64,000 bases of DNA from Alphaproteobacteria bacterium. GTDB taxonomy: Bacteria > Pseudomonadota > Alphaproteobacteria > RF32 > CAG-239. The position numbers and the translations under genes were made by a program. Under the pieces are notes generated by a model. It ran no database searches. It saw only the letters and a list, made by a program, of their open reading frames with translations, and had not been told where the DNA came from. The stretch spans positions 252 through 64,251 of the forward strand of contig JAFUSH010000046.1 in assembly GCA_017471705.1 (NCBI GenBank). The letters are read 5' to 3'. This document shows positions 1-64,000 of this stretch, in pieces; the stretch's first letter is position 1; each line of letters starts with the position of its first letter.

Positions 1-228
1 GCACAGGCCGAAGAAGTGGTGGTAGCGGAAACGGTTGAATTACCGGCCGTTTGGTATGATACGGTCTGCCTATTCCCGCTGGATGACTACATTTTCCTAT
101 CCGGCAAAGGTGGCTACGATGACGAAAACCACCGCCAAGTAGTCGAATTAAAATGCGCCGGCCGGCCGACACTTTATGTGGATCCGTCCGGATCGAGTTA
201 CTGCCGATATATGGGAGTTGAGCCATGA
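1..228 (+). CDS. hypothetical protein, 5' partial (frame open to window edge)
   Basis: The frame of track ORF 16..228 stays open back to base 1. Its stop overlaps the next start in ATGA (225-228), suggesting an operon. No motif recognised. Confidence 0.3.
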   Translation, partial: AQAEEVVVAETVELPAVWYDTVCLFPLDDYIFLSGKGGYDDENHRQVVELKCAGRPTLYVDPSGSSYCRYMGVEP

Positions 229-473
229 AAATGAAGCGATACGAAGAAATTGAGCCGAGCAACCGGACAACTTTTCGGATGTTGTATTATAACGCCGGGC
301 GCACCCTCACTCAAATTGAAACGATATTAAAGCGGACGTACGGGAACCCACTACCGATAAAACCGCAGGACCGATTATTCCGCATAAGGCACAAGCTGGA
401 ACAGATGGTCGCCCGCTACAAACAATGCGAAACCGAGCTAAAGGCGGAATATCAGAAAAGAAAGTCCCAATAA
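225..473 (+). CDS. small basic helical protein of unknown function; paralogue of 19842..20093
   Basis: The 82-aa ORF shares blocks with the 83-aa ORF at 19842: PSNRT.F, ARTLTQIETILK..YGNPLP, MVARYKQCE..LK.EY. The two differ widely at nucleotide level. Confidence 0.5.
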   Translation: MKMKRYEEIEPSNRTTFRMLYYNAGRTLTQIETILKRTYGNPLPIKPQDRLFRIRHKLEQMVARYKQCETELKAEYQKRKSQ

Positions 474-482
474 TACTGATTT

Positions 483-1106
483 TTACTTTATCCGGTTAAT
501 CTCATTCTGCAAATTTGCGAGGAATTTCCCGGCATGGGCGCCGTCCATTTGCGTGTGGTGAAACTGGAACGAAATCGGCAAATAATACCGGAACCACCGC
601 TTTTTATAGCGTCCCCAAATCATAAACGGATTATTGAAAATCCCGCTGTTCATGCCCACCGCACCGTCAATTTCCGTGTCAATAATCGCCGAAGTGCCGA
701 TAACCATGCTGTCGGCGGATAAATCGCAATCAGCGCAACTTTGTGCAACTTCCGCCGTATATTTGAGATATTCCAGATTAAAAGTTTCCAAGTCGTCGGA
801 CTGCAAAATGTCGCACGAACTGACTTCGCCGGTTTTGTTTTTCACAATCGTGTTGACCGCCAACGTATCGTATTGCATCAACTTATCGCCGACCGGAAGC
901 ATATAAAACTCCTTTATAGACGCGGCAGCTTTACCGATGCAAAAATCAAGCAACATATTGAATTTGAGATGTTTTTTGGCGCTAATTTTAACCAAATTCG
1001 TCACATCGAGCGTTTTGAAAAACGTCACCATCGGGTTCGGCGCCTTCATCCAGAATTCAAACGCCTTTGCACGCGTTGTTTCCTCAGGATTAACCTCTTT
1101 TGCCAT
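483..1106 (-). CDS. chloramphenicol acetyltransferase-family (type A CAT-like) protein
   Basis: 207 aa. The C-terminal 'FQFHHTQMDGAHAGKF' matches the CAT catalytic HHxxxDG block, and length and N-terminal layout are CAT-like. Confidence 0.7.
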   Translation of the reverse strand: MAKEVNPEETTRAKAFEFWMKAPNPMVTFFKTLDVTNLVKISAKKHLKFNMLLDFCIGKAAASIKEFYMLPVGDKLMQYDTLAVNTIVKNKTGEVSSCDILQSDDLETFNLEYLKYTAEVAQSCADCDLSADSMVIGTSAIIDTEIDGAVGMNSGIFNNPFMIWGRYKKRWFRYYLPISFQFHHTQMDGAHAGKFLANLQNEINRIK

Positions 1107-1572
1107 CGCTATTCTCCTTTAATAAATGCTCCAAAAACGCCTGACAGCCCTCGCTGATGTCGTCATAACTCTCGTCGAAATCGCCGGTATACCACGGATC
1201 GCGGATATTGCGCGGGTGGCCGGTAAAATCAAGCAAGCGATGGATTTTGTTTTCCGTATCAGGTCCGACAATCTCCAAAATATCGTCAATATTGCTGTCG
1301 TCCATCGCAATGATGTAGTCGAAATACACGTAGTCGCGCGGACGAATTTGCCGCGAATAATGCTCCTCGAAAGGAATTTGCATGGCTTTCAGCTTATCGC
1401 GGGTACCGTGATGAATACCGGCGTGACACATCTCGTTGAAACGCTCGGTAGCGGCGGAATCAATATAAAACTGTTCCGACAGACCTCTCTCGGCGACCAT
1501 TTGCTTAAAAACAAACTCCGCCATCGGCGACCGACAAATATTCCCCAAACATACAAACAAAACTTTAATCAT
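1090..1572 (-). CDS. low-molecular-weight protein-tyrosine phosphatase (or arsenate-reductase-like)
   Basis: N-terminal 'VLFVCLGNICRSPMAE' is the C-X5-R-S P-loop of LMW-PTPs. A DPWY-type Asp loop is present ('IRDPWYTGD'). 160 aa. Confidence 0.9.
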   Translation of the reverse strand: MIKVLFVCLGNICRSPMAEFVFKQMVAERGLSEQFYIDSAATERFNEMCHAGIHHGTRDKLKAMQIPFEEHYSRQIRPRDYVYFDYIIAMDDSNIDDILEIVGPDTENKIHRLLDFTGHPRNIRDPWYTGDFDESYDDISEGCQAFLEHLLKENSDGKRG

Positions 1573-1607
1573 TTAAAATAACTTTAGCTTAAAATTTAGT
1601 GTAGAGC

Positions 1608-2834
1608 TCAAAAATCTTTAATTTCAAAAGGTATTCTAGGTAGTCCCTGCCTATTTAAATAGGCTGTATATTTAGATCTAAGTTCTGTTATATATGGTGG
1701 AATAATTCTGCCAATTCTTTCTGCTTTACAATCCTTTTTTAATTGTTTTCGTGACTTGATAGATAAATTTTTAAATCTAAATTTAATATGTTTGCCATTA
1801 TATAAACAGTAAATTTTATAATAGGAGTGCCCTTGCTTAGCATCGTTTTTCAATTCTTCTCCAATTGACTTTTGATCACTTGGAATTTCATATTCCTCTC
1901 CTCTGAGCAAATATAATTTTACATCATCTACAGTTTCACCTTTTTGAGGTCTCAAATTACATGTTGGTCTAATATTTATATAATAAACATCTTCACCTGA
2001 ATTTTTACCTAAAAAAATATCACCTGTATCTATATCATTACTTTTAAGTTTTTTATTTTCAATAAAAGTTTGTCCCTCTATAACTTTTTGTAATTCTTCT
2101 TTTTTTATTTTTGCCTTGGATTCGAATATATCTTCAGATAAAATTAAGTATGGTATCCTCGTTTCAACATTTTTTATAATTGTGTTAAATATTTCACTAC
2201 TATAATCTATCTCATCAGCTTTTGCATTTTGATACAAAGCAATGGGCCACGATTTTGAAAGGTTATAAAAAGTTGAAAAAGTTTCGTTTTTTGCTTTTGC
2301 TAAAGCATTTTCGTACATGTGCAATACATATAAAGGAGGATTCTTTTTTATCCATTTTTGAATATTGCTTTGGATACTCTCAAAAGAAAGAGAAGTCGAC
2401 TTTGATTTTACAAAGATAAAATTGGTTTGATTATCATTAATTAATCCTTTTTCTTTCAAATAGGACCTTATAGAATAAACACCTTCATTAGATAAAATAA
2501 AAACAGGACAAAAAACGTTATTGGAAATATAATTTAAAAATTCAACATTTTTATTTATATTTTTATTTAATAGATTTGACGGAGGCGTAAGATTTGGATT
2601 TTGCAATTTTTTAAATTCATTTGATAATTCCCAATCCAAAATTATAAAAGATATTGAATTTAAATTATTTAACAATTTGTCATTAGGTAATTCTTTATAC
2701 AGTAATAAAGGAATGTTATGGCTTTGCAAATTTTTAACAATTTTATAAATTTTAGATTTTTTATCATCTAGTTCATCATCAATAACTAAACCAATACCTG
2801 CCGTTTCTGCATTCCAAAGTTCATTTAATTCCAT
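1608..2834 (-). CDS. receiver (REC)-like domain protein with uncharacterised ~270-aa C-terminal domain
   Basis: A 2-nt gap separates it from the kinase gene. CheY-like signature: acidic pair in 'GLVIDDELDD', acceptor-like Asp in 'FIILDWELS', then 'FILSNEG' and 'IFVKSKS'. The C-terminus is unrecognised apart from a weak PD-(D/E)xK-like 'TGDIF...VDDVKLY'. Very AT-rich. Confidence 0.55.
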   Translation of the reverse strand: MELNELWNAETAGIGLVIDDELDDKKSKIYKIVKNLQSHNIPLLLYKELPNDKLLNNLNSISFIILDWELSNEFKKLQNPNLTPPSNLLNKNINKNVEFLNYISNNVFCPVFILSNEGVYSIRSYLKEKGLINDNQTNFIFVKSKSTSLSFESIQSNIQKWIKKNPPLYVLHMYENALAKAKNETFSTFYNLSKSWPIALYQNAKADEIDYSSEIFNTIIKNVETRIPYLILSEDIFESKAKIKKEELQKVIEGQTFIENKKLKSNDIDTGDIFLGKNSGEDVYYINIRPTCNLRPQKGETVDDVKLYLLRGEEYEIPSDQKSIGEELKNDAKQGHSYYKIYCLYNGKHIKFRFKNLSIKSRKQLKKDCKAERIGRIIPPYITELRSKYTAYLNRQGLPRIPFEIKDF

Positions 2835-2836
2835 AG

Positions 2837-5056
2837 TTAGTCCTCATATTTATTAAAGTCTACGACAAAGGATGCACCAGACAAAAGTTTATCTTTTTCT
2901 GAAGATGCCAAGTATATAGCAAAGTCATTTCTTAATAAAAGTTGTTTAGCTATATATAAACCTAATCCTCGGCCATCTTCACCTTTTCCAGAATAGAATG
3001 GTTCAAATATATAATTTTCATCATCAGGATGAATTCCTGGACCATTATCGGAAAATAGCATTTTATTTTCATCACTATTCATAATAATTTTTATTTCCTT
3101 ATTATTATCTCCTTTCAATGGGATCCAATAAATTGCATTATCAAATAAATTTATAAGCACTTGCATAATAACAGCATCATATGTTTGAACAACTAATGGA
3201 GATTTTCCTATTTGTTCTATTTTAACCTCTATATTATTTTCATTTAGCGCTTTCTTAAATAACGATAAAATCTGCGTTACAATATCTTTAACTCTAATTT
3301 TCTTTCTTCTTTGATTAGATGACTTAAACAACAATTGAATATTTTTCAATTTGTCGTGGACAAAAGAAAATGCTCCCCTAATTGTTGTTAAAGCCTCCTG
3401 TATTTCCTCATAAGAAGGTTTATTTTTATGATCCATAGCGTAAACAAGACCATCTAGATGCTCTATTGCTCTGTTCATAAATAACATAATGTCATGTGAG
3501 GCTGTTTCAACAGAGATACCTACACCGGCTAAATCTTCTGCTAATTCTGCTCTTCTTATTAAAACATCTTTTTCTTTTTTATATTGAGTTTCAACCCTAC
3601 TTAAGGCGACTTCTGCATTTTTATTACCTTCAACAGTTTTTCTTAATTCTGAAAAAGAATTTTCTACTTGTTGTTTTTTTAATTTTTCTATTTTATTCTT
3701 TTCATCTCTCTTGTTTTGATATTGTTTATATGGGTGAACACGTATATACGCCAATAATATCTTCAAAATTCCAACAAAATCAGAAGATGCTTGATTATTT
3801 AAAAGACCTTCTCTGCTAGTTGCATCTTCAAGATTAGGATTATTTTTTTGAGATATAGAGACACATCCTATAATCTGATCATTGCTTAACAATCCACCCG
3901 CACTAACAGTTCCTCTATAGATATCAATACCTAACCAATCATCATTAGCTGCACCATATGGATAAACTCTTATTCCGTCTCTATATAAATATACTCTATT
4001 TTGCTTTATAAGATCTCGATCATCTTTGTCTAGTTTATATTTTTCAGGTGTATCTGCTGAAAAATCAAAAACATAAAACTCGAAAGCGAACGAACCAACA
4101 CCCCATGGCAGAAGGTCTCCACGTCCTTTCATGAACTTTTTATATACGTCTAGTCCTGTAATCGTTGGATCACTTAAATAAAGCTCTTTTTTTTCATTAT
4201 TTATATTAAGGATAAATTTTTTATCCTTTTCTACAAATTGCCCCTTGACTTTCAGTACCGCTCTATTATTCATCAAATCATTAATTTTATTCACATTTTT
4301 GGCATCAAAGTCTAAAGTCCTTTTTCCATTAATGATAAAATCAACATCAAAATCTGCGGTAGTATTGTGTTGTAGACTGTCAAAAATAGGTCTTAATTTT
4401 CTGATATCCGAAAGAACTTTTTCTATTTTATCCAAAGACCAAATACCTTTTAATCCCGAAATTTCAATTTTTGTTCCATGAGCTTCTTTCCATAGATCGT
4501 TATTCTCTGTAATTTCAAGAGGATCTCGTTCTACAAATTTTACAGGAATATTATCCAAATACAGAAATTGCTTAGTATTTGAATCATAAAAATCTTCCTC
4601 ATATGCAGACAAATCATATTCAACAATATATTCTTTATTAGAGCTAATAGGACGAGTTGTAATTGTAATTTTATTTCCTAGTTTAAATAAAGAATATCGT
4701 CCAATACCTTTTTCTCCTTGAATAACTCGCCCTTTTGTGGTCTTAGGATTATATTCCGTTTTTCTTAATTTTTTTATAGGTGTAGCAGGGTTAAGCCAGT
4801 GGTTTTTAATAACTTCTTCATCCATCCCACAACCGTCATCTCTAATAACTAACCTAGATGTTTCATTTTGGGACAAATCACTTTCACTAGTATCGAAATC
4901 ATCAAAATAAACTAGGACTACACCAGCATCAGCATCATAACTATTTTTGATTATTTCTGCCAAAGCAACAGTTTCATCTCTTATTAACTGGTCTCCCAGC
5001 ATTGTTAAAAGCCTTGCATATGGCTTCATATGTACTAGTTCTTCTCTTATTGGCAT
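2837..5056 (-). CDS. MORC/Hsp90-like GHKL ATPase fused to a histidine-kinase core (HisKA-like H-box + HATPase_c)
   Basis: N-terminal Bergerat motifs: 'EIIKNSYDADA', 'IRDDGCGMD', 'GEKGIGRYS'. A Lys/Glu coiled coil follows. Then H-box 'ETASHDIM' (His ~521), N-box 'NLFDNAIYW', G1 'DNGPGI' and G2 'GRGLGLYI'. Confidence 0.7.
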   Translation of the reverse strand: MPIREELVHMKPYARLLTMLGDQLIRDETVALAEIIKNSYDADAGVVLVYFDDFDTSESDLSQNETSRLVIRDDGCGMDEEVIKNHWLNPATPIKKLRKTEYNPKTTKGRVIQGEKGIGRYSLFKLGNKITITTRPISSNKEYIVEYDLSAYEEDFYDSNTKQFLYLDNIPVKFVERDPLEITENNDLWKEAHGTKIEISGLKGIWSLDKIEKVLSDIRKLRPIFDSLQHNTTADFDVDFIINGKRTLDFDAKNVNKINDLMNNRAVLKVKGQFVEKDKKFILNINNEKKELYLSDPTITGLDVYKKFMKGRGDLLPWGVGSFAFEFYVFDFSADTPEKYKLDKDDRDLIKQNRVYLYRDGIRVYPYGAANDDWLGIDIYRGTVSAGGLLSNDQIIGCVSISQKNNPNLEDATSREGLLNNQASSDFVGILKILLAYIRVHPYKQYQNKRDEKNKIEKLKKQQVENSFSELRKTVEGNKNAEVALSRVETQYKKEKDVLIRRAELAEDLAGVGISVETASHDIMLFMNRAIEHLDGLVYAMDHKNKPSYEEIQEALTTIRGAFSFVHDKLKNIQLLFKSSNQRRKKIRVKDIVTQILSLFKKALNENNIEVKIEQIGKSPLVVQTYDAVIMQVLINLFDNAIYWIPLKGDNNKEIKIIMNSDENKMLFSDNGPGIHPDDENYIFEPFYSGKGEDGRGLGLYIAKQLLLRNDFAIYLASSEKDKLLSGASFVVDFNKYED

Positions 5057-6321
5057 ATTTTTTCTCCAATTACAATAAATTCTTCCGCATAGATTTTTCT
5101 ACTTCCCTTATTGCTTGTGAATTTACCAACACTATCCCTATAAGGTGTAAGAAACTTATTTGTTATATTACGTTTTGTAATATGAAATTTTTTAAAACCT
5201 GCATTTTGTAAAGAAATCGCTAAATGTTTTGCATTATCAATTTTTGTTCCTTTGTATTCAGTGTTCCCAATAACAAATAGCGCTATTCCATGGTTATTTA
5301 ACATATTAAAAGCTAATTTAGAAACTTTTTGCATATCTGAAAAATATCTGGCAATAGATTTTAACTTACTTTTTTCGATTTTAGGTTGCAACTCCTCTAT
5401 GATATTTTTAGCAATATCATTCAATTTAAAATCTTCAATTCTGGATTTCTCTATATGATATACACTACCGATAGTTCCTTGCCGAAGTTCTCTATAATCT
5501 TTAGTAAAATCAAGCCATAAAGAAGATAATTGGTGTAAGTCGGCATACTCATATGAGGTAACGTACGGAGGGCTGGTTACTATCATATCTACTTTGGGGC
5601 GTTTAAGATAAGGCCTCAAAAAACTTGTCGTCTCTATGGTTACTTTTCCTTTATTATTTATTTCTGCTTGTTCATAGGCGGATATCATCATTTCTGTTTG
5701 TTTTGAAAATAAATCAAAAATATCCTTTTGACCTTTTTTAGGATCAACTTGAGGCTTAATTGATTTTGTAAGCCATTTTGAGGCCGGTTTTAAAATATTG
5801 GAAAAGGCACATAAAAAGAATTGTTTATAGTTATCATTAATATAGCATTCATCTAAAATTATTGTTTTTAGATTACTAAGTTTCTGGAAGGTTTCTTCAT
5901 AAAACCAATATTTAATACGCTCATTTGCGGTAGAATAATCATATTCTAAATTAGATGATTTTAATTTTTCTAGTAATGTTTCTCTATACCTTTTTAGTAA
6001 AAGAACATCATAGTTTCCACTTTTTACTTTTGCAATCAATGTAGCTACAGGATTAATATCGCATCCCCAAAATTTTATTCCTCTTTTTTTTGCTTCCAAT
6101 GCGACAGTTCCACAACCACAGAAAATATCTGCTATCTTATTTGTGTTAATCCCTTGTTTTTTAGCATAGTCTATAGCTTTAGTTGTAATAAATGCAGGAA
6201 ATTTAGCAGGATAATTATGAATTTTATGTATTAATTCCTCTTTTTGATCCCCCACATTCCAGTATTCATCAATACTGATGTTTTCAAAATCAATTTTATC
6301 CAAACTAACAAATCCATTCAT
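5047..6321 (-). CDS. SAM-dependent DNA amino-methyltransferase (N6-adenine or N4-cytosine)
   Basis: Motif I 'DIFCGCGTVALEA' and motif IV 'VTSPPYVTSYEY', with 'HNYPAKFP' near the N-terminus. Its stop overlaps the kinase start by 10 nt. Confidence 0.8.
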   Translation of the reverse strand: MNGFVSLDKIDFENISIDEYWNVGDQKEELIHKIHNYPAKFPAFITTKAIDYAKKQGINTNKIADIFCGCGTVALEAKKRGIKFWGCDINPVATLIAKVKSGNYDVLLLKRYRETLLEKLKSSNLEYDYSTANERIKYWFYEETFQKLSNLKTIILDECYINDNYKQFFLCAFSNILKPASKWLTKSIKPQVDPKKGQKDIFDLFSKQTEMMISAYEQAEINNKGKVTIETTSFLRPYLKRPKVDMIVTSPPYVTSYEYADLHQLSSLWLDFTKDYRELRQGTIGSVYHIEKSRIEDFKLNDIAKNIIEELQPKIEKSKLKSIARYFSDMQKVSKLAFNMLNNHGIALFVIGNTEYKGTKIDNAKHLAISLQNAGFKKFHITKRNITNKFLTPYRDSVGKFTSNKGSRKIYAEEFIVIGEKICQ

Positions 6322-6476
6322 TACAAATAAACCTTTTATTAAATTTAGTTAACCTTATAACATCTTTTGATAGAATGCAAAGTAAAAATTTTACTTAAAC
6401 AATCAATACTAAACACTTCTTCTTTAGTCATCAAATAGTCCTTTCAGTTCATCTTTATCAGTATAATATCCTTTAC

Positions 6477-8789
6477 CTATGCCGCTTTTTTATACAGATA
6501 TTGTTGGAAGGTGCAGAACATTGAGCGGATTTCATCCGGTTTGCCAAGTTCCTGCAAGGCATTCATCGGCGAACCATATTTCAAGTTGACCAGTTTACCA
6601 ATTCTCTCGTCATCGAGCTCTGAAATACCTTCTTTAACATATTGTTGCAATACAAACTCAATAAAGGCGAACTGTCTTGCCGCATAGTTATCCATAACAT
6701 AAAACTTGCATTGGTCCGCTCTTTCGCTTCTTGTCATCATATCATTGCAGAATTCCGCTAAGAAGCTTAAAACATCAAACACATCATTATTTTCGGCATT
6801 TAAAGCTTTTTGAATATACTTAAATGTTTCTCGGTTATAGCCGCGTTCGGCAAAACGTTTAAGTAATGTTTTTCTGGTTATTGGGTCAAGCCATACTTGG
6901 CGCAATTCTTCTTCCGTCTTAAAGAAGTTTGGCATCTGTCCGACAAGTCTTTCAATAAATTCTTTGGCGCTGATAGGTTTACCCAAGTCTTTATCATAAA
7001 ACGTGGTGCCGTCGTCAAAAATTTTAACTTCGCGACCTTTGCCTAATTTAATTTTAGTAATTTTCTTCGGCTCCGGAGTTTCGCCACCGTCTCCGTTACC
7101 GTCATTTCCGCCGTTACCTCCTTGACCGCCTTTGCCACCATCGCCACTGCTAGGCTTTCCGGTATATTCTGTCGGACCATCCCATTGTGGATCCTCAAAA
7201 TTATGTGATGCTCCAACAAAGTCATAAATTGTGAAATAATCCTTGTCTTCACAAACTCTGGTCCCTCTGCCGATAATCTGCTTAAATTCAATCATCGAGT
7301 TCACCGGCCGGAGTAAAACGATATTCTTAACCTGAATAGCATCAACACCTGTCGAGAGCTTTTGTGATGTGGTTAAAATGGTCGGAATAGTTTTTGACGT
7401 ATCTTGGAACTGCCGCAAAAACATTTCTCCACGTGCGCCGTCATCTGCAGTCACACGCACACAATAGTTTGGGTTAGTGCTTGCGGTTTTATATTGGTTT
7501 ATCATATCTCTGATTAAACCGGCGTGCGTTTGTGTGGCGCAAAAGACAAGTGTTTTATCATTCTGATTGATTTCATCCATAAACTTTTTAACCCGCTCAA
7601 GCTCCTTATCAACAATAAATACCTCATTGTCCTTATAAGTTTTTTCCGGGTCAATTTCCCCGTCAACATCATCAGATGCATTATACTGATATTCGTCAAA
7701 GTTTGTGCTTAGGTTTCTAACCCTAAACGGTGTTAAAAAGCCATCATTGATACCTTGTTTGAGCGAATAGGTATAAACCGGCTCGCCGAAATACTTATAA
7801 GTATCAACGTTATCTTTGCGTTTTGGCGTAGCTGTTAAACCTAAGTGAACGGCGCAATCAAAATAGTCCAAAATCTCGCGCCAATTACTTTCATCATTAG
7901 CCCCACCGCGGTGGCATTCATCAATAATGACTAAGTCAAAAAAGTCTTTCGGATATTGTCCGAAATATGGCTTTTGCTTTTCGCCACTCATAAAGGTTTG
8001 GAAAATAGTAAAGAAAATGCTTTGCGCATCCGGTACTCTGCCGTTTTTCTTAATATCCGCCGGCGTAATTCGGGCAAGTGAATTGAGCGGAAAAGCCTGA
8101 AAAGCGTTAAAAGCTTGGTCGGCTAATATATTTCTATCAGCTAAAAACAGCACGCGAGGCAAGCGGTCGCCGATGTTTTTAATGTTCCACTTTGCCTGCA
8201 TCAGTTTCCACACAATTTGAAAAGCAATACAAGTTTTACCGGTTCCGGTAGCTAATGTCAGCAAAATTCGTTTTCTTCCTTCACTCAGAGCTTTTACTGT
8301 CGCATTGATGGCATTTTCTTGATAATAACGCAATTCAAATTGCCCATCTGTTTTTGATGGAATAGCCGACAACAAGTTAAACAACTCGTTATCCTGGCTG
8401 TATGTCATCTGCCAAAGTTCTTCCGGAGATGGATAAGCATTAACTTGCTGTTCTTTACCCGTTTCCATATCTATTTGATAGATTTCTGTGCCATTGGTGG
8501 CATAGGTAAAGCGAATATTGAGCAACTCGGCATATTCTTTGGCTTGAGCGACACCGTCTGTATATGAACGAGAAGACTTTTTGGCTTCCACCACCGCTAA
8601 TTTAACATTTTTGTAGATAAGCACATAATCGGCGCTTAATTTCGGTGCACGAGCATTCATACCGATAATTTTACCTTTAGAGATAGGATATTCCCGACGA
8701 ACAATAACGTCACCGCCGGTTTTCCAGCCGCATTCCATCAATTTCGGGTTTATCAGTTCTTCTCTGGTATCAGCTTCAGAAATCATCAC
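6477..8789 (-). CDS. hsdR: type I restriction enzyme R subunit
   Basis: HsdR-type N-terminus 'EADTREELINPKLMECGW'. SF2 motifs 'LATGTGKT', 'IIDECHRG', 'IIGRGTRV'. A Gly-rich linker precedes an EcoEI_R_C-like tail. Confidence 0.9.
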   Translation of the reverse strand: MMISEADTREELINPKLMECGWKTGGDVIVRREYPISKGKIIGMNARAPKLSADYVLIYKNVKLAVVEAKKSSRSYTDGVAQAKEYAELLNIRFTYATNGTEIYQIDMETGKEQQVNAYPSPEELWQMTYSQDNELFNLLSAIPSKTDGQFELRYYQENAINATVKALSEGRKRILLTLATGTGKTCIAFQIVWKLMQAKWNIKNIGDRLPRVLFLADRNILADQAFNAFQAFPLNSLARITPADIKKNGRVPDAQSIFFTIFQTFMSGEKQKPYFGQYPKDFFDLVIIDECHRGGANDESNWREILDYFDCAVHLGLTATPKRKDNVDTYKYFGEPVYTYSLKQGINDGFLTPFRVRNLSTNFDEYQYNASDDVDGEIDPEKTYKDNEVFIVDKELERVKKFMDEINQNDKTLVFCATQTHAGLIRDMINQYKTASTNPNYCVRVTADDGARGEMFLRQFQDTSKTIPTILTTSQKLSTGVDAIQVKNIVLLRPVNSMIEFKQIIGRGTRVCEDKDYFTIYDFVGASHNFEDPQWDGPTEYTGKPSSGDGGKGGQGGNGGNDGNGDGGETPEPKKITKIKLGKGREVKIFDDGTTFYDKDLGKPISAKEFIERLVGQMPNFFKTEEELRQVWLDPITRKTLLKRFAERGYNRETFKYIQKALNAENNDVFDVLSFLAEFCNDMMTRSERADQCKFYVMDNYAARQFAFIEFVLQQYVKEGISELDDERIGKLVNLKYGSPMNALQELGKPDEIRSMFCTFQQYLYKKAA

Positions 8790-9934
8790 AGTTCTCCTCT
8801 AAATGCTTTTTGCAATATAGATTGTTTTAATTCATCACATTCTTTGATTTTTTGGGTGTATATTGCTTCAAGTTGCTTTGTTTGTTCTTGTAGCGCATCA
8901 AGCTTTTCAACGATTTTTTGTTGCTCTGGTAAGGATGGGTATTTAACTTTTTTATCTTTTAACATAGGAACAGTTAATTGTGGTATACTTGATCCATTTC
9001 CAGTTGGTACCATAAATTTTAATGCGTATTCCATAAAATCTATATTTATGTGGTCATTAGGAATTGCAGAAATCAACCTCACAATAGGGTAATATGGTTT
9101 AACTCTCTTACAAATAAAACCTATTGTCCCTCTCGCAGAGATAGTAATTGCTTCTTCTTTAATTGCTGGAACATCCGTATATCCGTATAAACCATCATTT
9201 TCAATCCCATTTGAATATATAGGCACCTCGCAATTTTCTGTAATTGCCTTAGAAAAATTCTCAGGTTTATCTCCTCCTGCTGATATTTTTTTGCAAACCT
9301 CTTTTAAAGTTTTTTCTTCCCAACCTTCTGTATTTTCTGTAAAAACTTTATTTAACGCACTTTCAAACAGTTCTTTGGCATTATTAAGATTTTGCTCGGC
9401 ATTGGCTTTAACCTTATCTATCGCCTCAAAAGATTTATCCAACTTCGCCACAATCCTCTCTTGCTCCGGTAATGGCGGGTATTGAATATTAACAGTAGAA
9501 ATAATACTTTTAGAAACTTCTTTAAATGTTGCACCTTTTCCTAAAGAGATAAGATATTTTCTGCTCTTAAGAAGAAAGTAATATAAAAACTTGTTATGGA
9601 TATTTTTTGAACATATAAAATTTTTAAATCCTTGATTGCAGTATAAACTATCCACATTACTAATTGCTATTTTGCCAATAGGTGCTCTAGATGAAAAAAG
9701 GACAGTTCCACGAGGCATCCTGCGTAAACTACAATATTCAACAGCTTTATCCGTTATTGTTCTTGCTGTACTATTTATATATAAACTATTTTCGTTTATT
9801 TCTGCTGGAGTTATCCAATAATTTCCTTTACCCCAAAACTCATCGTTTGAAGTATCTGGAGTTGTTCCTGAAATTATTTCACATACTTCACCTAATGTTT
9901 TTTCTTCCCATTTTTCAAGAGTGGTATTTGTCAT
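8786..9934 (-). CDS. hsdS: type I restriction enzyme S (specificity) subunit, two TRDs
   Basis: Two half-repeats each end in the conserved HsdS helix: 'YPPLPEQERIVAKLD' and 'YPSLPEQQKIVEKLD'. Its stop overlaps the hsdR start. Confidence 0.9.
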   Translation of the reverse strand: MTNTTLEKWEEKTLGEVCEIISGTTPDTSNDEFWGKGNYWITPAEINENSLYINSTARTITDKAVEYCSLRRMPRGTVLFSSRAPIGKIAISNVDSLYCNQGFKNFICSKNIHNKFLYYFLLKSRKYLISLGKGATFKEVSKSIISTVNIQYPPLPEQERIVAKLDKSFEAIDKVKANAEQNLNNAKELFESALNKVFTENTEGWEEKTLKEVCKKISAGGDKPENFSKAITENCEVPIYSNGIENDGLYGYTDVPAIKEEAITISARGTIGFICKRVKPYYPIVRLISAIPNDHINIDFMEYALKFMVPTGNGSSIPQLTVPMLKDKKVKYPSLPEQQKIVEKLDALQEQTKQLEAIYTQKIKECDELKQSILQKAFRGEL

Positions 9935-10182
9935 CAGTAATTTACCTCTCTTAAATTCTCAATCCATTGTTTTAATAGCTCTGCCTGTGCTTTGATATTA
10001 TTTTTTTGAGAGGCGGAAACGCTGGCTTGTTCAAGTTCAGACATACGGTCAACAATGGCTTTCATTCCATCTTTTCTTTCCCTGTCGGTAACATATTGCC
10101 CAAAGATTATTTTGCCTAAGGTCTCGGCAATTTTCTTATCGCTCATTAAGACAGTTAAAACTGATTCCAGATTGTTTTCCAT
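9934..10182 (-). CDS. small helical protein embedded between hsdM and hsdS
   Basis: 82 aa. It shares single boundary nucleotides with the hsdM stop (10182) and the hsdS start (9934), so it is translationally coupled. No motif recognised. Confidence 0.45.
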   Translation of the reverse strand: MENNLESVLTVLMSDKKIAETLGKIIFGQYVTDRERKDGMKAIVDRMSELEQASVSASQKNNIKAQAELLKQWIENLREVNY

Positions 10183-11627
10183 TACATCAGCTCCTTAAGT
10201 TTAGCGAGAATTTCAGAACTTTCGGCATCAAGTTTCTCTATTTCCGCAATAATCTCTTTCGGCTCACGATAAACAACGTCATCACTCTTATTCGGGTTTT
10301 TAACCGATAAATCTAATGTATCCGGATTAACATCTTTCAAATCAACAAACCAAGAATTCTCGGTTTCTTTTTGCCCTTTGAAGCACTCTAAGAAATCTGC
10401 CAAATCATTTTCGTTCAATGGATTGGTTTTGCCTAAATTCCGGTCAAGGTTTAGCTGATAATACCAAATTTTCTTTGTCGGTTCGCCTTTTTTGAAAAAC
10501 AGCACCACAGTTTTTACTCCGGCAGAAAATACTTTTGCCGGCAAATCCAACACCGCATATAAATTACAGCTTTCTAATAGCTCTCTCCGGACTTCCGTTG
10601 CATCACCATTGCTTAAAAAGGTATTTTTAATAACCACACCGGCATTACCTCCGGCTTTTAAGTATTTGATAAAATGCTGAATAAACATATAAGCCGTTTC
10701 ACTGGTCTTTATCGGAAAGTTTTGAATGTCCGATTTGCTTGTTGCCGCACCAAAAGGCGGATTGGCTAAAATAACATTAAACTGGTCTTTGGTTTGCACC
10801 GCCATAATGTTTTCCGAAAGCGTATCTTTGCGGATAATATTCGGCGCTTCAACCCCATGTAAAATCATATTCATAATGGCAATGATATACGGCAACGGCT
10901 TAAATTCTTTACCGTAGAGCGTTTTCTTTTGCAAGATTTCCATCTCATCAACGGTTAATTGCTTGCTTTCCTTAAGATAATTAAAAGCTTCCACCAAGAA
11001 GCCGGCAGAACCACAAGCGCCGTCATAAATTTTATCGCCCAATTTTGGTTGAACAACATTGATAATGGCTCTGATGAGCGGTCTTGGGGTATAATATTCA
11101 CCGCCGTTGCGCCCGCTGTTACCCATATTTTGAATTTTACCTTCGTAAAGTTCAGAAAGCTCGTGCTTTTCTTCCGAGGTTTGAAAGCGCATTTCTTGCA
11201 TAATATTGATGACGGTGCGCAAAATATAGCCATCATTGATTTTGTTTCTTAATTCACTGAAAATAACCCCGATTTTATATTCCAAAGTGTCGGCGGCTTC
11301 CGCTAATTCCTTAAAATGCGCCAAATAAGGCCACAACTTATCCCTGACGAAGTTTACTAAGTCATCCCCGGTCATAGCTTTGTGATAATCAAGCTCGCCA
11401 TCTGCAGTTTTAGGATAAGCCCAACTGCTCCAAGTATAATTCTCGTCAATAATCGGGGTATATTTTTTGCCGTTAAGCTCGGCTTCCATCGCCCGGTTGT
11501 TTTCCAAATCTTCCAGATATTTCAAGAACAACAGCCACGAAGTCTGCTCAATATAATCCATTTCGGTTGAGCAACCGGCATCTTTGTGCAACTCATTATC
11601 AATATTCTTAAAACTCTGTTCAAACAT
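10182..11627 (-). CDS. hsdM: type I restriction enzyme M subunit (N6-adenine methyltransferase)
   Basis: Motif I 'YDGACGSAGFLVEA', motif IV 'ILANPPFG', HsdM_N-like N-terminus. Confidence 0.9.
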   Translation of the reverse strand: MFEQSFKNIDNELHKDAGCSTEMDYIEQTSWLLFLKYLEDLENNRAMEAELNGKKYTPIIDENYTWSSWAYPKTADGELDYHKAMTGDDLVNFVRDKLWPYLAHFKELAEAADTLEYKIGVIFSELRNKINDGYILRTVINIMQEMRFQTSEEKHELSELYEGKIQNMGNSGRNGGEYYTPRPLIRAIINVVQPKLGDKIYDGACGSAGFLVEAFNYLKESKQLTVDEMEILQKKTLYGKEFKPLPYIIAIMNMILHGVEAPNIIRKDTLSENIMAVQTKDQFNVILANPPFGAATSKSDIQNFPIKTSETAYMFIQHFIKYLKAGGNAGVVIKNTFLSNGDATEVRRELLESCNLYAVLDLPAKVFSAGVKTVVLFFKKGEPTKKIWYYQLNLDRNLGKTNPLNENDLADFLECFKGQKETENSWFVDLKDVNPDTLDLSVKNPNKSDDVVYREPKEIIAEIEKLDAESSEILAKLKELM

Positions 11628-11653
11628 AGTATAATCCTTTATACAACCAGACT

Positions 11654-12928
11654 TTAATCCTTCAAGCTTCCAACCGGAACGATCAAAATACCGTCCTTAC
11701 GGCGATAAGCGTAATCACCAACGCCGGTCAGCACCATTTTAAATGCCGGAGCCTTCATTTTTGTGGTATCAATTGTGTTCGCCAATTTATTCAGGGTTGC
11801 GACACCTTCTTCAATAAGTTTATCGCCACCGAGCTTAATCTCAATGAGGCCGTATGATCCGTTTCGCAGATGAACAACCGCATCACATTCCAGATCGCTA
11901 CTGTCTCTGTAGTGATAAATTTTGCCATCAAGGGTTTCAGCATAAACACGCAAGTCACGAATACACATATTTTCAAAAATCAGCCCCATGGTATTAAGAT
12001 CATTTATCAAATCTTTCGGTCCTAGACCTAAAGCCGCTGTGGCAATGGAAGGATCTGCAAAATAACGCGTATCAGACATTCTGATAGCCGATTTAGACCT
12101 TAAATTAGGATTCCAAGCAGGAGCATCTTCAATCACAAATATTTGTTTCAACGCTTTAATATACGAAGCAACTGTATCATCTGAAATTTTACTCGCCTCG
12201 TTAGCAACAATATCTTGTACAATAGACGACATTTTGGTAGGTGCGGCAACAGATCTAGCGTACGAACGCATTATTCTAGCGGCTCGCTCTGCATTACGTT
12301 CCACATTGTCAACCCGAGAAATATCGCTATTTATTACACCATCATAATAATCAAAAGCTTGTGCTAGAGCTACACGCTCTGAGCAATCAAGTGCTTTAGG
12401 CCAACCACCGCGACAAATTAAAAATGATAACTTCTCCAAATCAATATCTGATTTCCCAGCAATATCCGTATTACCGGCAAATAATTCTTTCAACGATACG
12501 TTTCCAGTAGAGTCCTCTGATTCATACAAACTCATCGGTCGCATTAACATTCTCGCTATTCTACCGGTACCCGAATGAAAAATTTCGAATATGTCAGCAG
12601 GAACAGCCGAACCGGTTAATATAAATTGCCCGAACTCATCACGTTCATCAACTTCATAACGCACAGCATCCCAGAGTTTCGGAGCTACTTGCCATTCGTC
12701 AATCAATCTCGGTGTATCACCTTCAAGCAGTACCGACGGTTTAATATTAGCTAATTCAATATTACTAGAAGATTTATCTTGGTCCTGCATAACAACAAAG
12801 CTCTTCGCTACTTGCTTGGCTGTCGTCGTTTTACCACACCACTTTGCACCTTCAATTAATACAGCACCTTTACTTTCCAGCTTGAACTTTAATATTTCGT
12901 CTGCAATACGCTTTTTATACTGCTTCAT
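11654..12928 (-). CDS. AAA-type ATPase, AAA_14/DUF4143-like
   Basis: Walker A 'GAKWCGKTT' and Walker B-like 'PRLIDEWQ'. The ~420-aa layout is typical of DUF4143 ATPases. Confidence 0.6.
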   Translation of the reverse strand: MKQYKKRIADEILKFKLESKGAVLIEGAKWCGKTTTAKQVAKSFVVMQDQDKSSSNIELANIKPSVLLEGDTPRLIDEWQVAPKLWDAVRYEVDERDEFGQFILTGSAVPADIFEIFHSGTGRIARMLMRPMSLYESEDSTGNVSLKELFAGNTDIAGKSDIDLEKLSFLICRGGWPKALDCSERVALAQAFDYYDGVINSDISRVDNVERNAERAARIMRSYARSVAAPTKMSSIVQDIVANEASKISDDTVASYIKALKQIFVIEDAPAWNPNLRSKSAIRMSDTRYFADPSIATAALGLGPKDLINDLNTMGLIFENMCIRDLRVYAETLDGKIYHYRDSSDLECDAVVHLRNGSYGLIEIKLGGDKLIEEGVATLNKLANTIDTTKMKAPAFKMVLTGVGDYAYRRKDGILIVPVGSLKD

Positions 12929-12994
12929 TTTTTTACCTCTAAGTTACAATTTATGGGGAGTATAAGCCTTATTTTATAAAATTGCAAGACTAAA

Positions 12995-13055
12995 TTCGGT
13001 AATTTGTGACTTTTTCGTTCGGAAATTTGTGGAGTTTTCATTCGGCAATTTGTGG
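12995..13055. repeat. three direct repeats TTCGGnAATTTGTGr with 23-bp period, upstream of the AAA ATPase gene
   Basis: 'ttcggtaatttgtga' (12995), 'ttcggaaatttgtgg' (13018), 'ttcggcaatttgtgg' (13041). They lie 67-127 bp upstream of the start at 12928. Confidence 0.7.
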
Positions 13056-13307
13056 AAATTTATCTCACAGCTCCTTACTCAAGATATCCTGGCTTTCGGT
13101 GAGCATTTTACGGATGTACTCATCTAAAATGGCGGAGGTTTGGTGCTCGTCGGTTCCGAGTTCGGCGGCGATTAAGACTCCATAACGTACAGGGATTAAC
13201 AAGTTTCTCAAAACTCAGCCGTAGTTAAAGACGTTATTAGTTATATTTTATTGTATACTTTTTATTTTTGTGGTGCTACAAAAATAAAAGATGATAAAGG
13301 AGAAGCT

Positions 13308-14576
13308 ATGTTGCAAAAATGTTTAATGTATCCTGCTCTGCAAAAATTCTACAATGCTTTAACTATAGTTAATCAAATTGATAGCAGAAAATATATTTTT
13401 GAAACAATACCTCAAATAGATTCATTTTTCTCAGAAATGAGAAATATTACTTTTGTTATGCAAGAAAGTTTTAATTCTTCTGAATTAAAAAAAGTCTATG
13501 AGCAAGAAAGGGAAAAATTCTTAAATAACGAAGTTATGAAATGGTTCAACCAAACAAGAGTCGAAACAATCCATAAACACCCTTTTAAATTGGAAAAAGC
13601 TCTCTACGTAGAATTTTATTTGCCGAATTTTTCAACAAAAACAACTCTTGATAAATTAACAATAAATAATGATTTAAATTTTAGTGACTTGTATAAAAAA
13701 TTAAAGCTGTTTTTGGACACTAATTATTCTAATTGTATAGAATTATATCTAAGTACGACCATAACATTTTTAGAAAATGGGAATGAGGTTGATATTTATT
13801 CTGTTATTCAAAAAGGCATAGAAATAATGTATGCTATGGTAGTTGATATAATGAGGCTTTATCCTTGTAATTGCGAAAAATGTAATAAATTAAAAAATGA
13901 AATAAAGAGACTTATTGATGCCGTAAGCGTAAAAAAAATAACTTTTTCTTCTGATTTGTACTATGCGGATAAAAAATTATCTATAGGAAGTGTTATTTGT
14001 GCTTCTTTAGGTTCCGGTTGTTCTTTATTATCCCCACCTGCACCTATAAAGAATAGCTTTTTAGATATTACTGACATGATGCCTTGTGATATGTCTTTTT
14101 TGAAAGTTTTTGCATACTATCATATTGTACTTGCAAGAATTCAACGCTCAGAATCTTCGGAAAGTGAGCTAATGCCAGCTTTTTTAATAATATATGAGAA
14201 TGATACACTTTCATTTTATGGACCTATTACTGGAACTAATAAATCAACATTCTATAGAGCCATAAGTGATGTAACTAAAATAATAAACAATAATAATATT
14301 AAAGCAATTCTTATACTGACAGAAGGATATCATTATGCCAATAAAGATATAGAACAATTGCAATCAATGAAATATGAGGAAAGAATTAAAGAAGCTTCCA
14401 GCGTAGTTATACTATTCACCCTTATTTCCAAAAATTTAGACGATATATATGGTATTGAAGTTGATTATGAAAATCTTTTTGATGGCAATTATATTGATAA
14501 ACAAATGAAGAATATAATAAAATACGAACCCTACAATCATATGGCATATCCTATTTTTAAGGCATTACATAAATAA
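13308..14576 (+). CDS. hypothetical protein (orphan, AT-rich)
   Basis: The long ORF has AAGGAG 5 nt upstream of the ATG at 13308; the track start at 13251 is a TTG. No motif recognised. Confidence 0.6.
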   Translation: MLQKCLMYPALQKFYNALTIVNQIDSRKYIFETIPQIDSFFSEMRNITFVMQESFNSSELKKVYEQEREKFLNNEVMKWFNQTRVETIHKHPFKLEKALYVEFYLPNFSTKTTLDKLTINNDLNFSDLYKKLKLFLDTNYSNCIELYLSTTITFLENGNEVDIYSVIQKGIEIMYAMVVDIMRLYPCNCEKCNKLKNEIKRLIDAVSVKKITFSSDLYYADKKLSIGSVICASLGSGCSLLSPPAPIKNSFLDITDMMPCDMSFLKVFAYYHIVLARIQRSESSESELMPAFLIIYENDTLSFYGPITGTNKSTFYRAISDVTKIINNNNIKAILILTEGYHYANKDIEQLQSMKYEERIKEASSVVILFTLISKNLDDIYGIEVDYENLFDGNYIDKQMKNIIKYEPYNHMAYPIFKALHK

Positions 14577-14665
14577 TATAACATTCTAGATTTTCATAAT
14601 TTGCAATGACAGCATAGATTTCAAAATATGTCCAGTCAATTTGTTATTATTTTAAGAAATCTCGG

Positions 14666-14706
14666 GTGACCAGGCAAGTGACCAGCCAGAAGTGACCAGT
14701 GACCAG
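14666..14706. repeat. GTGACCAG microrepeat (4 copies; GTGACCAGCCAGAA twice)
   Basis: 'gtgaccaggcaagtgaccagccagaagtgaccagtgaccagccagaa'. It sits where AT-rich sequence changes to more GC-rich sequence. Confidence 0.8.
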
Positions 14707-14893
14707 CCAGAATTTTTCACAATCGCTCAAAACCCTTATGGAATAAGGATTTCCGCAAAGGGGCGACCAGTAAACAAAAACCTGTTTCACTAGAAAAATG
14801 GCGCGGCTTGCGGCCCCGCATACAAAAATCTCCGGGAAGGACCCGTTAAACTTTCCGCCGGCGATGAATATGTTGTATCAAAAGTTTTTTCTT

Positions 14894-14922
14894 TTGACAT
14901 CGTGCATTTTGCGGTGATAATT
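14894..14922 (+). promoter_or_regulatory. sigma70-like promoter for the tautomerase-like gene
   Basis: TTGACA (14894-14899), a 16-17 bp spacer, then GATAAT/ATAATT. It lies ~35 bp upstream of the AGGAG-ATG at 14955. Confidence 0.45.
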
Positions 14923-14954
14923 AAAGCAAACATTATTTTATGAGGAGATAGAAA

Positions 14955-15299
14955 ATGCCGTACATTGAAGCAAAAATGAGTATTAAATTGGACGATCGCC
15001 AGAAAGATGACCTGCAGAAGAAGCTGACCGGTGCCGTGTCGGCCGCGTTTGGCAAGCCGAAAGCCTATATTATGGCGTGTATTGAGGACGATAAATCGTT
15101 ATATATGGCGGAGAAAAGGCTTGAAAAAGGTGCCTACATAGCTATCCGGCTGTTGGGGTCGGCATCTAAATCAGCATGTCAGGGATTAACCAGCGAAATT
15201 TGCGACATTTTGCAAAACGATTATGGTATTAACGGTGCAAATGTTTACGTAACCTACCATCCGGCCGACCTCTGGGGTTGGAACGGAAGTATGTTTTAA
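14955..15299 (+). CDS. MIF/tautomerase-superfamily protein
   Basis: It begins Met-Pro ('MPYIEAK', catalytic Pro1). The 114-aa length is typical of MIF-like tautomerases. It has its own promoter and terminator. Confidence 0.55.
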   Translation: MPYIEAKMSIKLDDRQKDDLQKKLTGAVSAAFGKPKAYIMACIEDDKSLYMAEKRLEKGAYIAIRLLGSASKSACQGLTSEICDILQNDYGINGANVYVTYHPADLWGWNGSMF

Positions 15300-15320
15300 G
15301 AATAGTTTTGGCTTATAAGC

Positions 15321-15354
15321 AAAAGGCGGTGGGGGGAATGCCACCGCCTTTTGT
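15321..15354. terminator. bidirectional rho-independent terminator
   Basis: AAAA-GGCGGTGG-(8 nt loop)-CCACCGCC-TTTTGT, between convergent genes. Confidence 0.8.
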
Positions 15355-15362
15355 GTTACCGG

Positions 15363-16139
15363 TTAAATATATAGGCCTTGATCAACCAGTCGGTGTAAGG
15401 CAAAATGCCAACCGCCCAGTTTTTTGCCTTTCTGGTTACACCAATCAGTTCGTTCGTAGTGCTCAAAGAAATGATCCAGGTCAATATCCATATTGTTACT
15501 TTTAACATACAATTCCACTTCCGTTCGATTCGGAGGGAATTGTTTAAAATGGTATTTTTTTGCCGGAGGCTCCATTTGCCGAGCAAAAATAGCCCCTAAG
15601 CTCACAAATCCCCCGTTGTCCGGATCCGAAAAATTTCGCTTGCGCGTATAATTTTCTTTCCTTTTAAAATTATTCCCCGGTTTATTTTCTTTAGTCGTGA
15701 GTGCCTGCGGGTCGGATTCCGGGCTAAGGTCGGGCTCGGGTCGGGCGCTGTCCTTATGACGACGCGTTCGAAACCGCTGATATTTCAAATAGTTAGGTAT
15801 CGAAATAAGTAGGGCGTTACCGAGGCGCATCGTCTTTACTTCGCCATTATTTTTCAGTTTGGTCAGCAAGCGCTTGACCTCGTCGCGAGATTTGTGCAAA
15901 TCTTCGCCTATATGCGCGTAGCTGGTCACATATTCGCCGGGGTGAATCGTGCGTGTACCCCAAAAGCGCGTTTTATAATTGGCACGCATTAACAGATAGC
16001 ACATCATTTTCCACGCCGCATCATCGTGAAACAGCGGCCAATTCACAAATTCCCGGTCAATAGTAATAAAGCCATACTCGGACGGGATTGTATCCGGAAA
16101 CGCCAAGCGTTCAGATTTACTCTGATTTTCTGTTTTCAT
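15363..16139 (-). CDS. winged-helix protein, possibly replication/DnaD-like, of the mobile element
   Basis: 'GEYVTSYAHIGEDLHKSRDEVKRLLTKLKNNGEV' looks like a wHTH. The C-terminal 'FFEHYERTDWCNQKGKKL' resembles phage replisome-organiser C-termini. It lies downstream of the recombinase in the same operon. Confidence 0.35.
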   Translation of the reverse strand: MKTENQSKSERLAFPDTIPSEYGFITIDREFVNWPLFHDDAAWKMMCYLLMRANYKTRFWGTRTIHPGEYVTSYAHIGEDLHKSRDEVKRLLTKLKNNGEVKTMRLGNALLISIPNYLKYQRFRTRRHKDSARPEPDLSPESDPQALTTKENKPGNNFKRKENYTRKRNFSDPDNGGFVSLGAIFARQMEPPAKKYHFKQFPPNRTEVELYVKSNNMDIDLDHFFEHYERTDWCNQKGKKLGGWHFALHRLVDQGLYI

Positions 16140-16157
16140 TGAAATTTCTCTTATTGT

Positions 16158-17873
16158 TTAATCTTGGCGAAAGCCGAACATTTTGCGCTGTTCGTTCCAA
16201 TCCACCGGAATTGTGTTGCGAATTAAGTCTTTTAACGTCAAATCACGCGGTTGCAGACCGGCCAGAATGCTCTCGACGATATCCGGCGCCAGACAGGTCA
16301 GACGAATGATTTTACCCATATAACTGCGGTCCATCTGCTCAAGTTGCGCCAGTTCCTGAATATTGAGGTTGCCGCGCTCGAGTTTATGTTGCCAACCGAA
16401 AGCCCGCACCAGAGCCACAATCATTTGTTTGTCCTGATGTCGTTCTTCCGCCTCGTCGCCGACATAAATTTCGGTTTGCTGTCGCCGTTTCAAAAACGCG
16501 ACATTTTCCGTCATTTCATAAGCCGAGGTTTCCGGATTATAAACCCATACGTTATTCTCGAGCAGGCTGTTTTGCACCAGTTTATCCATCGAATTTTTGA
16601 GTTGGATTTTGATTTTATCCGGCCAAATCGTAATCCGTGAGATGGCCAAATTGCAGAGTTGTTGACGCGTTTCTGCACTCAAAGAGTTAATCAGCTTGTT
16701 GCCCTGAACCACCTTAACCACATCGTATTCGGTTTTGTTCGGCACATGTTTGAGCACCTCTTTGGAGAGTGAATGCACCAATAGCGGGTCGGTAATCAGG
16801 GTTTTGAGCTTGTTCATCACATAATTTTCAAGCGCCAACGCCGGTACCGATTTGACCTCGCAAAAGCGGTAACTCTTGCGAATAGCCTTGAGTGACGTGT
16901 AATAATAGTATTCCTTATTGTGCTTGACCGCCTTGGTCGGAACCATTGCATAGCCGCAACACCCGCAAAATAAAAGACCTTTAAGTGTTTTGAACTCAAA
17001 GGTCTTGTTAATCGATGCCTTTTCGGCAAAGGGCTTATCTTTCAGCTTATGCACCTTATCCCACAAACTTTGCGAAATAATCGCTTCGTGCTGTCCGTCA
17101 TAAAGCTTGCCCTTATAAAAGATTTTGCCTAAATATATCCGATTATCTAAAATCCGGTACAGGTGGGCGCGGTCAAACTGCTTGCCGCCGACGACTTGGC
17201 CTTTTTTGGTAACCTTGCTTTTGGTGCGATAACCGTTGGAGTTGAGCCAATCTGCCAGATATTGCGGCGATTTGCAGACCAAATATTTTTCAAACATCAG
17301 GCGCACCACCTCGGCTTCGTCCGGATTAATCACCAGTTTTTTATCTTTCAGGTCGTAACCGAGCGGCAACGGTCCGCCCATCCACATGCCTTTCTTTTTC
17401 GAGGCCGAGATTTTATCACGAATACGTTCGCCGCTGACTTCGCGCTCAAACTGGGCAAAAGACAGCAATACATTCAAGGTCAGCCGACCCATCGAATCAT
17501 AGGTGTTGAAGTTTTGTGTTACCGAAACAAACGACACTTTATACTCGTCGAACAACTCCATCATCTTGGAAAAATCGGTCAGCGAACGGGTTAAACGGTC
17601 GATTTTATAGACCACAATCATATCAACTTTGCCGGCCCGGATATCTTCAAACAAACGTTTGAGGGCCGGGCGATTCATATTACCGCCGGAATAACCGCCG
17701 TCATCATAGTGTTCGGCTAAGGCTTCCCAACCCTGATGCACCTGCGACTTAACATAGTTTAAGCCGGCTTCGCGTTGCGCTTCTAAGGTGTTAAATTCTT
17801 TTTCCAGTCCTTCGTCCGTCGATTTGCGCGTATATATTGCGCATTTGATGCTCTTTATAATGTCTTCGCTCAT
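16158..17873 (-). CDS. large serine recombinase
   Basis: Resolvase catalytic domain 'AIYTRKSTDEG' and 'VVYKIDRLTRS'. Recombinase domain and Cys-rich zinc ribbon ('FCGCCGYAM', 'RFCEV'). 571 aa. Confidence 0.9.
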   Translation of the reverse strand: MSEDIIKSIKCAIYTRKSTDEGLEKEFNTLEAQREAGLNYVKSQVHQGWEALAEHYDDGGYSGGNMNRPALKRLFEDIRAGKVDMIVVYKIDRLTRSLTDFSKMMELFDEYKVSFVSVTQNFNTYDSMGRLTLNVLLSFAQFEREVSGERIRDKISASKKKGMWMGGPLPLGYDLKDKKLVINPDEAEVVRLMFEKYLVCKSPQYLADWLNSNGYRTKSKVTKKGQVVGGKQFDRAHLYRILDNRIYLGKIFYKGKLYDGQHEAIISQSLWDKVHKLKDKPFAEKASINKTFEFKTLKGLLFCGCCGYAMVPTKAVKHNKEYYYYTSLKAIRKSYRFCEVKSVPALALENYVMNKLKTLITDPLLVHSLSKEVLKHVPNKTEYDVVKVVQGNKLINSLSAETRQQLCNLAISRITIWPDKIKIQLKNSMDKLVQNSLLENNVWVYNPETSAYEMTENVAFLKRRQQTEIYVGDEAEERHQDKQMIVALVRAFGWQHKLERGNLNIQELAQLEQMDRSYMGKIIRLTCLAPDIVESILAGLQPRDLTLKDLIRNTIPVDWNEQRKMFGFRQD

Positions 17874-17874
17874 G

Positions 17875-18294
17875 TTAACCTCTCTTTTCCGATAGTCCGA
17901 AAAAACTGTAACCCGAACAGTGCCGACCGGTAATTTGCCGTGCCACCGCGGTCAAAGTCTTATAAATTTTGCCGTTATACTCAATTTGCGCCGCACCTCT
18001 AATGCGCACGCGATGCTCAACACCGTTATGGATTTTTACCAAAATCGTGCCGACACTCGGCAAACGCTCGTCTTTGATAAAAATCGGATTTCGGTATTCT
18101 TTCGAATTAAACATTTTAACCAGCATATTTTTTGTTTCCGGTTTCAAACCGCCGTATTTCAATTCCTGTAGCCTGTATCCGATACGGGATACGAAAAAAG
18201 CCTTACTGTTTGAACAATAAGGCTTATCAAAGTAGTCCAACCACATTTTCTGTAAATCTTTTAACGGATAGTCCTCTAAATTTTTCCAATTCAT
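17875..18294 (-). CDS. DUF2924-like recombinase-associated protein
   Basis: 139 aa immediately upstream of the serine recombinase (1-nt gap). 'LQKMWLDYFDKP...RIGYRLQELKYGGL' resembles DUF2924, a frequent partner of serine recombinases. Confidence 0.55.
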   Translation of the reverse strand: MNWKNLEDYPLKDLQKMWLDYFDKPYCSNSKAFFVSRIGYRLQELKYGGLKPETKNMLVKMFNSKEYRNPIFIKDERLPSVGTILVKIHNGVEHRVRIRGAAQIEYNGKIYKTLTAVARQITGRHCSGYSFFGLSEKRG

Positions 18295-18418
18295 GGCATT
18301 CCTTTCTGTTGAACAATGAATGCTTGCTTTTCCTGAAAAATCAAGTCATTTCTTCAAGAAAAACAGGCACAAAAAAAGCCCTCGGAATTTTACTTCCGAA
18401 GGCCGGTTAAAGTAGTCC

Positions 18419-19200
18419 GTTTAAAACGCAAAAAACGTGCGAAATTTAATGCTCACACGTTTCTCCCGAATTATACCAAAAAAAGTAGTAAAAAACGGCA
18501 AAAGTGTCCACCCCTTTTTTGTACTGTACATATTTCTTGTGGATAATTCTGTATGTTTTACACCTTTTAAGAGTATAAATCATTGATTTTAGAAGTTTTC
18601 ACACTTCGCCTCCGATTATACCGTTCAAGATAGCATAAAGCGGCAAAAATGTCGCGAACTATTTTGTCGCGACAAATTTTATGTTAAAACTTCCGGGTAT
18701 TTCAAACGCAAAAAACGTGCGGAATCTAATCCTCACACGTTTCTCCCGAATTATACCAAAAAAAGTAGCAAAAAACGGCAAAAATGTTAACTACTTTTTT
18801 GTTAACAACATCTTTTTTGTGGACAGTTCCGTATGTTTTAGACTTATAAAAAACATAACCTATTGTTTCTTGATACTTTTCTCTTCCGATTATACAGGAA
18901 AAGCTAACATAAAATAATCAAAATGTCTTGTACTTTTATGTCCTGACAATTTTTTTGTTACATTTACGAAAAAAACGTGTGGAATCTGATCTGCACACGC
19001 TTCTCCCGAATTATACCAGAAAAAGTAGCAAAAAATAGCAAAAGTGTCCACGGATTTTTTGTGTGCACAATTTTGTTGTTAATTTTTACCCCCATTTAAA
19101 ACACAAAAACGTGTGGAAACTGATCCGCACAAGTTTCTCCCGAATTATACCAGAAAAAGTATCATAAAATTGCAAAAATGTCTCGTGCTTTTTTGTTCCC
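18419..19200 (-). repeat. array of 4 (+2 partial) ~100-bp repeats, each with an extended -10 box and a hairpin plus U-run on the minus strand
   Basis: The core 'aacgtg..cacacgtttctcccgaattatacca' occurs at 18432, 18712, 18972 and 19105. On the minus strand it reads TGGTATAAT-tcgggag-hairpin-TTTTTT. The TATAAT boxes are at 18470, 18750, 19010 and 19144. Confidence 0.8.
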
Positions 19201-19841
19201 AACATGCACTAATTTGTCCCCAACATAGTTTTTAACTGTTTTTACGGCATTAATTTAAAGGTATCCGGTTTCGCCTTTGGTATATGATTGCCGGGTATAT
19301 GGCACGTTTCGGAAGATTTTTGCCATTGTTGCGGAATTATATCGCAAATTCAAAGGATTAAAAAGAGAGTTATTTTCCACTACCGTTTCAGGCGTTTTAG
19401 TACAAACAAGAAATTTTTCATAAAAAAGCGTATGGATACGCGACCAGACCATTTTATAAATTTTTGCAAACATAGCGCAAAATCTGGGCTTTCAAGGCAC
19501 AAAAAAATACCCACCGCAAAGGGTAGGTATTAACAGTTGGTCGGCGACATCTAGGGAAAATCCCTACTTTGATACCGCCTCGTTTTCATTTAGATGTATT
19601 ATAGCGATATAGCCCTGAAAACACAAGGGTTTTCTCAATTTTTTCAGAACATATTTTCACCTAGAGGGTTAATTTTCCTCCCAGTGTGAACACCCACTCA
19701 TTTTTCGCGGAAAGGTTTTCTTAATATACTGATATACCATTAAATATTTAAAAGCCTCAAATAAACCAGTGACTAATGTCTTTTTTTCTGGACTTTCACT
19801 TTTTTCCAAGCATTTATGACGCTACCTAGAAAGGAAATGCC

Positions 19842-20093
19842 ATGAAATTTAAAAAATATCAAGATATAATGCCAAGTAACAGAACAAATTTTACAATGGT
19901 TTACAACTATGCCGCCCGAACCTTAACTCAAATTGAGACTATATTAAAACAGGCCTATGGAAATCCTCTGCCTGATCGCCCAAAGCGGCGTTTGGAACGT
20001 ATGCGCCACAAAATGGAACAAATGGTAGCACGATATAAACAATGTGAAGCCGATCTGAAGAAAGAGTATATTGAGAAAAAGAAAAGGATTTAA
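19842..20093 (+). CDS. small basic helical protein; paralogue of 225..473
   Basis: See 225..473. GGAAAT lies 5 nt upstream of the ATG. Confidence 0.5.
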   Translation: MKFKKYQDIMPSNRTNFTMVYNYAARTLTQIETILKQAYGNPLPDRPKRRLERMRHKMEQMVARYKQCEADLKKEYIEKKKRI

Positions 20094-20191
20094 ATTAATT
20101 TATTTTTTATCATTTGGATCACGCACAAAAAAGTACCAGAACAACTATAATGGAAAATTGGTAAAAAATAGAATCCCAAGAAAGATGGTTT

Positions 20192-20404
20192 TCACCATTC
20201 TCGGTCACCATCTTCGCGTTCCCAGCTCAAATTTCCATGTTCATCTATGGAGTTATGTTGACCTTCATCATAATTATCTCGTTCAATTTCACCAGAACGA
20301 ATATAATCCTCTGCCGTTGGCTCCCGACTAAAAGGACTAGGCCTTCTCGGTTGTTCGTTTGATTGGTTCATAATTCCAAAAAATACTTCACTCCAAAATC
20401 CCAT
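20192..20404 (-). CDS. small acidic protein
   Basis: 70 aa, rich in Asp and Glu. AAGGAG lies 6 nt upstream of the ATG, which comes directly after the 52-aa membrane peptide gene. Confidence 0.4.
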   Translation of the reverse strand: MGFWSEVFFGIMNQSNEQPRRPSPFSREPTAEDYIRSGEIERDNYDEGQHNSIDEHGNLSWEREDGDREW

Positions 20405-20413
20405 ATTTTCTCC

Positions 20414-20572
20414 TTACATTTTATCACCATCTATTGTAATCCCACGAGGCGTTCCTAAGGTCGCCAGTATCAAAATTATAAACATTAAGATTACACCAGC
20501 TCCAAAAGCTAAGGGGATTTGAAACATAGCACCGATTGCAAAGCATGCAAACATTAAAATAAACCCAAACAT
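20414..20572 (-). CDS. 52-aa hydrophobic membrane peptide (below ORF-track cutoff)
   Basis: My translation is MFGFILMFACFAIGAMFQIPLAFGAGVILMFIILILATLGTPRGITIDGDKM, which has two TM-like stretches. It replaces the track ORF 20424..20618, which is in another frame. Confidence 0.4.
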   Translation of the reverse strand: MFGFILMFACFAIGAMFQIPLAFGAGVILMFIILILATLGTPRGITIDGDKM

Positions 20573-20741
20573 ATAATAATAGTCCTCTAGTTTGTTGAAT
20601 ACGAGAAAATAATATCATAAAAAATGTCCAAAATCAACAGATCAAAATATAGTAATGTCAATTTTTGACATCTATTTAATTGACATTCGAAATCGATTTA
20701 CTGTATAATCATCCTACTATTGATAAAAATGGAGCCGGAAC

Positions 20742-21677
20742 ATGTATAAAAAAACGCAAACGCTCAATGACCTGATTTTGTGGATGCAGGACACAGATGA
20801 TGGTATTTCCCTTAAAGATATCATGGAAAAGTATGATGTCTCACTCCGGACAGCAGTCCGCATGAAAGATTCAATCGCCGAAAAATATCCTGAATTAAAA
20901 GAAATCAGCGGTCCATATAACACAAAACGTTGGTATTTACCTAAAGGCACCGGCCACGATATGGTCAGCTTTTCAATGGAAGAGATCCACGCGCTACAGA
21001 ATGCATCCAAACTTTTGGCTTCAAAGAAGATGATTGATTCGCGCTATATCGATAATGTCTTACACAAAATAAAGGCCCTTATCGGTAAAGATGCCATAAA
21101 CAGAATAGAACCGGATGCTGAGGCTCTTTTGGAAGCTGAAGGTTACGCTTTCCGGCCCGGACCAAAAATTATTATCAATACAGAACACTTAAAACAACTC
21201 CGGTACGCAATTATTGCGTGCAATCGGATTAAAATAAAATATGATTCTGTCCATAATAAAAACTGGCGTGAATTATTCCCATATGGCTTTTTATATGGCA
21301 ATAAGCACTATTTAATTGCTTGGGACCCGACAAAACGTAAAATGTGTCACTTTAACCTGAATAAAATAAAAGAAATTGAAGTCTTAAAGACATACTTTAA
21401 ACGTGATCTTCATTTCTCTCTTAAAGAATTCAGCGAACAGGCTTTTGGCGTTTACCAAGAAAAGCCGTTTGATGTTGAATGGTTGTTTGATGCAGAAGTC
21501 GCAGATTCAGCTCAGCAATATACTTTTCATCCTAAACAAGAAGCAATTCGGAACTCGGACGGTACCTTAACAGTTAAATTCCGTGCCGGCGGTGCTCGTG
21601 AAATGGATTGGCATCTCTACACTTGGGGAGACCACGTAAAAGTTATTAAACCGGAAGATTTTGATAAAAGGAAATAA
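20742..21677 (+). CDS. WYL-domain transcriptional regulator (BrxR/CapW-like position)
   Basis: N-terminal HTH 'ISLKDIMEKYDVSLRTAVRMKDSI' and a WYL-like core 'RELFPYGFLYGNKHYLIAWD'. It lies immediately upstream of the Ssp locus. Confidence 0.75.
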   Translation: MYKKTQTLNDLILWMQDTDDGISLKDIMEKYDVSLRTAVRMKDSIAEKYPELKEISGPYNTKRWYLPKGTGHDMVSFSMEEIHALQNASKLLASKKMIDSRYIDNVLHKIKALIGKDAINRIEPDAEALLEAEGYAFRPGPKIIINTEHLKQLRYAIIACNRIKIKYDSVHNKNWRELFPYGFLYGNKHYLIAWDPTKRKMCHFNLNKIKEIEVLKTYFKRDLHFSLKEFSEQAFGVYQEKPFDVEWLFDAEVADSAQQYTFHPKQEAIRNSDGTLTVKFRAGGAREMDWHLYTWGDHVKVIKPEDFDKRK

Positions 21678-21682
21678 TACTC

Positions 21683-21907
21683 TTGTGGATCAGCAAAGAA
21701 AAATACGAAGACATTGAGCGGCGCGTAAAAGAGCTTAACGAAGAACTTCAACGCCTCTATAATATGGCATACTTAGTTGATATAAAAAGAAATGGCATGA
21801 AAATGGTCATGACCTTTTGCCAAGGCGACAAAATGTTTACGATCGAGGCTGTGCGAATTATATCTGGAGGCAAAGATATATCAAAACTAGTTCCGCCCAC
21901 TGATTAA
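21683..21907 (+). CDS. hypothetical small protein (TTG start, weak)
   Basis: The 74-aa ORF overlaps the sspA 3' end convergently by 21 nt. No motif recognised. Confidence 0.2.
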   Translation: MWISKEKYEDIERRVKELNEELQRLYNMAYLVDIKRNGMKMVMTFCQGDKMFTIEAVRIISGGKDISKLVPPTD

Positions 21908-23068
21908 TTCAATAGCGGTACTGACATCGTCCATATTAGAAAAGCGGCCAACGGTGATTCGAAAAGAGTGTTCAGCTTCTTCTGTTGTCAGGCCAATTGC
22001 CTTCAAAACGTGTGATGGCTCTTGAATGCCACTAGTACAGGCAGAACCGGTTGAAAATGCTATTTTAGGCTGTAATGACAATATCATGTCTCGGGCATCA
22101 CGATTATAAAGCATAACATTAAGGTTTCCCGGATGCCTGCTTTCAATTGTGCCATTGATTTTTAAATCCGGGAATTTAGCTCTTAATCCCTCCAGTAATT
22201 TTGCACGCAAATCACTAATATACTGAGCCTCTGTGTCTTTTAAATCTTTCATCAGATTAAAGGCTTCGCCCATTCCTACAACTAAGAAGGTCGGCATCGT
22301 ACCGGATCTGTACCCACTTTGTTGACCACCGCCTCTTATAATGGGTGTAGGTTTTAATTCGCTTGCTTGATTAATATAAAGTGCGCCAACGCCTTTCGGT
22401 CCATATACTTTGTGACCAGATAAACTCATCATATCCACGTGATTTTCGACAACATCAATGTTTGCATACGCACCCTGTGCCGCATCAACATGAAAAATTG
22501 CACCTTTATCTTTGCACATTGCTCCAATTTTTTCTAAAGGCTGATTAACACCGATTTCGTTGTTTGTTGCCATTGTTGAAACAAGTAGTACATCATCTGT
22601 CAGAAGGTCTCTTAATGCATTAAAATCAACAATTCCATCGTGATTTACAGGAATTTTTTTCATGGTAAAACCAAAGCGTTCTAGAAAGCGTGATGCCCCC
22701 AGGACGCATTTATGCTCAATCGCTGAAACAAGGATCGTTCTCCTTTTTGACTTATCTAATGCGGTGTAGCCCATTCCAATAATTGCTAAGTTATTTGATT
22801 CTGTTGCTCCTGATGTAAAAACTATTTCGTCTTCAAGTGCATTAATATAATCAGCAACCATTCCTTTTGCACTTTCAATAGCGTCGTTTGCTTTCCATCC
22901 GAAAGAATGTTCTGATGAATGAGGATTACCGAATTTCGTCGTCACAAACGGAAGCATCTTATCTAAAACGCGTGCATCAAGAGGCGTTGATGCCTGATAG
23001 TCAAGATAAACACCTGTATCACCAGTATTTTCGCCGTTTTTAATTAAATTTGATAAATTATTTTTCAT
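21887..23068 (-). CDS. sspA: cysteine desulfurase (IscS/NifS class), SspA/DndA-type
   Basis: 'FTSGATESNN', PLP-Lys block 'SGHKVYGPKGVGALY' and active-site Cys loop 'STGSACTSG'. I moved the start to the ATG at 23068 (MKNNLSN), because the track start at 23218 would overlap sspB. Confidence 0.8.
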   Translation of the reverse strand: MKNNLSNLIKNGENTGDTGVYLDYQASTPLDARVLDKMLPFVTTKFGNPHSSEHSFGWKANDAIESAKGMVADYINALEDEIVFTSGATESNNLAIIGMGYTALDKSKRRTILVSAIEHKCVLGASRFLERFGFTMKKIPVNHDGIVDFNALRDLLTDDVLLVSTMATNNEIGVNQPLEKIGAMCKDKGAIFHVDAAQGAYANIDVVENHVDMMSLSGHKVYGPKGVGALYINQASELKPTPIIRGGGQQSGYRSGTMPTFLVVGMGEAFNLMKDLKDTEAQYISDLRAKLLEGLRAKFPDLKINGTIESRHPGNLNVMLYNRDARDMILSLQPKIAFSTGSACTSGIQEPSHVLKAIGLTTEEAEHSFRITVGRFSNMDDVSTAIELISGRN

Positions 23069-23160
23069 TTTTTTCACTTTTCTATGGAAATTTTTTTTTG
23101 AATCCTGTATTATCACTTTCAACTGGAGAATGTCACCAGCGAAAAAAAGGATAGCATAAA

Positions 23161-24099
23161 ATGAAAAATGAATCAACTCTAAAAAATTCAAAACCCGTTT
23201 TTTCGGGGCATGAAACATTTCCGCTTAGGTACGGATGGCTGAAAAAAGTGTACGATGCGGCTATCGCTGTGGAAAAGAAAAAAGGAAATATTTCCAAGGA
23301 CTTATTCAATAATATTGAGGCAATTTCAATCCTCGGCGTTGGTAAAAATATGGTTTCGTCAATGCGTTATTGGGCTCTTTATACAGGCATTTTAGCTGTG
23401 AATGAAGATAAAAATTTATATGTCACAGACTATGCAAAAAAGATTTTCGCGGATACCGGCTTTGATCCGTGGCTTGAAAACTATGCTACTCTTTGGCTAA
23501 TACATTGGAATTTGGCAACAAATCTAAATTTACTTACTTATTACTGGGTCTTCAACAGACTTAATGCGGCTACGTTTGATAAAGATTCACTTGTTGCATC
23601 TATTCAAGAAGCTCTCTCGGAGAATGATTTACCGGATGTTTCCCCCTCTACTTTAAAACGTGATGTAGAATGCTTCCTGGGGGTTTATTCCACCCGTTCT
23701 GCAAAGGAAAAATCTAACGAAGAAAGTATTGAATCACCGTTAACAGAGCTTGCCTTGATCTCCCCCCTTACACGTAGAGATTTGTTTCAAACAAAAGTTG
23801 GTGCAAAGCCTAATTTATCCGTTTACACCTTTATTTTCGGACTTCTAATGTTCTGGAAATTTTATTCACCTAATTCTAAGACTTTATCATTAGAAGCAAT
23901 TTGTTACGAAGAAATGTCGCCGGGCCGTATATTCCTTATTAATGAAAATGCTATTGGAGATTTTGCCCAAAATATTTCTGAAGTTACAAATGGTTTATTA
24001 GAATGGTCAGAAACAGCGGGACTAAAGCAAATCTTATTAAAAAAGGATATAGATTTTGAAAAAGAAGCCTTTAAGATCTTTGAAAGGAATTACAAATGA
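23161..24099 (+). CDS. sspB: DUF4007-family protein, SspB-type
   Basis: N-terminal 'FSGHETFPLRYGWLKK' is the DUF4007 signature. It is the first gene of the sspBCD operon. Confidence 0.75.
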   Translation: MKNESTLKNSKPVFSGHETFPLRYGWLKKVYDAAIAVEKKKGNISKDLFNNIEAISILGVGKNMVSSMRYWALYTGILAVNEDKNLYVTDYAKKIFADTGFDPWLENYATLWLIHWNLATNLNLLTYYWVFNRLNAATFDKDSLVASIQEALSENDLPDVSPSTLKRDVECFLGVYSTRSAKEKSNEESIESPLTELALISPLTRRDLFQTKVGAKPNLSVYTFIFGLLMFWKFYSPNSKTLSLEAICYEEMSPGRIFLINENAIGDFAQNISEVTNGLLEWSETAGLKQILLKKDIDFEKEAFKIFERNYK

Positions 24100-27000
24100 T
24101 GGAAAAAATGTCCGACATCGTAAAAATAAATACTAGATTTTGTCGTTCAATCAATATTAATCAAGATCTTGGAAACGCTGATATTCTTGCAGGTTTTATT
24201 TGTCCTGCTTCTTCTGAAATTGCTTTGCTCAATATAGCTGAAAACGTATACGCTACGGGGCAAGCCGCATTTACGTGGACAGGCCCCTATGGCTCAGGTA
24301 AGTCTTCACTTGCTTTATTTTTGTCTGCATTAATCGGAAAAGACAAGAAACTACGTACCCTAGCACAAAGTCTATTTAAGGAATCCGCAAAAGAAGAATT
24401 TTACTCAAAAATCAAAGTAAATGACGGTTGGGAAATTCTTCCAATAATCGGCGATAAACAGGATCCTGCAGTACTATTAAAAGAGGCTATCGAGAAGAAG
24501 CAAGGTAAAAAGTGCACAGACATTCTAAAATCAATACAAGAAATCGCTGATACATCAGATGGATTGCTCATTTTTATTGATGAAATGGGAAAATGCCTAG
24601 AGAGCGCGGCAAAAGGTCAAGGCGATGTGTACTTGTTTCAACAATTAGCTGAATATGTGTCAAGAAGTAATGGTAAAATAATCCTTATTGGAATTCTGCA
24701 CCAGGCGTTTGCAGAGTATGCGCGTTATTTGCCGCATACAATCCGCGATGAATGGATTAAAATTCAAGGGCGATTTGTTGATACGCCTATCAATACTGCA
24801 GGCGAAGAACAAATTGAATTGATTTCTAAAGCGATAACAACAGACTTTACTTCATCATCAATAAAGGATGTTGTTGAAAAAACGGTTACGTCAATTGCAA
24901 AAAATAAACTTATTACATCAAAGGAAGGTTTAACACAGTCACTTCTTCACTGCTGGCCTATTTCTCCAGTAGTAGTTACGCTGTTAGCTCAAATTTCAAG
25001 AAAAAGATTTGGCCAAAACCAGCGCAGTATTTTCTCGTTCTTGAGTTCCGGAGAGCCGAAAGCATTCAGAGACTTTATTAACTCAACAAGTTTTTCCAAT
25101 GATAAGATGTACATGCCGGAGGATTTGTTTGACTATCTGAAACTAAATCTTGAATCTTCTATTTTATCATCATCTGATTCAAAGATTTGGAACATTGCTA
25201 CTGACGTTTTGGCACGTTGCCAAGCCAAAGGAGCTTCCCTGGAACACATAAATGTCTTAAAAACGATTGCTCTGATTGATATGTTTAATGGTGCTTCAGG
25301 CCTTGTTTCAAATGAAGAACTCCTCCAGGCACTTTATCCAAAGGCAAATATAAAAGCTGTTATAAAAGATTTAACATCCTGGTCAGTCATTATTCTTAAA
25401 AAGCACTTAAACGCGTATTCAATTTATGAAGGTAGTGACTTTGATATTGAAAAAGCACTTGCTGAAGCATATGCCGCAATTCCAACGCTTGAGATTCAAA
25501 AACTCGTCGACATAGCTAATTTCAAACCGATTATTGCAAAACGCCATTATCATAAATACGGATGCATGAGATGGTTAGATATTCTGCTTACCCCAGTTGA
25601 AAATTATAAAGAGTTCTTGAACCATGAACATGATCACAGCAAGTCTGTTGGCTTTTTTGCGATCTTCCTCCCGCAAAACCCGACCGAGGAGCAGAAAGCA
25701 ACAGAAATAACGCAAGGTAAAAATAAATTTGATTTCCCTGTGTTCATGACCGTTGCAAAAAATACGCAGACAATTAATGAGTACCTAAAAGAATTGCTGG
25801 CCCTTGAGTGGATCCAAAAAAATAAAAATGAATTAGCCGGCGATCACATTGCACGCCGTGAGATAGAAAATAGACGACTAATCATTATTTCCCTACTAGA
25901 AGTCCAATTGAATGAAATTTTAACGGCTTCTGAATGGTATAAAAATGGCGAAGCTCTTGGTTTAATTAAACAGAATGAATTTAGTGTTTTAGCTTCCAAG
26001 GTCTGTGAACAGGTTTATCCTGAAACTCCTATCATCAAAAGTGAGCTAGTCAATAGAACAAAGCCTTCGGGAAGCGCAAATAGCGCACTGAATAATTTAT
26101 TAAAAGACATGGTTCTGCAGGAAGGCGAAGATCTTTTTGGTATTAAAGGATTCACGCCAGAACGCGGATTATTTAACATTTTACTTCAAGAAACAGGTAT
26201 CTATCGCTTGACAGATAAGGAAACATACGGATTCGGAGCCCCAAGAGCCGAGAATTTGTTAAGCCTTTGGAAAACGACAGATTCAATGTTCAAAAAGGTT
26301 AAACGTGCTGTTTCGTTAGCTGATGTATATGAACAATGGGGCAAACCGCCATTTGGTATTAAGGCCGGATTATATAATTTCCTAGCTCTTGCATATATGC
26401 TAAGCAGAAAAACAAAAATAGCAGTCTACAGAGATGGAACTTATATTCCGGAAATAAATGATTTATTGGTAGATTATTTATTGAAATCACCTAAAACAAT
26501 TTCATTAAAACTAGTTGATGCAGATGATGTAACAGGTCATATTTTGCCGGCAATTGCACAATTGTTAAATACGCTTCAATCTACTAATCAAATTCCATTA
26601 AACGCATCACCATTAACAATTGCTCGTAAATTAGTACAGATCATTGATAAATTGCCGCCTTGGGTATTGAAAACTAAGACGCTGTCAAAGCGGACGATAA
26701 AATTTAGGGAAATTGTTAAATCTGCAAACGATCCACATAAGTTGCTTTTAGAGGATATTGAGAAAGTCTTTTATGATGAAGTAGAAAACAAAGACGGCGA
26801 TAAATCTACCATCATTATTCAAAATCTGAAAGAAGCTATGGAGGAGCTTATCAATATTTATCCGGCAACAATGACCAACATTGCTTTGTTGTTGACAAAT
26901 GAGCTGGATGTTCCTCTCGCCACGCCAACGCACTTGGAAAAGTTGCGTGAGCGCGCTAAAAATATCAAAGGTGTATCAGGCAATTTCAAAATTGATGCAT

Positions 27001-27398
27001 TTGCGGCTCGTATTTCTACATTTAACTCCAGCCTTGCAGATATCGCTGGTATCGTAAGTTTGGCAAACAACAAACCACCGCATGACTGGATAGATCTTGA
27101 TATTGAAAATGCTAAAAAGGAAATCTTAAACCTTTGTACCGAATTCAAGAAAGCTGAGTTATATACGAAAGTCAAAAATCGCCCAGCTTCACGACAGGCT
27201 GTCGCTTTTATTGCCGGTATCGGAAATAAAGCTGAAGTTATCGAGGGCGAATTTGATTTGCTTACCGATATGCAATCTGACGTATCTAATTTAAAAAACA
27301 AAATTAAAGATGCTGTTAAAGATACGACAAACAAAAACGTACTTTTAGCCGCATTAACAGAAATTAGCATTGAGTATTTAAAGGCAGGAAATGACTGA
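24096..27398 (+). CDS. sspC: large P-loop ATPase, SspC-type
   Basis: Walker A 'GPYGSGKSS' and Walker B-like 'LLIFIDEMGK'. It overlaps sspB by 4 nt and sspD by 8 nt. Confidence 0.7.
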   Translation: MMEKMSDIVKINTRFCRSININQDLGNADILAGFICPASSEIALLNIAENVYATGQAAFTWTGPYGSGKSSLALFLSALIGKDKKLRTLAQSLFKESAKEEFYSKIKVNDGWEILPIIGDKQDPAVLLKEAIEKKQGKKCTDILKSIQEIADTSDGLLIFIDEMGKCLESAAKGQGDVYLFQQLAEYVSRSNGKIILIGILHQAFAEYARYLPHTIRDEWIKIQGRFVDTPINTAGEEQIELISKAITTDFTSSSIKDVVEKTVTSIAKNKLITSKEGLTQSLLHCWPISPVVVTLLAQISRKRFGQNQRSIFSFLSSGEPKAFRDFINSTSFSNDKMYMPEDLFDYLKLNLESSILSSSDSKIWNIATDVLARCQAKGASLEHINVLKTIALIDMFNGASGLVSNEELLQALYPKANIKAVIKDLTSWSVIILKKHLNAYSIYEGSDFDIEKALAEAYAAIPTLEIQKLVDIANFKPIIAKRHYHKYGCMRWLDILLTPVENYKEFLNHEHDHSKSVGFFAIFLPQNPTEEQKATEITQGKNKFDFPVFMTVAKNTQTINEYLKELLALEWIQKNKNELAGDHIARREIENRRLIIISLLEVQLNEILTASEWYKNGEALGLIKQNEFSVLASKVCEQVYPETPIIKSELVNRTKPSGSANSALNNLLKDMVLQEGEDLFGIKGFTPERGLFNILLQETGIYRLTDKETYGFGAPRAENLLSLWKTTDSMFKKVKRAVSLADVYEQWGKPPFGIKAGLYNFLALAYMLSRKTKIAVYRDGTYIPEINDLLVDYLLKSPKTISLKLVDADDVTGHILPAIAQLLNTLQSTNQIPLNASPLTIARKLVQIIDKLPPWVLKTKTLSKRTIKFREIVKSANDPHKLLLEDIEKVFYDEVENKDGDKSTIIIQNLKEAMEELINIYPATMTNIALLLTNELDVPLATPTHLEKLRERAKNIKGVSGNFKIDAFAARISTFNSSLADIAGIVSLANNKPPHDWIDLDIENAKKEILNLCTEFKKAELYTKVKNRPASRQAVAFIAGIGNKAEVIEGEFDLLTDMQSDVSNLKNKIKDAVKDTTNKNVLLAALTEISIEYLKAGND

Positions 27399-28227
27399 AA
27401 AAGTAAAACACGTTTTAGGAATATCGGGTGGAAAGGATAGCGCGGCTCTCGCTGTTTATATGCGTGATAACTATCCTGAGCTTGATATTGACTACTTCTT
27501 CACCGACACGGGAAAAGAGCTTCCTGAGGTTTATTCTTTTCTTAGCAAACTAGAAGGATATTTAGGTAAACCTATTTTGCGTATTAATCCGGATCGCGAT
27601 TTTGATTTTTGGTTGATGCAACACAATAACTTCCTGCCATCGGCACAGGCCCGTTGGTGTACGATTTGCATGAAACTTAAACCTTTTGAGGCTTGGGTCG
27701 GCAAATTCTTAAATGACGGATATACCGTGTATTCATATGTTGCTATTCGCTCAGACGAAGAATATCGCGAAGGCTATCAATCTCGCCATGAAAATCTAAA
27801 GGTAAAAATGCCATTTAGAGAAAATGGAATTGATAAAAAAGGCGTTATTGACATTCTTGAATACTCAGGGCTTGGATTGCCGGATTATTACAAATGGCGA
27901 TCAAGAAGTGGTTGTACGTTCTGTTTCTTCCAAAGAAAGATTGAGTGGGTTCGCTTAATGGAGAAACACCCGGATGCTTTTGAGGAAGCAAAAAGTTATG
28001 AGAAAAAAGCCACCGCCAGCGGATCACCTTTCACATGGTCAGAGCATGAATCACTCGAGGATCTATCAAAACCTGAGAGAGTAGCCCAAATTAAGCAAGA
28101 TTATGAAAGACGTCTAGAGCGGCTGAAAAAGCAACGCATGGCAAATCCACTTCGTCCTGATAATGAAGAAATCGATATGGATGATTTATATGGTAAATCG
28201 AAGGTTTGTCTTGCTTGCCATAAATAA
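27391..28227 (+). CDS. sspD: PAPS-reductase/PP-loop ATP pyrophosphatase, SspD (DndC-like)
   Basis: PP-loop 'GISGGKDSAA' and Cys clusters 'WCTICM', 'SGCTFCFF', 'CLACH'. Confidence 0.8.
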   Translation: MTEKVKHVLGISGGKDSAALAVYMRDNYPELDIDYFFTDTGKELPEVYSFLSKLEGYLGKPILRINPDRDFDFWLMQHNNFLPSAQARWCTICMKLKPFEAWVGKFLNDGYTVYSYVAIRSDEEYREGYQSRHENLKVKMPFRENGIDKKGVIDILEYSGLGLPDYYKWRSRSGCTFCFFQRKIEWVRLMEKHPDAFEEAKSYEKKATASGSPFTWSEHESLEDLSKPERVAQIKQDYERRLERLKKQRMANPLRPDNEEIDMDDLYGKSKVCLACHK

Positions 28228-28228
28228 T

Positions 28229-28735
28229 TTATATTAAATCCTCTAGATATTCTGCTTTTAGTGCGGCTATGGCTGAAAGGATATAATGACGGAAATCTTC
28301 CGGCTCCTTACCAATTATAAGCTTACCATCGCGGAAAATTTCATTAAACGGATAAATGCTGACCAGCTTCTCAATGCCTGTTTCAGCATATTCACTACAT
28401 ATTTCCAGGATCTTTTTAGAATCTGAAAACAAGGACATATCTTTTTCTTGATCTAACCAAGCAACAGCAATCAGCAAAGGCCATTCTTCATTTTGATCAA
28501 TCTGTTCTAGTGTGAATAGTGAATCTCTACGTTCAAGTGGTGTTCTTTTTCCTTCTTTGAAGCCAATAATACAACAAAGAGTGTAAATATTGGTATATTT
28601 ATCAAACACTGGAATATTTAGACCGTCTGTATTGTTTCTATTCGTACAAAATGATTGATAAAAATTTTTCCACTTTTGTGAAGTATAAACTGCAGGGGAT
28701 TTTTCTCCCGTTGTATTAATTATATGTTGTGCCAT
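28229..28735 (-). CDS. small Ssp/Dnd-associated protein (last gene of restriction operon)
   Basis: 168 aa. Its start shares nt 28735 with the ATPase stop. It possibly belongs to the 'dnd system-associated protein 4' type, from memory only. Confidence 0.35.
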   Translation of the reverse strand: MAQHIINTTGEKSPAVYTSQKWKNFYQSFCTNRNNTDGLNIPVFDKYTNIYTLCCIIGFKEGKRTPLERRDSLFTLEQIDQNEEWPLLIAVAWLDQEKDMSLFSDSKKILEICSEYAETGIEKLVSIYPFNEIFRDGKLIIGKEPEDFRHYILSAIAALKAEYLEDLI

Positions 28736-30747
28736 TAGATTGTGCTCCTTATCGGTTTCCAGTGATTGATATCTTTTTCTACTAATTTTGAAACTCCGCC
28801 AGAACTTTCAATTTCATAAATTTTGTGCCATGCACCTGATTTCTTTAGTGCATTCGCCTCATCAATTGTAAATTCTGTATCGGTTGTTAGCAGAATCCAT
28901 TGAGTGAGTAAATTTGGTAGTCTTTGAAGACATGCATCACGTGGTGCACCGGAAAGTCGACCGAAAGGTGTATCCATCAGTAAAGGCATTTCGAGCCCAA
29001 TAGCCACTTGCATGAGGGAACAAATATAAGAAATTGAAACAACCTGCCTTTGACCACTAGAAATTTGTGGCAATATATTTATATTTGACGGGCTTAATAC
29101 GTCTAAAATAAATTTATCAGATATTTCTATTCGAGATATTGCTTGAAGGGTTTCTTTATCTGCAATTTGTTTCATTATTTCTGTCGCACACGCTGATAAT
29201 TTAACTCTTAATTCATCGCTATATGCATTATAAACATCTTCAAGTGCCGAAGACGATTTTCTTAATAAATCAAGTTGTCGTTGGAATTCAGCTAATTTTT
29301 CATCTTGTTTTGAATATTCTGCACGTTTTTTATACAGTTCCTCATGTTTTATACGTTGTGCCGTTAATTCACTTTCTGACGCACCCTTCTTTTCTAAATT
29401 ACGCTTTATATCAGCATCAATATTGGCATTTCGTGTTGCATAATCTTTTGTACTTACACTCGCTTTCAGTTCACCATTGATACCTTGGACCTTTTTATTT
29501 AAACCTTCTTTTTCGTTTTTCTTTGAGGAATATTTTTGCAGAATTTCTTCTGTATCTCTGTTTATTCTTAAGCTAATTTTCTGTGTTAAATCTTTTGTCA
29601 TTTGATAAACTTGGAAACCAGCTTCAGCATACTTTCCTATACTTTTATTTAAGTAATCTTTCAAAATGTCGGCAGCTTCTGTGTGAACTTTTAAGTCATT
29701 ACCACAGATACAACGACCTCTTGTTAGAAGTTCTTGTATGAAATCATCCTTGATGTTAGATGGAAGCTCGCCACGGTCAGCACGCTGTTTTAAGTCATTT
29801 AATGCATCATTCACAACACTTTCCCCTAGGTATGCAGGAAGCGTTTTGAGTGTTTCTTTCATTTGCCGTCTTATTTCGCCTAAATCATCATCAATATTAC
29901 TAATTTCTTTTTCAAGTTTATCCTTTTCTTTTTGTTTTTCAGCACCTTCAGCAGAAGCACGTAGCTTATCAGCAATTTCTGCCTTTTCTTTATCAAGTAA
30001 AGCAAGCTCATTTTCAATTGTTTTCAAACCCGTTTCCAAAGCATCAATTGCCTTTTCGTTCTTTTCAATATCTTCATTTACTTTATCCAATTCTGCTGAT
30101 AAAGAATTGTCTCTAATCTCACGTTCAACGGATTTTTCAGCTTTCGAAAACTCGTTTCTGACAACATTTATTGCATCAAGACGTAATAAATCCGTAATAC
30201 CACGCTTGATATCCTTCATGCTTTTTGTAGATGGCTGTGTAAGTTCTTCCATTTGTTCACCATCAAATAAAAAGAAATCCTTATTTTTCTGATCAATTAT
30301 CGAATCAAGTATCTGCTTTATTTGATCGTGGTCAGTAATAGGAGCCTTTGTACTATTATTAACCGTCTGGACAAGTTTGACATCCCCATATTCCTGATTG
30401 AATTCTTCCCCTTGTTTTGCACATAGTATTGAACGGGAAAGTTCATAGATAACTTTATTATGCTCAAATTTAAGTTTTACAGAAACCTCAACGTAGTTAC
30501 CTTTTGCCTTTTCAACCAAGTTTTGATTAACCAAAACTAAGCCTTTATTGCGCTGTGCAGTGTCAAGATTATCCCTCTCAAGATACGTGTTACCATATAA
30601 ACAGAAAATTATTGCACGAAAAATACCTGTTTTTCCATAACCATTCAAGCCGTAAATCACCGTAACCTTATTGCTATCGCCAAACTCGACAGTGTTTTCA
30701 CCTGCAAATTGCCTAAAGTTATTCAATGTTAATGATAATAATTTCAT
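28735..30747 (-). CDS. SMC/ABC-type (DndD-like) ATPase
   Basis: Walker A 'GLNGYGKTG', a long coiled-coil middle, signature 'SSGQRQVVS' and Walker B 'PLLMDTPFGRL'. Confidence 0.8.
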   Translation of the reverse strand: MKLLSLTLNNFRQFAGENTVEFGDSNKVTVIYGLNGYGKTGIFRAIIFCLYGNTYLERDNLDTAQRNKGLVLVNQNLVEKAKGNYVEVSVKLKFEHNKVIYELSRSILCAKQGEEFNQEYGDVKLVQTVNNSTKAPITDHDQIKQILDSIIDQKNKDFFLFDGEQMEELTQPSTKSMKDIKRGITDLLRLDAINVVRNEFSKAEKSVEREIRDNSLSAELDKVNEDIEKNEKAIDALETGLKTIENELALLDKEKAEIADKLRASAEGAEKQKEKDKLEKEISNIDDDLGEIRRQMKETLKTLPAYLGESVVNDALNDLKQRADRGELPSNIKDDFIQELLTRGRCICGNDLKVHTEAADILKDYLNKSIGKYAEAGFQVYQMTKDLTQKISLRINRDTEEILQKYSSKKNEKEGLNKKVQGINGELKASVSTKDYATRNANIDADIKRNLEKKGASESELTAQRIKHEELYKKRAEYSKQDEKLAEFQRQLDLLRKSSSALEDVYNAYSDELRVKLSACATEIMKQIADKETLQAISRIEISDKFILDVLSPSNINILPQISSGQRQVVSISYICSLMQVAIGLEMPLLMDTPFGRLSGAPRDACLQRLPNLLTQWILLTTDTEFTIDEANALKKSGAWHKIYEIESSGGVSKLVEKDINHWKPIRSTI

Positions 30748-30948
30748 TTAGCCCTCCTTAGACAGTCTTGCTGAATTTATTTCAATTAAATGAGAAAGAC
30801 GCTGAGATATAGCACTATTAGACTGAGCTTCCTCCGTCATTTTTATTGCCTCTTTTACTGTAGCAGTGCATAATTCTCTTACTTTTTCATCCTCGATTTT
30901 ATTAATTTTATCTAGAGGATTAACCCTGTATATGGTTTCTTCGCTCAT
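30748..30948 (-). CDS. 66-aa protein, translationally coupled between helicase and ATPase
   Basis: Its start overlaps the helicase stop by 4 nt, and its stop abuts the ATPase start. No motif recognised. Confidence 0.4.
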   Translation of the reverse strand: MSEETIYRVNPLDKINKIEDEKVRELCTATVKEAIKMTEEAQSNSAISQRLSHLIEINSARLSKEG

Positions 30949-33137
30949 TCGTCATCTCCTGTTTGGCGGTTGATTTTTGTTTCGGCTTGCAACTCTTTGT
31001 TGCGATTATATAACTCGTAAGGACGAATGTCAAGTTCGTCAATAATTCCATAATGCTCGCAGACATGGGTTATTATCCCTCTTGCTCCAGATCTGTTTTC
31101 AGAACAATTGTTAAATTCCGCAAATCGTGGAAGTTCACGGTTTAATAATGAAACTGCAATTTTTGTATCTGGGCAGTTATCTATTACCCATGGGCCTACA
31201 ATAAAGTCATAAATATAGGCTCTATTTTTATTTTCGTGTAAACGCAAAATACGCCCACGTCTCTGAATAAATTCTTTAGGATTAGTTGTGCTAGACATAA
31301 TATAAGCACGTTTTGTTGCTGGCACATCAACACCTTCATCAAGGCACCTTATTGCAACTATTCCATCTATATCGCCATCTGCAAAACTTTTAAGAATTGC
31401 TGGACGATCTTTATTTGGTATAGTGCCTACAAACTCATGTACTTTTAATCCAGCATTTGAAAGGGCCTCTAAAACTGCTGGACATTCGCCTTTTGCAACA
31501 TAAAACAAATTATGTTTATATTCTTCACCTCTTTCTTCAGCCTCTTTTTTGTGCTGTCTGACCAATTTTACAAGTTCAGGAATTTTATTTTGTGCTTTTG
31601 CAACTAGGTCAGCTCGTTTTAATAACAAACCCTGTAATTTGTCCTCATCTTCTTTAGATTTTGGATTTTTTTGAAACAGTCTTGCTATTCTATCTGATAG
31701 CAAACTATATTCGTTAAGCTCTTCTTCTGTTAGTTCAATGGGAATAGGATAATATTCGTAAGGAGTAAGGTATTTTTCTCTAATGGCGCGATCCAAAGGA
31801 AATTCAATAACCGTTTTACCAAAATATGATTGAATTAAGGTTGAACCTTCATCGTCATACCATCTGATTGGTGTTGCAGATAAACCAATTCTATATAAAG
31901 AACTATCAAAAAGTGTTCTTTTATAGTTACTAGAACCGGCATTATGAGCTTCATCTGCGATTAATAACCAGCGAACTTTTTTTAGTGAATTTTGGATAAT
32001 CGACTGAAATTCATCATTAGATGCCGTTGCATACAAAGCCACAATACACAAATCTTGAATTTGGCAAGATTTGTATTGATTGATGCCAGCATTTAATTTT
32101 CCCATCCAATTGTGCTTATTTTCATAGCAAGGAATGGGATCATATCCGTTTTCTTTTAGATCACTTATCCATTGTGATGCAAGGTGTTTATAAGGAACTA
32201 AAACGACAAAACACACTCGTTTATTTTCATCTCTTAAACGATTAACCGCAGAAATAGCTGTAAAAGTTTTCCCCGTTCCAGTAGCCATTTCAAAGAAACC
32301 TTTACAATCATTTTCAAACCACGCGTCAATACCTTCTTGTTGATATTTCCTTAGAGTTCTCCTCTCGCCAGATTTTATTTTTTCCGCAATCGCTTTCTTT
32401 AAGCGTATAAGGTTTTCAGTATAGCGCGATCCAACTTCAATAATATTCCTCTTTGCAGTTTCTGTTAAGGAGTAAATCTTTAAATTTGAATGTCTTCCAT
32501 ACCATTTGTCGTCGAATTGTTTCATATGATCATTAGCATACAGAGATCCTTCACCCCAAGTGGTAAATATATTGACAGTTTCCTCATTTATAGATGCTTG
32601 ATGACTATCATTTTGCGAGCCTGCAACTACTATTGAATCACCATCTTTATTCGTAAATATAGATGTTTTAGAATGAAAGATTCCGCCTGCAAGGTTACCA
32701 CAAGGGATTGCAAATTTAAATTCTATATACCCTTCTTTTATCAAAAAGCTAAGAGTTGCTAGAGTATTTTCTTCCATCGCCTTTTGTAAAGCATCCGTTG
32801 TTTCTAATACTGTCTTATCAATTATTGCTTCTATTTCCGTATCAATATTTGTTGCTTTTTTTATGGCATTCCAATCATCTTCCGATAATTTAACAGAAGT
32901 TAAGATTCTTGCGTGACCACCTCGGACTATAAAATAAGATAAACCCTCTGCCACTTCTTTTAACCATGATGATGAGAAGAAACCAACTCCCCTTGAATAT
33001 TCAACGGTTGTTTTTAGAATATTATCAACAACATCCCTCATAATATTTGTATCTAGGGTTGTATAAGTTCTTTTTAACGATAATTCTCTAAAATTCTTCA
33101 CAATAGTTTCCCCTATATTCTGGTTTAATGCATACAT
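30945..33137 (-). CDS. PLD-nuclease + SF2 helicase fusion (phosphorothioation-system restriction-enzyme type)
   Basis: PLD HxK block 'FHSKTSIFTNKDGDSIVVAGSQNDS'. Helicase motifs 'EMATGTGKT', 'IADEAHNAG', 'LSATP', 'QRRGRILR'. The start may instead be the internal Met at 33041. Confidence 0.8.
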   Translation of the reverse strand: MYALNQNIGETIVKNFRELSLKRTYTTLDTNIMRDVVDNILKTTVEYSRGVGFFSSSWLKEVAEGLSYFIVRGGHARILTSVKLSEDDWNAIKKATNIDTEIEAIIDKTVLETTDALQKAMEENTLATLSFLIKEGYIEFKFAIPCGNLAGGIFHSKTSIFTNKDGDSIVVAGSQNDSHQASINEETVNIFTTWGEGSLYANDHMKQFDDKWYGRHSNLKIYSLTETAKRNIIEVGSRYTENLIRLKKAIAEKIKSGERRTLRKYQQEGIDAWFENDCKGFFEMATGTGKTFTAISAVNRLRDENKRVCFVVLVPYKHLASQWISDLKENGYDPIPCYENKHNWMGKLNAGINQYKSCQIQDLCIVALYATASNDEFQSIIQNSLKKVRWLLIADEAHNAGSSNYKRTLFDSSLYRIGLSATPIRWYDDEGSTLIQSYFGKTVIEFPLDRAIREKYLTPYEYYPIPIELTEEELNEYSLLSDRIARLFQKNPKSKEDEDKLQGLLLKRADLVAKAQNKIPELVKLVRQHKKEAEERGEEYKHNLFYVAKGECPAVLEALSNAGLKVHEFVGTIPNKDRPAILKSFADGDIDGIVAIRCLDEGVDVPATKRAYIMSSTTNPKEFIQRRGRILRLHENKNRAYIYDFIVGPWVIDNCPDTKIAVSLLNRELPRFAEFNNCSENRSGARGIITHVCEHYGIIDELDIRPYELYNRNKELQAETKINRQTGDDE

Positions 33138-36100
33138 TTTTATTTTGATCGCGTAACTCTAAACAACTTTTTTCTGTAAATAAGTCATTTTGAATCGATT
33201 TATGATTAAATGTTTCACTGTGCTTAAACACATCATTTCTTCTTAGTAGCCTCTCTAGTTTTTCTGCAGGCATGTACCATGTATGCGCAAAATCAGATAA
33301 AATGTACGCTACAAGCTGATCCTTTGTTTTTATATTAGTTTGAAAAGGATTTAATACAACTAAATGAAAAATTGTGAATGAACTACATTGAGAAAGGATA
33401 GACCGTAATAAATATGGAGACCATTCACATTCGTTATTCAGCACAGGTAAGTTGTTTTTAGAAACCACCTCAGTAAAACTCAGATAATTTTTTTGCGATG
33501 CTTTAAATAATTCTTCAATTAGATTTAATAATGAATTTTTAAGTTCCTCATTAATTCCCGCATATTCGTTAGTAATCCAACAATCTTCAGCAATCTCTAA
33601 AAGCTGATCTTTAATTTGTCCCTTTACATTGTATCGATGGAACCCATTAGCTTCACAAAAGTTATTAATTTCAGATGAAGTTACCCATTTGCGAGATCTA
33701 CATAAATTGTTAATCCAATTGTATAGAACATCCTTAGGCGTTGAACTTCTCGTTTGTCCTACGACGCCAGATGATGTTATTGAATACTTGAAAGTAGGAC
33801 AAAAAGCTTTAATAAATGCCGACATACTCTTTACATCTAAATCTTCTTGATTGTAAACAGATATCCAATCAGCAAAGTTATTTTTACGTATAATTTCCAG
33901 AGATACAAAGCCATTTTCTTCAACTTTTGCCTCAATTTTACCTACAAGTTTAAGCAGTTTTTCTTGGTTAATAGCAATACCAGCTCTATGAAAATATCCG
34001 TTTGCAGTTCTAAAAACATTGCTTGATGCGCCTAAATAGTTTGCTATTCTTAAATCATCCCATCCTAATGAGTGGAAATATTTTTCCACTGTTTCGTTTG
34101 GAATAATCCCTTCGCGGCCAGTAAAAAAAGATTCAAACACATCAACTTGCGTTGTTTTTTCCCATTCTGAACTACTGACAGTAAGTCGCTTAAAAGTTAG
34201 TTTAGGATCATTTTTCCTTTTCAAAAGACTAAACAATAAATAGTTTGAAAATATGCCGTTAGTCTTAAAATAGTTTTTGTTTTCCTCATATATTGAATCA
34301 ATAAGAAAGGAGTGTTTCTCTTGATTCAATTTTTCTTTGCAAAGTTGAAGTGCATAATCAACAGCAGATTCAGAGTAATTTATCGTATCAATATTACTGT
34401 ATTTACCTATATCAACAAGAATTAGTTTTGAATTTCCAGCTAAGCGTGAAGCTAAAGCATTAGGTGTTGATAAATCAATTTCTGGTAGTGCTTCTTGGAT
34501 CTTGGAAAAAATTACATCTGCATCTTTTCTTAAAAAAGCACCATTTGGATAAAGCGCATTAAATGCATCAAATATTTTTTCTGAATCTTTTTGAAGCTTT
34601 GCAATAAAGCAACCTTTCTCTTCATCAAATTCAAGGTAATTTTTAATAAAGTTATCGGAAAACTGTGTAATTAGTGTGGTGAAATTAGTTTCAGTATCAT
34701 CGTTATCGCTGTCTACTCTTATGTATTCTTTCAACCTTTCGGATAATAATACACCAATTTCATCTTTCGAAATATATTGTCCTAAATTTGATGTGTCGAA
34801 AACCTCACCTAAATCAACAGTATTTTTGATAAATATTTCCATATCAAGGTCTACGCTATAATCAATATTTTCATTTCCATTTGTAATATTGTTCAAAACA
34901 ACTATATAATCAGCAAGTGGTAAAAATTCAGGGGCTGAAATTGAAACAATATCACCATATATATCAAAAACAGAATTTATATCTGCTTCATAGGCATTCA
35001 AAATTTCAAGAAGTTTTTTCTCTTGTTTTACTTCTATTTGTCGTACACGTTCACGGGTTAAACCATACTTCTCCGCAAATTCTCGTAACGTAATTTTCTT
35101 TTTTGAAGCAATTCGGCCTAAGTATATGTCAAATTTTCTTTCGTCTTGCTTTATTGCCTCCTCAAATGACTTTATTTTGTCTGCTAAATTTTGGAATTTA
35201 CCAGTAAGAGAAATCGGATCCGCTGTTTCTTCAACAATTTCATATGGTTTGTTAATATCAATATTTAATGAACTTAGAAATGATTTAAGTTCATTTACGG
35301 ATCCTCTACCAACATTTTGCAATCTTGCAAATTTATCAATTCCAAATGATAAAATATCAGAAATTGTTTCTAGATTGTTATTTTTTAATGCATTCGAAAG
35401 GCGAACAGAAAATTCAGGCCTAAGTGCACTTGAATTTGCAATATAACTTGGAATTTTTTGAATAGATTCGTAATAGTCTTCAAGAGAATCTGATGGAAAA
35501 TTCTTTTTTAAATCTTGAATTAATCTTTCAATTTCTATGGCAGACTTCAGCCCCATAGAAGGTATTTTTTTTAAATCACTTAGATTGAATTTGAAAAGAT
35601 CCTTAATTGATTTATATCCAGCTTTTTGTAGAGCATTTTTAGATCGTACAGATACCAGTCCATTTTCGTATAGATAAGATATTGAAAATTGATCACTTTC
35701 ATATTGATAGTCGTCTACACCTGCTTTTGCCTTTTGAATTAAATATACAATTTCGCGAATTGATCCTTGCCCTAAATTTTGTATTTTATATAAATCTTCC
35801 GTTGACACTTCAAAGAGCTCATTCAAATAATTATACCCTGCATTTGTAAGCGCATTATATGATCTTCGCGACAACTTTCCTCTATCAAATAATGAATTAA
35901 TAGTAACTTGAGGAATATTATCCTGCGGTAAATTATTATAAAATTCTTCCTCAGAATTGTAATTATCTGCGGCAGTATCTACATTTTCAAAAATAATCTG
36001 ATCTTCAGAGGTATATACAAAATCTTTATTTTCATAAAACGTCGGAGATAGAATTTTTTCAAGAATACCAATTTCAATATTGCAAGATTCTGAGAGAACA

Positions 36101-36540
36101 AATATATTAATCCCGTCAAGCAAAAAATATGTAGTTAACCCATGATCTGTCAAATATCGATTAAGAAGGATACTTTCTCGTTCATACGAAATGTTTCCTT
36201 GAAGCGGCAATTGATCATTAGTTCTTGGATATTTTAATAACTTAGTTCCTTTTTCTGAACCTACAGAATATTTTTGTAATTTTTCAGAAAGAAATTTAAC
36301 ACCATAAAGCCCTAATAGTTGTATTGCTGTAATAGCAGAAGGATATGAGTATTTTAGAAATTCCCGTAGCATATCAGGTGTTAGTTCTCCAAATTTTTTT
36401 ATATTATTTCGAGTAAAAAGCTCAAATAGTGCTGGAGAATCATTTACTGATATAGTTCTACTCGATAAAAAACCAGGAATGTCGAACCCTTTAGATTCAA
36501 CTTTATGAAATAATTGAGCTAAATTTTTATAAAAAGACAT
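33088..36540 (-). CDS. 1150-aa protein with three RNAP alpha-CTD-like HhH repeats, a sigma70 region-4-like HTH and a large unknown C-terminal region
   Basis: Repeats: 'SRRSYNALTNAGYNYLNELFEVSTEDLYKIQNLGQGSIREI', 'SVRSKNALQKAGYKSIKDLFKFNLSDLKKIPSMGLKSAIEI', 'SVRLSNALKNNNLETISDILSFGIDKFARLQNVGRGSVNEL'. HTH: 'ITLREFAEKYGLTRERVRQIE'. Confidence 0.65.
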   Translation of the reverse strand: MSFYKNLAQLFHKVESKGFDIPGFLSSRTISVNDSPALFELFTRNNIKKFGELTPDMLREFLKYSYPSAITAIQLLGLYGVKFLSEKLQKYSVGSEKGTKLLKYPRTNDQLPLQGNISYERESILLNRYLTDHGLTTYFLLDGINIFVLSESCNIEIGILEKILSPTFYENKDFVYTSEDQIIFENVDTAADNYNSEEEFYNNLPQDNIPQVTINSLFDRGKLSRRSYNALTNAGYNYLNELFEVSTEDLYKIQNLGQGSIREIVYLIQKAKAGVDDYQYESDQFSISYLYENGLVSVRSKNALQKAGYKSIKDLFKFNLSDLKKIPSMGLKSAIEIERLIQDLKKNFPSDSLEDYYESIQKIPSYIANSSALRPEFSVRLSNALKNNNLETISDILSFGIDKFARLQNVGRGSVNELKSFLSSLNIDINKPYEIVEETADPISLTGKFQNLADKIKSFEEAIKQDERKFDIYLGRIASKKKITLREFAEKYGLTRERVRQIEVKQEKKLLEILNAYEADINSVFDIYGDIVSISAPEFLPLADYIVVLNNITNGNENIDYSVDLDMEIFIKNTVDLGEVFDTSNLGQYISKDEIGVLLSERLKEYIRVDSDNDDTETNFTTLITQFSDNFIKNYLEFDEEKGCFIAKLQKDSEKIFDAFNALYPNGAFLRKDADVIFSKIQEALPEIDLSTPNALASRLAGNSKLILVDIGKYSNIDTINYSESAVDYALQLCKEKLNQEKHSFLIDSIYEENKNYFKTNGIFSNYLLFSLLKRKNDPKLTFKRLTVSSSEWEKTTQVDVFESFFTGREGIIPNETVEKYFHSLGWDDLRIANYLGASSNVFRTANGYFHRAGIAINQEKLLKLVGKIEAKVEENGFVSLEIIRKNNFADWISVYNQEDLDVKSMSAFIKAFCPTFKYSITSSGVVGQTRSSTPKDVLYNWINNLCRSRKWVTSSEINNFCEANGFHRYNVKGQIKDQLLEIAEDCWITNEYAGINEELKNSLLNLIEELFKASQKNYLSFTEVVSKNNLPVLNNECEWSPYLLRSILSQCSSFTIFHLVVLNPFQTNIKTKDQLVAYILSDFAHTWYMPAEKLERLLRRNDVFKHSETFNHKSIQNDLFTEKSCLELRDQNKNVCIKPEYRGNYCEEF

Positions 36541-36578
36541 TCCAGGTAATACCTTTTCTTCTTATCAAACGAGCTTAT

Positions 36579-36607
36579 ATTTTATCCATTGACCTTAAAT
36601 AAAGCAA
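36579..36607 (-). promoter_or_regulatory. sigma70-like promoter of the five-gene restriction operon
   Basis: On the minus strand: TTGCTT, 17 bp, TAAAAT. It lies ~40 bp upstream of the ATG at 36540. Confidence 0.4.
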
Positions 36608-36671
36608 GAAAAAAAGTATAAAATACTTTGTTTTTTGTAAATCCATGCCAATTATTGTCATAGAAATACAT

Positions 36672-36711
36672 AAAAAAAGAACCCCGCAGGTGTTATTCCC
36701 GCGGGGTTTTT
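36672..36711. terminator. bidirectional rho-independent terminator downstream of HU
   Basis: AAAAAAAGA-CCCCGCAGG-(7 nt)-CCCGCGGGG-TTTTT. Confidence 0.75.
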
Positions 36712-36725
36712 AGAAACTGTATAAA

Positions 36726-36998
36726 TTACTTTACAGCTTTTTTCAAAACTGCACCGGCTTTGAACTTAGGAGCTTTTGATGCCGGGATTTTGATTTCTTT
36801 ACCGGTAGCAGGATTGCGGCCTTTGCGAGCGGCGCGTTTTGCTACTTCAAATGTACCGAAACCAGTGATTTGAACTAATTCACCTTTTTTCAAGGCTTTT
36901 GTTACAACTGCTACAACAGCGTTTACTAATTCATTTGCGGCGGTTTTAGATGCTTTTGCTTCTTTAGCAACTGCTTCAACAAATTCAGTTTTATTCAT
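36726..36998 (-). CDS. hup: HU-family nucleoid-associated DNA-binding protein
   Basis: 'MNKTEFVEAVAKE...ITGFGTFEVAKRAARKGRNPATGKEIKIPASKAPKFKAG' is the canonical HU/IHF fold signature. I moved the start to the internal Met (90 aa). Confidence 0.9.
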   Translation of the reverse strand: MNKTEFVEAVAKEAKASKTAANELVNAVVAVVTKALKKGELVQITGFGTFEVAKRAARKGRNPATGKEIKIPASKAPKFKAGAVLKKAVK

Positions 36999-37095
36999 GT
37001 TTAATTTTCCTTTCTTAACGTTAAGTTTATAGAGGTTCATGACACCTCCGCTTATGATTCGAGCCATTTTTGCAAGAAAAGTCAAACAAAATCTT

Positions 37096-37290
37096 TTAAT
37101 TTGTACATAAATCATCGTAAACCACATTGTTTCTATCAATTTGACGGACAGTTTCGGGGGTATCGTGCTCATAATCGGCATATACCGGTTCATATAAAAG
37201 GCAAAAATCACCGTTTATATTTGTTGTGCAACCGCTTAACGCGCTCAGGATCAGCCAGGCTGTCCCGACTATTCTTAGCTGTTTTAACAT
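37096..37290 (-). CDS. outer-membrane lipoprotein spanin (Rz1-like)
   Basis: Signal peptide with lipobox 'LSALSGC'. 64 aa. It overlaps the 3' end of the i-spanin-like gene, at the end of the lysis cassette. Confidence 0.55.
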   Translation of the reverse strand: MLKQLRIVGTAWLILSALSGCTTNINGDFCLLYEPVYADYEHDTPETVRQIDRNNVVYDDLCTN

Positions 37291-37429
37291 TGTCCACCGT
37301 TCCTTTCATTACTTTGACTTGTTCTTTTTCCTTGCCGCGCCGGTAGCCGAGTATGTATAAAATGGCCACCGCTCCGGCGATTATCCAGTATTTACCTTTA
37401 TTCCAAAGGTTTGTTATTCTGTCCAACAT
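37208..37429 (-). CDS. inner-membrane spanin (Rz-like)
   Basis: N-terminal TM 'YWIIAGAVAILYILGY' followed by a charged helical tail. It overlaps the lipoprotein gene. Confidence 0.5.
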   Translation of the reverse strand: MLDRITNLWNKGKYWIIAGAVAILYILGYRRGKEKEQVKVMKGTVDNVKTAKNSRDSLADPERVKRLHNKYKR

Positions 37430-37547
37430 CTTGTTGTTTCCCTCCCATTAGGTTTGTGTTTGAAATTTGTAATGTAAAGTCGGGTAAATAAACAGGTATT
37501 GCTAAATTTTTTCGCTAATAACGCTCAAAAATAAGCAATTACCTAGT

Positions 37548-37733
37548 TTATTTTCCTTTCTTCTTTAACCCAATATCTCGTACGCCACTGACACCGAGTA
37601 AAATGCCCATGGCTGTTAATAAATACTCCCAGTCCACTACCGGCAAGCCCCATATGGGCGAGATCAGGCAGTTGTGCAGGAACCCGTAACACAGGATCCA
37701 GCCCAGGACCGGGATCCAAAGCCGCTTTTTCAT
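37548..37733 (-). CDS. holin-like two-TM protein
   Basis: 61 aa with two hydrophobic segments and a basic C-terminus 'GLKKKGK'. It overlaps the endolysin stop by 4 nt. Confidence 0.45.
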   Translation of the reverse strand: MKKRLWIPVLGWILCYGFLHNCLISPIWGLPVVDWEYLLTAMGILLGVSGVRDIGLKKKGK

Positions 37734-38134
37734 GCCATTTGAATTCCTTTTAATAGAGTTTCATTAGAGTATGGTTGTATTCCGTTTTCATGTCTGATGA
37801 TCGCCTTAATAAAGACCATCAAAACACCATCTTCCGAAAGATCTACCGGCGTATCGGGCGTAATTCCCAGTTGCCAGGATACGCTGTCAATGTATGAAAC
37901 TGTTTCGTTTTCGGTCGGTGGTGCATACCGGCTGATTATCCGGTAAGGCGTGTTCAGGCCATAAAGCCGCTGATAGTTACGAAGTAATTTGGCCAACGCC
38001 CGGATACCGTATTCCGGTGTTTCAAATACACAAAAGGACGGGTCTTGCTGTTTCCCGTCCTTTTTTAATCCTTTCCAGTCCGAACCCCAACGGATGTTGC
38101 CGGGGTTGTTATTTCTTATGCCGCGTGTGATCAT
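37730..38134 (-). CDS. putative endolysin (NNPGNIR-motif peptidoglycan hydrolase family)
   Basis: 'GIRNNNPGNIRWGSDWKG' motif and its position within the lysis cassette. The start is set at the internal Met (MITRG). Confidence 0.5.
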   Translation of the reverse strand: MITRGIRNNNPGNIRWGSDWKGLKKDGKQQDPSFCVFETPEYGIRALAKLLRNYQRLYGLNTPYRIISRYAPPTENETVSYIDSVSWQLGITPDTPVDLSEDGVLMVFIKAIIRHENGIQPYSNETLLKGIQMA

Positions 38135-38348
38135 TGTGCATCTCCCATAAAAGCTGATGTAATTCATCAATCTTTGTTTCCAGGCGATTGATGTTAACCT
38201 GAGTGGCATACTCCTTGGCCACCGCAACTTTGAACTCGTTGAGGTCGCGCTCAAGGAGTTTTATTTCCTTGCGTTGCTCCCCGAGTTTATAAAAAAACCA
38301 GCCAAAGGCCGGTACGCAGATGATTTGTAAAAATTGAATCCAATCCAT
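38109..38348 (-). CDS. single-TM coiled-coil protein (holin/antiholin-like)
   Basis: 'MDWIQFLQIICVPAFGWFFYKL' is a TM segment and a coiled coil follows. It lies directly upstream of the endolysin. Confidence 0.35.
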   Translation of the reverse strand: MDWIQFLQIICVPAFGWFFYKLGEQRKEIKLLERDLNEFKVAVAKEYATQVNINRLETKIDELHQLLWEMHNDHTRHKK

Positions 38349-38361
38349 GGTTTGTCCTTTC

Positions 38362-40596
38362 TTAGTTGGTGTGAACTCTTGAGTCCTCAATTGTCGCTGT
38401 GATTTCAACCTTGCCGGAACGCGGTTTTATTCCGGTAACGCGTGCCAAAGTTCCCCACTTATCCTGAGTTCCAAAGGCAAAATGTGTTCGCTCTGAGGTC
38501 GTGCCGGTCTCAATTTCTATGTCCGGCGTATCTTGTAAAACAACCTCATTTGGCAGTGATCCCGCTGTTACCCGGTATGGTCCGGACAGGCTCCCTGTGC
38601 GAGTTCTTAAAGCCAAGTAATGATTTTGGCCCTCGGTAAACTCAACCGGTTCGGATAGCGTTAAAGTCATGTCATTTTTTGACAGGATTTCACCGCCTGA
38701 ACCCCAATGCGGCATATCGTGCGTGATAGAAATCAAATCCCCATAGCTCGGGATCAGACCTTCCAGTTCGGTTGAAAATGTCACAATGCGCCGGCGATAT
38801 CTGTTGGCCAACGCCATGTAGATGGCCTCCCGGAGAGCTTGGTTTTTATCGGTACAACCGAAAAGCTCAACCGTTGCCGTTTTATCCGAAGTGGATCCTT
38901 CAAAACTGCCGGTTATCTCAGAGTTCTTCCAAGTCCGGTCAGAAAAATACTGAACGCAAACGCTGTCCGCTGTATCTTCAGACGGCATGATGTATTGAAT
39001 TGTCAAGCTGTTTTTGACGATGTTTCTCGGTCCGAACAATGCAACCGGTATTGATTTTGGCTCGTCCCGGACAAAGCGAACAATCCCTCCTTGAATGTAG
39101 GGAACGGAACGTCCGACTTTGCAGGTTCGCGACAAGGCATCATAAACCGTCAATTTGGAATCAAAGACGGCATTAAACGTATCACCGCGTGCGGCCCAAA
39201 TCTGATCCAGCCGGTATAAACCTTCAAGATCTATGGACTTGTCGGTCAGTCTTGCACCATAATTGGCCTTTAAGATGTCGGCTATTGCCCAAGCGATAGA
39301 GCGTGTAGGAATTTTTCCGCTCCATCCTTCTGTAGGCGACTATGTAGGTAGACGTCTTGTCACGATGCAGTTAAGCATACGGCTTGAACGTTGTGACAGG
39401 TTGTTTGTGGCTTTCATTTTAACGGCGATCAATGTTACGTCGCCGTAACTTGGGCTCGATACAATAAACCCTTTTGCCGAAGCCCATCTAATTTCATGTC
39501 CGGCGCGTGAAGATGTGTCTTTTACATCTAAACGCGTAGCCCGGACTTCGTATCTTCCGCTTGCGACAGTATATGAGTAAGTGCGGAACATGCTATTGTG
39601 GTTATTTGATGTAAATGATTCGCTACCCAGTGTAAACCAATCACCAAGGGGTAAATCCTCATCGTCAATTAGCCTTGCATCAATGCGCCATTGAATGGTT
39701 TTATTGTCCATGCCTCCGTTGTTGTTTGCATAATAAAGGCCTCTTTGAAAAGCTACATCAATCTCTATTTTATCGATTACGCTTTCGGTCGGATTTAATA
39801 CAAATGGTCCGCATACTTCGTCTTTTAGTAATTCCTGGCCGGCAACTTCAGGCGAAGTCACAACATCATCACGAAACAATGTATTGCGCTCGCCCGGATT
39901 GATTATTTGATAAGTAATCTCTTCGAATGAATCAATTGGGGTATCTTCAATTCTTATTTGTTCGATGTTATATTCACCTTGACCAATGCAATGGAGCTGA
40001 TAAACATACTGTTCATCGTTCGCATACGCATAGTAAGGCTGACTGGCAAAATCCGGATAAATCAGGTGTCGCCCGTAAATGACCGGTATCGGACTACCGA
40101 GCCTTGCTTGGTTTCCCTGAGCTTGTAAAGAGTAAGTCGGACTTTGTGCCGCTATGGAGTTGGCCGAACCTGAACCATTAAGCGATGCCCTTGGGGTGGG
40201 AACAAATGTATTAACCAAAAAGCTCCCGGCCATAGAGACACCGGCCGCCGCAACGCCACCCCATACAGCTCCATAAGCCGCTCCAACAGCACCACCCGTA
40301 TAAACAGATGCAACCACAACGGCCACCATCAAAACAACTTGAATCGGATTTGATGACTTTTTACCGCCACCGCCTTGTGGCAAAGTGATGAAGCAGACCA
40401 AGGATTTCGGCTGAACGGTATCGTTCCAAAACTTCCTGAGGACTGCGGCACCGTCTATCATGCATATTGTCGGGCGCGAAAGGTCTACTTTCTGCTCCCG
40501 GACCATATCCCAAACGGTTTTGCCGTCATCAAGGACATTGTCTATCCGACCCTTATTCGGCTGAAAAGGGTTTGTAATGTGTGAAAAGTAAATCAT
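38362..40596 (-). pseudogene. tail-tip gene (lambda gpI-like N-terminus fused to gpJ-like central fibre) interrupted by one in-frame TAG at 39340-39342
   Basis: Track ORFs 39340..40596 and 38362..39153 are in the same frame. I translated the 62 codons between them and found no stop. gpI-like 'LPQGGGGKKSS'; J-like 'PIPVIYGRHLIYPD' and 'RSIAWAIADIL'. Confidence 0.7.
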
Positions 40597-40607
40597 TTAT
40601 TTTCCTT

Positions 40608-41002
40608 TTACTCGATAATAGCTGTCTATTTGCCACCCGCACAGGCGCATTGATGGTAAATCTTGAAAGATAACACCGGCATCGCGGCAACAATGTAAAA
40701 CACCACCGCCGTCAGCATCTAGCCATAAGCCGGCATGAACCGGATGTTTTGACTGGCGAAGCAGAACGACATCACCGTCTTGCGGTTTTTCAACCTCATT
40801 AAACGCCCGGAAAGCAGGATCCTTTTTTGAATGCGATTAAAACGCTCCTAAGATTATCCGGATTAACATTTACCGCCGGCACATCTATGCCGTATTCGTG
40901 CTTCAGGATCCAGCGCACCATTCCCCAACAGTCAAATTCATCAGGGCCTTGCGCACCGGCAACCCAGGGCAAGCCTATATATTTACAAGCAAAATGTGTC
41001 AT
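40608..41002 (-). pseudogene. NlpC/P60 tail protein (lambda gpK-like) with a frameshift in an A6 run (40823-40828)
   Basis: The N-terminal frame gives 'FDCWGMVRWIL' (catalytic Cys) and ends at 40799. Another frame continues 'DPAFRAFNEVEKPQDGDVVLLRQSKHPVHAGLWLD...' to the TAA at 40608. Confidence 0.65.
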
Positions 41003-41541
41003 CTTGTTAATCCCGGATAGTTTTTAACGGTGTAGTTTTCACTCGGAAACGACTTATTTCCGATGTCCATCATGCGAGCCGTTGCTGATATTTTGTAACA
41101 GTCCACATGAATATCAGTAATAACCAAGGTTATCGGCGGATCCATCTGTGGCGTTGTCAGGTCGTCAGACAGATATGGGCGGTATGTCAGCTCGATCATG
41201 TCTTGTGTTTCAATCGCTCGATCAAGATAAGTGATCATCTCGGTTGAAACGTTGTCGATCGTGACCGAAATCTCAGGTGTCGGCGTGTTGTTGACCGGTG
41301 GCAATTCCAAATCAAAGGCCATGGCAACAAACTCCACAGCTTCACCCGGATTAAGCGGAGCCGAGTTTTCAAGCGTACATATATGACTGACGTGATCTCG
41401 GACTACGCGAATAGCGGTCTGATTTCCTTGTTCATCAACAAAAGATGGATGCCGAAGTTCCAAGGTATGGAGCAAAATCACATCACTCGGAGCCGAAGCA
41501 TAGGCTTCCTTTAGTGCTTCTGAAAGCGTGTTATCGGTCAT
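40999..41541 (-). CDS. minor tail protein (gpL position)
   Basis: It lies between the fibres and the K-like gene. The start is set at 'MTDNTLSEAL'. The call rests mainly on synteny. Confidence 0.4.
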   Translation of the reverse strand: MTDNTLSEALKEAYASAPSDVILLHTLELRHPSFVDEQGNQTAIRVVRDHVSHICTLENSAPLNPGEAVEFVAMAFDLELPPVNNTPTPEISVTIDNVSTEMITYLDRAIETQDMIELTYRPYLSDDLTTPQMDPPITLVITDIHVDCYKISATARMMDIGNKSFPSENYTVKNYPGLTR

Positions 41542-41552
41542 TGTTTCTCCTT

Positions 41553-42923
41553 TCAATATCCAACTGCTGACCATGAAATAACGCCAGTTCGCCCGCTGGT
41601 GTTATCAGAATCGTAATATTTTATTATAAAAGTAGATTTAGTGACACTTACTGCGCAGGCCACATAGTTATTGTCACTCGTCGAATTTGTCGGTACTTCA
41701 CTCGGAGTTACGATAACACTGATGGCAGTATTTGGGAAAGGCTCAGGGAATGTAACTGTTCCGCTTGTTGCAATCGTAACTTTTCCACCCTGTTTTATTA
41801 GGCCTGTCTTAGTATCTTTTTCAACCCATGTCGTAGGAGTTTTTGAGCAAACTATTCTATTCTCAGCTTCTTCGAGTTTTTGTTGCAAAAGAATAACTAA
41901 ATTTCTAAGTTCTGATGTTTCTTCAACAGTAAGCGTACGCGTAACATCAGCGCACTTGATGTATGTCAGTTCATAATATGCTTTTGGACGTGTTTCATCA
42001 CCAAAGCGGGCAGTCCCATTTTGTCCTGTCTTAGGATTTAGAATAAATAAGTCAGGTCCGTCTTGCCTCAAGCCTTCATCTGTTCCGTTCGTTGTACCGA
42101 TAGTAGCACCGTCACCCGATCCCCATACATCTTGTCTAATTTGAGCAATATGGTAGTGACCTTGGAACTGGTCTAACTCGACATTTCCTAATTGATTCAG
42201 GGTGCCGCCACGTGCAAAGTTTACCAACAATGGCAAAATAAGTGTATTATTATCGACTTTTACATAACTGGCGCACATTCCATATGTTGCTACTTGGCTA
42301 TCATAGGTTTCCTCATCAACCAAAACTAGGCTATTTGTATCTACCAGTTGAGTAAAAAAGTCTGGGTAACGAGCTCTTGTTATCGTGTTTTTATACCAAA
42401 CCGGCTCATATCCGTCTGGAACTTTTGAACTTGCTGGGACTGTCAGCTTTGTGCCGAGCGGTGTCGGAGCCGCATTTTGGGCATAGGCTAAAGCTCTTTC
42501 TGCTTGGGCTGTGGCAAGTGCAACCTGAACAGCTCCTTCCGACTGAACCTGTGATATTGAGGCGGCCGTTGCACTAGCAATACTGTTGTATGTTGTTTGC
42601 GACAGATCCTTAAATGTTTCCGCTTCATCTCTAAGAGTTTTTGTTTGCCCTTTTAAAGTATTGGTTTCATTTTTAATAATTTGAGTTTCGGATTTTATTT
42701 GCAATGTGTCAGCCTTTGCCTGGCGACAGTCACCGACATAATCCTCTAGACCGTTTATTATTTCGGCACGCACGTCCTTTAGCTGTTTTGCGACAGACGG
42801 TACATTTCCATTTTCGGTCGGTACAGTTGTTGTATCATCCCCATGAACTATTGTGTGCCACTTTGAACTGTCGGTTTCCGATTGAGAAACAACAGCCTGC
42901 AATCTTTCTTCTAAATTTGGCAT
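41553..42923 (-). CDS. tail fibre protein, paralogue 3 (collar-like domain)
   Basis: It shares the N-terminus 'EERLQAVV...KWHTI.HG..TTTVPTE.GNVP.VAKQLKDV'. The central 'FGDETRPKAYYELTYIKC' is tail-collar-like. The C-terminus 'VTFPEPFPN...WSAVGY' is a fibre tip. Confidence 0.75.
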   Translation of the reverse strand: MPNLEERLQAVVSQSETDSSKWHTIVHGDDTTTVPTENGNVPSVAKQLKDVRAEIINGLEDYVGDCRQAKADTLQIKSETQIIKNETNTLKGQTKTLRDEAETFKDLSQTTYNSIASATAASISQVQSEGAVQVALATAQAERALAYAQNAAPTPLGTKLTVPASSKVPDGYEPVWYKNTITRARYPDFFTQLVDTNSLVLVDEETYDSQVATYGMCASYVKVDNNTLILPLLVNFARGGTLNQLGNVELDQFQGHYHIAQIRQDVWGSGDGATIGTTNGTDEGLRQDGPDLFILNPKTGQNGTARFGDETRPKAYYELTYIKCADVTRTLTVEETSELRNLVILLQQKLEEAENRIVCSKTPTTWVEKDTKTGLIKQGGKVTIATSGTVTFPEPFPNTAISVIVTPSEVPTNSTSDNNYVACAVSVTKSTFIIKYYDSDNTSGRTGVISWSAVGY

Positions 42924-42924
42924 A

Positions 42925-43731
42925 TTATACTCCTTTGCAAGGCATAAAGGTTAATTCTCCGCCTGTTAGTTTTACAACATCGCCCGGACTGACCAGGAAT
43001 GAAAAACTGTTATATTCTTCCCAGTGTCCGTAGTTTCCGTATTGGTGGAATACTTCATAGCCGTTTATGTAACCCAAAAGTGAACTGTTATAGACAACAT
43101 TTCGCATAATAACCCACCCATACTTCGTAATAGTCACATCTGTATTAAGAGAAAGGACTTGTCGCCGGGACCAATCCGGGGCAATCCAACCGATAATTCC
43201 TGTTTTGGCCGCCGCAGTAGGTGCAATATTTGAAAAATCCAAGTTTGCTTTCGAACTTGTTGCGGCTTCAGCTCGGTTTGCTTGACTTGTAGCCTCAGCT
43301 ACTTGTTCAGCTACAGCATTTTGCACATTGGTCACTTGGGTTGTACCTTCCGCTCGAATAGTGCTAATCGAGTTTGTTGTAGCGGTCGAAATGCTGTTAA
43401 AAATGGTTTGAGACTGATTTTTTAAGGCCTCTGTATCATTCTTTAACCCTATAACATCAGATTTTAATCCGTTTGTTTGCTCTTTAATAGCAAGTGTATC
43501 GGCCTTTGTTTGAATTGTAACATCACGAGCGTTTCTGCACTCGGCCAAATAATCTACAACACCATTTACAACTTCATCGTGCACATCTTTCAACTGCTTG
43601 GCTACCGTAGGAACATTTCCGCTTTCGGTCGGTACAGTTGTTGTATTATTACCATGAATTATTGTATGCCATTTAACGCCGTCCATTTCAGCCTGATAAA
43701 CAACAGCCTGTAATCTTTCTTCCATATTCAT
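42925..43731 (-). CDS. tail fibre protein, paralogue 2
   Basis: The N-terminal ~165 aa are near-identical in pattern to 43744..44553. The C-terminus diverges. Confidence 0.7.
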   Translation of the reverse strand: MNMEERLQAVVYQAEMDGVKWHTIIHGNNTTTVPTESGNVPTVAKQLKDVHDEVVNGVVDYLAECRNARDVTIQTKADTLAIKEQTNGLKSDVIGLKNDTEALKNQSQTIFNSISTATTNSISTIRAEGTTQVTNVQNAVAEQVAEATSQANRAEAATSSKANLDFSNIAPTAAAKTGIIGWIAPDWSRRQVLSLNTDVTITKYGWVIMRNVVYNSSLLGYINGYEVFHQYGNYGHWEEYNSFSFLVSPGDVVKLTGGELTFMPCKGV

Positions 43732-43743
43732 TTGAAGTATCTC

Positions 43744-44553
43744 CTAGTAACCGCACGCATACCATGATTTTGCAAGACTTGCGCTTCCACCACGATTATA
43801 AATTGTCATTTGTGTTGCCGAAGTACGCTGTATACATTGTGCGTAGATTTCGCCGTTTGTTCCGATACTTGTAGCCACAACGGTGTAATTTGTATTTGAA
43901 AACGCTTTAGGAAATGTAACAGTTGTTTGACCTGATGCCCCGACTTCGCCGCCTTGCTCAATCCAACCATCAGGCCAAACTCTATACCATGTTTTTCCAT
44001 CGACATATTTTGTAAACATCTTGGAAAAAAGAGTTTCTTTTGTAATGTTTGAAAGATTCGTGTCAACTTTTGTTGAAGTCGCTTGTTCTGCGCGATTTGC
44101 CTGATTTGTTGCTTCTGCCACTTGTTCAGCCACAGCAGTACGCACATTTGTGACCTGAGTAGATCCTTCTGTTTGCACAGTTTCCACAGCATTAGCTGTC
44201 GCAGACGAGATATTATTAAAAATCGCTTGTGACTGATTTTTTAGGCTTTCGGTATCATTTTTTAATGTTGTTACATCGTTTTTTATTTTATTGGTTGCAT
44301 CTTTTATGGCCTGAGTTTCCGTTTTAGTCTGAATTGTTGCATCTCGAGCAGTTCTGCACTCAGTCATATAATCAATAACACCGTTTACAACCTCATCATG
44401 AACATCTTTTAATTGTTTTGCCACAGTTGGAACATCGCCGTTTTCTGTGGGGACAGTTGTTGTATTATTACCATGAATTATTGTATGCCATTTTTCGCCA
44501 TCTGCTTCAGCTTGCAAAACAACGGCTTGTAATCTTTCTTCCATATTTGCCAT
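43744..44553 (-). CDS. tail fibre protein, paralogue 1
   Basis: Shared N-terminal anchor. C-terminal fibre tip 'TVTFPKAFSNTNYTVV...WYACGY'. Confidence 0.7.
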   Translation of the reverse strand: MANMEERLQAVVLQAEADGEKWHTIIHGNNTTTVPTENGDVPTVAKQLKDVHDEVVNGVIDYMTECRTARDATIQTKTETQAIKDATNKIKNDVTTLKNDTESLKNQSQAIFNNISSATANAVETVQTEGSTQVTNVRTAVAEQVAEATNQANRAEQATSTKVDTNLSNITKETLFSKMFTKYVDGKTWYRVWPDGWIEQGGEVGASGQTTVTFPKAFSNTNYTVVATSIGTNGEIYAQCIQRTSATQMTIYNRGGSASLAKSWYACGY

Positions 44554-44555
44554 TT

Positions 44556-45038
44556 TTATAAATCCTCAATATATTGTGGGCATTCCGTATTGACGAAATA
44601 GTGCAAATGATTAACTGCACTAGAAAGCCTATCAAAATCATTGTCCAGCAAAATTGCCAACGCACCATCCGAAAGTGTCGGTCGGTCACGAATCTCAAGT
44701 TCTGATGTGATTTCCCAAAGGTATCCATTCAGAAGTTTTGCCTCAAACTGTTGGGTAAACCTGGCTTCTTGTTTCAAAAGTCCGAGACCGCCTAAAAGGG
44801 TAATAACAAACCATTCAGCCCCTTCTTTTGCATAGTATTTGTACCAGGCTTCAAAGAGCGAGAATTGCTCTCGGTTCATTACCCAGCGCACGGAAATTTT
44901 AGACGGCGTTTGTTCATAACGCCGCCTTTGTCTTGCTGGTCCTGCCTCCATATCGGTTCGTACAATCGCTTCGCCTGGTTTTATGGTATATCCTTCTGTC
45001 GTTGGATAAGGTAGTTTTTCTGGAAAAATTACTGTCAT
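44556..45038 (-). CDS. minor tail protein (gpM position)
   Basis: It overlaps the tape-measure stop by 4 nt. Synteny only. Confidence 0.35.
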   Translation of the reverse strand: MTVIFPEKLPYPTTEGYTIKPGEAIVRTDMEAGPARQRRRYEQTPSKISVRWVMNREQFSLFEAWYKYYAKEGAEWFVITLLGGLGLLKQEARFTQQFEAKLLNGYLWEITSELEIRDRPTLSDGALAILLDNDFDRLSSAVNHLHYFVNTECPQYIEDL

Positions 45039-47680
45039 CTATAACTCCCATAGGCCGGGTTTAACGCATACCTTTGTTCTAGGATCGGCGATAAACCTTC
45101 ACCTTTACTGATGTTTTTACCAATTACCCCCTCGATTTGCTCAACGATGATGTCCAGGTTGACATTACCGTTCATGTCGCGTGTCGGGTTTGCCGTTGTC
45201 TTTGTGCCTGAAACTTTATTGACCACATTCACATTGACGTAAACCGGCGGTTTTGAATTGAGTTCTGCGCCCAGTGCTTTCATCTGTCCCGGAGTGAATA
45301 CCGTTTCGCCTTTTTTCGCGATAATCGGAATTTCGCCGCCGACCAAGCCCCCGGTATGAAAACGGGGAGCATTTTCAAAAACACTTGGACTAACAGCCTT
45401 AAGTGATAAAGTATCCGTACCAATGACACCTCCTGTATGCGCTGTCGGGATTCCAAAGTAACCCATGACACCGCCCATGATCGGCTTGATCACAGCGTAC
45501 TGCATGGCCATTCGGACCATTCCCTCGACAACTGAATTAACAAAATCTGCAAAGTTCGCTTTACCGGTCATAACAAAGCTAGTCAGTGTATCTTCCATTG
45601 ATTTGAAAGAGTTCTTGACCAGGTTTTCCGTCATTGAAGCCATATCCGAGGCATCTTCATAAACGCTTTTCATTCCTCGGGTTACGCCGTCTTTCCAGTC
45701 CTTGGAACTTTGAAGAGCGGCAACTCCTGCTTTTTTAACCATATCGTCATAAACGCGGTTCACATCATTTTTGAAATCCTCATAACCGGCCTTGGTTTTA
45801 TCCAGGTTTTTAAGTGCATCATCACGCCACTTGACCGCTTTTTGCATAGCCTGATCATAAGGATCCTGCAATTCAAAGACCTTTTGTTTGATGTCCTCAA
45901 TGGTCTTTTCGTAAGCTGATGTGTCAGTTTTTGGCAGAACAGGCGGTTTTGGAACTGCCGGCTTTTCTTCTTTGGGCCTTAATTCCGGGTTTTGAATGTA
46001 CTTCAACTCATCACGAGCCTTTTGTGCATCTATCTCCGCCGCTTTCAAAAGCAGGAACTTTTCCTGAATTGCCTTTGCCTGCGGTTGAAAATCCGGATAT
46101 TCAGCGGCCAAACGCCATACTTCCTTTTGGTATTCCTCCAGGTTATATTTTGACTGCGAAAGAATGTCCGCCAAATCGTTTGCGAAGATCTGGTATTCCT
46201 TCAGGAACATATTCGGCGCGTGACGTTGAAAAAACGACAAGCCTCCGGTATCCTTTAGTTCTTCCTTCAGGTCTTTGATGTTCTTTTCGGCCACCTTTAA
46301 CTTATAGGACCATTCGGCAATGGCTTGGTTTTTACTCTGCGCGGTCACAAGGTTGTTTGTTTCCTTGACCGTTTCAGCCATCTGTTCTTTAAGTTTGGCC
46401 AAGGTGTCCGCGTGATCATTCGCCACACGTTTTGCCACGTTATGACTGTCTACTAACTTATACAGGCCATAAACAACTAACATAACAAGACCGGCCGGGC
46501 CACCAAGCAGAGCTATGATACCTTTCAAAAGTCCGACCGCACCGGCAAGAACCTTTGCCGCCACCGCAGTTGCGTACATCTGAACAGCGGCCACTTTGGA
46601 AACTTGCCACATCATTTTAAGGCCGAGCGTGGCTGAGGCTCCGGCGGTCCCGGTTCCCATGAGAGCAACATTTAAGGCGTAAACACTTGCTTTTAGCAGG
46701 TCAATTCCTTTTGTGATCAGGCTTGCACCCAAGCGGACAGTTAAGAGCGTGATGATCGGCTCAATGTATTTGGCCAATGTAAAGAACGCTTTACTTGCCA
46801 CGTTGACGGCTGTCGCCAAAGTTTGGCCAATGGCTTTTGCCGCACCATCAGAGCTGTCAAGCAACTCATTAAACTGCGAGAATGTATCTTTTAAGGCTTT
46901 GTTCAGACCGTTTTCACCAATAGACCGGATAAGCTTGCTGATAGCATCTTCGATGTTGGACATGGCACCGCCCATGGTGTCCATTTGTTCCTTCATCGCA
47001 CCGCCAAAGTTCACAAGGCCGATAGATTTAAGATAAGCCTCAATTTCTTGGGCATTTTTGCCAACGGTTGTTGTGATACCTTGAAAGGTAAATTTGACTT
47101 TTTCACCTTCTACTTGGGCCTGAATACCAAAGGTCCGGAGCGATTTGAAGTTCAGCATTACCGCCGAAGAGACAGCATTCGTAAAATCCATGATGTTTTT
47201 ACCAAAGGCCGAAGCGGTATTTCCATAAGAGGTCAAAGCTTCAGCAGTTGAATCCAATCCCAATGCTCTTAACCGGGTAAAAGCCTCAATAATCTCTTCC
47301 AGCTGATACGGCGTGTCCAGCGCAAACTTTTCGATCATTGAAAAGGCTTCTTGCGCACCTTTGGCTGAGCCGGTCACTGTTTTTAAAGATCCGATCAAGC
47401 TTTCAAACTCCTTGTTTGTCTGAACGATACCCTTGAACGCATTTGTCAGTCCGCGCAACCCGAGGTATGCTCCGGCTAACGATGCCGCTTGTTTGAGGGT
47501 ATTATTAAAGGCCTTGGCTGTGTTGTCCAAGACCTTTAAGTTATCGTTTGCAGGTCGTATGACCTGAGTTATCCGCTGAAAGGCTTTCTGTCCGTCCGAG
47601 CCGATATTCTTGAACTCTTGCCGGACCTTGTCGCCGCCCACCGCTTCAAGTCTGATTGAAAGTTTTTTCGCTGTGTTCAT
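45035..47680 (-). CDS. tail tape measure protein
   Basis: 881 aa and Ala/Gly/Lys-rich, with hydrophobic central segments. 'FALDTPYQLEEIIEAFTRLRALGLD' is a TMP core motif. It sits upstream of the minor tail genes. Confidence 0.85.
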   Translation of the reverse strand: MNTAKKLSIRLEAVGGDKVRQEFKNIGSDGQKAFQRITQVIRPANDNLKVLDNTAKAFNNTLKQAASLAGAYLGLRGLTNAFKGIVQTNKEFESLIGSLKTVTGSAKGAQEAFSMIEKFALDTPYQLEEIIEAFTRLRALGLDSTAEALTSYGNTASAFGKNIMDFTNAVSSAVMLNFKSLRTFGIQAQVEGEKVKFTFQGITTTVGKNAQEIEAYLKSIGLVNFGGAMKEQMDTMGGAMSNIEDAISKLIRSIGENGLNKALKDTFSQFNELLDSSDGAAKAIGQTLATAVNVASKAFFTLAKYIEPIITLLTVRLGASLITKGIDLLKASVYALNVALMGTGTAGASATLGLKMMWQVSKVAAVQMYATAVAAKVLAGAVGLLKGIIALLGGPAGLVMLVVYGLYKLVDSHNVAKRVANDHADTLAKLKEQMAETVKETNNLVTAQSKNQAIAEWSYKLKVAEKNIKDLKEELKDTGGLSFFQRHAPNMFLKEYQIFANDLADILSQSKYNLEEYQKEVWRLAAEYPDFQPQAKAIQEKFLLLKAAEIDAQKARDELKYIQNPELRPKEEKPAVPKPPVLPKTDTSAYEKTIEDIKQKVFELQDPYDQAMQKAVKWRDDALKNLDKTKAGYEDFKNDVNRVYDDMVKKAGVAALQSSKDWKDGVTRGMKSVYEDASDMASMTENLVKNSFKSMEDTLTSFVMTGKANFADFVNSVVEGMVRMAMQYAVIKPIMGGVMGYFGIPTAHTGGVIGTDTLSLKAVSPSVFENAPRFHTGGLVGGEIPIIAKKGETVFTPGQMKALGAELNSKPPVYVNVNVVNKVSGTKTTANPTRDMNGNVNLDIIVEQIEGVIGKNISKGEGLSPILEQRYALNPAYGSYR

Positions 47681-47691
47681 TCATTTTTCCA

Positions 47692-47722
47692 TAAAAAATG
47701 CCTCAGCTTTGCAGGCTGAGGC
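47692..47722 (-). terminator. rho-independent terminator after hipA, just upstream of the tape-measure start
   Basis: On the minus strand: GCCTCAGC-(7 nt)-GCTGAGGC followed by ATTTTTTAT. Confidence 0.7.
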
Positions 47723-47748
47723 GGTTATTCGTAAGAAAGTAATTGTTT

Positions 47749-49020
47749 TTAGGAGTTTTGCTTATAGTTAAATCCTTCATAAGCAAAAGAAGATTTGATT
47801 TTTTCGCAATCTGCTTCTGTTACTCCTGCATGTCTTGCTGTGGCATACCATTCGTTTTTTACAATTTTATACATATCATCAATAATTTTCTTTGCCTTAT
47901 CTTGATTAAGTAAAAACTTATCTGCCTCTGACAACAAATTATCTTTATTAGCAAAACGTCCCATACGACCACAAATCATTGCCAAATCACGTTGTTCTAT
48001 GCTCACCAACGGATTTGGTGTTAAGTCATATGCAGGCGAGAGTTGCCAATTTTTATCCTGCGCAATAAAAGCATGGTTACGCGGATGATCGTCTGTATTA
48101 GAAACAAGCGCATTGAATACCATACGCCTGAACAACTGTTCCGCATCACGTTTTGCCTGTTTTGATATGCGCCTTAACTCTTCTGCTAATTGAATATAAG
48201 ACCACTTTTCCCGCTGAGTATAATCATCACCGGCTTGCAAAACTGTTAATGAACTTATCATCCGATATCTCAGATATCCATCTGAAACTCTTTCTCTATC
48301 AAAACGCTTAACAAGTAAAACATCTTTTCCCGCAACAGAAACAATTTTGCTTAGAGCTGTTTCTATTCCGCATTTTTCTGCAAGTTTTAACATTGCATAT
48401 TCAATTAATGCATTGTTCCACTTATCATCCATACGGTTGAATTTCGCCACCCATAGTTTATCATCATCTTCAATAACTGCCTTCGGACGTGCACCGCCCA
48501 TAGATGTTCCGATTAGCAAAAGTTCTTGTACTTGTGCCGTAATAGGGTTTTCAGGCTTTACTTCCTCATTTACCAGCAATTCAGCTTCTTTTTGCAATCT
48601 ATCAAGCTGTATTTTTTGATTGAATACCCTATTGGGAGCAGGCGGTGTCTGATTAAATCCAAATCCTAATGCTCCAATACGATCATCCGCAGACTGAAGT
48701 AAATAGGTCATTTCATCTGCCTGAGCAACTTTTAAATTACGCTCAATAATTCTACGCCCCCAATAGTCAGGAGAAGCATCGCGTAATGCCCCAAAGACAC
48801 CCTTCATGGTAACAGTATTAAATACTTTATTTTCCAGTTTTAATTCTATAGGATCAATCTCTACAGCATCAGCACGGCTTAAATAAGACCTACCATAAAC
48901 AAAATGTCCGACATCAATTCCTTGTTCTGTCTTTTCTAAAACATACTTGCCCGCTGTTATTTGGTCGGTTTGACCGGGCAGTGTCATATACACGAAACAT
49001 TCTTGCTTTTTAGAAGTCAT
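47749..49020 (-). CDS. hipA: HipA-family serine/threonine kinase toxin
   Basis: 'SMGGARPKAVIEDDDKLWVAKF' and the catalytic 'NTDDHPRNHAF'. 423 aa. Confidence 0.85.
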   Translation of the reverse strand: MTSKKQECFVYMTLPGQTDQITAGKYVLEKTEQGIDVGHFVYGRSYLSRADAVEIDPIELKLENKVFNTVTMKGVFGALRDASPDYWGRRIIERNLKVAQADEMTYLLQSADDRIGALGFGFNQTPPAPNRVFNQKIQLDRLQKEAELLVNEEVKPENPITAQVQELLLIGTSMGGARPKAVIEDDDKLWVAKFNRMDDKWNNALIEYAMLKLAEKCGIETALSKIVSVAGKDVLLVKRFDRERVSDGYLRYRMISSLTVLQAGDDYTQREKWSYIQLAEELRRISKQAKRDAEQLFRRMVFNALVSNTDDHPRNHAFIAQDKNWQLSPAYDLTPNPLVSIEQRDLAMICGRMGRFANKDNLLSEADKFLLNQDKAKKIIDDMYKIVKNEWYATARHAGVTEADCEKIKSSFAYEGFNYKQNS

Positions 49021-49375
49021 TGTCTATTGTCTCCTTATTCCGACTGCGCTTAGGATCTTTTAAACTGGCTAACCGCAAGCCAATTTCATCTTTTAGTGGG
49101 TTTGCTAGATCTACTGCCGGTTCAAGCAAATCATAAACCCATAAAAGAGCCATATAAACTTTAATGGATGTTGCCGGTTTACCATGTTCAGCATCACTTA
49201 CGACGCGAATACCGACACCAATTTTATCCGCAACTTCTTTTATTGTCAGTTTGCGGCGTAAACGAGCCGTTCTTAAATTTTCGCCCAAACATTTTATTGT
49301 TTTCTCTACAGCACTAGGTGTTGATTTTTGCAGAACATTCCTTTTGACCATTTTTACTCCTTGTTTAAAATTCAC
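49010..49375 (-). CDS. hipB: XRE-family HTH antitoxin (HipB-like)
   Basis: 'LGENLRTARLRRKLTIKEVADKIGVGIRVVSDAEHG'. It overlaps the hipA start by 11 nt. An alternative start is at 49351. Confidence 0.75.
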   Translation of the reverse strand: MNFKQGVKMVKRNVLQKSTPSAVEKTIKCLGENLRTARLRRKLTIKEVADKIGVGIRVVSDAEHGKPATSIKVYMALLWVYDLLEPAVDLANPLKDEIGLRLASLKDPKRSRNKETIDNDF

Positions 49376-49421
49376 ACAAATAGGTTAATAAAATTTGCAA
49401 AAGAAATCAAGTTATTTTTTT

Positions 49422-49472
49422 ATAAAAATGCTCTATAAAGCAAGTTAAGTTATATAAAATGCTTTATAAGGC
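49422..49472. promoter_or_regulatory. two imperfect palindromic operator-like repeats upstream of hipB
   Basis: 'aaaatGCTCTATAAAGC' and 'aaaatGCTTTATAAGGC', 31 bp apart. Confidence 0.4.
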
Positions 49473-49522
49473 GATTTTTACATATAGATAAACAGTAATT
49501 TATCATCTTTTTTGAATAATAT

Positions 49523-49960
49523 TTATCTTCCGTATTTATCCCGATATCTTGTATTACCAAGGCTATCCTTAGAACTCCGGCCGATTACACCGCCGTAACG
49601 GTCTTTATAAGTTGTATTACCTAAACTGTCCGTATGACTGCGAGCTTGCACCGCCCCGTAACGGTCCTTATAAGTAGTATTACCCAGGCTGTCCGTAGAG
49701 CTACGGGCTTGGACTGTACCATATTTATCTTTGTATGTTGTATTACCAAGACTATCAGTAGAACTACGGCCAATTACTGCACCATATCTATCTTTATAAA
49801 CCGTATTACCCATACTGTCTGTTGAACTTCTGCTTACCACTTGACCATAATTGTCACGGCATGTTCTATTGCCTAAAGAATCCGTAGAACATCTCATTCC
49901 TGCAATGGCTGTAGAGGATATTAAAGTAATAGCAAATGTTAAGTAAAATAAATTTTTCAT
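49523..49960 (-). CDS. secreted protein built of ~6 tandem 21-aa repeats
   Basis: Signal peptide 'MKNLFYLTFAITLISSTAIA', then repeats of 'SSTDSLGNTTYKDRYGAVQAR'. Confidence 0.7.
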   Translation of the reverse strand: MKNLFYLTFAITLISSTAIAGMRCSTDSLGNRTCRDNYGQVVSRSSTDSMGNTVYKDRYGAVIGRSSTDSLGNTTYKDKYGTVQARSSTDSLGNTTYKDRYGAVQARSHTDSLGNTTYKDRYGGVIGRSSKDSLGNTRYRDKYGR

Positions 49961-50021
49961 GGTGATGCTCCTTTAGTCATATCATAATGATCGCAAGAAA
50001 ATGATTCAATATTTAAATTTT

Positions 50022-50252
50022 ACTTCTGCCACTTTCTGACATAAGCTATTATTGACATTTATATTTTTTTGCTTTAGCTTGGCAATGTAGCTGAGACGCC
50101 GTCGAGAAAACGGGGTTCTGGGACTTCGGTTTTAATAACCGGACCCTCGCTTGTCAAATTGTTAGATGCTTGCGTGTTGGTATCCAGTTCGCGTTCACTA
50201 TGGTGACCACCGTCTAGGCTACATTACCTAACTTCTGCCATTTTCTGACATA
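50022..50252. repeat. 22-bp direct repeats (21/22 identical) flanking a ~190-bp insert
   Basis: 'acttctgccactttctgacata' at 50022-50043 and 'acttctgccattttctgacata' at 50231-50252. Confidence 0.8.
50084..50225 (+). ncRNA. candidate structured RNA (closing helix, cUUCGg hairpin), function unknown
   Basis: 9+5 bp closing stem between 50084-50098 and 50211-50225. Internal stem 50113-50121/50139-50146 is capped by C-UUCG-G (50124-50129). Upstream are TTGACA (50052), 17 bp, TAGCTT (50075). Confidence 0.25.
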
Positions 50253-50536
50253 TCTTGAATACCAGCTTTGATACCTTGAACTCCGGCAGGCAAAAGCTCT
50301 GTCATGAGTTCCATATTTAACCCTAAGTTTTGTGCCACCGTCAGCGCAACCCCAAGGTCAGGCTCGGAGAGTTTTAATAAAACTTCCCAAGCCTGCTGGC
50401 CCTCGGCTGTTTGAAAGGTTGTCTCTACATATCGGCATTTGTAGATGGGACAGCTTGTTCTGCTACTAAAGCACCCTTGGCAGTAGTTCCGCCCGGAGCC
50501 GAAGTGCCATTTTGCTCGGGCGTATATGCGTTTTTT
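50228..50536 (-). CDS. -1 frame extension of the chaperone (gpT-like), reached by putative programmed frameshift
   Basis: The -1 frame is open from the heptamer A AAA AAC (50536-50530) to the TAG at 50228. Its distal part reads 'ETTFQTAEGQQAWEVLLKLSEPDLGVALTVAQNLGLNMELMTELLPAGVQGIKAGIQDMSENGRS'. Confidence 0.4.
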   Translation of the reverse strand, partial: KKRIYARAKWHFGSGRNYCQGCFSSRTSCPIYKCRYVETTFQTAEGQQAWEVLLKLSEPDLGVALTVAQNLGLNMELMTELLPAGVQGIKAGIQDMSENGRS

Positions 50537-50949
50537 TCGGCCTCAAGTATTTCTTGAATACCGCAATACTGCTGTCTGAATGTTTCGGCAATACTCCAAA
50601 AGTTCGTGAAGAGTTCCTCAATTTTGACCGGTGTCAGCGGTGCTTTTTCATCTGTTTCGGCTTCTAAAATACCGTCCCATTCAATAATGCCCGCCAGCGC
50701 AAGACCTAAAATCAATTGTTGATCTGCATAGGCCTCACGTTTTGTGATGTCCTCTAAATCCGGCAAATCTTTATCTTTTGCTCCGTTCTCGCGAACGTCT
50801 TTTAAGAGTTTTGCGACCTCGGCAACCTTTGAATTCATAAAGGCTTTTGCCTCATAAAAGACCGAAGATGTACAGGGTTTTACTTTAACCCTGACACCCA
50901 TTCCCAAGTCCAGCCAATAAGGCTCATTCTTAAACTTTAACTTTAACAT
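50425..50949 (-). CDS. tail assembly chaperone (gpG-like)
   Basis: It lies directly downstream of the major tail gene (shared nt 50949). Acidic, 174 aa. An in-frame slippery A-AAA-AAC is present. Confidence 0.6.
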   Translation of the reverse strand: MLKLKFKNEPYWLDLGMGVRVKVKPCTSSVFYEAKAFMNSKVAEVAKLLKDVRENGAKDKDLPDLEDITKREAYADQQLILGLALAGIIEWDGILEAETDEKAPLTPVKIEELFTNFWSIAETFRQQYCGIQEILEAEKNAYTPEQNGTSAPGGTTAKGALVAEQAVPSTNADM

Positions 50950-51890
50950 TAGTATTCCTCCACATCGTTAATCAATTGAACGGTTACCATTTTGCCAAGA
51001 CTTGCATTCTTTGCGCCTTGGAAATCATAAGAGCACTCAATACCGCCCGGCCCCGAAATAGAACGTTTCGGTTTAGGCAGATAGACTTCATGGCATGTGA
51101 TGACCAGTTTTTGGCTTTCTGAGAGCTGATAACCAAGCTCTAAGTCCACAGGAATACCGGCACGCGCCTTGTCCATTAGAGTATTGTCACCATAACGGAC
51201 TGCGATCGAACCGGACAAGGAAGCGACCCCAAGGTCAATGGCTTCTACTTTACCATCGCTTCGGATTGTCTCAATCTTTTCAAGGTTATTTGAGTAGGTA
51301 ACCGAAGCACTGGTCACATTGGCCAATGTTTGTCCGCCTGATTTAATAAAGCCTTGGAACTGTGAAAAGCGTGTGTAGTTTTTTACCACAGGGGCAACGG
51401 ATATTGATGTATTCGCGGCTGTTTCACTTTGGGCCATTAACGAAACTGTGGCCTGAGCTTCACCGGATCGGGCGAAGTTAAAGGCGATAGAGTTTGCTCG
51501 CGCTCCCAAGAAACGGATATATTCCGGAACTTCGGCCAAGCCTAATTCCAAGGAATAGCTCGGCAAAGAGGTCTTTCCGCTTTCAAAAGTGTGGGTATAA
51601 ATACTATTTTCTACAGATGTTGTCGGTGTGCCAAAGACAGCTTTCAGCCAAATTCCGATGTTTCTGAGATCAACCGGAACAGCCAGGTCACCTTCAACAT
51701 TGATCACATCTTGGAACGGAGTGGTCGGGTCGCGGCCAAGTCCCAAAACGTTTGAAGAAATCAACCCTTGTTCGCTGTCAATTGCGCTTGATGCAAACGG
51801 CACTTGGGTATAGGTTCCTGCAGAAAGCGTGCCGTAGGTACTTTCTTCAGCGATTAATAATTTGGCATTCCAGCCATATGCTCGTGACAT
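50949..51890 (-). CDS. major tail (tube) protein
   Basis: Position upstream of the chaperone and TMP genes; 313 aa. The start is set at the second ATG, which has GGAGG 6 nt upstream. Confidence 0.65.
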   Translation of the reverse strand: MSRAYGWNAKLLIAEESTYGTLSAGTYTQVPFASSAIDSEQGLISSNVLGLGRDPTTPFQDVINVEGDLAVPVDLRNIGIWLKAVFGTPTTSVENSIYTHTFESGKTSLPSYSLELGLAEVPEYIRFLGARANSIAFNFARSGEAQATVSLMAQSETAANTSISVAPVVKNYTRFSQFQGFIKSGGQTLANVTSASVTYSNNLEKIETIRSDGKVEAIDLGVASLSGSIAVRYGDNTLMDKARAGIPVDLELGYQLSESQKLVITCHEVYLPKPKRSISGPGGIECSYDFQGAKNASLGKMVTVQLINDVEEY

Positions 51891-52171
51891 TTTAGCCTCC
51901 ATTTCAAGGGGGATTCACAGCCCCCAACAAGTTAATAAAATTTGATTTGCGCCGTCAGATTTTTGCAGGTGTAGTAATCTACATCAATAAAATCTGACAA
52001 GCAGGGCGGATTTTAAGACTTGCCCTATGGGTCTGTTTGCGGTTATCATTTAATTTGTCGCAAGCCTTGCGAATAGTGACGCTATTGGCTGCGCCTTGCT
52101 TCGCTTATCTGATTAACCGCAAATCAGATTGGGAGCCGCGAAGCCCCCTTAAAATGGAGGCTTTCCCTTTG
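51891..52171 (-). promoter_or_regulatory. 281-nt structured intergenic leader; a 19-bp long-range helix can sequester the major-tail SD
   Basis: 52144-52162 is the inverted repeat of 51894-51912 (19 bp with one G-U in RNA). The 3' arm contains GGAGG. Each arm also has a competing local GGGGG/CCCCC hairpin. Confidence 0.5.
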
Positions 52172-52597
52172 TTAAATTAAGTTAGAATTTGAGGTGTATT
52201 CAAGGACAATGGGAACGATCGCACCTTTAATGGTTACGCCGCCGTCAATGACTTCATCAACGAATTCCGGCGGATCAGCGTGCATAAAATCAACTTCGCC
52301 ACCAAGTTGAGGATCCTCTTGTAAAAGCTCACCGATCTGAACCAATAAATTATCCAAGGTCTGATCGCGCTCGGCCGGTGTTTCTTTTTGAACAATGACT
52401 TCCAATTCGGCCCGATGTGTGAAAATGTAGCAAGTCGGGGATAATAAAATCTCAGGCTCACCGACATTACCATCGCGCAAAATAACCAAGCCGCCGTCAG
52501 GAATTTTCTGCGGCAAAAGGTCGTTTCGTTTAACGGTTACATCAAGTGTAGAAAGTCTTTCAAATAAAGCGTTTAATACGATTTCTCTTTTACTCAT
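52172..52597 (-). CDS. tail terminator/completion-like protein
   Basis: Synteny only: last gene before the major tail gene. 141 aa. Confidence 0.35.
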   Translation of the reverse strand: MSKREIVLNALFERLSTLDVTVKRNDLLPQKIPDGGLVILRDGNVGEPEILLSPTCYIFTHRAELEVIVQKETPAERDQTLDNLLVQIGELLQEDPQLGGEVDFMHADPPEFVDEVIDGGVTIKGAIVPIVLEYTSNSNLI

Positions 52598-53165
52598 CTT
52601 CGCTCCAGTTTTCTAAAATCAAGCTCGGCACTTTTTCTTGCCAACGCTTGCTTTCGGTTGCAAAGTTAATTAATTTCGGCATTTTGACCTGCGGCACCAA
52701 GATAAAGGCGATGACCGTCTTTTTCTTTTTGGTATGCACCAGTAAAGAACAGGCGTTGCGGCGGTACACAAATTGTAACCGCACGCCTTTCATCTGTTCA
52801 TAAAGACCCGGTGTCATACGCTTGCCGCATGCTTTTTTCGGGATTGCATCGGTCGGAATGGCAAGCCATAGACCGTTTTTGCCTCGGATAATGCTTGCGT
52901 ATTCAAAGCCCTGCATAATCTTTTCGGCATTAGTATAGACCTGACCTGCCGCGCTGATACTCGCTTTTCCTTTCGGATAGACGACACCGCGCCAAGTGTT
53001 GGCCATACGGGAACTCATACCGGCCGAGCGGACCTGTTCACGCAAAGACCTTTTAAGGCCATTCGTTGCCGCCGTTATTCCTAATGTCACAGCCTTGGCA
53101 CCTTCTGAATAGTGCTTTTCCATGACATCAGACAGTTTCCCTTGTAGTGCAAGTTTTAATTGCAT
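52590..53165 (-). CDS. head-tail connector/tail completion protein (HK97 gp10-like position)
   Basis: Synteny only. It overlaps both neighbours. Confidence 0.35.
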   Translation of the reverse strand: MQLKLALQGKLSDVMEKHYSEGAKAVTLGITAATNGLKRSLREQVRSAGMSSRMANTWRGVVYPKGKASISAAGQVYTNAEKIMQGFEYASIIRGKNGLWLAIPTDAIPKKACGKRMTPGLYEQMKGVRLQFVYRRNACSLLVHTKKKKTVIAFILVPQVKMPKLINFATESKRWQEKVPSLILENWSEDE

Positions 53166-53449
53166 AGCACATCAACACTCCATACTAGATTATGAATATC
53201 TTTGACCGGTTCCGTATGCACCCGATAAGTTGCCGCATCTGTTTCTATCGTGTCCCCGACAGCTAAATCAGGCGCATCAGAAATCCGGATCTTCATAAAA
53301 TGCGTGTCGGTGTGAGCCTTAACAAAACCCACACCGATAACTTCGTCCGGTTCAATCAATAAAAAAAGGACTTCTCGTCCTTGATAATTCCCGATCGTTC
53401 CGCACCGATTAAACAGGCTGTCCACCGCCTTTTTGAGAGGAAGGGCCAT
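53156..53449 (-). CDS. head-tail joining protein
   Basis: Synteny. The start is set at 'MALPLKK', with AGGAGG upstream. Confidence 0.35.
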   Translation of the reverse strand: MALPLKKAVDSLFNRCGTIGNYQGREVLFLLIEPDEVIGVGFVKAHTDTHFMKIRISDAPDLAVGDTIETDAATYRVHTEPVKDIHNLVWSVDVLCN

Positions 53450-53633
53450 CTTTACCTCCTGTTTCATCAGGTTGTTGTGGCTGTGTTGCCGGCTTTTGGC
53501 CACCTTTAACAGGCACAGCAAAACCGCGTTCTATCAGACTTTTTGCATCTGCTTCGTTTAAGTCATACTCCTTACCGGGAGCAATTTCTCTGCCGGCAGA
53601 TACAACTAATGTAATCAAGGCCTTAATACGCAT
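53409..53633 (-). CDS. small phage protein
   Basis: 74 aa, directly downstream of the capsid gene, with a Gly/Pro/Gln-rich tail. Confidence 0.3.
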   Translation of the reverse strand: MRIKALITLVVSAGREIAPGKEYDLNEADAKSLIERGFAVPVKGGQKPATQPQQPDETGGKDGPSSQKGGGQPV

Positions 53634-53642
53634 TTATACCTC

Positions 53643-54671
53643 CTAACCAATGGTTGCACAAAATGTTGCATTCGGACGATAAGGAACGACCAAAGGCGCA
53701 GACTGCAATAACAGCCAACGAACCGATGGATCTTCCTCAACCCATGACTTCGTAAAGTAGCGATGAGCGGTCCAGTTTGCCTTTTCATCGTGGATCGCGC
53801 CATAGCAACGGGTTCCTTCAAGTCCGTCTTTAGCTCCCATGATGACGGTTTTTGCCGGCAAAAGTTTTGTTTCCACGCCGGCATCGTTGATATAAATGTC
53901 ATTGTAAACATAAATATCGAAGTCGCCGATAGAGCCAACGTAACGGACTTTGGAATTTTCACCGCGAACGAACGGATCCACATTCAAAGTGTTGTTAGTG
54001 CCTCTGCGGTAATCCAAGAACTTCTTCACATCGTCCTTGGCACGGAAGATTTTCCAGGCATCAGGATCCATGATGACGGTTTTGGCAATCATGCCGGATT
54101 TGGATTGTACCAAATCAGCCCAATCTTCCAAGTCATCAATCGGGTTGACTGCGGCTGTTGCCCATGTGGCCGATCCGGTTAAGGCCTTGGTCAATGCGGC
54201 ATCACGTCCAAAGTTAACAGTTGTTGACGGATAACCATCGCCGGATACGACCACTTGGCCGGTTCTTAAGATTTCGGCTGCCATTACTTCTTCACGACGG
54301 GTCAGGTTTTCTAACTGGTCGGTCAAAGTTGTGGCCAAAGCGCGTTCATAGCGCCCGGATGGCGACAAAGAACCGCCGATAATCTCACCGGCAACGCGTT
54401 TATACGGAATGTTTGCATCAAAGCGGCGTTTGTCTTTCACATAAGCCGGCTTGAATGATTTAGTCTGATAACCACCGCTATCAACGACTTTGCCGGGAAG
54501 AAGCGGAGAAACAAACGGAGAGATGCGCGGCTTGCTGTCCGTCACATCAAAAAAGATCTCTTCTTTATCCGAAGTTTGCACATTCGGGAAGAAGGTGTCG
54601 AGCAAGAAAGACGAAGGCGTGTGTAAACGTTCAACGACTTTTGCGAGCACGTTTGTAGAAAAAATATCCAT
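53643..54671 (-). CDS. major capsid protein, lambda gpE family
   Basis: 'MDIFSTNVLAKVVERLHTPSSFLLDTFFP...EEIFFDV...PRISPFVSP' matches the gpE-type N-terminus. 342 aa, and it follows the decoration gene. Confidence 0.8.
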   Translation of the reverse strand: MDIFSTNVLAKVVERLHTPSSFLLDTFFPNVQTSDKEEIFFDVTDSKPRISPFVSPLLPGKVVDSGGYQTKSFKPAYVKDKRRFDANIPYKRVAGEIIGGSLSPSGRYERALATTLTDQLENLTRREEVMAAEILRTGQVVVSGDGYPSTTVNFGRDAALTKALTGSATWATAAVNPIDDLEDWADLVQSKSGMIAKTVIMDPDAWKIFRAKDDVKKFLDYRRGTNNTLNVDPFVRGENSKVRYVGSIGDFDIYVYNDIYINDAGVETKLLPAKTVIMGAKDGLEGTRCYGAIHDEKANWTAHRYFTKSWVEEDPSVRWLLLQSAPLVVPYRPNATFCATIG

Positions 54672-54683
54672 TATTTATTCCTT

Positions 54684-55034
54684 TCAGTATGCTTGATTTG
54701 TTTTAATAAAGATGTTTTTCGCTCTGAGTTTGGCCTTTAAGCCGTCGGCGGAAGCACCGCTTGCCACAGTCAGAGCCGCAGAATTAAACTCGCCTGTCAA
54801 ATAAACGATAGCTTGTTTATCTTCGCTTGTTGCATCAACAGCCTCGGCCAAAATGGCTTCAGGAGTGTCAGATGCGCCACAGATGGTCAAAGCATCACCT
54901 GATGCCTTCAATACTGTGCCTCGTGTGTAACTGCCGCCGGTAATGGTTGCAAGTTCAGAAACGCGAGGAAATTCGCCGGCCAATAAGGTATCGGCGGTTG
55001 TGAACCCTTGGTCCGTAAATCCTTGTACAGTCAT
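54684..55034 (-). CDS. head decoration protein (gpD-like)
   Basis: 116 aa, between the protease and the capsid gene. 'LLAGEFPRVSELATITGG...GTVL' is gpD-like. Confidence 0.65.
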   Translation of the reverse strand: MTVQGFTDQGFTTADTLLAGEFPRVSELATITGGSYTRGTVLKASGDALTICGASDTPEAILAEAVDATSEDKQAIVYLTGEFNSAALTVASGASADGLKAKLRAKNIFIKTNQAY

Positions 55035-55037
55035 ATG

Positions 55038-56150
55038 TTAACCTCCAATTGTGTATGAAGCGATGCGGTTTGCAACGTCTTCTGGTGTTTCTTCCGTTTC
55101 CTCGGCAGATGGTGTGATCGCTGGGTTTTTGATTTGAGCCATTGCCACATCAAGCGCATTGGTTTGTTTAGCAACCGGCACCGTTTCTAAAATGGCCAAA
55201 ATGTCAGATGCTGACAAATCGGTCTTGGCAAGCAATGCCTGAGCAGTTGCTTCCTTGCCTTTGACATTTTCGGCAGAAAGAACTTGAGACATGCGCTCGC
55301 GTTCCTGTGCTTTGATGTCAACAGACGTTTTTTCTAAAGTATCATTCATGAATGATTTCTCCGTTGATTGAGTGTTAAGGTCTGAGATGATGGCTTCAAA
55401 CGAAGCTAGGCTGTCCGCCAGACCGATCCGAACAGCATTTTGGCCCACAAAAACATCACCGCCACCGAAGTTTTCGATGACATTTTTCGGCGATATATCC
55501 CTGTGGAGCGCAACTTTATTGATGAAAACCTCTGCCAGCGCATCAATATGAGCCTGGATTTTGGCTTTCCCTTCTTCTGTTTCCACGTCCGGCCGCTTGT
55601 TCGGGCTTTGCGAGGAAACAATTTCAATGGTCTTTTTCTCGTCCTCTTTTTCAAAGATGGACACAACCCCGATAGAACCGAGGATAGCAGTATCGGCCGC
55701 CATAATCTTGTCGCAGGCCGAGGCGATCCAGTATGCACCGGAGCAACAAGAACCGGAGGCATAAGCAAGTATCGGCTTTTTACCGCGAGCGTTGTAGATC
55801 ATATCGGCTAACTCGGAGCAACCGTTAACTCCGCCGCCCGGACTGTCCACATCAAACAAAATGGCCGATATGTTCGGGTCGTTCAGGGCTTTGTTGAAGT
55901 CTTGTGCCAATAGTTCGTAAGATGTCGCGCCACAGACCGCCGTCAAAAGGTTTGCGTGTCTGAAAAGCGGACCGGTTACCGGAATAACAGCAACGCCGCC
56001 TCGGGTGGAGACGGCATAGGTGTTTTTCATATCGCGGCCCATTTCTTTGGCTATGGCCTCAGGGCTCTTGTTCGTTTGGTGCGCTATCGTTATCATTGTC
56101 GAAAGCATCTCGGGCGTTATTGCCCATACTGTCTTTTGCATGAGTTTCAT
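55038..56150 (-). CDS. S49/ClpP-type prohead protease and scaffold (gpC-like)
   Basis: 'ILFDVDSPGGGVNG' and 'ASGSCCSGAYWIASACD' (Ser nucleophile region of S49 peptidases), with an Ala/Glu-rich C-terminus. Confidence 0.75.
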   Translation of the reverse strand: MKLMQKTVWAITPEMLSTMITIAHQTNKSPEAIAKEMGRDMKNTYAVSTRGGVAVIPVTGPLFRHANLLTAVCGATSYELLAQDFNKALNDPNISAILFDVDSPGGGVNGCSELADMIYNARGKKPILAYASGSCCSGAYWIASACDKIMAADTAILGSIGVVSIFEKEDEKKTIEIVSSQSPNKRPDVETEEGKAKIQAHIDALAEVFINKVALHRDISPKNVIENFGGGDVFVGQNAVRIGLADSLASFEAIISDLNTQSTEKSFMNDTLEKTSVDIKAQERERMSQVLSAENVKGKEATAQALLAKTDLSASDILAILETVPVAKQTNALDVAMAQIKNPAITPSAEETEETPEDVANRIASYTIGG

Positions 56151-56174
56151 TTTTTTCCTTTCAAAAAATTAAAA

Positions 56175-56259
56175 ACCTTTACTTTCTTTTTGAAAAAGTA
56201 AAGGATAATCAAATAATCTTTACTTTTCCGCTTGACTTGTAAAGGATAATTTGATACAT
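56175..56259 (+). promoter_or_regulatory. fic promoter/operator region
   Basis: TTGACT (56231), 17 bp, TACATT (56254). GTAAAGGATAAT occurs twice (56197, 56238). A 10-bp inverted repeat CCTTTACTTT/AAAGTAAAGG lies at 56175-56203. Confidence 0.45.
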
Positions 56260-56287
56260 TTAGGTTTGTTAAAACAAAGGAGATACT

Positions 56288-57445
56288 ATGAAACGTGATA
56301 TTCAAGGCACTTTAGTCAAATGTTCAATAACATCTGAAGCATATCAAGCCTATGTTCCAAACCCATTACCTCCGAAGCCAGATATTAATTTATCTGAAGT
56401 TTCGGTATTGCTTGAAAAAGCTAACCAAGCTATTGGTCAATTAAACGGTGTCGTTGAAACTACCGCAGATCCGTCTATTCTTAATTATATGTACGTCCGT
56501 AAAGAAGCAGTTCTTTCCTCGCAAATTGAGGGAACTCAATCAACATTGGATGACCTCTTAAAATATGAATCAGAGCAGATCCATGGTATTCCTGTTGCTG
56601 ATGCATCGGAAGTATCATCTTATGTTGCGGCCCTAAACCATGGGTTACAGAGAATTAAGGAAGGTTTTCCTTTGTCTTTACGTTTGATTAGAGAAATTCA
56701 TAAAATTCTTCTCACAAATTCTCGCGGTCAAACAAAATTGCCGGGCGAATTTCGTTCGTCACAAAACTGGATTGGTGGAACACGTCCTGGCAATGCTCGA
56801 TTTATTCCTGTTCCTCCGGACAAACTAATGGCAGTTTTAGGTGACTTGGAACTTTTCATGAATAATGAAGATACTATTCCAGATCTGATAAAAGCGGCAC
56901 TTATACATGTACAATTTGAAACCATTCACCCGTTTTTAGATGGAAATGGAAGACTTGGCAGACTTTTAATAACATTCTTCTTGTGTGTAAAAGGTGTTTT
57001 AGATTCTCCTTTCTTATATCTGAGTTTGTTTTTCAAAAAGAACCGCGCGCTTTATTACGATGCCCTAAACGGTGTTCGTAAAGATGGCGATTGGGAAAAT
57101 TGGATCAAGTTTTTCTTAGAAGGTGTTATTGAAACCGCCAATGACGCCAAAGCAACACTTATCGCGATTCAAAATATTTTTTCAGCAGATAGTGAAAAAA
57201 TTAAAACACTTGGCCGTGCATCTCAATCAGCTCAGAAAGTATTTACAGCCTTTCAAAAGAAGCCTATGTTGACGGTTGCAGAGATCGTAAAAATGATTGG
57301 TTCTACAAAACCAACCGTTATTAAATCTTTAAAGCACCTCATGGACTTGGGCATTATTGAGAATAATTCTGAGAAAAAATGGGGTCAAATGTACACTTAC
57401 AAAGGTTATACAGACCTTTTATCGGCAGATGTTGATCCATTGTAA
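56288..57445 (+). CDS. Fic-domain protein (AMPylase family)
   Basis: Canonical Fic motif 'HPFLDGNGRLGRLL'. C-terminal wHTH-like region. It is on the opposite strand within the head module. Confidence 0.9.
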   Translation: MKRDIQGTLVKCSITSEAYQAYVPNPLPPKPDINLSEVSVLLEKANQAIGQLNGVVETTADPSILNYMYVRKEAVLSSQIEGTQSTLDDLLKYESEQIHGIPVADASEVSSYVAALNHGLQRIKEGFPLSLRLIREIHKILLTNSRGQTKLPGEFRSSQNWIGGTRPGNARFIPVPPDKLMAVLGDLELFMNNEDTIPDLIKAALIHVQFETIHPFLDGNGRLGRLLITFFLCVKGVLDSPFLYLSLFFKKNRALYYDALNGVRKDGDWENWIKFFLEGVIETANDAKATLIAIQNIFSADSEKIKTLGRASQSAQKVFTAFQKKPMLTVAEIVKMIGSTKPTVIKSLKHLMDLGIIENNSEKKWGQMYTYKGYTDLLSADVDPL

Positions 57446-57459
57446 AATTACCAGGTATT

Positions 57460-58956
57460 CTAAGAAAAATTACCAGATTCATCTGTTTCTTGTGTATTGT
57501 CCTCCTTTCGGGTTAAATCTTCTGCTGTTAAACCTAATTCGGCGAGTTTGGCTTTTTCTCTCGCACGTTGTTCCAAAACTTCTTCCCAGTCCAAGCCTTG
57601 ACCGGCACATTCGGCCTCCAATGTTGAAAGCCCGATGTCCATTCGGATTTGGCAGGCCTGAGCTTCTTTGACCGGGTCAACCCAGCCGCGACCCGGACCG
57701 ATCCACTTACACCTTGTGTAGGCATAGCGGTTCTCGTAAAAGTCCGGTGCATCAACCAAGCCTTTATTGACTGCTTCTTCGAGCCAAAGTTCATAAACCG
57801 GCGTGGCCCAGTAAGTAGAAAGCCATTGCCGGCGACCGTTAAAGTATCGCCAAGCTTCCAGTAAAGCCGACCGGGCGGACGAGTAATTCGTCTTTGAAAA
57901 GTCTTTCAAGAGCAATTCATAAGGAATGTTAAGGCCGGTTCCGATATGGCGGAGCAAGTTTTCAACGAAAGCTCCATAAGCCGAGTTCGGTCGTGATGGT
58001 GTGAATGGCGCGACCTTATCACCAGGAAAAACAGGGATGATAGAGCCACCTTCAAGTTTAACCTGCCAATCCTTTTTCGCAGACAGGTAATCATCACTTG
58101 AGCCGCCGAACAGTTCGTTCAGGCTTTCGCCATCCATCGGAGTTTCAATAAATGCGGCTATCATTGCGTTGACGATCGCGGCCTGAAGCTCGGATCGCTC
58201 GTAATGGTCCAACATTTTGAACATCGGCATTATGGAACTGAGGACAGGCTTTCCACGAGATTGGCCAATACGGCTGATGTCGTGAACGTGTAGAACTCGT
58301 CTCCGGCCAAATGAAGTAAATGCCGGAATACGCTCCCAAGACGCAGTTCCTGTCCAAAAGTCGCCCGGGTGGTCTTTTTGAATATAGTAGGCAACGGGTG
58401 CGCCATATTTATCTATTTCAATACCACCGCGGAGGGTTTTGCTATCCGTTTGGCCGTTTGGATTAGACAGCCGGTCGGGCTCTACCAACTGAATGGCGGT
58501 AGAAAACTTCCGGTCTTTCAGCCATAGCGGAATAGCCAAAGCCTCGCCGTTGATCAGGCAAGACTTGAAAACTTGTGCCGTCAGGCCATGAAAAGTTAAG
58601 GACTTGGCCGCATCACATTCAAAAGTTTCGGACCAGGATCGCCATAAACTTTCAACATGTGCCTGCCATTCTTCTTCCCATTCCTTGGTTTTGCCCAGTA
58701 GCCGATAGTCCGGCTTGGCCGATAAACGAAACCCGGTGCCGACAATGTTATCGGACAAGGTCTGCATTGCACCGGCGGCAATTCCATGATTCCGCGTTAA
58801 GTCACGCGACCGGGCAACAATCGTGTCCAATTCCGGCAACAAATCGCTGTCGGCAGAACCGCGGCCCGGAAGCCATGAGGCAATTTCTCGCAAAGTTTGC
58901 GAAGCTGCTTTGTGTGATGTGTCTGTCATTGATTTTTCCTTATATATGTTGTACAA
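57460..58956 (-). CDS. portal protein, lambda gpB family
   Basis: 498 aa, between gpW and the protease. 'RNHGIAAGAMQTLSDNIVGTGFRL' is portal-like. Confidence 0.8.
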   Translation of the reverse strand: MYNIYKEKSMTDTSHKAASQTLREIASWLPGRGSADSDLLPELDTIVARSRDLTRNHGIAAGAMQTLSDNIVGTGFRLSAKPDYRLLGKTKEWEEEWQAHVESLWRSWSETFECDAAKSLTFHGLTAQVFKSCLINGEALAIPLWLKDRKFSTAIQLVEPDRLSNPNGQTDSKTLRGGIEIDKYGAPVAYYIQKDHPGDFWTGTASWERIPAFTSFGRRRVLHVHDISRIGQSRGKPVLSSIMPMFKMLDHYERSELQAAIVNAMIAAFIETPMDGESLNELFGGSSDDYLSAKKDWQVKLEGGSIIPVFPGDKVAPFTPSRPNSAYGAFVENLLRHIGTGLNIPYELLLKDFSKTNYSSARSALLEAWRYFNGRRQWLSTYWATPVYELWLEEAVNKGLVDAPDFYENRYAYTRCKWIGPGRGWVDPVKEAQACQIRMDIGLSTLEAECAGQGLDWEEVLEQRAREKAKLAELGLTAEDLTRKEDNTQETDESGNFS

Positions 58957-58986
58957 TTAAATTCTTTCTAACAAAAGGAGTATAAA

Positions 58987-59292
58987 ATGGAATTTGTCTT
59001 GATAATAAAAGTAGAGGATCCCTCAATTGCTGCTGATTTGAATACTAGAGGACCTCATAATCCTGATCCCAATAAAAAAGAAGGCATAAAAGTCATATCA
59101 GAACATGGTTTTAGGGAATTGAACAACAATGATGGTAAATTACATGGTAAAATTCAAAGTCGAGTATTTTACTGTCAAGATTGTAATCCTGGAGATCCAT
59201 ATACCATTAAATTATCACCATACCAAGATGTTACTGGTCATATTCTTGACAATAGAGAATTTGAAATAGTTGATTATCCCCCAAAAAAATAG
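58987..59292 (+). CDS. hypothetical protein (plus-strand moron)
   Basis: 101 aa, AT-rich, with AAGGAG upstream. It lies between the portal and gpW genes on the opposite strand. Confidence 0.45.
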   Translation: MEFVLIIKVEDPSIAADLNTRGPHNPDPNKKEGIKVISEHGFRELNNNDGKLHGKIQSRVFYCQDCNPGDPYTIKLSPYQDVTGHILDNREFEIVDYPPKK

Positions 59293-59293
59293 G

Positions 59294-59533
59294 CTAAAAA
59301 CTCACTTTCATTATCCGGCGGCGGCATGTTGGTGTGCCTTCAGCCGCGGCAATTTGCGATTTAAGAGAGCTGATGTAGCTTTCAAGGGCTGTTCGGCTCG
59401 CTTGGTTATAGGTTGTTGTGCCAAAGTTGCCAACGCTGACCGAGACTTCCTTTTCGCCGATCATCAATTTATGGTAGGCTTCTTCGGCCTCAACCAGTCT
59501 TGTTTTCAAAATTTCAATATTTGTTATAGCCAT
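59294..59533 (-). CDS. head-to-tail joining protein gpW-like
   Basis: 79 aa between terL and the portal. 'LVEAEEAYHKLMIGEKEVSV' is gpW-like. Confidence 0.6.
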   Translation of the reverse strand: MAITNIEILKTRLVEAEEAYHKLMIGEKEVSVSVGNFGTTTYNQASRTALESYISSLKSQIAAAEGTPTCRRRIMKVSF

Positions 59534-61464
59534 GGGTCATTCACCTTTGTTGGTTGGATTTGAATAAATTTCGGTTGCTTTTTAACTTTTGCCTTTTGGT
59601 TCGGTTCCTTTGGTATAGCCGCTTCCAGTTCTTGCCAGCCGCGCTCGGATATCCGGTCAAGACCGTAAATTGCCGCACCGGCACGCGCATATACGCGGCA
59701 GTCTAAGGCTTCGTTTCGCCGGGTCGGGTCTTTTTCCCAAACTGACTTCGGATAACCGTTGGTCACCTTGACGATTTGGCGTTCAGCGGTCAGCTGTTTG
59801 AAATACTCCTCAGCGTATGCCGGGAAGTGACAGCGGCCGAACTGTGAAGCATCTTCGCCGACACGTTCCATTTTCAGCCATCGGTAAAGCTCGGTTTTGA
59901 TAACCGGACCGGACACGTTCCACACCTTCAGGCCTTTTTTTTTCGTGTCAGCCTTAGAGGTCGAGAGGATCATCGCTGTATCGCGGCTTTGACCTTTAAT
60001 AGCAACAACAGTCCTTGGCGCATTGGCCCTGGCACCGTTACCACCCCAAACGGCTTGGTTAAACTGGCGGACAAAGGAGTAAACGTCTTGCGTGGCATAA
60101 CCGGAGTCAACGCACATCACCCGGATCGGCATTGTGATCCCGCTTTCGTGCGGATAGTCCTTATTGACCACATCGGCGAGTTTGGCCCAAACCTCCGGCT
60201 TGGCGGTATCACCGTCTAAAACATAATAGTCAACAGACCAACTTTGCTTTTGCCGGTCCCAAGCGACCACTTCGCATTCGATACGGTTCTTTTGAATATC
60301 CACGCCGGCGGTCAGGAATAAACCATCACGCGGCACAACGCCCATCGGGTAATTTTCCCGAGTTTCGTAGAGCCGTTGCCATTCCGGAGCCTCGCTTTCT
60401 TGCTCGTAGGTTTCGCCTAAAATAGTATTCCGGAAGCCTTGCATCAACGTGGCATCTTTCTTGGCTTTTTCGTAAATTTGCACGCATTCAGCCCAGGACA
60501 ACCACCCGACCGGGGAGTAAAGCGAGGACAGATGAAAGCCTGCGGTTAATCCGTCAATTGACTGCGCTGTAGCTTCCCAATGTCCAGATTCCAACATCTG
60601 CGTTTTATAATGCTCGGCAATGAGCTTATGGCAATGTTCGCATTCATAAAAGACGATGCCGTCTTCTTGTGGCCGGATTTGCTCCCATTTAAGGGCTTGA
60701 AAGCCGCCACAGAACGGGCAAGGAAGTTTATAGAACCTTTGGTCCGAGTGCGAAAACTCGCGCTCAATGGCCGAAACTCCCTTTATTGTCGGCGTTGAAA
60801 CCAGGAATATCTTTTTCTTGGTGCTGAACGTCGCTGTTCTTCGCTCTGCCAGCAGGATCGGATCACCTTCGCCCTCGATATCGGCCGGATAACCGTCAAT
60901 TTCATCCATAAACAGGTATCTTGCCGGCATGGAACGCAGTCCAACGGCCGAATTCGCACCGGTCATCACCAACACGCCGCCTTGGAAGTCCTTTGACAGC
61001 ATGGTGTTGCCTTTATCGCGTGACCGGGCGGTACTGACCAGGTTTTTAAGTGCCGGACAGTCCTCGATCAGCGGATCAATACGCTGGCGCGAGTTACGCT
61101 TGGCCATTTCCACAGTCGGCGAGATGGCCATAATCGGACCGGGTGCCTTGTGGATGATGTAGCCGATCCAGTTATTGCCGCATTCGGTGCCGCCGATCTG
61201 TGCGCCTTTCATAAAAACGACCTTTTGAATTGGTGACCTTGGCGATAGGCAGTCCATTATCTCTTTCAGGTAAGGTGTACGCTTGGTGCGCCAGCGACCG
61301 GGTTCTGCGGCCGACTTTGACGACAAGGTCCGGTACGCATCAGCCCAGTCCGACACCGACATGTAGCTGTCCGGTTCTAATCCCCGGAATATCTCTGATG
61401 CAATAAAACCCTGCAAATCAAAGGTTTCGATTGAGGAGTTCTTCGCTGTTTGAAAGGAGTTCAC
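59524..61464 (-). CDS. terL: terminase large subunit (gpA family)
   Basis: Walker A-like 'KGAQIGGTE' and 'LFMDEIDGYP'. Cys cluster 'CPFCGG...CEHC'. 646 aa. Confidence 0.85.
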   Translation of the reverse strand: MNSFQTAKNSSIETFDLQGFIASEIFRGLEPDSYMSVSDWADAYRTLSSKSAAEPGRWRTKRTPYLKEIMDCLSPRSPIQKVVFMKGAQIGGTECGNNWIGYIIHKAPGPIMAISPTVEMAKRNSRQRIDPLIEDCPALKNLVSTARSRDKGNTMLSKDFQGGVLVMTGANSAVGLRSMPARYLFMDEIDGYPADIEGEGDPILLAERRTATFSTKKKIFLVSTPTIKGVSAIEREFSHSDQRFYKLPCPFCGGFQALKWEQIRPQEDGIVFYECEHCHKLIAEHYKTQMLESGHWEATAQSIDGLTAGFHLSSLYSPVGWLSWAECVQIYEKAKKDATLMQGFRNTILGETYEQESEAPEWQRLYETRENYPMGVVPRDGLFLTAGVDIQKNRIECEVVAWDRQKQSWSVDYYVLDGDTAKPEVWAKLADVVNKDYPHESGITMPIRVMCVDSGYATQDVYSFVRQFNQAVWGGNGARANAPRTVVAIKGQSRDTAMILSTSKADTKKKGLKVWNVSGPVIKTELYRWLKMERVGEDASQFGRCHFPAYAEEYFKQLTAERQIVKVTNGYPKSVWEKDPTRRNEALDCRVYARAGAAIYGLDRISERGWQELEAAIPKEPNQKAKVKKQPKFIQIQPTKVNDPWL

Positions 61465-61927
61465 TGATATATTTCTCCAAAATCAATGTTGTTGTGTGTT
61501 CATCCGTATTCAGCTCGGAAGCAATAATTGCACCGTAGCGCACCGGAAAGCTCAACATCAGATCTCTGATGGAGCGGCCCAATGTGTATGCGTACTGTGC
61601 GGCTTTCTTTTTATCTACGACTTCGCCATTCAAAACCCTCAGTTTTGCCTTGGCGATCATGGCCCGGTAATAAATATCGGCCGTTTTGGCCTGTTGAAAG
61701 GTTCCCATGTTGTTGGGCCGGCTTTCAATCTGAGATTCAAATATCGGATCGGGTTTGCGCTGTTTTGACTGGTCGGTATTGATAAACCAGTCCCGATTGG
61801 CTTCTTCCACGTCTATCTTGCCATCAGGCTCGGTATGTATGCGGCCTGATTTGATTGCATTCTGAACAGCACTCAAATTTACGCCACGAAGTCGGGCATA
61901 TTCCCGCATTGACACTTTATTTGCCAT
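61418..61927 (-). CDS. terS: terminase small subunit
   Basis: N-terminal HTH 'MREYARLRGVNLSAVQNAIKSGRI', directly upstream of terL. Confidence 0.7.
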   Translation of the reverse strand: MANKVSMREYARLRGVNLSAVQNAIKSGRIHTEPDGKIDVEEANRDWFINTDQSKQRKPDPIFESQIESRPNNMGTFQQAKTADIYYRAMIAKAKLRVLNGEVVDKKKAAQYAYTLGRSIRDLMLSFPVRYGAIIASELNTDEHTTTLILEKYISELLSNSEELLNRNL

Positions 61928-62017
61928 ATTTCTTCACTTTCTTGCATTATTTACTGGATATAATTTTATTTCCAAGCATGTATTGTGTTGTGTTAACCAG
62001 ATAGAAAGGAAATCAAA

Positions 62018-62380
62018 ATGACAACACAAAAGAAAAGCTCAAAAGCTAAAGCTACGACAAAAAAATCAACCTCCAGTATTACTGATAAAGAGTTAGGTAA
62101 CATACTGGCCGAAACCTTAAACAAGGTAGCGGAAACAGAGCCAAATGCCACACAGCCGCAAGCGGTCACGATAGACAAGCGCGATAAAACAGCCTTTATG
62201 GTAGTTATGCTGAGCCGTCCGGAAGGTGCTACCCTCAAAGAGATGGCCGAAGCTCTCGGGTGGAAAGAAAACTCCATACGCGGTGCAATGTCAGCCTACG
62301 CTAAAAAGACCGGCGGAACCATAAACTCCGAAAAGAAAGACAGGATCCGCACATACTTTTATAAAGCTAAAGCCGAATAA
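62018..62380 (+). CDS. DUF3489-like small protein
   Basis: 'MLSRPEGATLKEMAEALGWKENSIRGAMS' resembles the DUF3489 wHTH. It is divergent from terS. Confidence 0.5.
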   Translation: MTTQKKSSKAKATTKKSTSSITDKELGNILAETLNKVAETEPNATQPQAVTIDKRDKTAFMVVMLSRPEGATLKEMAEALGWKENSIRGAMSAYAKKTGGTINSEKKDRIRTYFYKAKAE

Positions 62381-62450
62381 TTATTATCCAGTAAAAAAGG
62401 GGCGGTTGAATCCGCTCCTTAATTTCTTGCTGTTCTGCCAAAAATTGGCG

Positions 62451-62648
62451 TTACTCAACGTTAAACCATTCCATGCAGGTGGCAAGTAAGTGGTCGTAAT
62501 TGCCGGAAGTCGCTTCAGCCTGAAAGGCTTCGCGTTCTTCTTGGCTTAGTCCGGCCCGGCGCATAGCCTGTAAACATATACCTAATATATTAAATGCGTT
62601 GCCGTCTTTACCGGTCAGTTTGACCGTAATATCAGGATATTTTGGCAT
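62451..62648 (-). CDS. small phage protein
   Basis: The start is set at 'MPKYPDITV', with GGAGG upstream. 65 aa. Confidence 0.4.
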   Translation of the reverse strand: MPKYPDITVKLTGKDGNAFNILGICLQAMRRAGLSQEEREAFQAEATSGNYDHLLATCMEWFNVE

Positions 62649-63003
62649 GCTGTTCCTCCATTTTTTTGAGTTCGTTAAATACGTCAAGGCGGCGGTTAAC
62701 AGCCTCTTGTGCGACAAAGACCGTTGCACCGCCGTCTTTTAGAGCCACAAAGCAAACCAAGAGGTCGATCTTTTCTTTTGCCAGTGCATCATGGACCTCG
62801 TTGAACGTGTGGCTCAGTTCCTCGAGCCGTTTGTCTGCCACTTGGCAGTATTTCTTTTTCTTCGGCTGAGGGTGCGGTTGGTAACCATAGTAATTATTAC
62901 CAACAGCGATCAGCATGGTATCAACCGCACAATTGTGTTTGTTAATGGTTCCTGCGGCCTCTTTAATCTTGACCATCAAATCTTCAGGTACTTCTTTATA
63001 CAT
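62632..63003 (-). CDS. phage hypothetical protein
   Basis: The start is set at 'MYKEVPED', with GGAGGG upstream. Confidence 0.4.
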   Translation of the reverse strand: MYKEVPEDLMVKIKEAAGTINKHNCAVDTMLIAVGNNYYGYQPHPQPKKKKYCQVADKRLEELSHTFNEVHDALAKEKIDLLVCFVALKDGGATVFVAQEAVNRRLDVFNELKKMEEQHAKIS

Positions 63004-63004
63004 T

Positions 63005-63496
63005 TTAATCCCTCCAAATCGGTAATATGTCACCGCTATCCAGGTCTGAGCTGTAACCCAGGAGCTTTTTCATTTCGTCTTGTGAGTGCAGGCTTACGCC
63101 GCCGATGCACTTTATCGTTACGCCGTAGGTCTTGCAGAGTTTGGTTAAATCCTTGGCAAAGTTCTCATAAGCGCGTGGCTTTACGTCTGGGAATGCTTTC
63201 GGGTCCACGTAGTAACGGTATTCTTTAATCAGGCGGATCGTACTCATTTGCCTTTTAAATACCGAGGCGAATGTTTCCAAGTTGGTGCTGAGCTCCTCGG
63301 CGAACTCGTCAGCGATGTGGCGGCCCCAGCGGCTGTCCATCAGGCCTAGGGTTTGTTGCGGGGTTAAGCCCTTGGATTGGATTATCTCGGCGGCCTTATC
63401 CCAAAATGCCTGCATTTCCTTTTTATGTTCTATATGGTTGCTGGCGGTTCCCCAAAATCCCCAGGTTTTGTTTTGTGTCTTTAAAATCTCAGTCAT
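63005..63496 (-). CDS. phage hypothetical protein
   Basis: 163-aa ORF, tightly packed with its neighbours. Confidence 0.4.
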   Translation of the reverse strand: MTEILKTQNKTWGFWGTASNHIEHKKEMQAFWDKAAEIIQSKGLTPQQTLGLMDSRWGRHIADEFAEELSTNLETFASVFKRQMSTIRLIKEYRYYVDPKAFPDVKPRAYENFAKDLTKLCKTYGVTIKCIGGVSLHSQDEMKKLLGYSSDLDSGDILPIWRD

Positions 63497-63508
63497 TGTT
63501 TTTCCTTT

Positions 63509-63805
63509 CTAGTTAATGCTGATTTCAAATCTTTGGCTTTCGTTTTCCGGCTTTTTCTTTAAGACCCCGTTGCGTTCCAGGACCTCGGCTATTTCGTCCC
63601 GGTCGCCGGACCAGGAGAGGTAACATTCACCGAGTATGTTTAATTCCTCCTTATCTTGCCTGTGGTAAAAGACTACCTTTTTGGCATCCATCGGTACCTC
63701 GGCCCAGGCGCAGGTTTGACAGCACATAAAGTTTTGTCTTGCAAAATATCCGAGCTTGCGGAGCTCCTTAAATGCTTGGTTCAGGTTTGCTTTCTTGTTC
63801 ATCAT
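63509..63805 (-). CDS. phage hypothetical protein (Cys-containing)
   Basis: 98 aa with 'FMCCQTCAW'. No family recognised. Confidence 0.4.
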   Translation of the reverse strand: MMNKKANLNQAFKELRKLGYFARQNFMCCQTCAWAEVPMDAKKVVFYHRQDKEELNILGECYLSWSGDRDEIAEVLERNGVLKKKPENESQRFEISIN

Positions 63806-64000
63806 GGCGACCTCCTTATTTAACCTCTATGCCTAAGTATCTGCAGTAGCTTGAGCCTGACGGGTCAGCGTAAAGTGTCGGCTGACTGTCTGCTGTAATC
63901 TCAACCACCTGGCGGTATTCGTGCTCATCGCAGTAGCCGCCTTTGCCTTTTAAGAAGCCGTAGTCGTTAAGTGGGCTCTTGCATACTCTTTTATGTTCGG

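Follow-up and report, generated by a model that had tools for sequence, protein, structure and literature searches.

What is a 1150-aa protein with RNA polymerase-like domains doing at the head of a defence operon? The question is raised by a 64,000-nt window, the whole stretch of DNA analysed here, from an alphaproteobacterial contig (JAFUSH010000046.1). The target gene starts with ATG and is the first of five genes on the minus strand. The junctions of the operon are, in order, a 50-nt overlap, a 4-nt overlap, an abutting pair and a 1-nt overlap. These ORF coordinates agree with a sequence-only reading of the window, which had described the first of five minus-strand genes overlapping a PLD-helicase ORF by 50 nt. 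Gene callers elsewhere place the PbeA start at Met13, and with that start the overlap would be 14 nt. The target gene and pbeA are translationally coupled. The features of the locus are as follows.

33088..36540 (-): target gene, first of the operon; 1150-aa protein with three alpha-CTD-like repeats, a sigma-4 domain and a winged-helix array (ORF, translation, domain matches)
30945..33137 (-): PbeA, HKD(PLD)-type nuclease plus SF2 helicase, 730 aa (PADLOC PbeA E 7.4e-211 over 16-685; Pfam ResIII, Helicase_C)
30748..30948 (-): PbeB-like small protein, 66 aa (conserved slot, size)
28735..30747 (-): PbeC, CxC-type ABC ATPase, 670 aa (PADLOC PbeC E 4.8e-142; C346-I-C348 motif)
28229..28735 (-): PbeD, probable DndE-cognate (dnd_assoc_4), 168 aa (TIGR04062 29.4 bits, under the 74.25 cut-off; PF27807 on orthologous genes)
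21887..28227 (mixed): sspA (-) and sspB-sspC-sspD (+), phosphorothioate modification module (PADLOC)
20742..21677 (+): WYL-WCX regulator adjoining sspA (Pfam WYL and WCX)
36579..36607 (-): tentative candidate promoter, TTGCTT-17-TAAAAT, 3' of an A/T tract (read from sequence and alignment)
36680..36708 (-): intrinsic-terminator-like hairpin between the upstream HU gene and the operon (11-bp stem, 8 GC pairs, T-run)

The four genes downstream of the target are PbeABCD, the CxC-ABC ATPase-anchored defence system of Xiong et al. 2019 (PMC6459918; re-annotated in PMC10853773), with which they agree in content, order and sizes. PbeA is matched by dnd_restrict_1 (468 bits, under the cut-off of 600) and, at its N-terminus, by phospholipD_antiphage (NCBIfam), and its FHSK motif is invariant. 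The 66-aa ORF between PbeA and PbeC is found in four loci (here and in L001, L002 and L013) with 64-73% identity. It matches no model, as expected for a small, rapidly evolving PbeB; the prototype PbeB is also 66 aa (PMC6459918). Phosphorothioate modification genes adjoin the operon, as in the described system, and the operon is convergent with sspBCD (PADLOC E values of 1e-134 for SspA, 5e-95 for SspB, 0 for SspC and 3.5e-136 for SspD). The WYL-WCX protein is likely a transcription regulator of the island; in L016, a WYL-WCX pair likewise adjoins sspB.

Published work describes four genes, tested together with dndCDEA in archaea (PMC6459918). In the window the system is instead coupled to sspABCD, and an additional gene of 1150 aa stands at its head. 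The four-gene cassette is regarded as sufficient, with no further component on record; the window and eight relatives depart from it in having a co-translated fifth gene at the start of the operon. PADLOC offers no model for this gene, and it is unmentioned in the texts of PMC6459918, PMC10853773 and one supplementary file. The label "Ssp-linked restriction operon" in the sequence-only reading is right about the ssp neighbours, as sspABCD adjoins the operon, but the module is PbeABCD and the first gene also occurs in loci without Ssp. That reading had also set the target apart from the SspE and SspFGH modules, and the target has no PADLOC match to those families. None of the five operon proteins matches SspE, SspF, SspG or SspH at E<=0.01 in PADLOC v2.0.0, which may hold no SspF/G/H models; SspFGH has been described as a different locus of three genes.

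The target protein is divided into six parts.

36016..36489 (-): N-terminal helical domain, residues 18-175, family-specific and acidic (conserved alignment block; AF2)
35728..35886 (-): alpha-CTD-like repeat 1, residues 219-271 (best Pfam RNA_pol_A_CTD stretch, 222-266; PDB RpoA CTD E 4.5e-6)
35506..35664 (-): alpha-CTD-like repeat 2, residues 293-345, pI 10 (Pfam, PDB matches)
35251..35424 (-): alpha-CTD-like repeat 3, residues 373-430 (Pfam, PDB matches)
34996..35220 (-): sigma-70 region-4-like domain, residues 441-515, HTH 483-503, pI 9.6 (Pfam, NCBIfam, PDB matches)
33091..34995 (-): C-terminal array of about nine winged-helix domains, residues 516-1150 (AF2, Foldseek)

The three tandem alpha-CTD repeats, first recognized from strings at residues 224-264, 297-337 and 378-418, are confirmed by Pfam RNA_pol_A_CTD, which matches three stretches with 113.1 bits (E 4.9e-33; cut-off 23.8). 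The NCBIfam rpoA models match three stretches as well, and each repeat is matched by PDB RpoA CTD chains at about 30 bits, best by Firmicute alpha-CTDs. The repeats share 12-19 of 41 positions with one another. An arginine equivalent to R265 (E. coli RpoA numbering) is present in all three, and repeat 2 retains R, N, G, K and S at the positions equivalent to R265, N268, G296, K298 and S299. Among the orthologues, the number of repeats ranges from one to three. Repeat 1 is missing from most of them, and repeat 3 is the only one found in all; its R380, N383 and G411 are invariant in 14/14 orthologues.

The sigma region-4 HTH, proposed from a string that corresponds to residues 483-503, finds support in the NCBIfam RpoH (E 3e-8) and RpoS (4e-6) models across residues 440-525. 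The RpoH match extends over model positions 205-282, which is the complete region 4 (4.1 plus 4.2). Region-4 chains of RpoS, RpoH and SigA in the PDB match at E about 1e-3. The Pfam Sigma70_r4 score of the target itself falls just under the cut-off (21.8 against 24.1 bits), but orthologues and relatives pass it (P0009, 25.7 bits; P0014, 33.3; P0017, 48.4). The sigma-4.2 motif R496-E497-R498-x-R500-Q501 is invariant in 14/14 orthologues.

The C-terminal ~635 aa has no sequence-family match in Pfam, NCBIfam or a further sequence search, as was to be expected from the sequence-only reading, which could not assign its last ~630 aa. The AlphaFold model and Foldseek search proposed with that reading resolve the region into about nine winged-helix domains. 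The model consists of repeated H-H-H-beta-beta units with a mean pLDDT of 85.6; its pTM is only 0.45, so the arrangement of the domains is not defined. Foldseek matches are tandem winged-helix proteins: UFL1 (E 5.9e-6), TFIIIC tauB, SelB and Dcc1. For the N-terminal domain, pLDDT is 83-92 over most of residues 20-170, with dips to 70-74. Foldseek returns no significant match for this domain, only weak alpha-CTD/HhH-like ones (E>2), among them PDB 3N97. The whole protein is acidic (net charge -27, pI 5.2), and the array is mostly acidic or neutral (wH1 -10, wH2 -8); the basic parts are alpha-CTD repeat 2 and sigma-4, with a pI of about 10. No catalytic domain is found by Pfam, NCBIfam, PADLOC, PDB sequence search or Foldseek. 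The target is made solely of nucleic-acid-binding and scaffold modules.

Three known identities are rejected. The target shares domain-level homology and conserved DNA-contact residues with RNAP alpha-CTD and sigma-70 region 4. Unlike an RNAP alpha subunit, which has a single CTD, it has CTD-like repeats only and no alpha NTD for dimerisation and assembly (TIGR02027, 93 bits against a cut-off of 227.8). Unlike a sigma-70 family factor, it matches region 4 alone and lacks regions 1-3, including region 2, which binds core and recognises the -10 element, and every NCBIfam sigma equivalog score is far under its cut-off. PglW of type 2 BREX also contains an alpha-CTD-like helical domain with HTH/wHTH modules behind it, regarded as its nucleic-acid-binding or sensory part (PMC12839542). 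Residues 376-533 of the target, which take in repeat 3 and the HTH, align with positions 811-976 of the PglW models (E 1.7e-10 in PADLOC, 1.5e-8 in NCBIfam). The match is confined to this segment (37.5 bits in PADLOC; 32.8 against a cut-off of 990 in NCBIfam), with no kinase match and no BREX genes nearby. PglW further carries a NERD nuclease, a pseudokinase, an active Ser/Thr/Tyr kinase and iSTAND, and its wHTHs number no more than three (PMC12839542). The target, in contrast, has no enzymatic domain, its own N-terminal domain, three alpha-CTD repeats and about nine winged-helix domains, and its partner is PbeA. The triple-wHTH scanning subunits of modification-based defence, SspB/DUF4007, DndG and BrxA (PMC10853773, PMC12839542), are likewise multi-winged-helix, non-catalytic partners of an ATPase or nuclease. 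The array of the target is longer by a factor of about three and for the most part acidic, and hhalign detects no relationship of its sequence to SspB (probability 0.3).

Orthologues of the 1150-aa protein occupy the same pbeA-proximal slot. An overlap between the gene and the start of pbeA is found in the window as well as in 8/8 sampled relatives with a readable downstream gene (those named are P0004, P0005, P0009, P0031, P0033, P0035 and P0039). Whether homologues are scattered or linked to defence genes had been posed beforehand, and the sampled relatives sit at pbeA. The gene is found, too, with Pbe modules that are linked to dnd or methylase genes or that stand alone. It is missing from many Pbe loci: two that are Ssp-linked, several others and one archaeal locus that was inspected, and it is not part of the experimentally tested archaeal PbeABCD (PMC6459918). 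It is therefore optional and an accessory of Pbe rather than of Ssp, and it is dispensable for Pbe function elsewhere. No other protein of the locus is as divergent or evolves as fast as the target, whose identities are 55/42/41% where those of PbeA are 79/69/66%. Its 14 orthologues are about 40% identical overall, with the DNA-contact positions nonetheless invariant.

More distant relatives precede pbeA on RefSeq plasmids, where they are annotated as "sigma factor-like HTH" genes (WP_152460869.1, Ruegeria; WP_166195114.1, Pontibrevibacter; WP_022638424.1, L. plantarum). They resemble the target in their length of about 1020-1080 aa, in ending at or within the start of pbeA, and in their domains: alpha-CTD-like repeats, a sigma-4 HTH or both, with a long C-terminal region behind. 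Unlike the target, they are too divergent for tblastn and lack the N-terminal domain, and their Pbe loci are linked to dnd genes or stand alone with no modification genes. Only the L. plantarum protein matches the winged-helix-array profile, and weakly (domain E 1.6e-4). No HKD domain is present in the L. plantarum PbeA. In Aurantiacibacter, a 437-aa version is located after pbeD.

A profile search with the C-terminal region finds 185 representatives among 1.84 billion. In the 148 inspected, the sigma-4 HTH is present in 127, alpha-CTD repeats as well in 68 and the N-terminal domain in 20. These proteins form a superfamily, "[alpha-CTD]n - sigma-4 - winged-helix-array", defined by a sigma-4 HTH directly N-terminal of a homologous winged-helix array, usually with alpha-CTD repeats before it; the target has all three elements in this order. 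The alpha-CTD-to-sigma-4 block is homologous to the corresponding block in proteins of other defence cassettes (hhalign probability 99.6). The alpha-CTD/sigma-4/winged-helix module is repeatedly found as a fusion to, or a neighbour of, unrelated defence effectors; one winged-helix-array relative, for example, lies behind HsdR at a type I R-M locus.

The preferred explanation, to which we give an even chance, is that the target is a non-catalytic accessory subunit of the PbeABCD module that may serve as a DNA-targeting or sensor adaptor for PbeA. Homology and gene context, together with the analogy to the alpha-CTD/wHTH module of PglW, make this the most likely reading. The basic alpha-CTD/sigma-4 block would bind duplex DNA, the alpha-CTD part in the minor groove at A/T tracts and the HTH in the major groove, as on UP/-35 promoter DNA. 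The acidic N-terminal domain and winged-helix array could hold PbeA, perhaps PbeBCD, and/or read an invader cue; because the array and the whole protein are acidic, most of the target may not touch DNA. This would load PbeA onto target DNA or license it there, while the core Pbe machinery would spare self DNA bearing SspABCD phosphorothioation. The accessory would widen or tune targeting and be non-essential. Its fast evolution is typical of specificity or sensor subunits. The sequence-only reading had offered two mechanisms, a tether and a decoy. The tether to UP-element-like DNA fits the evidence best, given the invariant R265/N268/G296 equivalents, the sigma-4.2 R-E-R-x-R-Q helix and the basic modules.

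An auto-regulating transcription regulator of the ssp-pbe locus, comparable to the C-proteins of R-M systems or DndB, is unlikely. In its favour, the sigma-4 HTH has an intact recognition helix, the gene is first in the operon behind a promoter-like element, and the plasmid relatives carry transcription GO terms in their NCBI annotation. The candidate promoter has a comparable element in L013 and is not picked up by a consensus scan. Against it, a protein of 1150 aa with about nine extra winged-helix domains is far above the size of known regulators, and translational coupling to pbeA implies stoichiometric production. The upstream regions are poorly conserved, with no conserved operator-like repeat found in them. 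With a WYL-WCX regulator already encoded next to ssp, both here and in L016, there is less need for a purely regulatory role of the target.

A decoy or guard of RNAP surfaces is quite improbable. On this view, phage early proteins that hijack RNAP would bind the alpha-CTD/sigma-4 mimics or modify them, in the way that AsiA-type proteins bind sigma-4 and Alt/ModA-type enzymes ADP-ribosylate alpha R265; the winged-helix array would relay the event and unleash PbeA. The homology is real, with the R265-equivalent arginine in every repeat; the target evolves fast, and its variable repeat number might occur in an arms race. All Pbe loci seen to carry the accessory are also bacterial, and it is missing from the one inspected archaeal locus and the published archaeal system (PMC6459918). 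However, the conserved residues are exactly the DNA-contact ones, which DNA binding accounts for without mimicry, and the repeats are not near copies of host rpoA. A large winged-helix array is superfluous for a simple decoy. The module is joined to many unrelated effectors, and this recurrence, PglW included (PMC12839542), is easier to explain by a generic nucleic-acid-binding or sensor module. If true, the decoy would make the target an immune sensor that responds to the takeover of transcription rather than to DNA features.

A tether to RNAP itself, in which sigma-4 docks on the beta-flap, or the alpha-CTDs on activator-type surfaces, and the Pbe nuclease-helicase is recruited to transcription complexes on invading DNA, is very unlikely: all of region 4 is matched and the two modules are adjacent as at promoters (presumably as in 3N97), but core-binding parts of sigma regions 2 and 3 and the alpha NTD are missing, and the family has no link to RNAP genes in any context examined.

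Judged by its sequence and gene context, then, the 1150-aa protein appears to be a previously undescribed, optional fifth partner of the PbeABCD nuclease-helicase system. PbeABCD has been described and modelled as a four-gene system, and its mechanism is disputed, with no DNA cleavage seen in archaea and yet an HKD nuclease. A recurrent, co-translated fifth subunit of RNAP-derived DNA-binding modules points to an extra layer of targeting or sensing in many bacterial Pbe systems, one that is missing from PADLOC detection and from the two published descriptions. The rare superfamily defined here has a module that serves several effectors (PbeA, HsdR, HEPN/HIRAN, Mrr-type REase and, by fusion, PglW) and offers a way into the question of how defence nucleases reach their DNA. 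Should the module prove to recognise RNAP-hijacking factors or promoter-like DNA, restriction would be tied to phage transcription.

The 1150-aa protein is encoded by the first gene of a five-gene minus-strand operon, as the sequence-only reading had proposed. Four same-strand ORFs follow it, and each overlaps or abuts the next:

33088..36540, minus strand: 1150-aa protein
30945..33137, minus strand: PbeA, an HKD nuclease-helicase
30748..30948, minus strand: 66-aa ORF that occupies the PbeB slot
28735..30747, minus strand: PbeC, a CxC ATPase
28229..28735, minus strand: 168-aa protein in the position of PbeD

The overlap of 50 nt described for the first two genes is right for the longest PbeA ORF. 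In other gene calls PbeA starts at Met13, and the overlap is then 14 nt. PADLOC identifies PbeA (E 7e-211) and PbeC (E 5e-142) among the downstream genes, and the CxC motif of PbeC is at 346-348. The 168-aa protein has a weak dnd_assoc_4 match, and its orthologues match PF27807. The operon is PbeABCD as described by Xiong et al. (PMC6459918), since re-annotated as a CxC-ABC ATPase system made up of an HKD-SF2 nuclease-helicase, a small disordered protein, a CxC ATPase and a DndE cognate (PMC10853773). The window operon belongs to this known kind and departs from it in one respect: it has a fifth, co-translated component. This component is mentioned neither in the Pbe paper (PMC6459918) nor in the main text and one supplementary file of the 2024 Dnd reappraisal (PMC10853773). 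The text of the SspFGH paper mentions neither Pbe nor RNA polymerase, nor this protein. A full-text literature search ("sigma factor-like" with phosphorothioate), with the 2020 ABC-ATPase classification outside its scope, returned no paper on it.

The operon and sspB-sspC-sspD are transcribed towards each other, with sspA on the far side of the ssp genes (PADLOC). Upstream, an HU-family gene (36726-37211) has a GTG start, a possible 71-residue N-terminal extension and an HU domain at residues 72-161. A strong terminator is present 3' of this gene, just upstream of the Pbe operon. A candidate promoter-like sequence, TTGCTT-17-TAAAAT, lies 39 nt 5' of the start codon of the first operon gene and is kept in part in L013, the locus of a relative.

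The three alpha-CTD repeats read from the sequence match Pfam RNA_pol_A_CTD in three stretches (113 bits, E 4.9e-33), and every repeat also matches solved alpha-CTD chains in the PDB. The sigma region-4 HTH reaches only 21.8 bits with Pfam Sigma70_r4 (cut-off 24.1). Region 4 has three other lines of support: residues 440-525 match the NCBIfam models for RpoH and RpoS (E 3e-8 to 4e-6), the PDB matches are RpoS, RpoH and SigA region-4 chains, and the Sigma70_r4 cut-off is exceeded in relatives of the protein. At the level of sequence profiles the alpha-CTD/sigma-4 content is confirmed, and chance is by far no explanation for it. Orthologues have between one and three alpha-CTD repeats, of which the last alone is universal. 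Within it, R380, N383 and G411 are unchanged in 14/14 orthologues, as is the R496-E497-R498-x-R500-Q501 stretch of the HTH. We take the first three to be the DNA-contacting R265, N268 and G296 of E. coli RpoA, and the HTH stretch is presumably the helix of sigma-70 region 4.2 that contacts the -35 element. Alpha-CTD repeat 2, like the sigma-4 domain, is basic (pI ~10). Most winged-helix (wH) domains, and the N-terminal domain, are acidic or neutral; the net charge of the entire protein is -27. The searches revealed no catalytic domain in any part of it.

The ~630 aa that the sequence-only reading could not assign are indeed without a match to any sequence family or PDB sequence over the C-terminal 635 aa; a profile of this part retrieves nothing from the PDB sequences even at E 10. 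The region can nonetheless be assigned by model, as a predicted wH array. The AlphaFold2 model, built with ten orthologues (mean pLDDT 85.6, pTM 0.45), consists of approximately nine successive helix-helix-helix-hairpin units. In Foldseek searches of the PDB it is most similar to tandem winged-helix proteins, namely UFL1 (E 5.9e-6), TFIIIC tauB, SelB WH1-4, Dcc1, RPC62 and Vps25. Differences in how the bead-like domains are arranged keep the TM-scores low. No relationship was detected between the array and SspB. At the other end, residues 18-175 form a conserved, mostly helical domain (pLDDT mostly 83-92, with dips to 70-74). Its model has no significant Foldseek match; the sole matches, at E>2, are HhH domains of the alpha-CTD and XRCC3 types. 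Our guess from the model is that this domain may be a degenerate fourth HhH.

Full-length relatives are rare, with 13 clusters among 5.8 billion proteins. A family-alignment (pattern-based) scan of 185,579 GTDB species-representative genomes, a scan of IMG/VR and a tblastn search of PLSDB plasmids with the protein returned no relatives. The metagenome scan found a single locus (L012), a 99% copy with essentially the same sequence that is probably the contig of origin, and a genome scan with PbeA found two distant loci only. The 90%-identity cluster of the protein also includes PbeA sequences (718-730 aa, 99% identical to the window PbeA), which is either a clustering artefact or the product of a fused ORF in some assemblies. 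The wH-array profile (residues 516-1150) retrieves 185 representatives among 1.84 billion proteins, 148 of which were scored with local HMMs. The sigma-4 HTH directly precedes the array in 127/148, alpha-CTD repeats are present in addition in 68/148, and the N-terminal domain in addition in 20/148.

The orthologues P0004, P0005 and P0009 (40-55% identity) share the layout of the window: the accessory gene, pbeA, a 66-aa ORF, pbeC and pbeD, convergent with sspDCB. Other relatives have the following contexts:

P0031: sspB-sspC-sspD-relative-pbeA; PbeA 48% identical
P0035: sspC-like-sspA-relative-pbeA
P0033: relative-PbeA-like helicase (725 aa)-63 aa-ABC/SMC-type ATPase (671 aa)-159 aa
P0039: relative-PbeA-like helicase-63 aa-ABC ATPase-dnd_assoc_4 protein-GmrSD-sspB, in the order of pbeABCD
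P0037: conjugative element; the relative's gene is overlapped by a downstream gene that is truncated at the contig end

The genes at the P0033 locus match pbeABCD in size and order, and no modification genes are visible there. A link between homologues and PLD-helicase genes, which the sequence-only reading had put forward as a check, holds in 8/8 readable cases: the gene lies directly 5' of pbeA, or of a gene for a PbeA-like helicase, and overlaps it.

On plasmids, tblastn with PbeA returned 41 records; twelve contexts were inspected and a thirteenth (H25) was scored by feature names only. A gene of ~1020-1140 aa lies directly 5' of pbeA in Ruegeria, Pontibrevibacter and three L. plantarum plasmids. 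The Ruegeria and Pontibrevibacter loci are both linked to dndBCDE-cysteine desulfurase genes. Two of these L. plantarum loci were inspected (pLtBDGP2C and the A8 plasmid). Both are stand-alone, and they encode a helicase-only PbeA (455-458 aa) that lacks the HKD domain. This HKD-less variant, with a 1080-1141-aa sigma-4 protein before PbeA, spans:

L019, 5780-13055: L. plantarum plasmid locus
L028, 2576-10023: L. plantarum plasmid locus

In NCBI annotation the accessory is a "sigma factor-like helix-turn-helix DNA-binding protein", apart from the copy on the A8 plasmid of L. plantarum, which is a "hypothetical protein". In a methylase-linked Aurantiacibacter locus, a 437-aa alpha-CTD and sigma-4 protein follows pbeD. 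Alpha-CTD-like repeats, sigma-4 or both were confirmed in the plasmid accessories with local HMMs and Pfam. Among the inspected plasmid contexts, the accessory is absent from the Pbe loci of Halococcus, Pseudanabaena, Chlorohelix and B. thuringiensis, from another L. plantarum plasmid that encodes a full-length PbeA, and from two Ssp-linked loci (Rhizobium indigoferae and a Sphingomonadaceae plasmid). The archaeal Pbe system that was studied by experiment is functional with four genes (PMC6459918). Bacterial Pbe systems thus have the protein as an optional accessory, one that is not tied to Ssp. The earlier description as Ssp-linked is correct for the window, where the operon is beside ssp, but does not extend to the dnd-linked and stand-alone loci. 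An Ssp-specific adaptor that reads single-strand phosphorothioate for Pbe is ruled out by the two Ssp-linked loci without the gene, and the dnd-linked and stand-alone loci that have it also argue against such a role.

The accessory is the most divergent protein of the locus when the same locus pairs are compared.

Identity (%) to the window proteins at the loci of three relatives (L013 / L002 / L001)
Accessory: 55 / 42 / 41
PbeA: 79 / 69 / 66
PbeC: 85 / 73 / 67
PbeD: 82 / 73 / 65
SspD: 96 / 95 / 83

A low-GC defence island takes up the initial 37 kb of the window and contains a methylase and a GHKL-ATPase protein, type I hsdRSM, an AAA_14/DUF4143 ATPase, a large serine recombinase, a WYL regulator, Ssp and Pbe:

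2837-12928: region with a 739-aa protein of two GHKL ATPase domains adjoining an N6/N4 DNA methylase (GC 0.28-0.30); it also includes the AAA_14/DUF4143 ATPase
6477-8789, 8786-9934 and 10182-11627: hsdR, hsdS and hsdM, a complete type I R-M set
16158-17873: large serine recombinase (Resolvase, Recombinase, Zn_ribbon_recom), mid-island
20742-21677: WYL-WCX regulator gene beside ssp

The recombinase may mark a mobile element boundary. A WYL-WCX gene also adjoins ssp genes at a distant relative's locus (L016, 3536-4513), so such a regulator may be conserved across Ssp/Pbe islands. At ~38 kb the GC fraction goes up from ~0.30-0.37 to 0.46, and a lambda-like prophage (38362-63496) directly adjoins the island. 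It encodes a phage tail protein, GpJ-type tip attachment, DUF1833, gp53-like tail fibre and tape-measure proteins and a gpA large terminase that is at most ~54% identical to that of any INPHARED phage. A HipA-family kinase toxin gene (HipA_C and Couple_hipA, 47749-49020) adjoins the tape-measure gene inside the prophage. The sole near-identical INPHARED match is a stretch of 202 bp (55674-55875), 95.5% identical to human-faecal phage contig MT839404.1. There are no tRNAs in the window.

A second group, of ~980-aa proteins, shares a homologous alpha-CTD2-to-sigma-4 block with the accessory (hhalign probability 99.6). The alignment is limited to this block, and homology between the C-terminal regions is not detectable. 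Genes for members of the second group are flanked by HEPN_Swt1 on one side and HIRAN on the other. In L005-L009, a conserved three-gene cassette of HEPN_Swt1 (575 aa), the alpha-CTD x3/sigma-4 protein and HIRAN is near integrase or recombinase genes; it looks like an undescribed candidate defence system. Two further settings carry related modules:

L010, 3743-9397, and L011: Vsr, 818-aa alpha-CTD/sigma-4/HARE-HTH/wH protein, 61-aa ORF, SRA-Mrr_cat endonuclease and Dcm methylase
L033, 4861-12335: 1444-aa protein encoded immediately 3' of hsdR in a type I R-M locus, with Z1, McrBC and NERD genes in the island

The first is an R-M-like locus with the DNA-binding module of the Pbe accessory. The 1444-aa protein has a DUF4145/REase_I-like N-terminus (PADLOC PDC-M16A), a sigma-4 HTH and a wH array related to that of the accessory. 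A ZorC-EH-like stretch is found only in P0100 and P0159, which are related to the 1444-aa protein. PglW of BREX type 2 matches residues 376-533 of the accessory. In the published description of PglW, an alpha-CTD-like domain precedes three wHTH modules, and together they are interpreted as the half that binds nucleic acid or acts as a sensor (PMC12839542). This half is the closest described analogue of the accessory. Identity with RpoA, a sigma factor or PglW itself is ruled out by missing defining domains and scores far under the cut-offs.

A purely regulatory role is less likely, because a WYL-WCX regulator is already present beside sspA and also in L016. It is improbable that the protein is a decoy of RNA polymerase surfaces: the conserved arginines are its one apparent support, but DNA binding accounts for them equally well, and in PDB sequence comparison the repeats are close copies of no particular alpha-CTD. 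Since the protein is made together with PbeA, it is most likely an adaptor for the nuclease-helicase, and we give a targeting or sensor role in that capacity roughly even chances. As such an adaptor, it would grip DNA through the basic alpha-CTD/sigma-4 block, and the regions that flank this block may serve as protein-interaction or sensor scaffolds.
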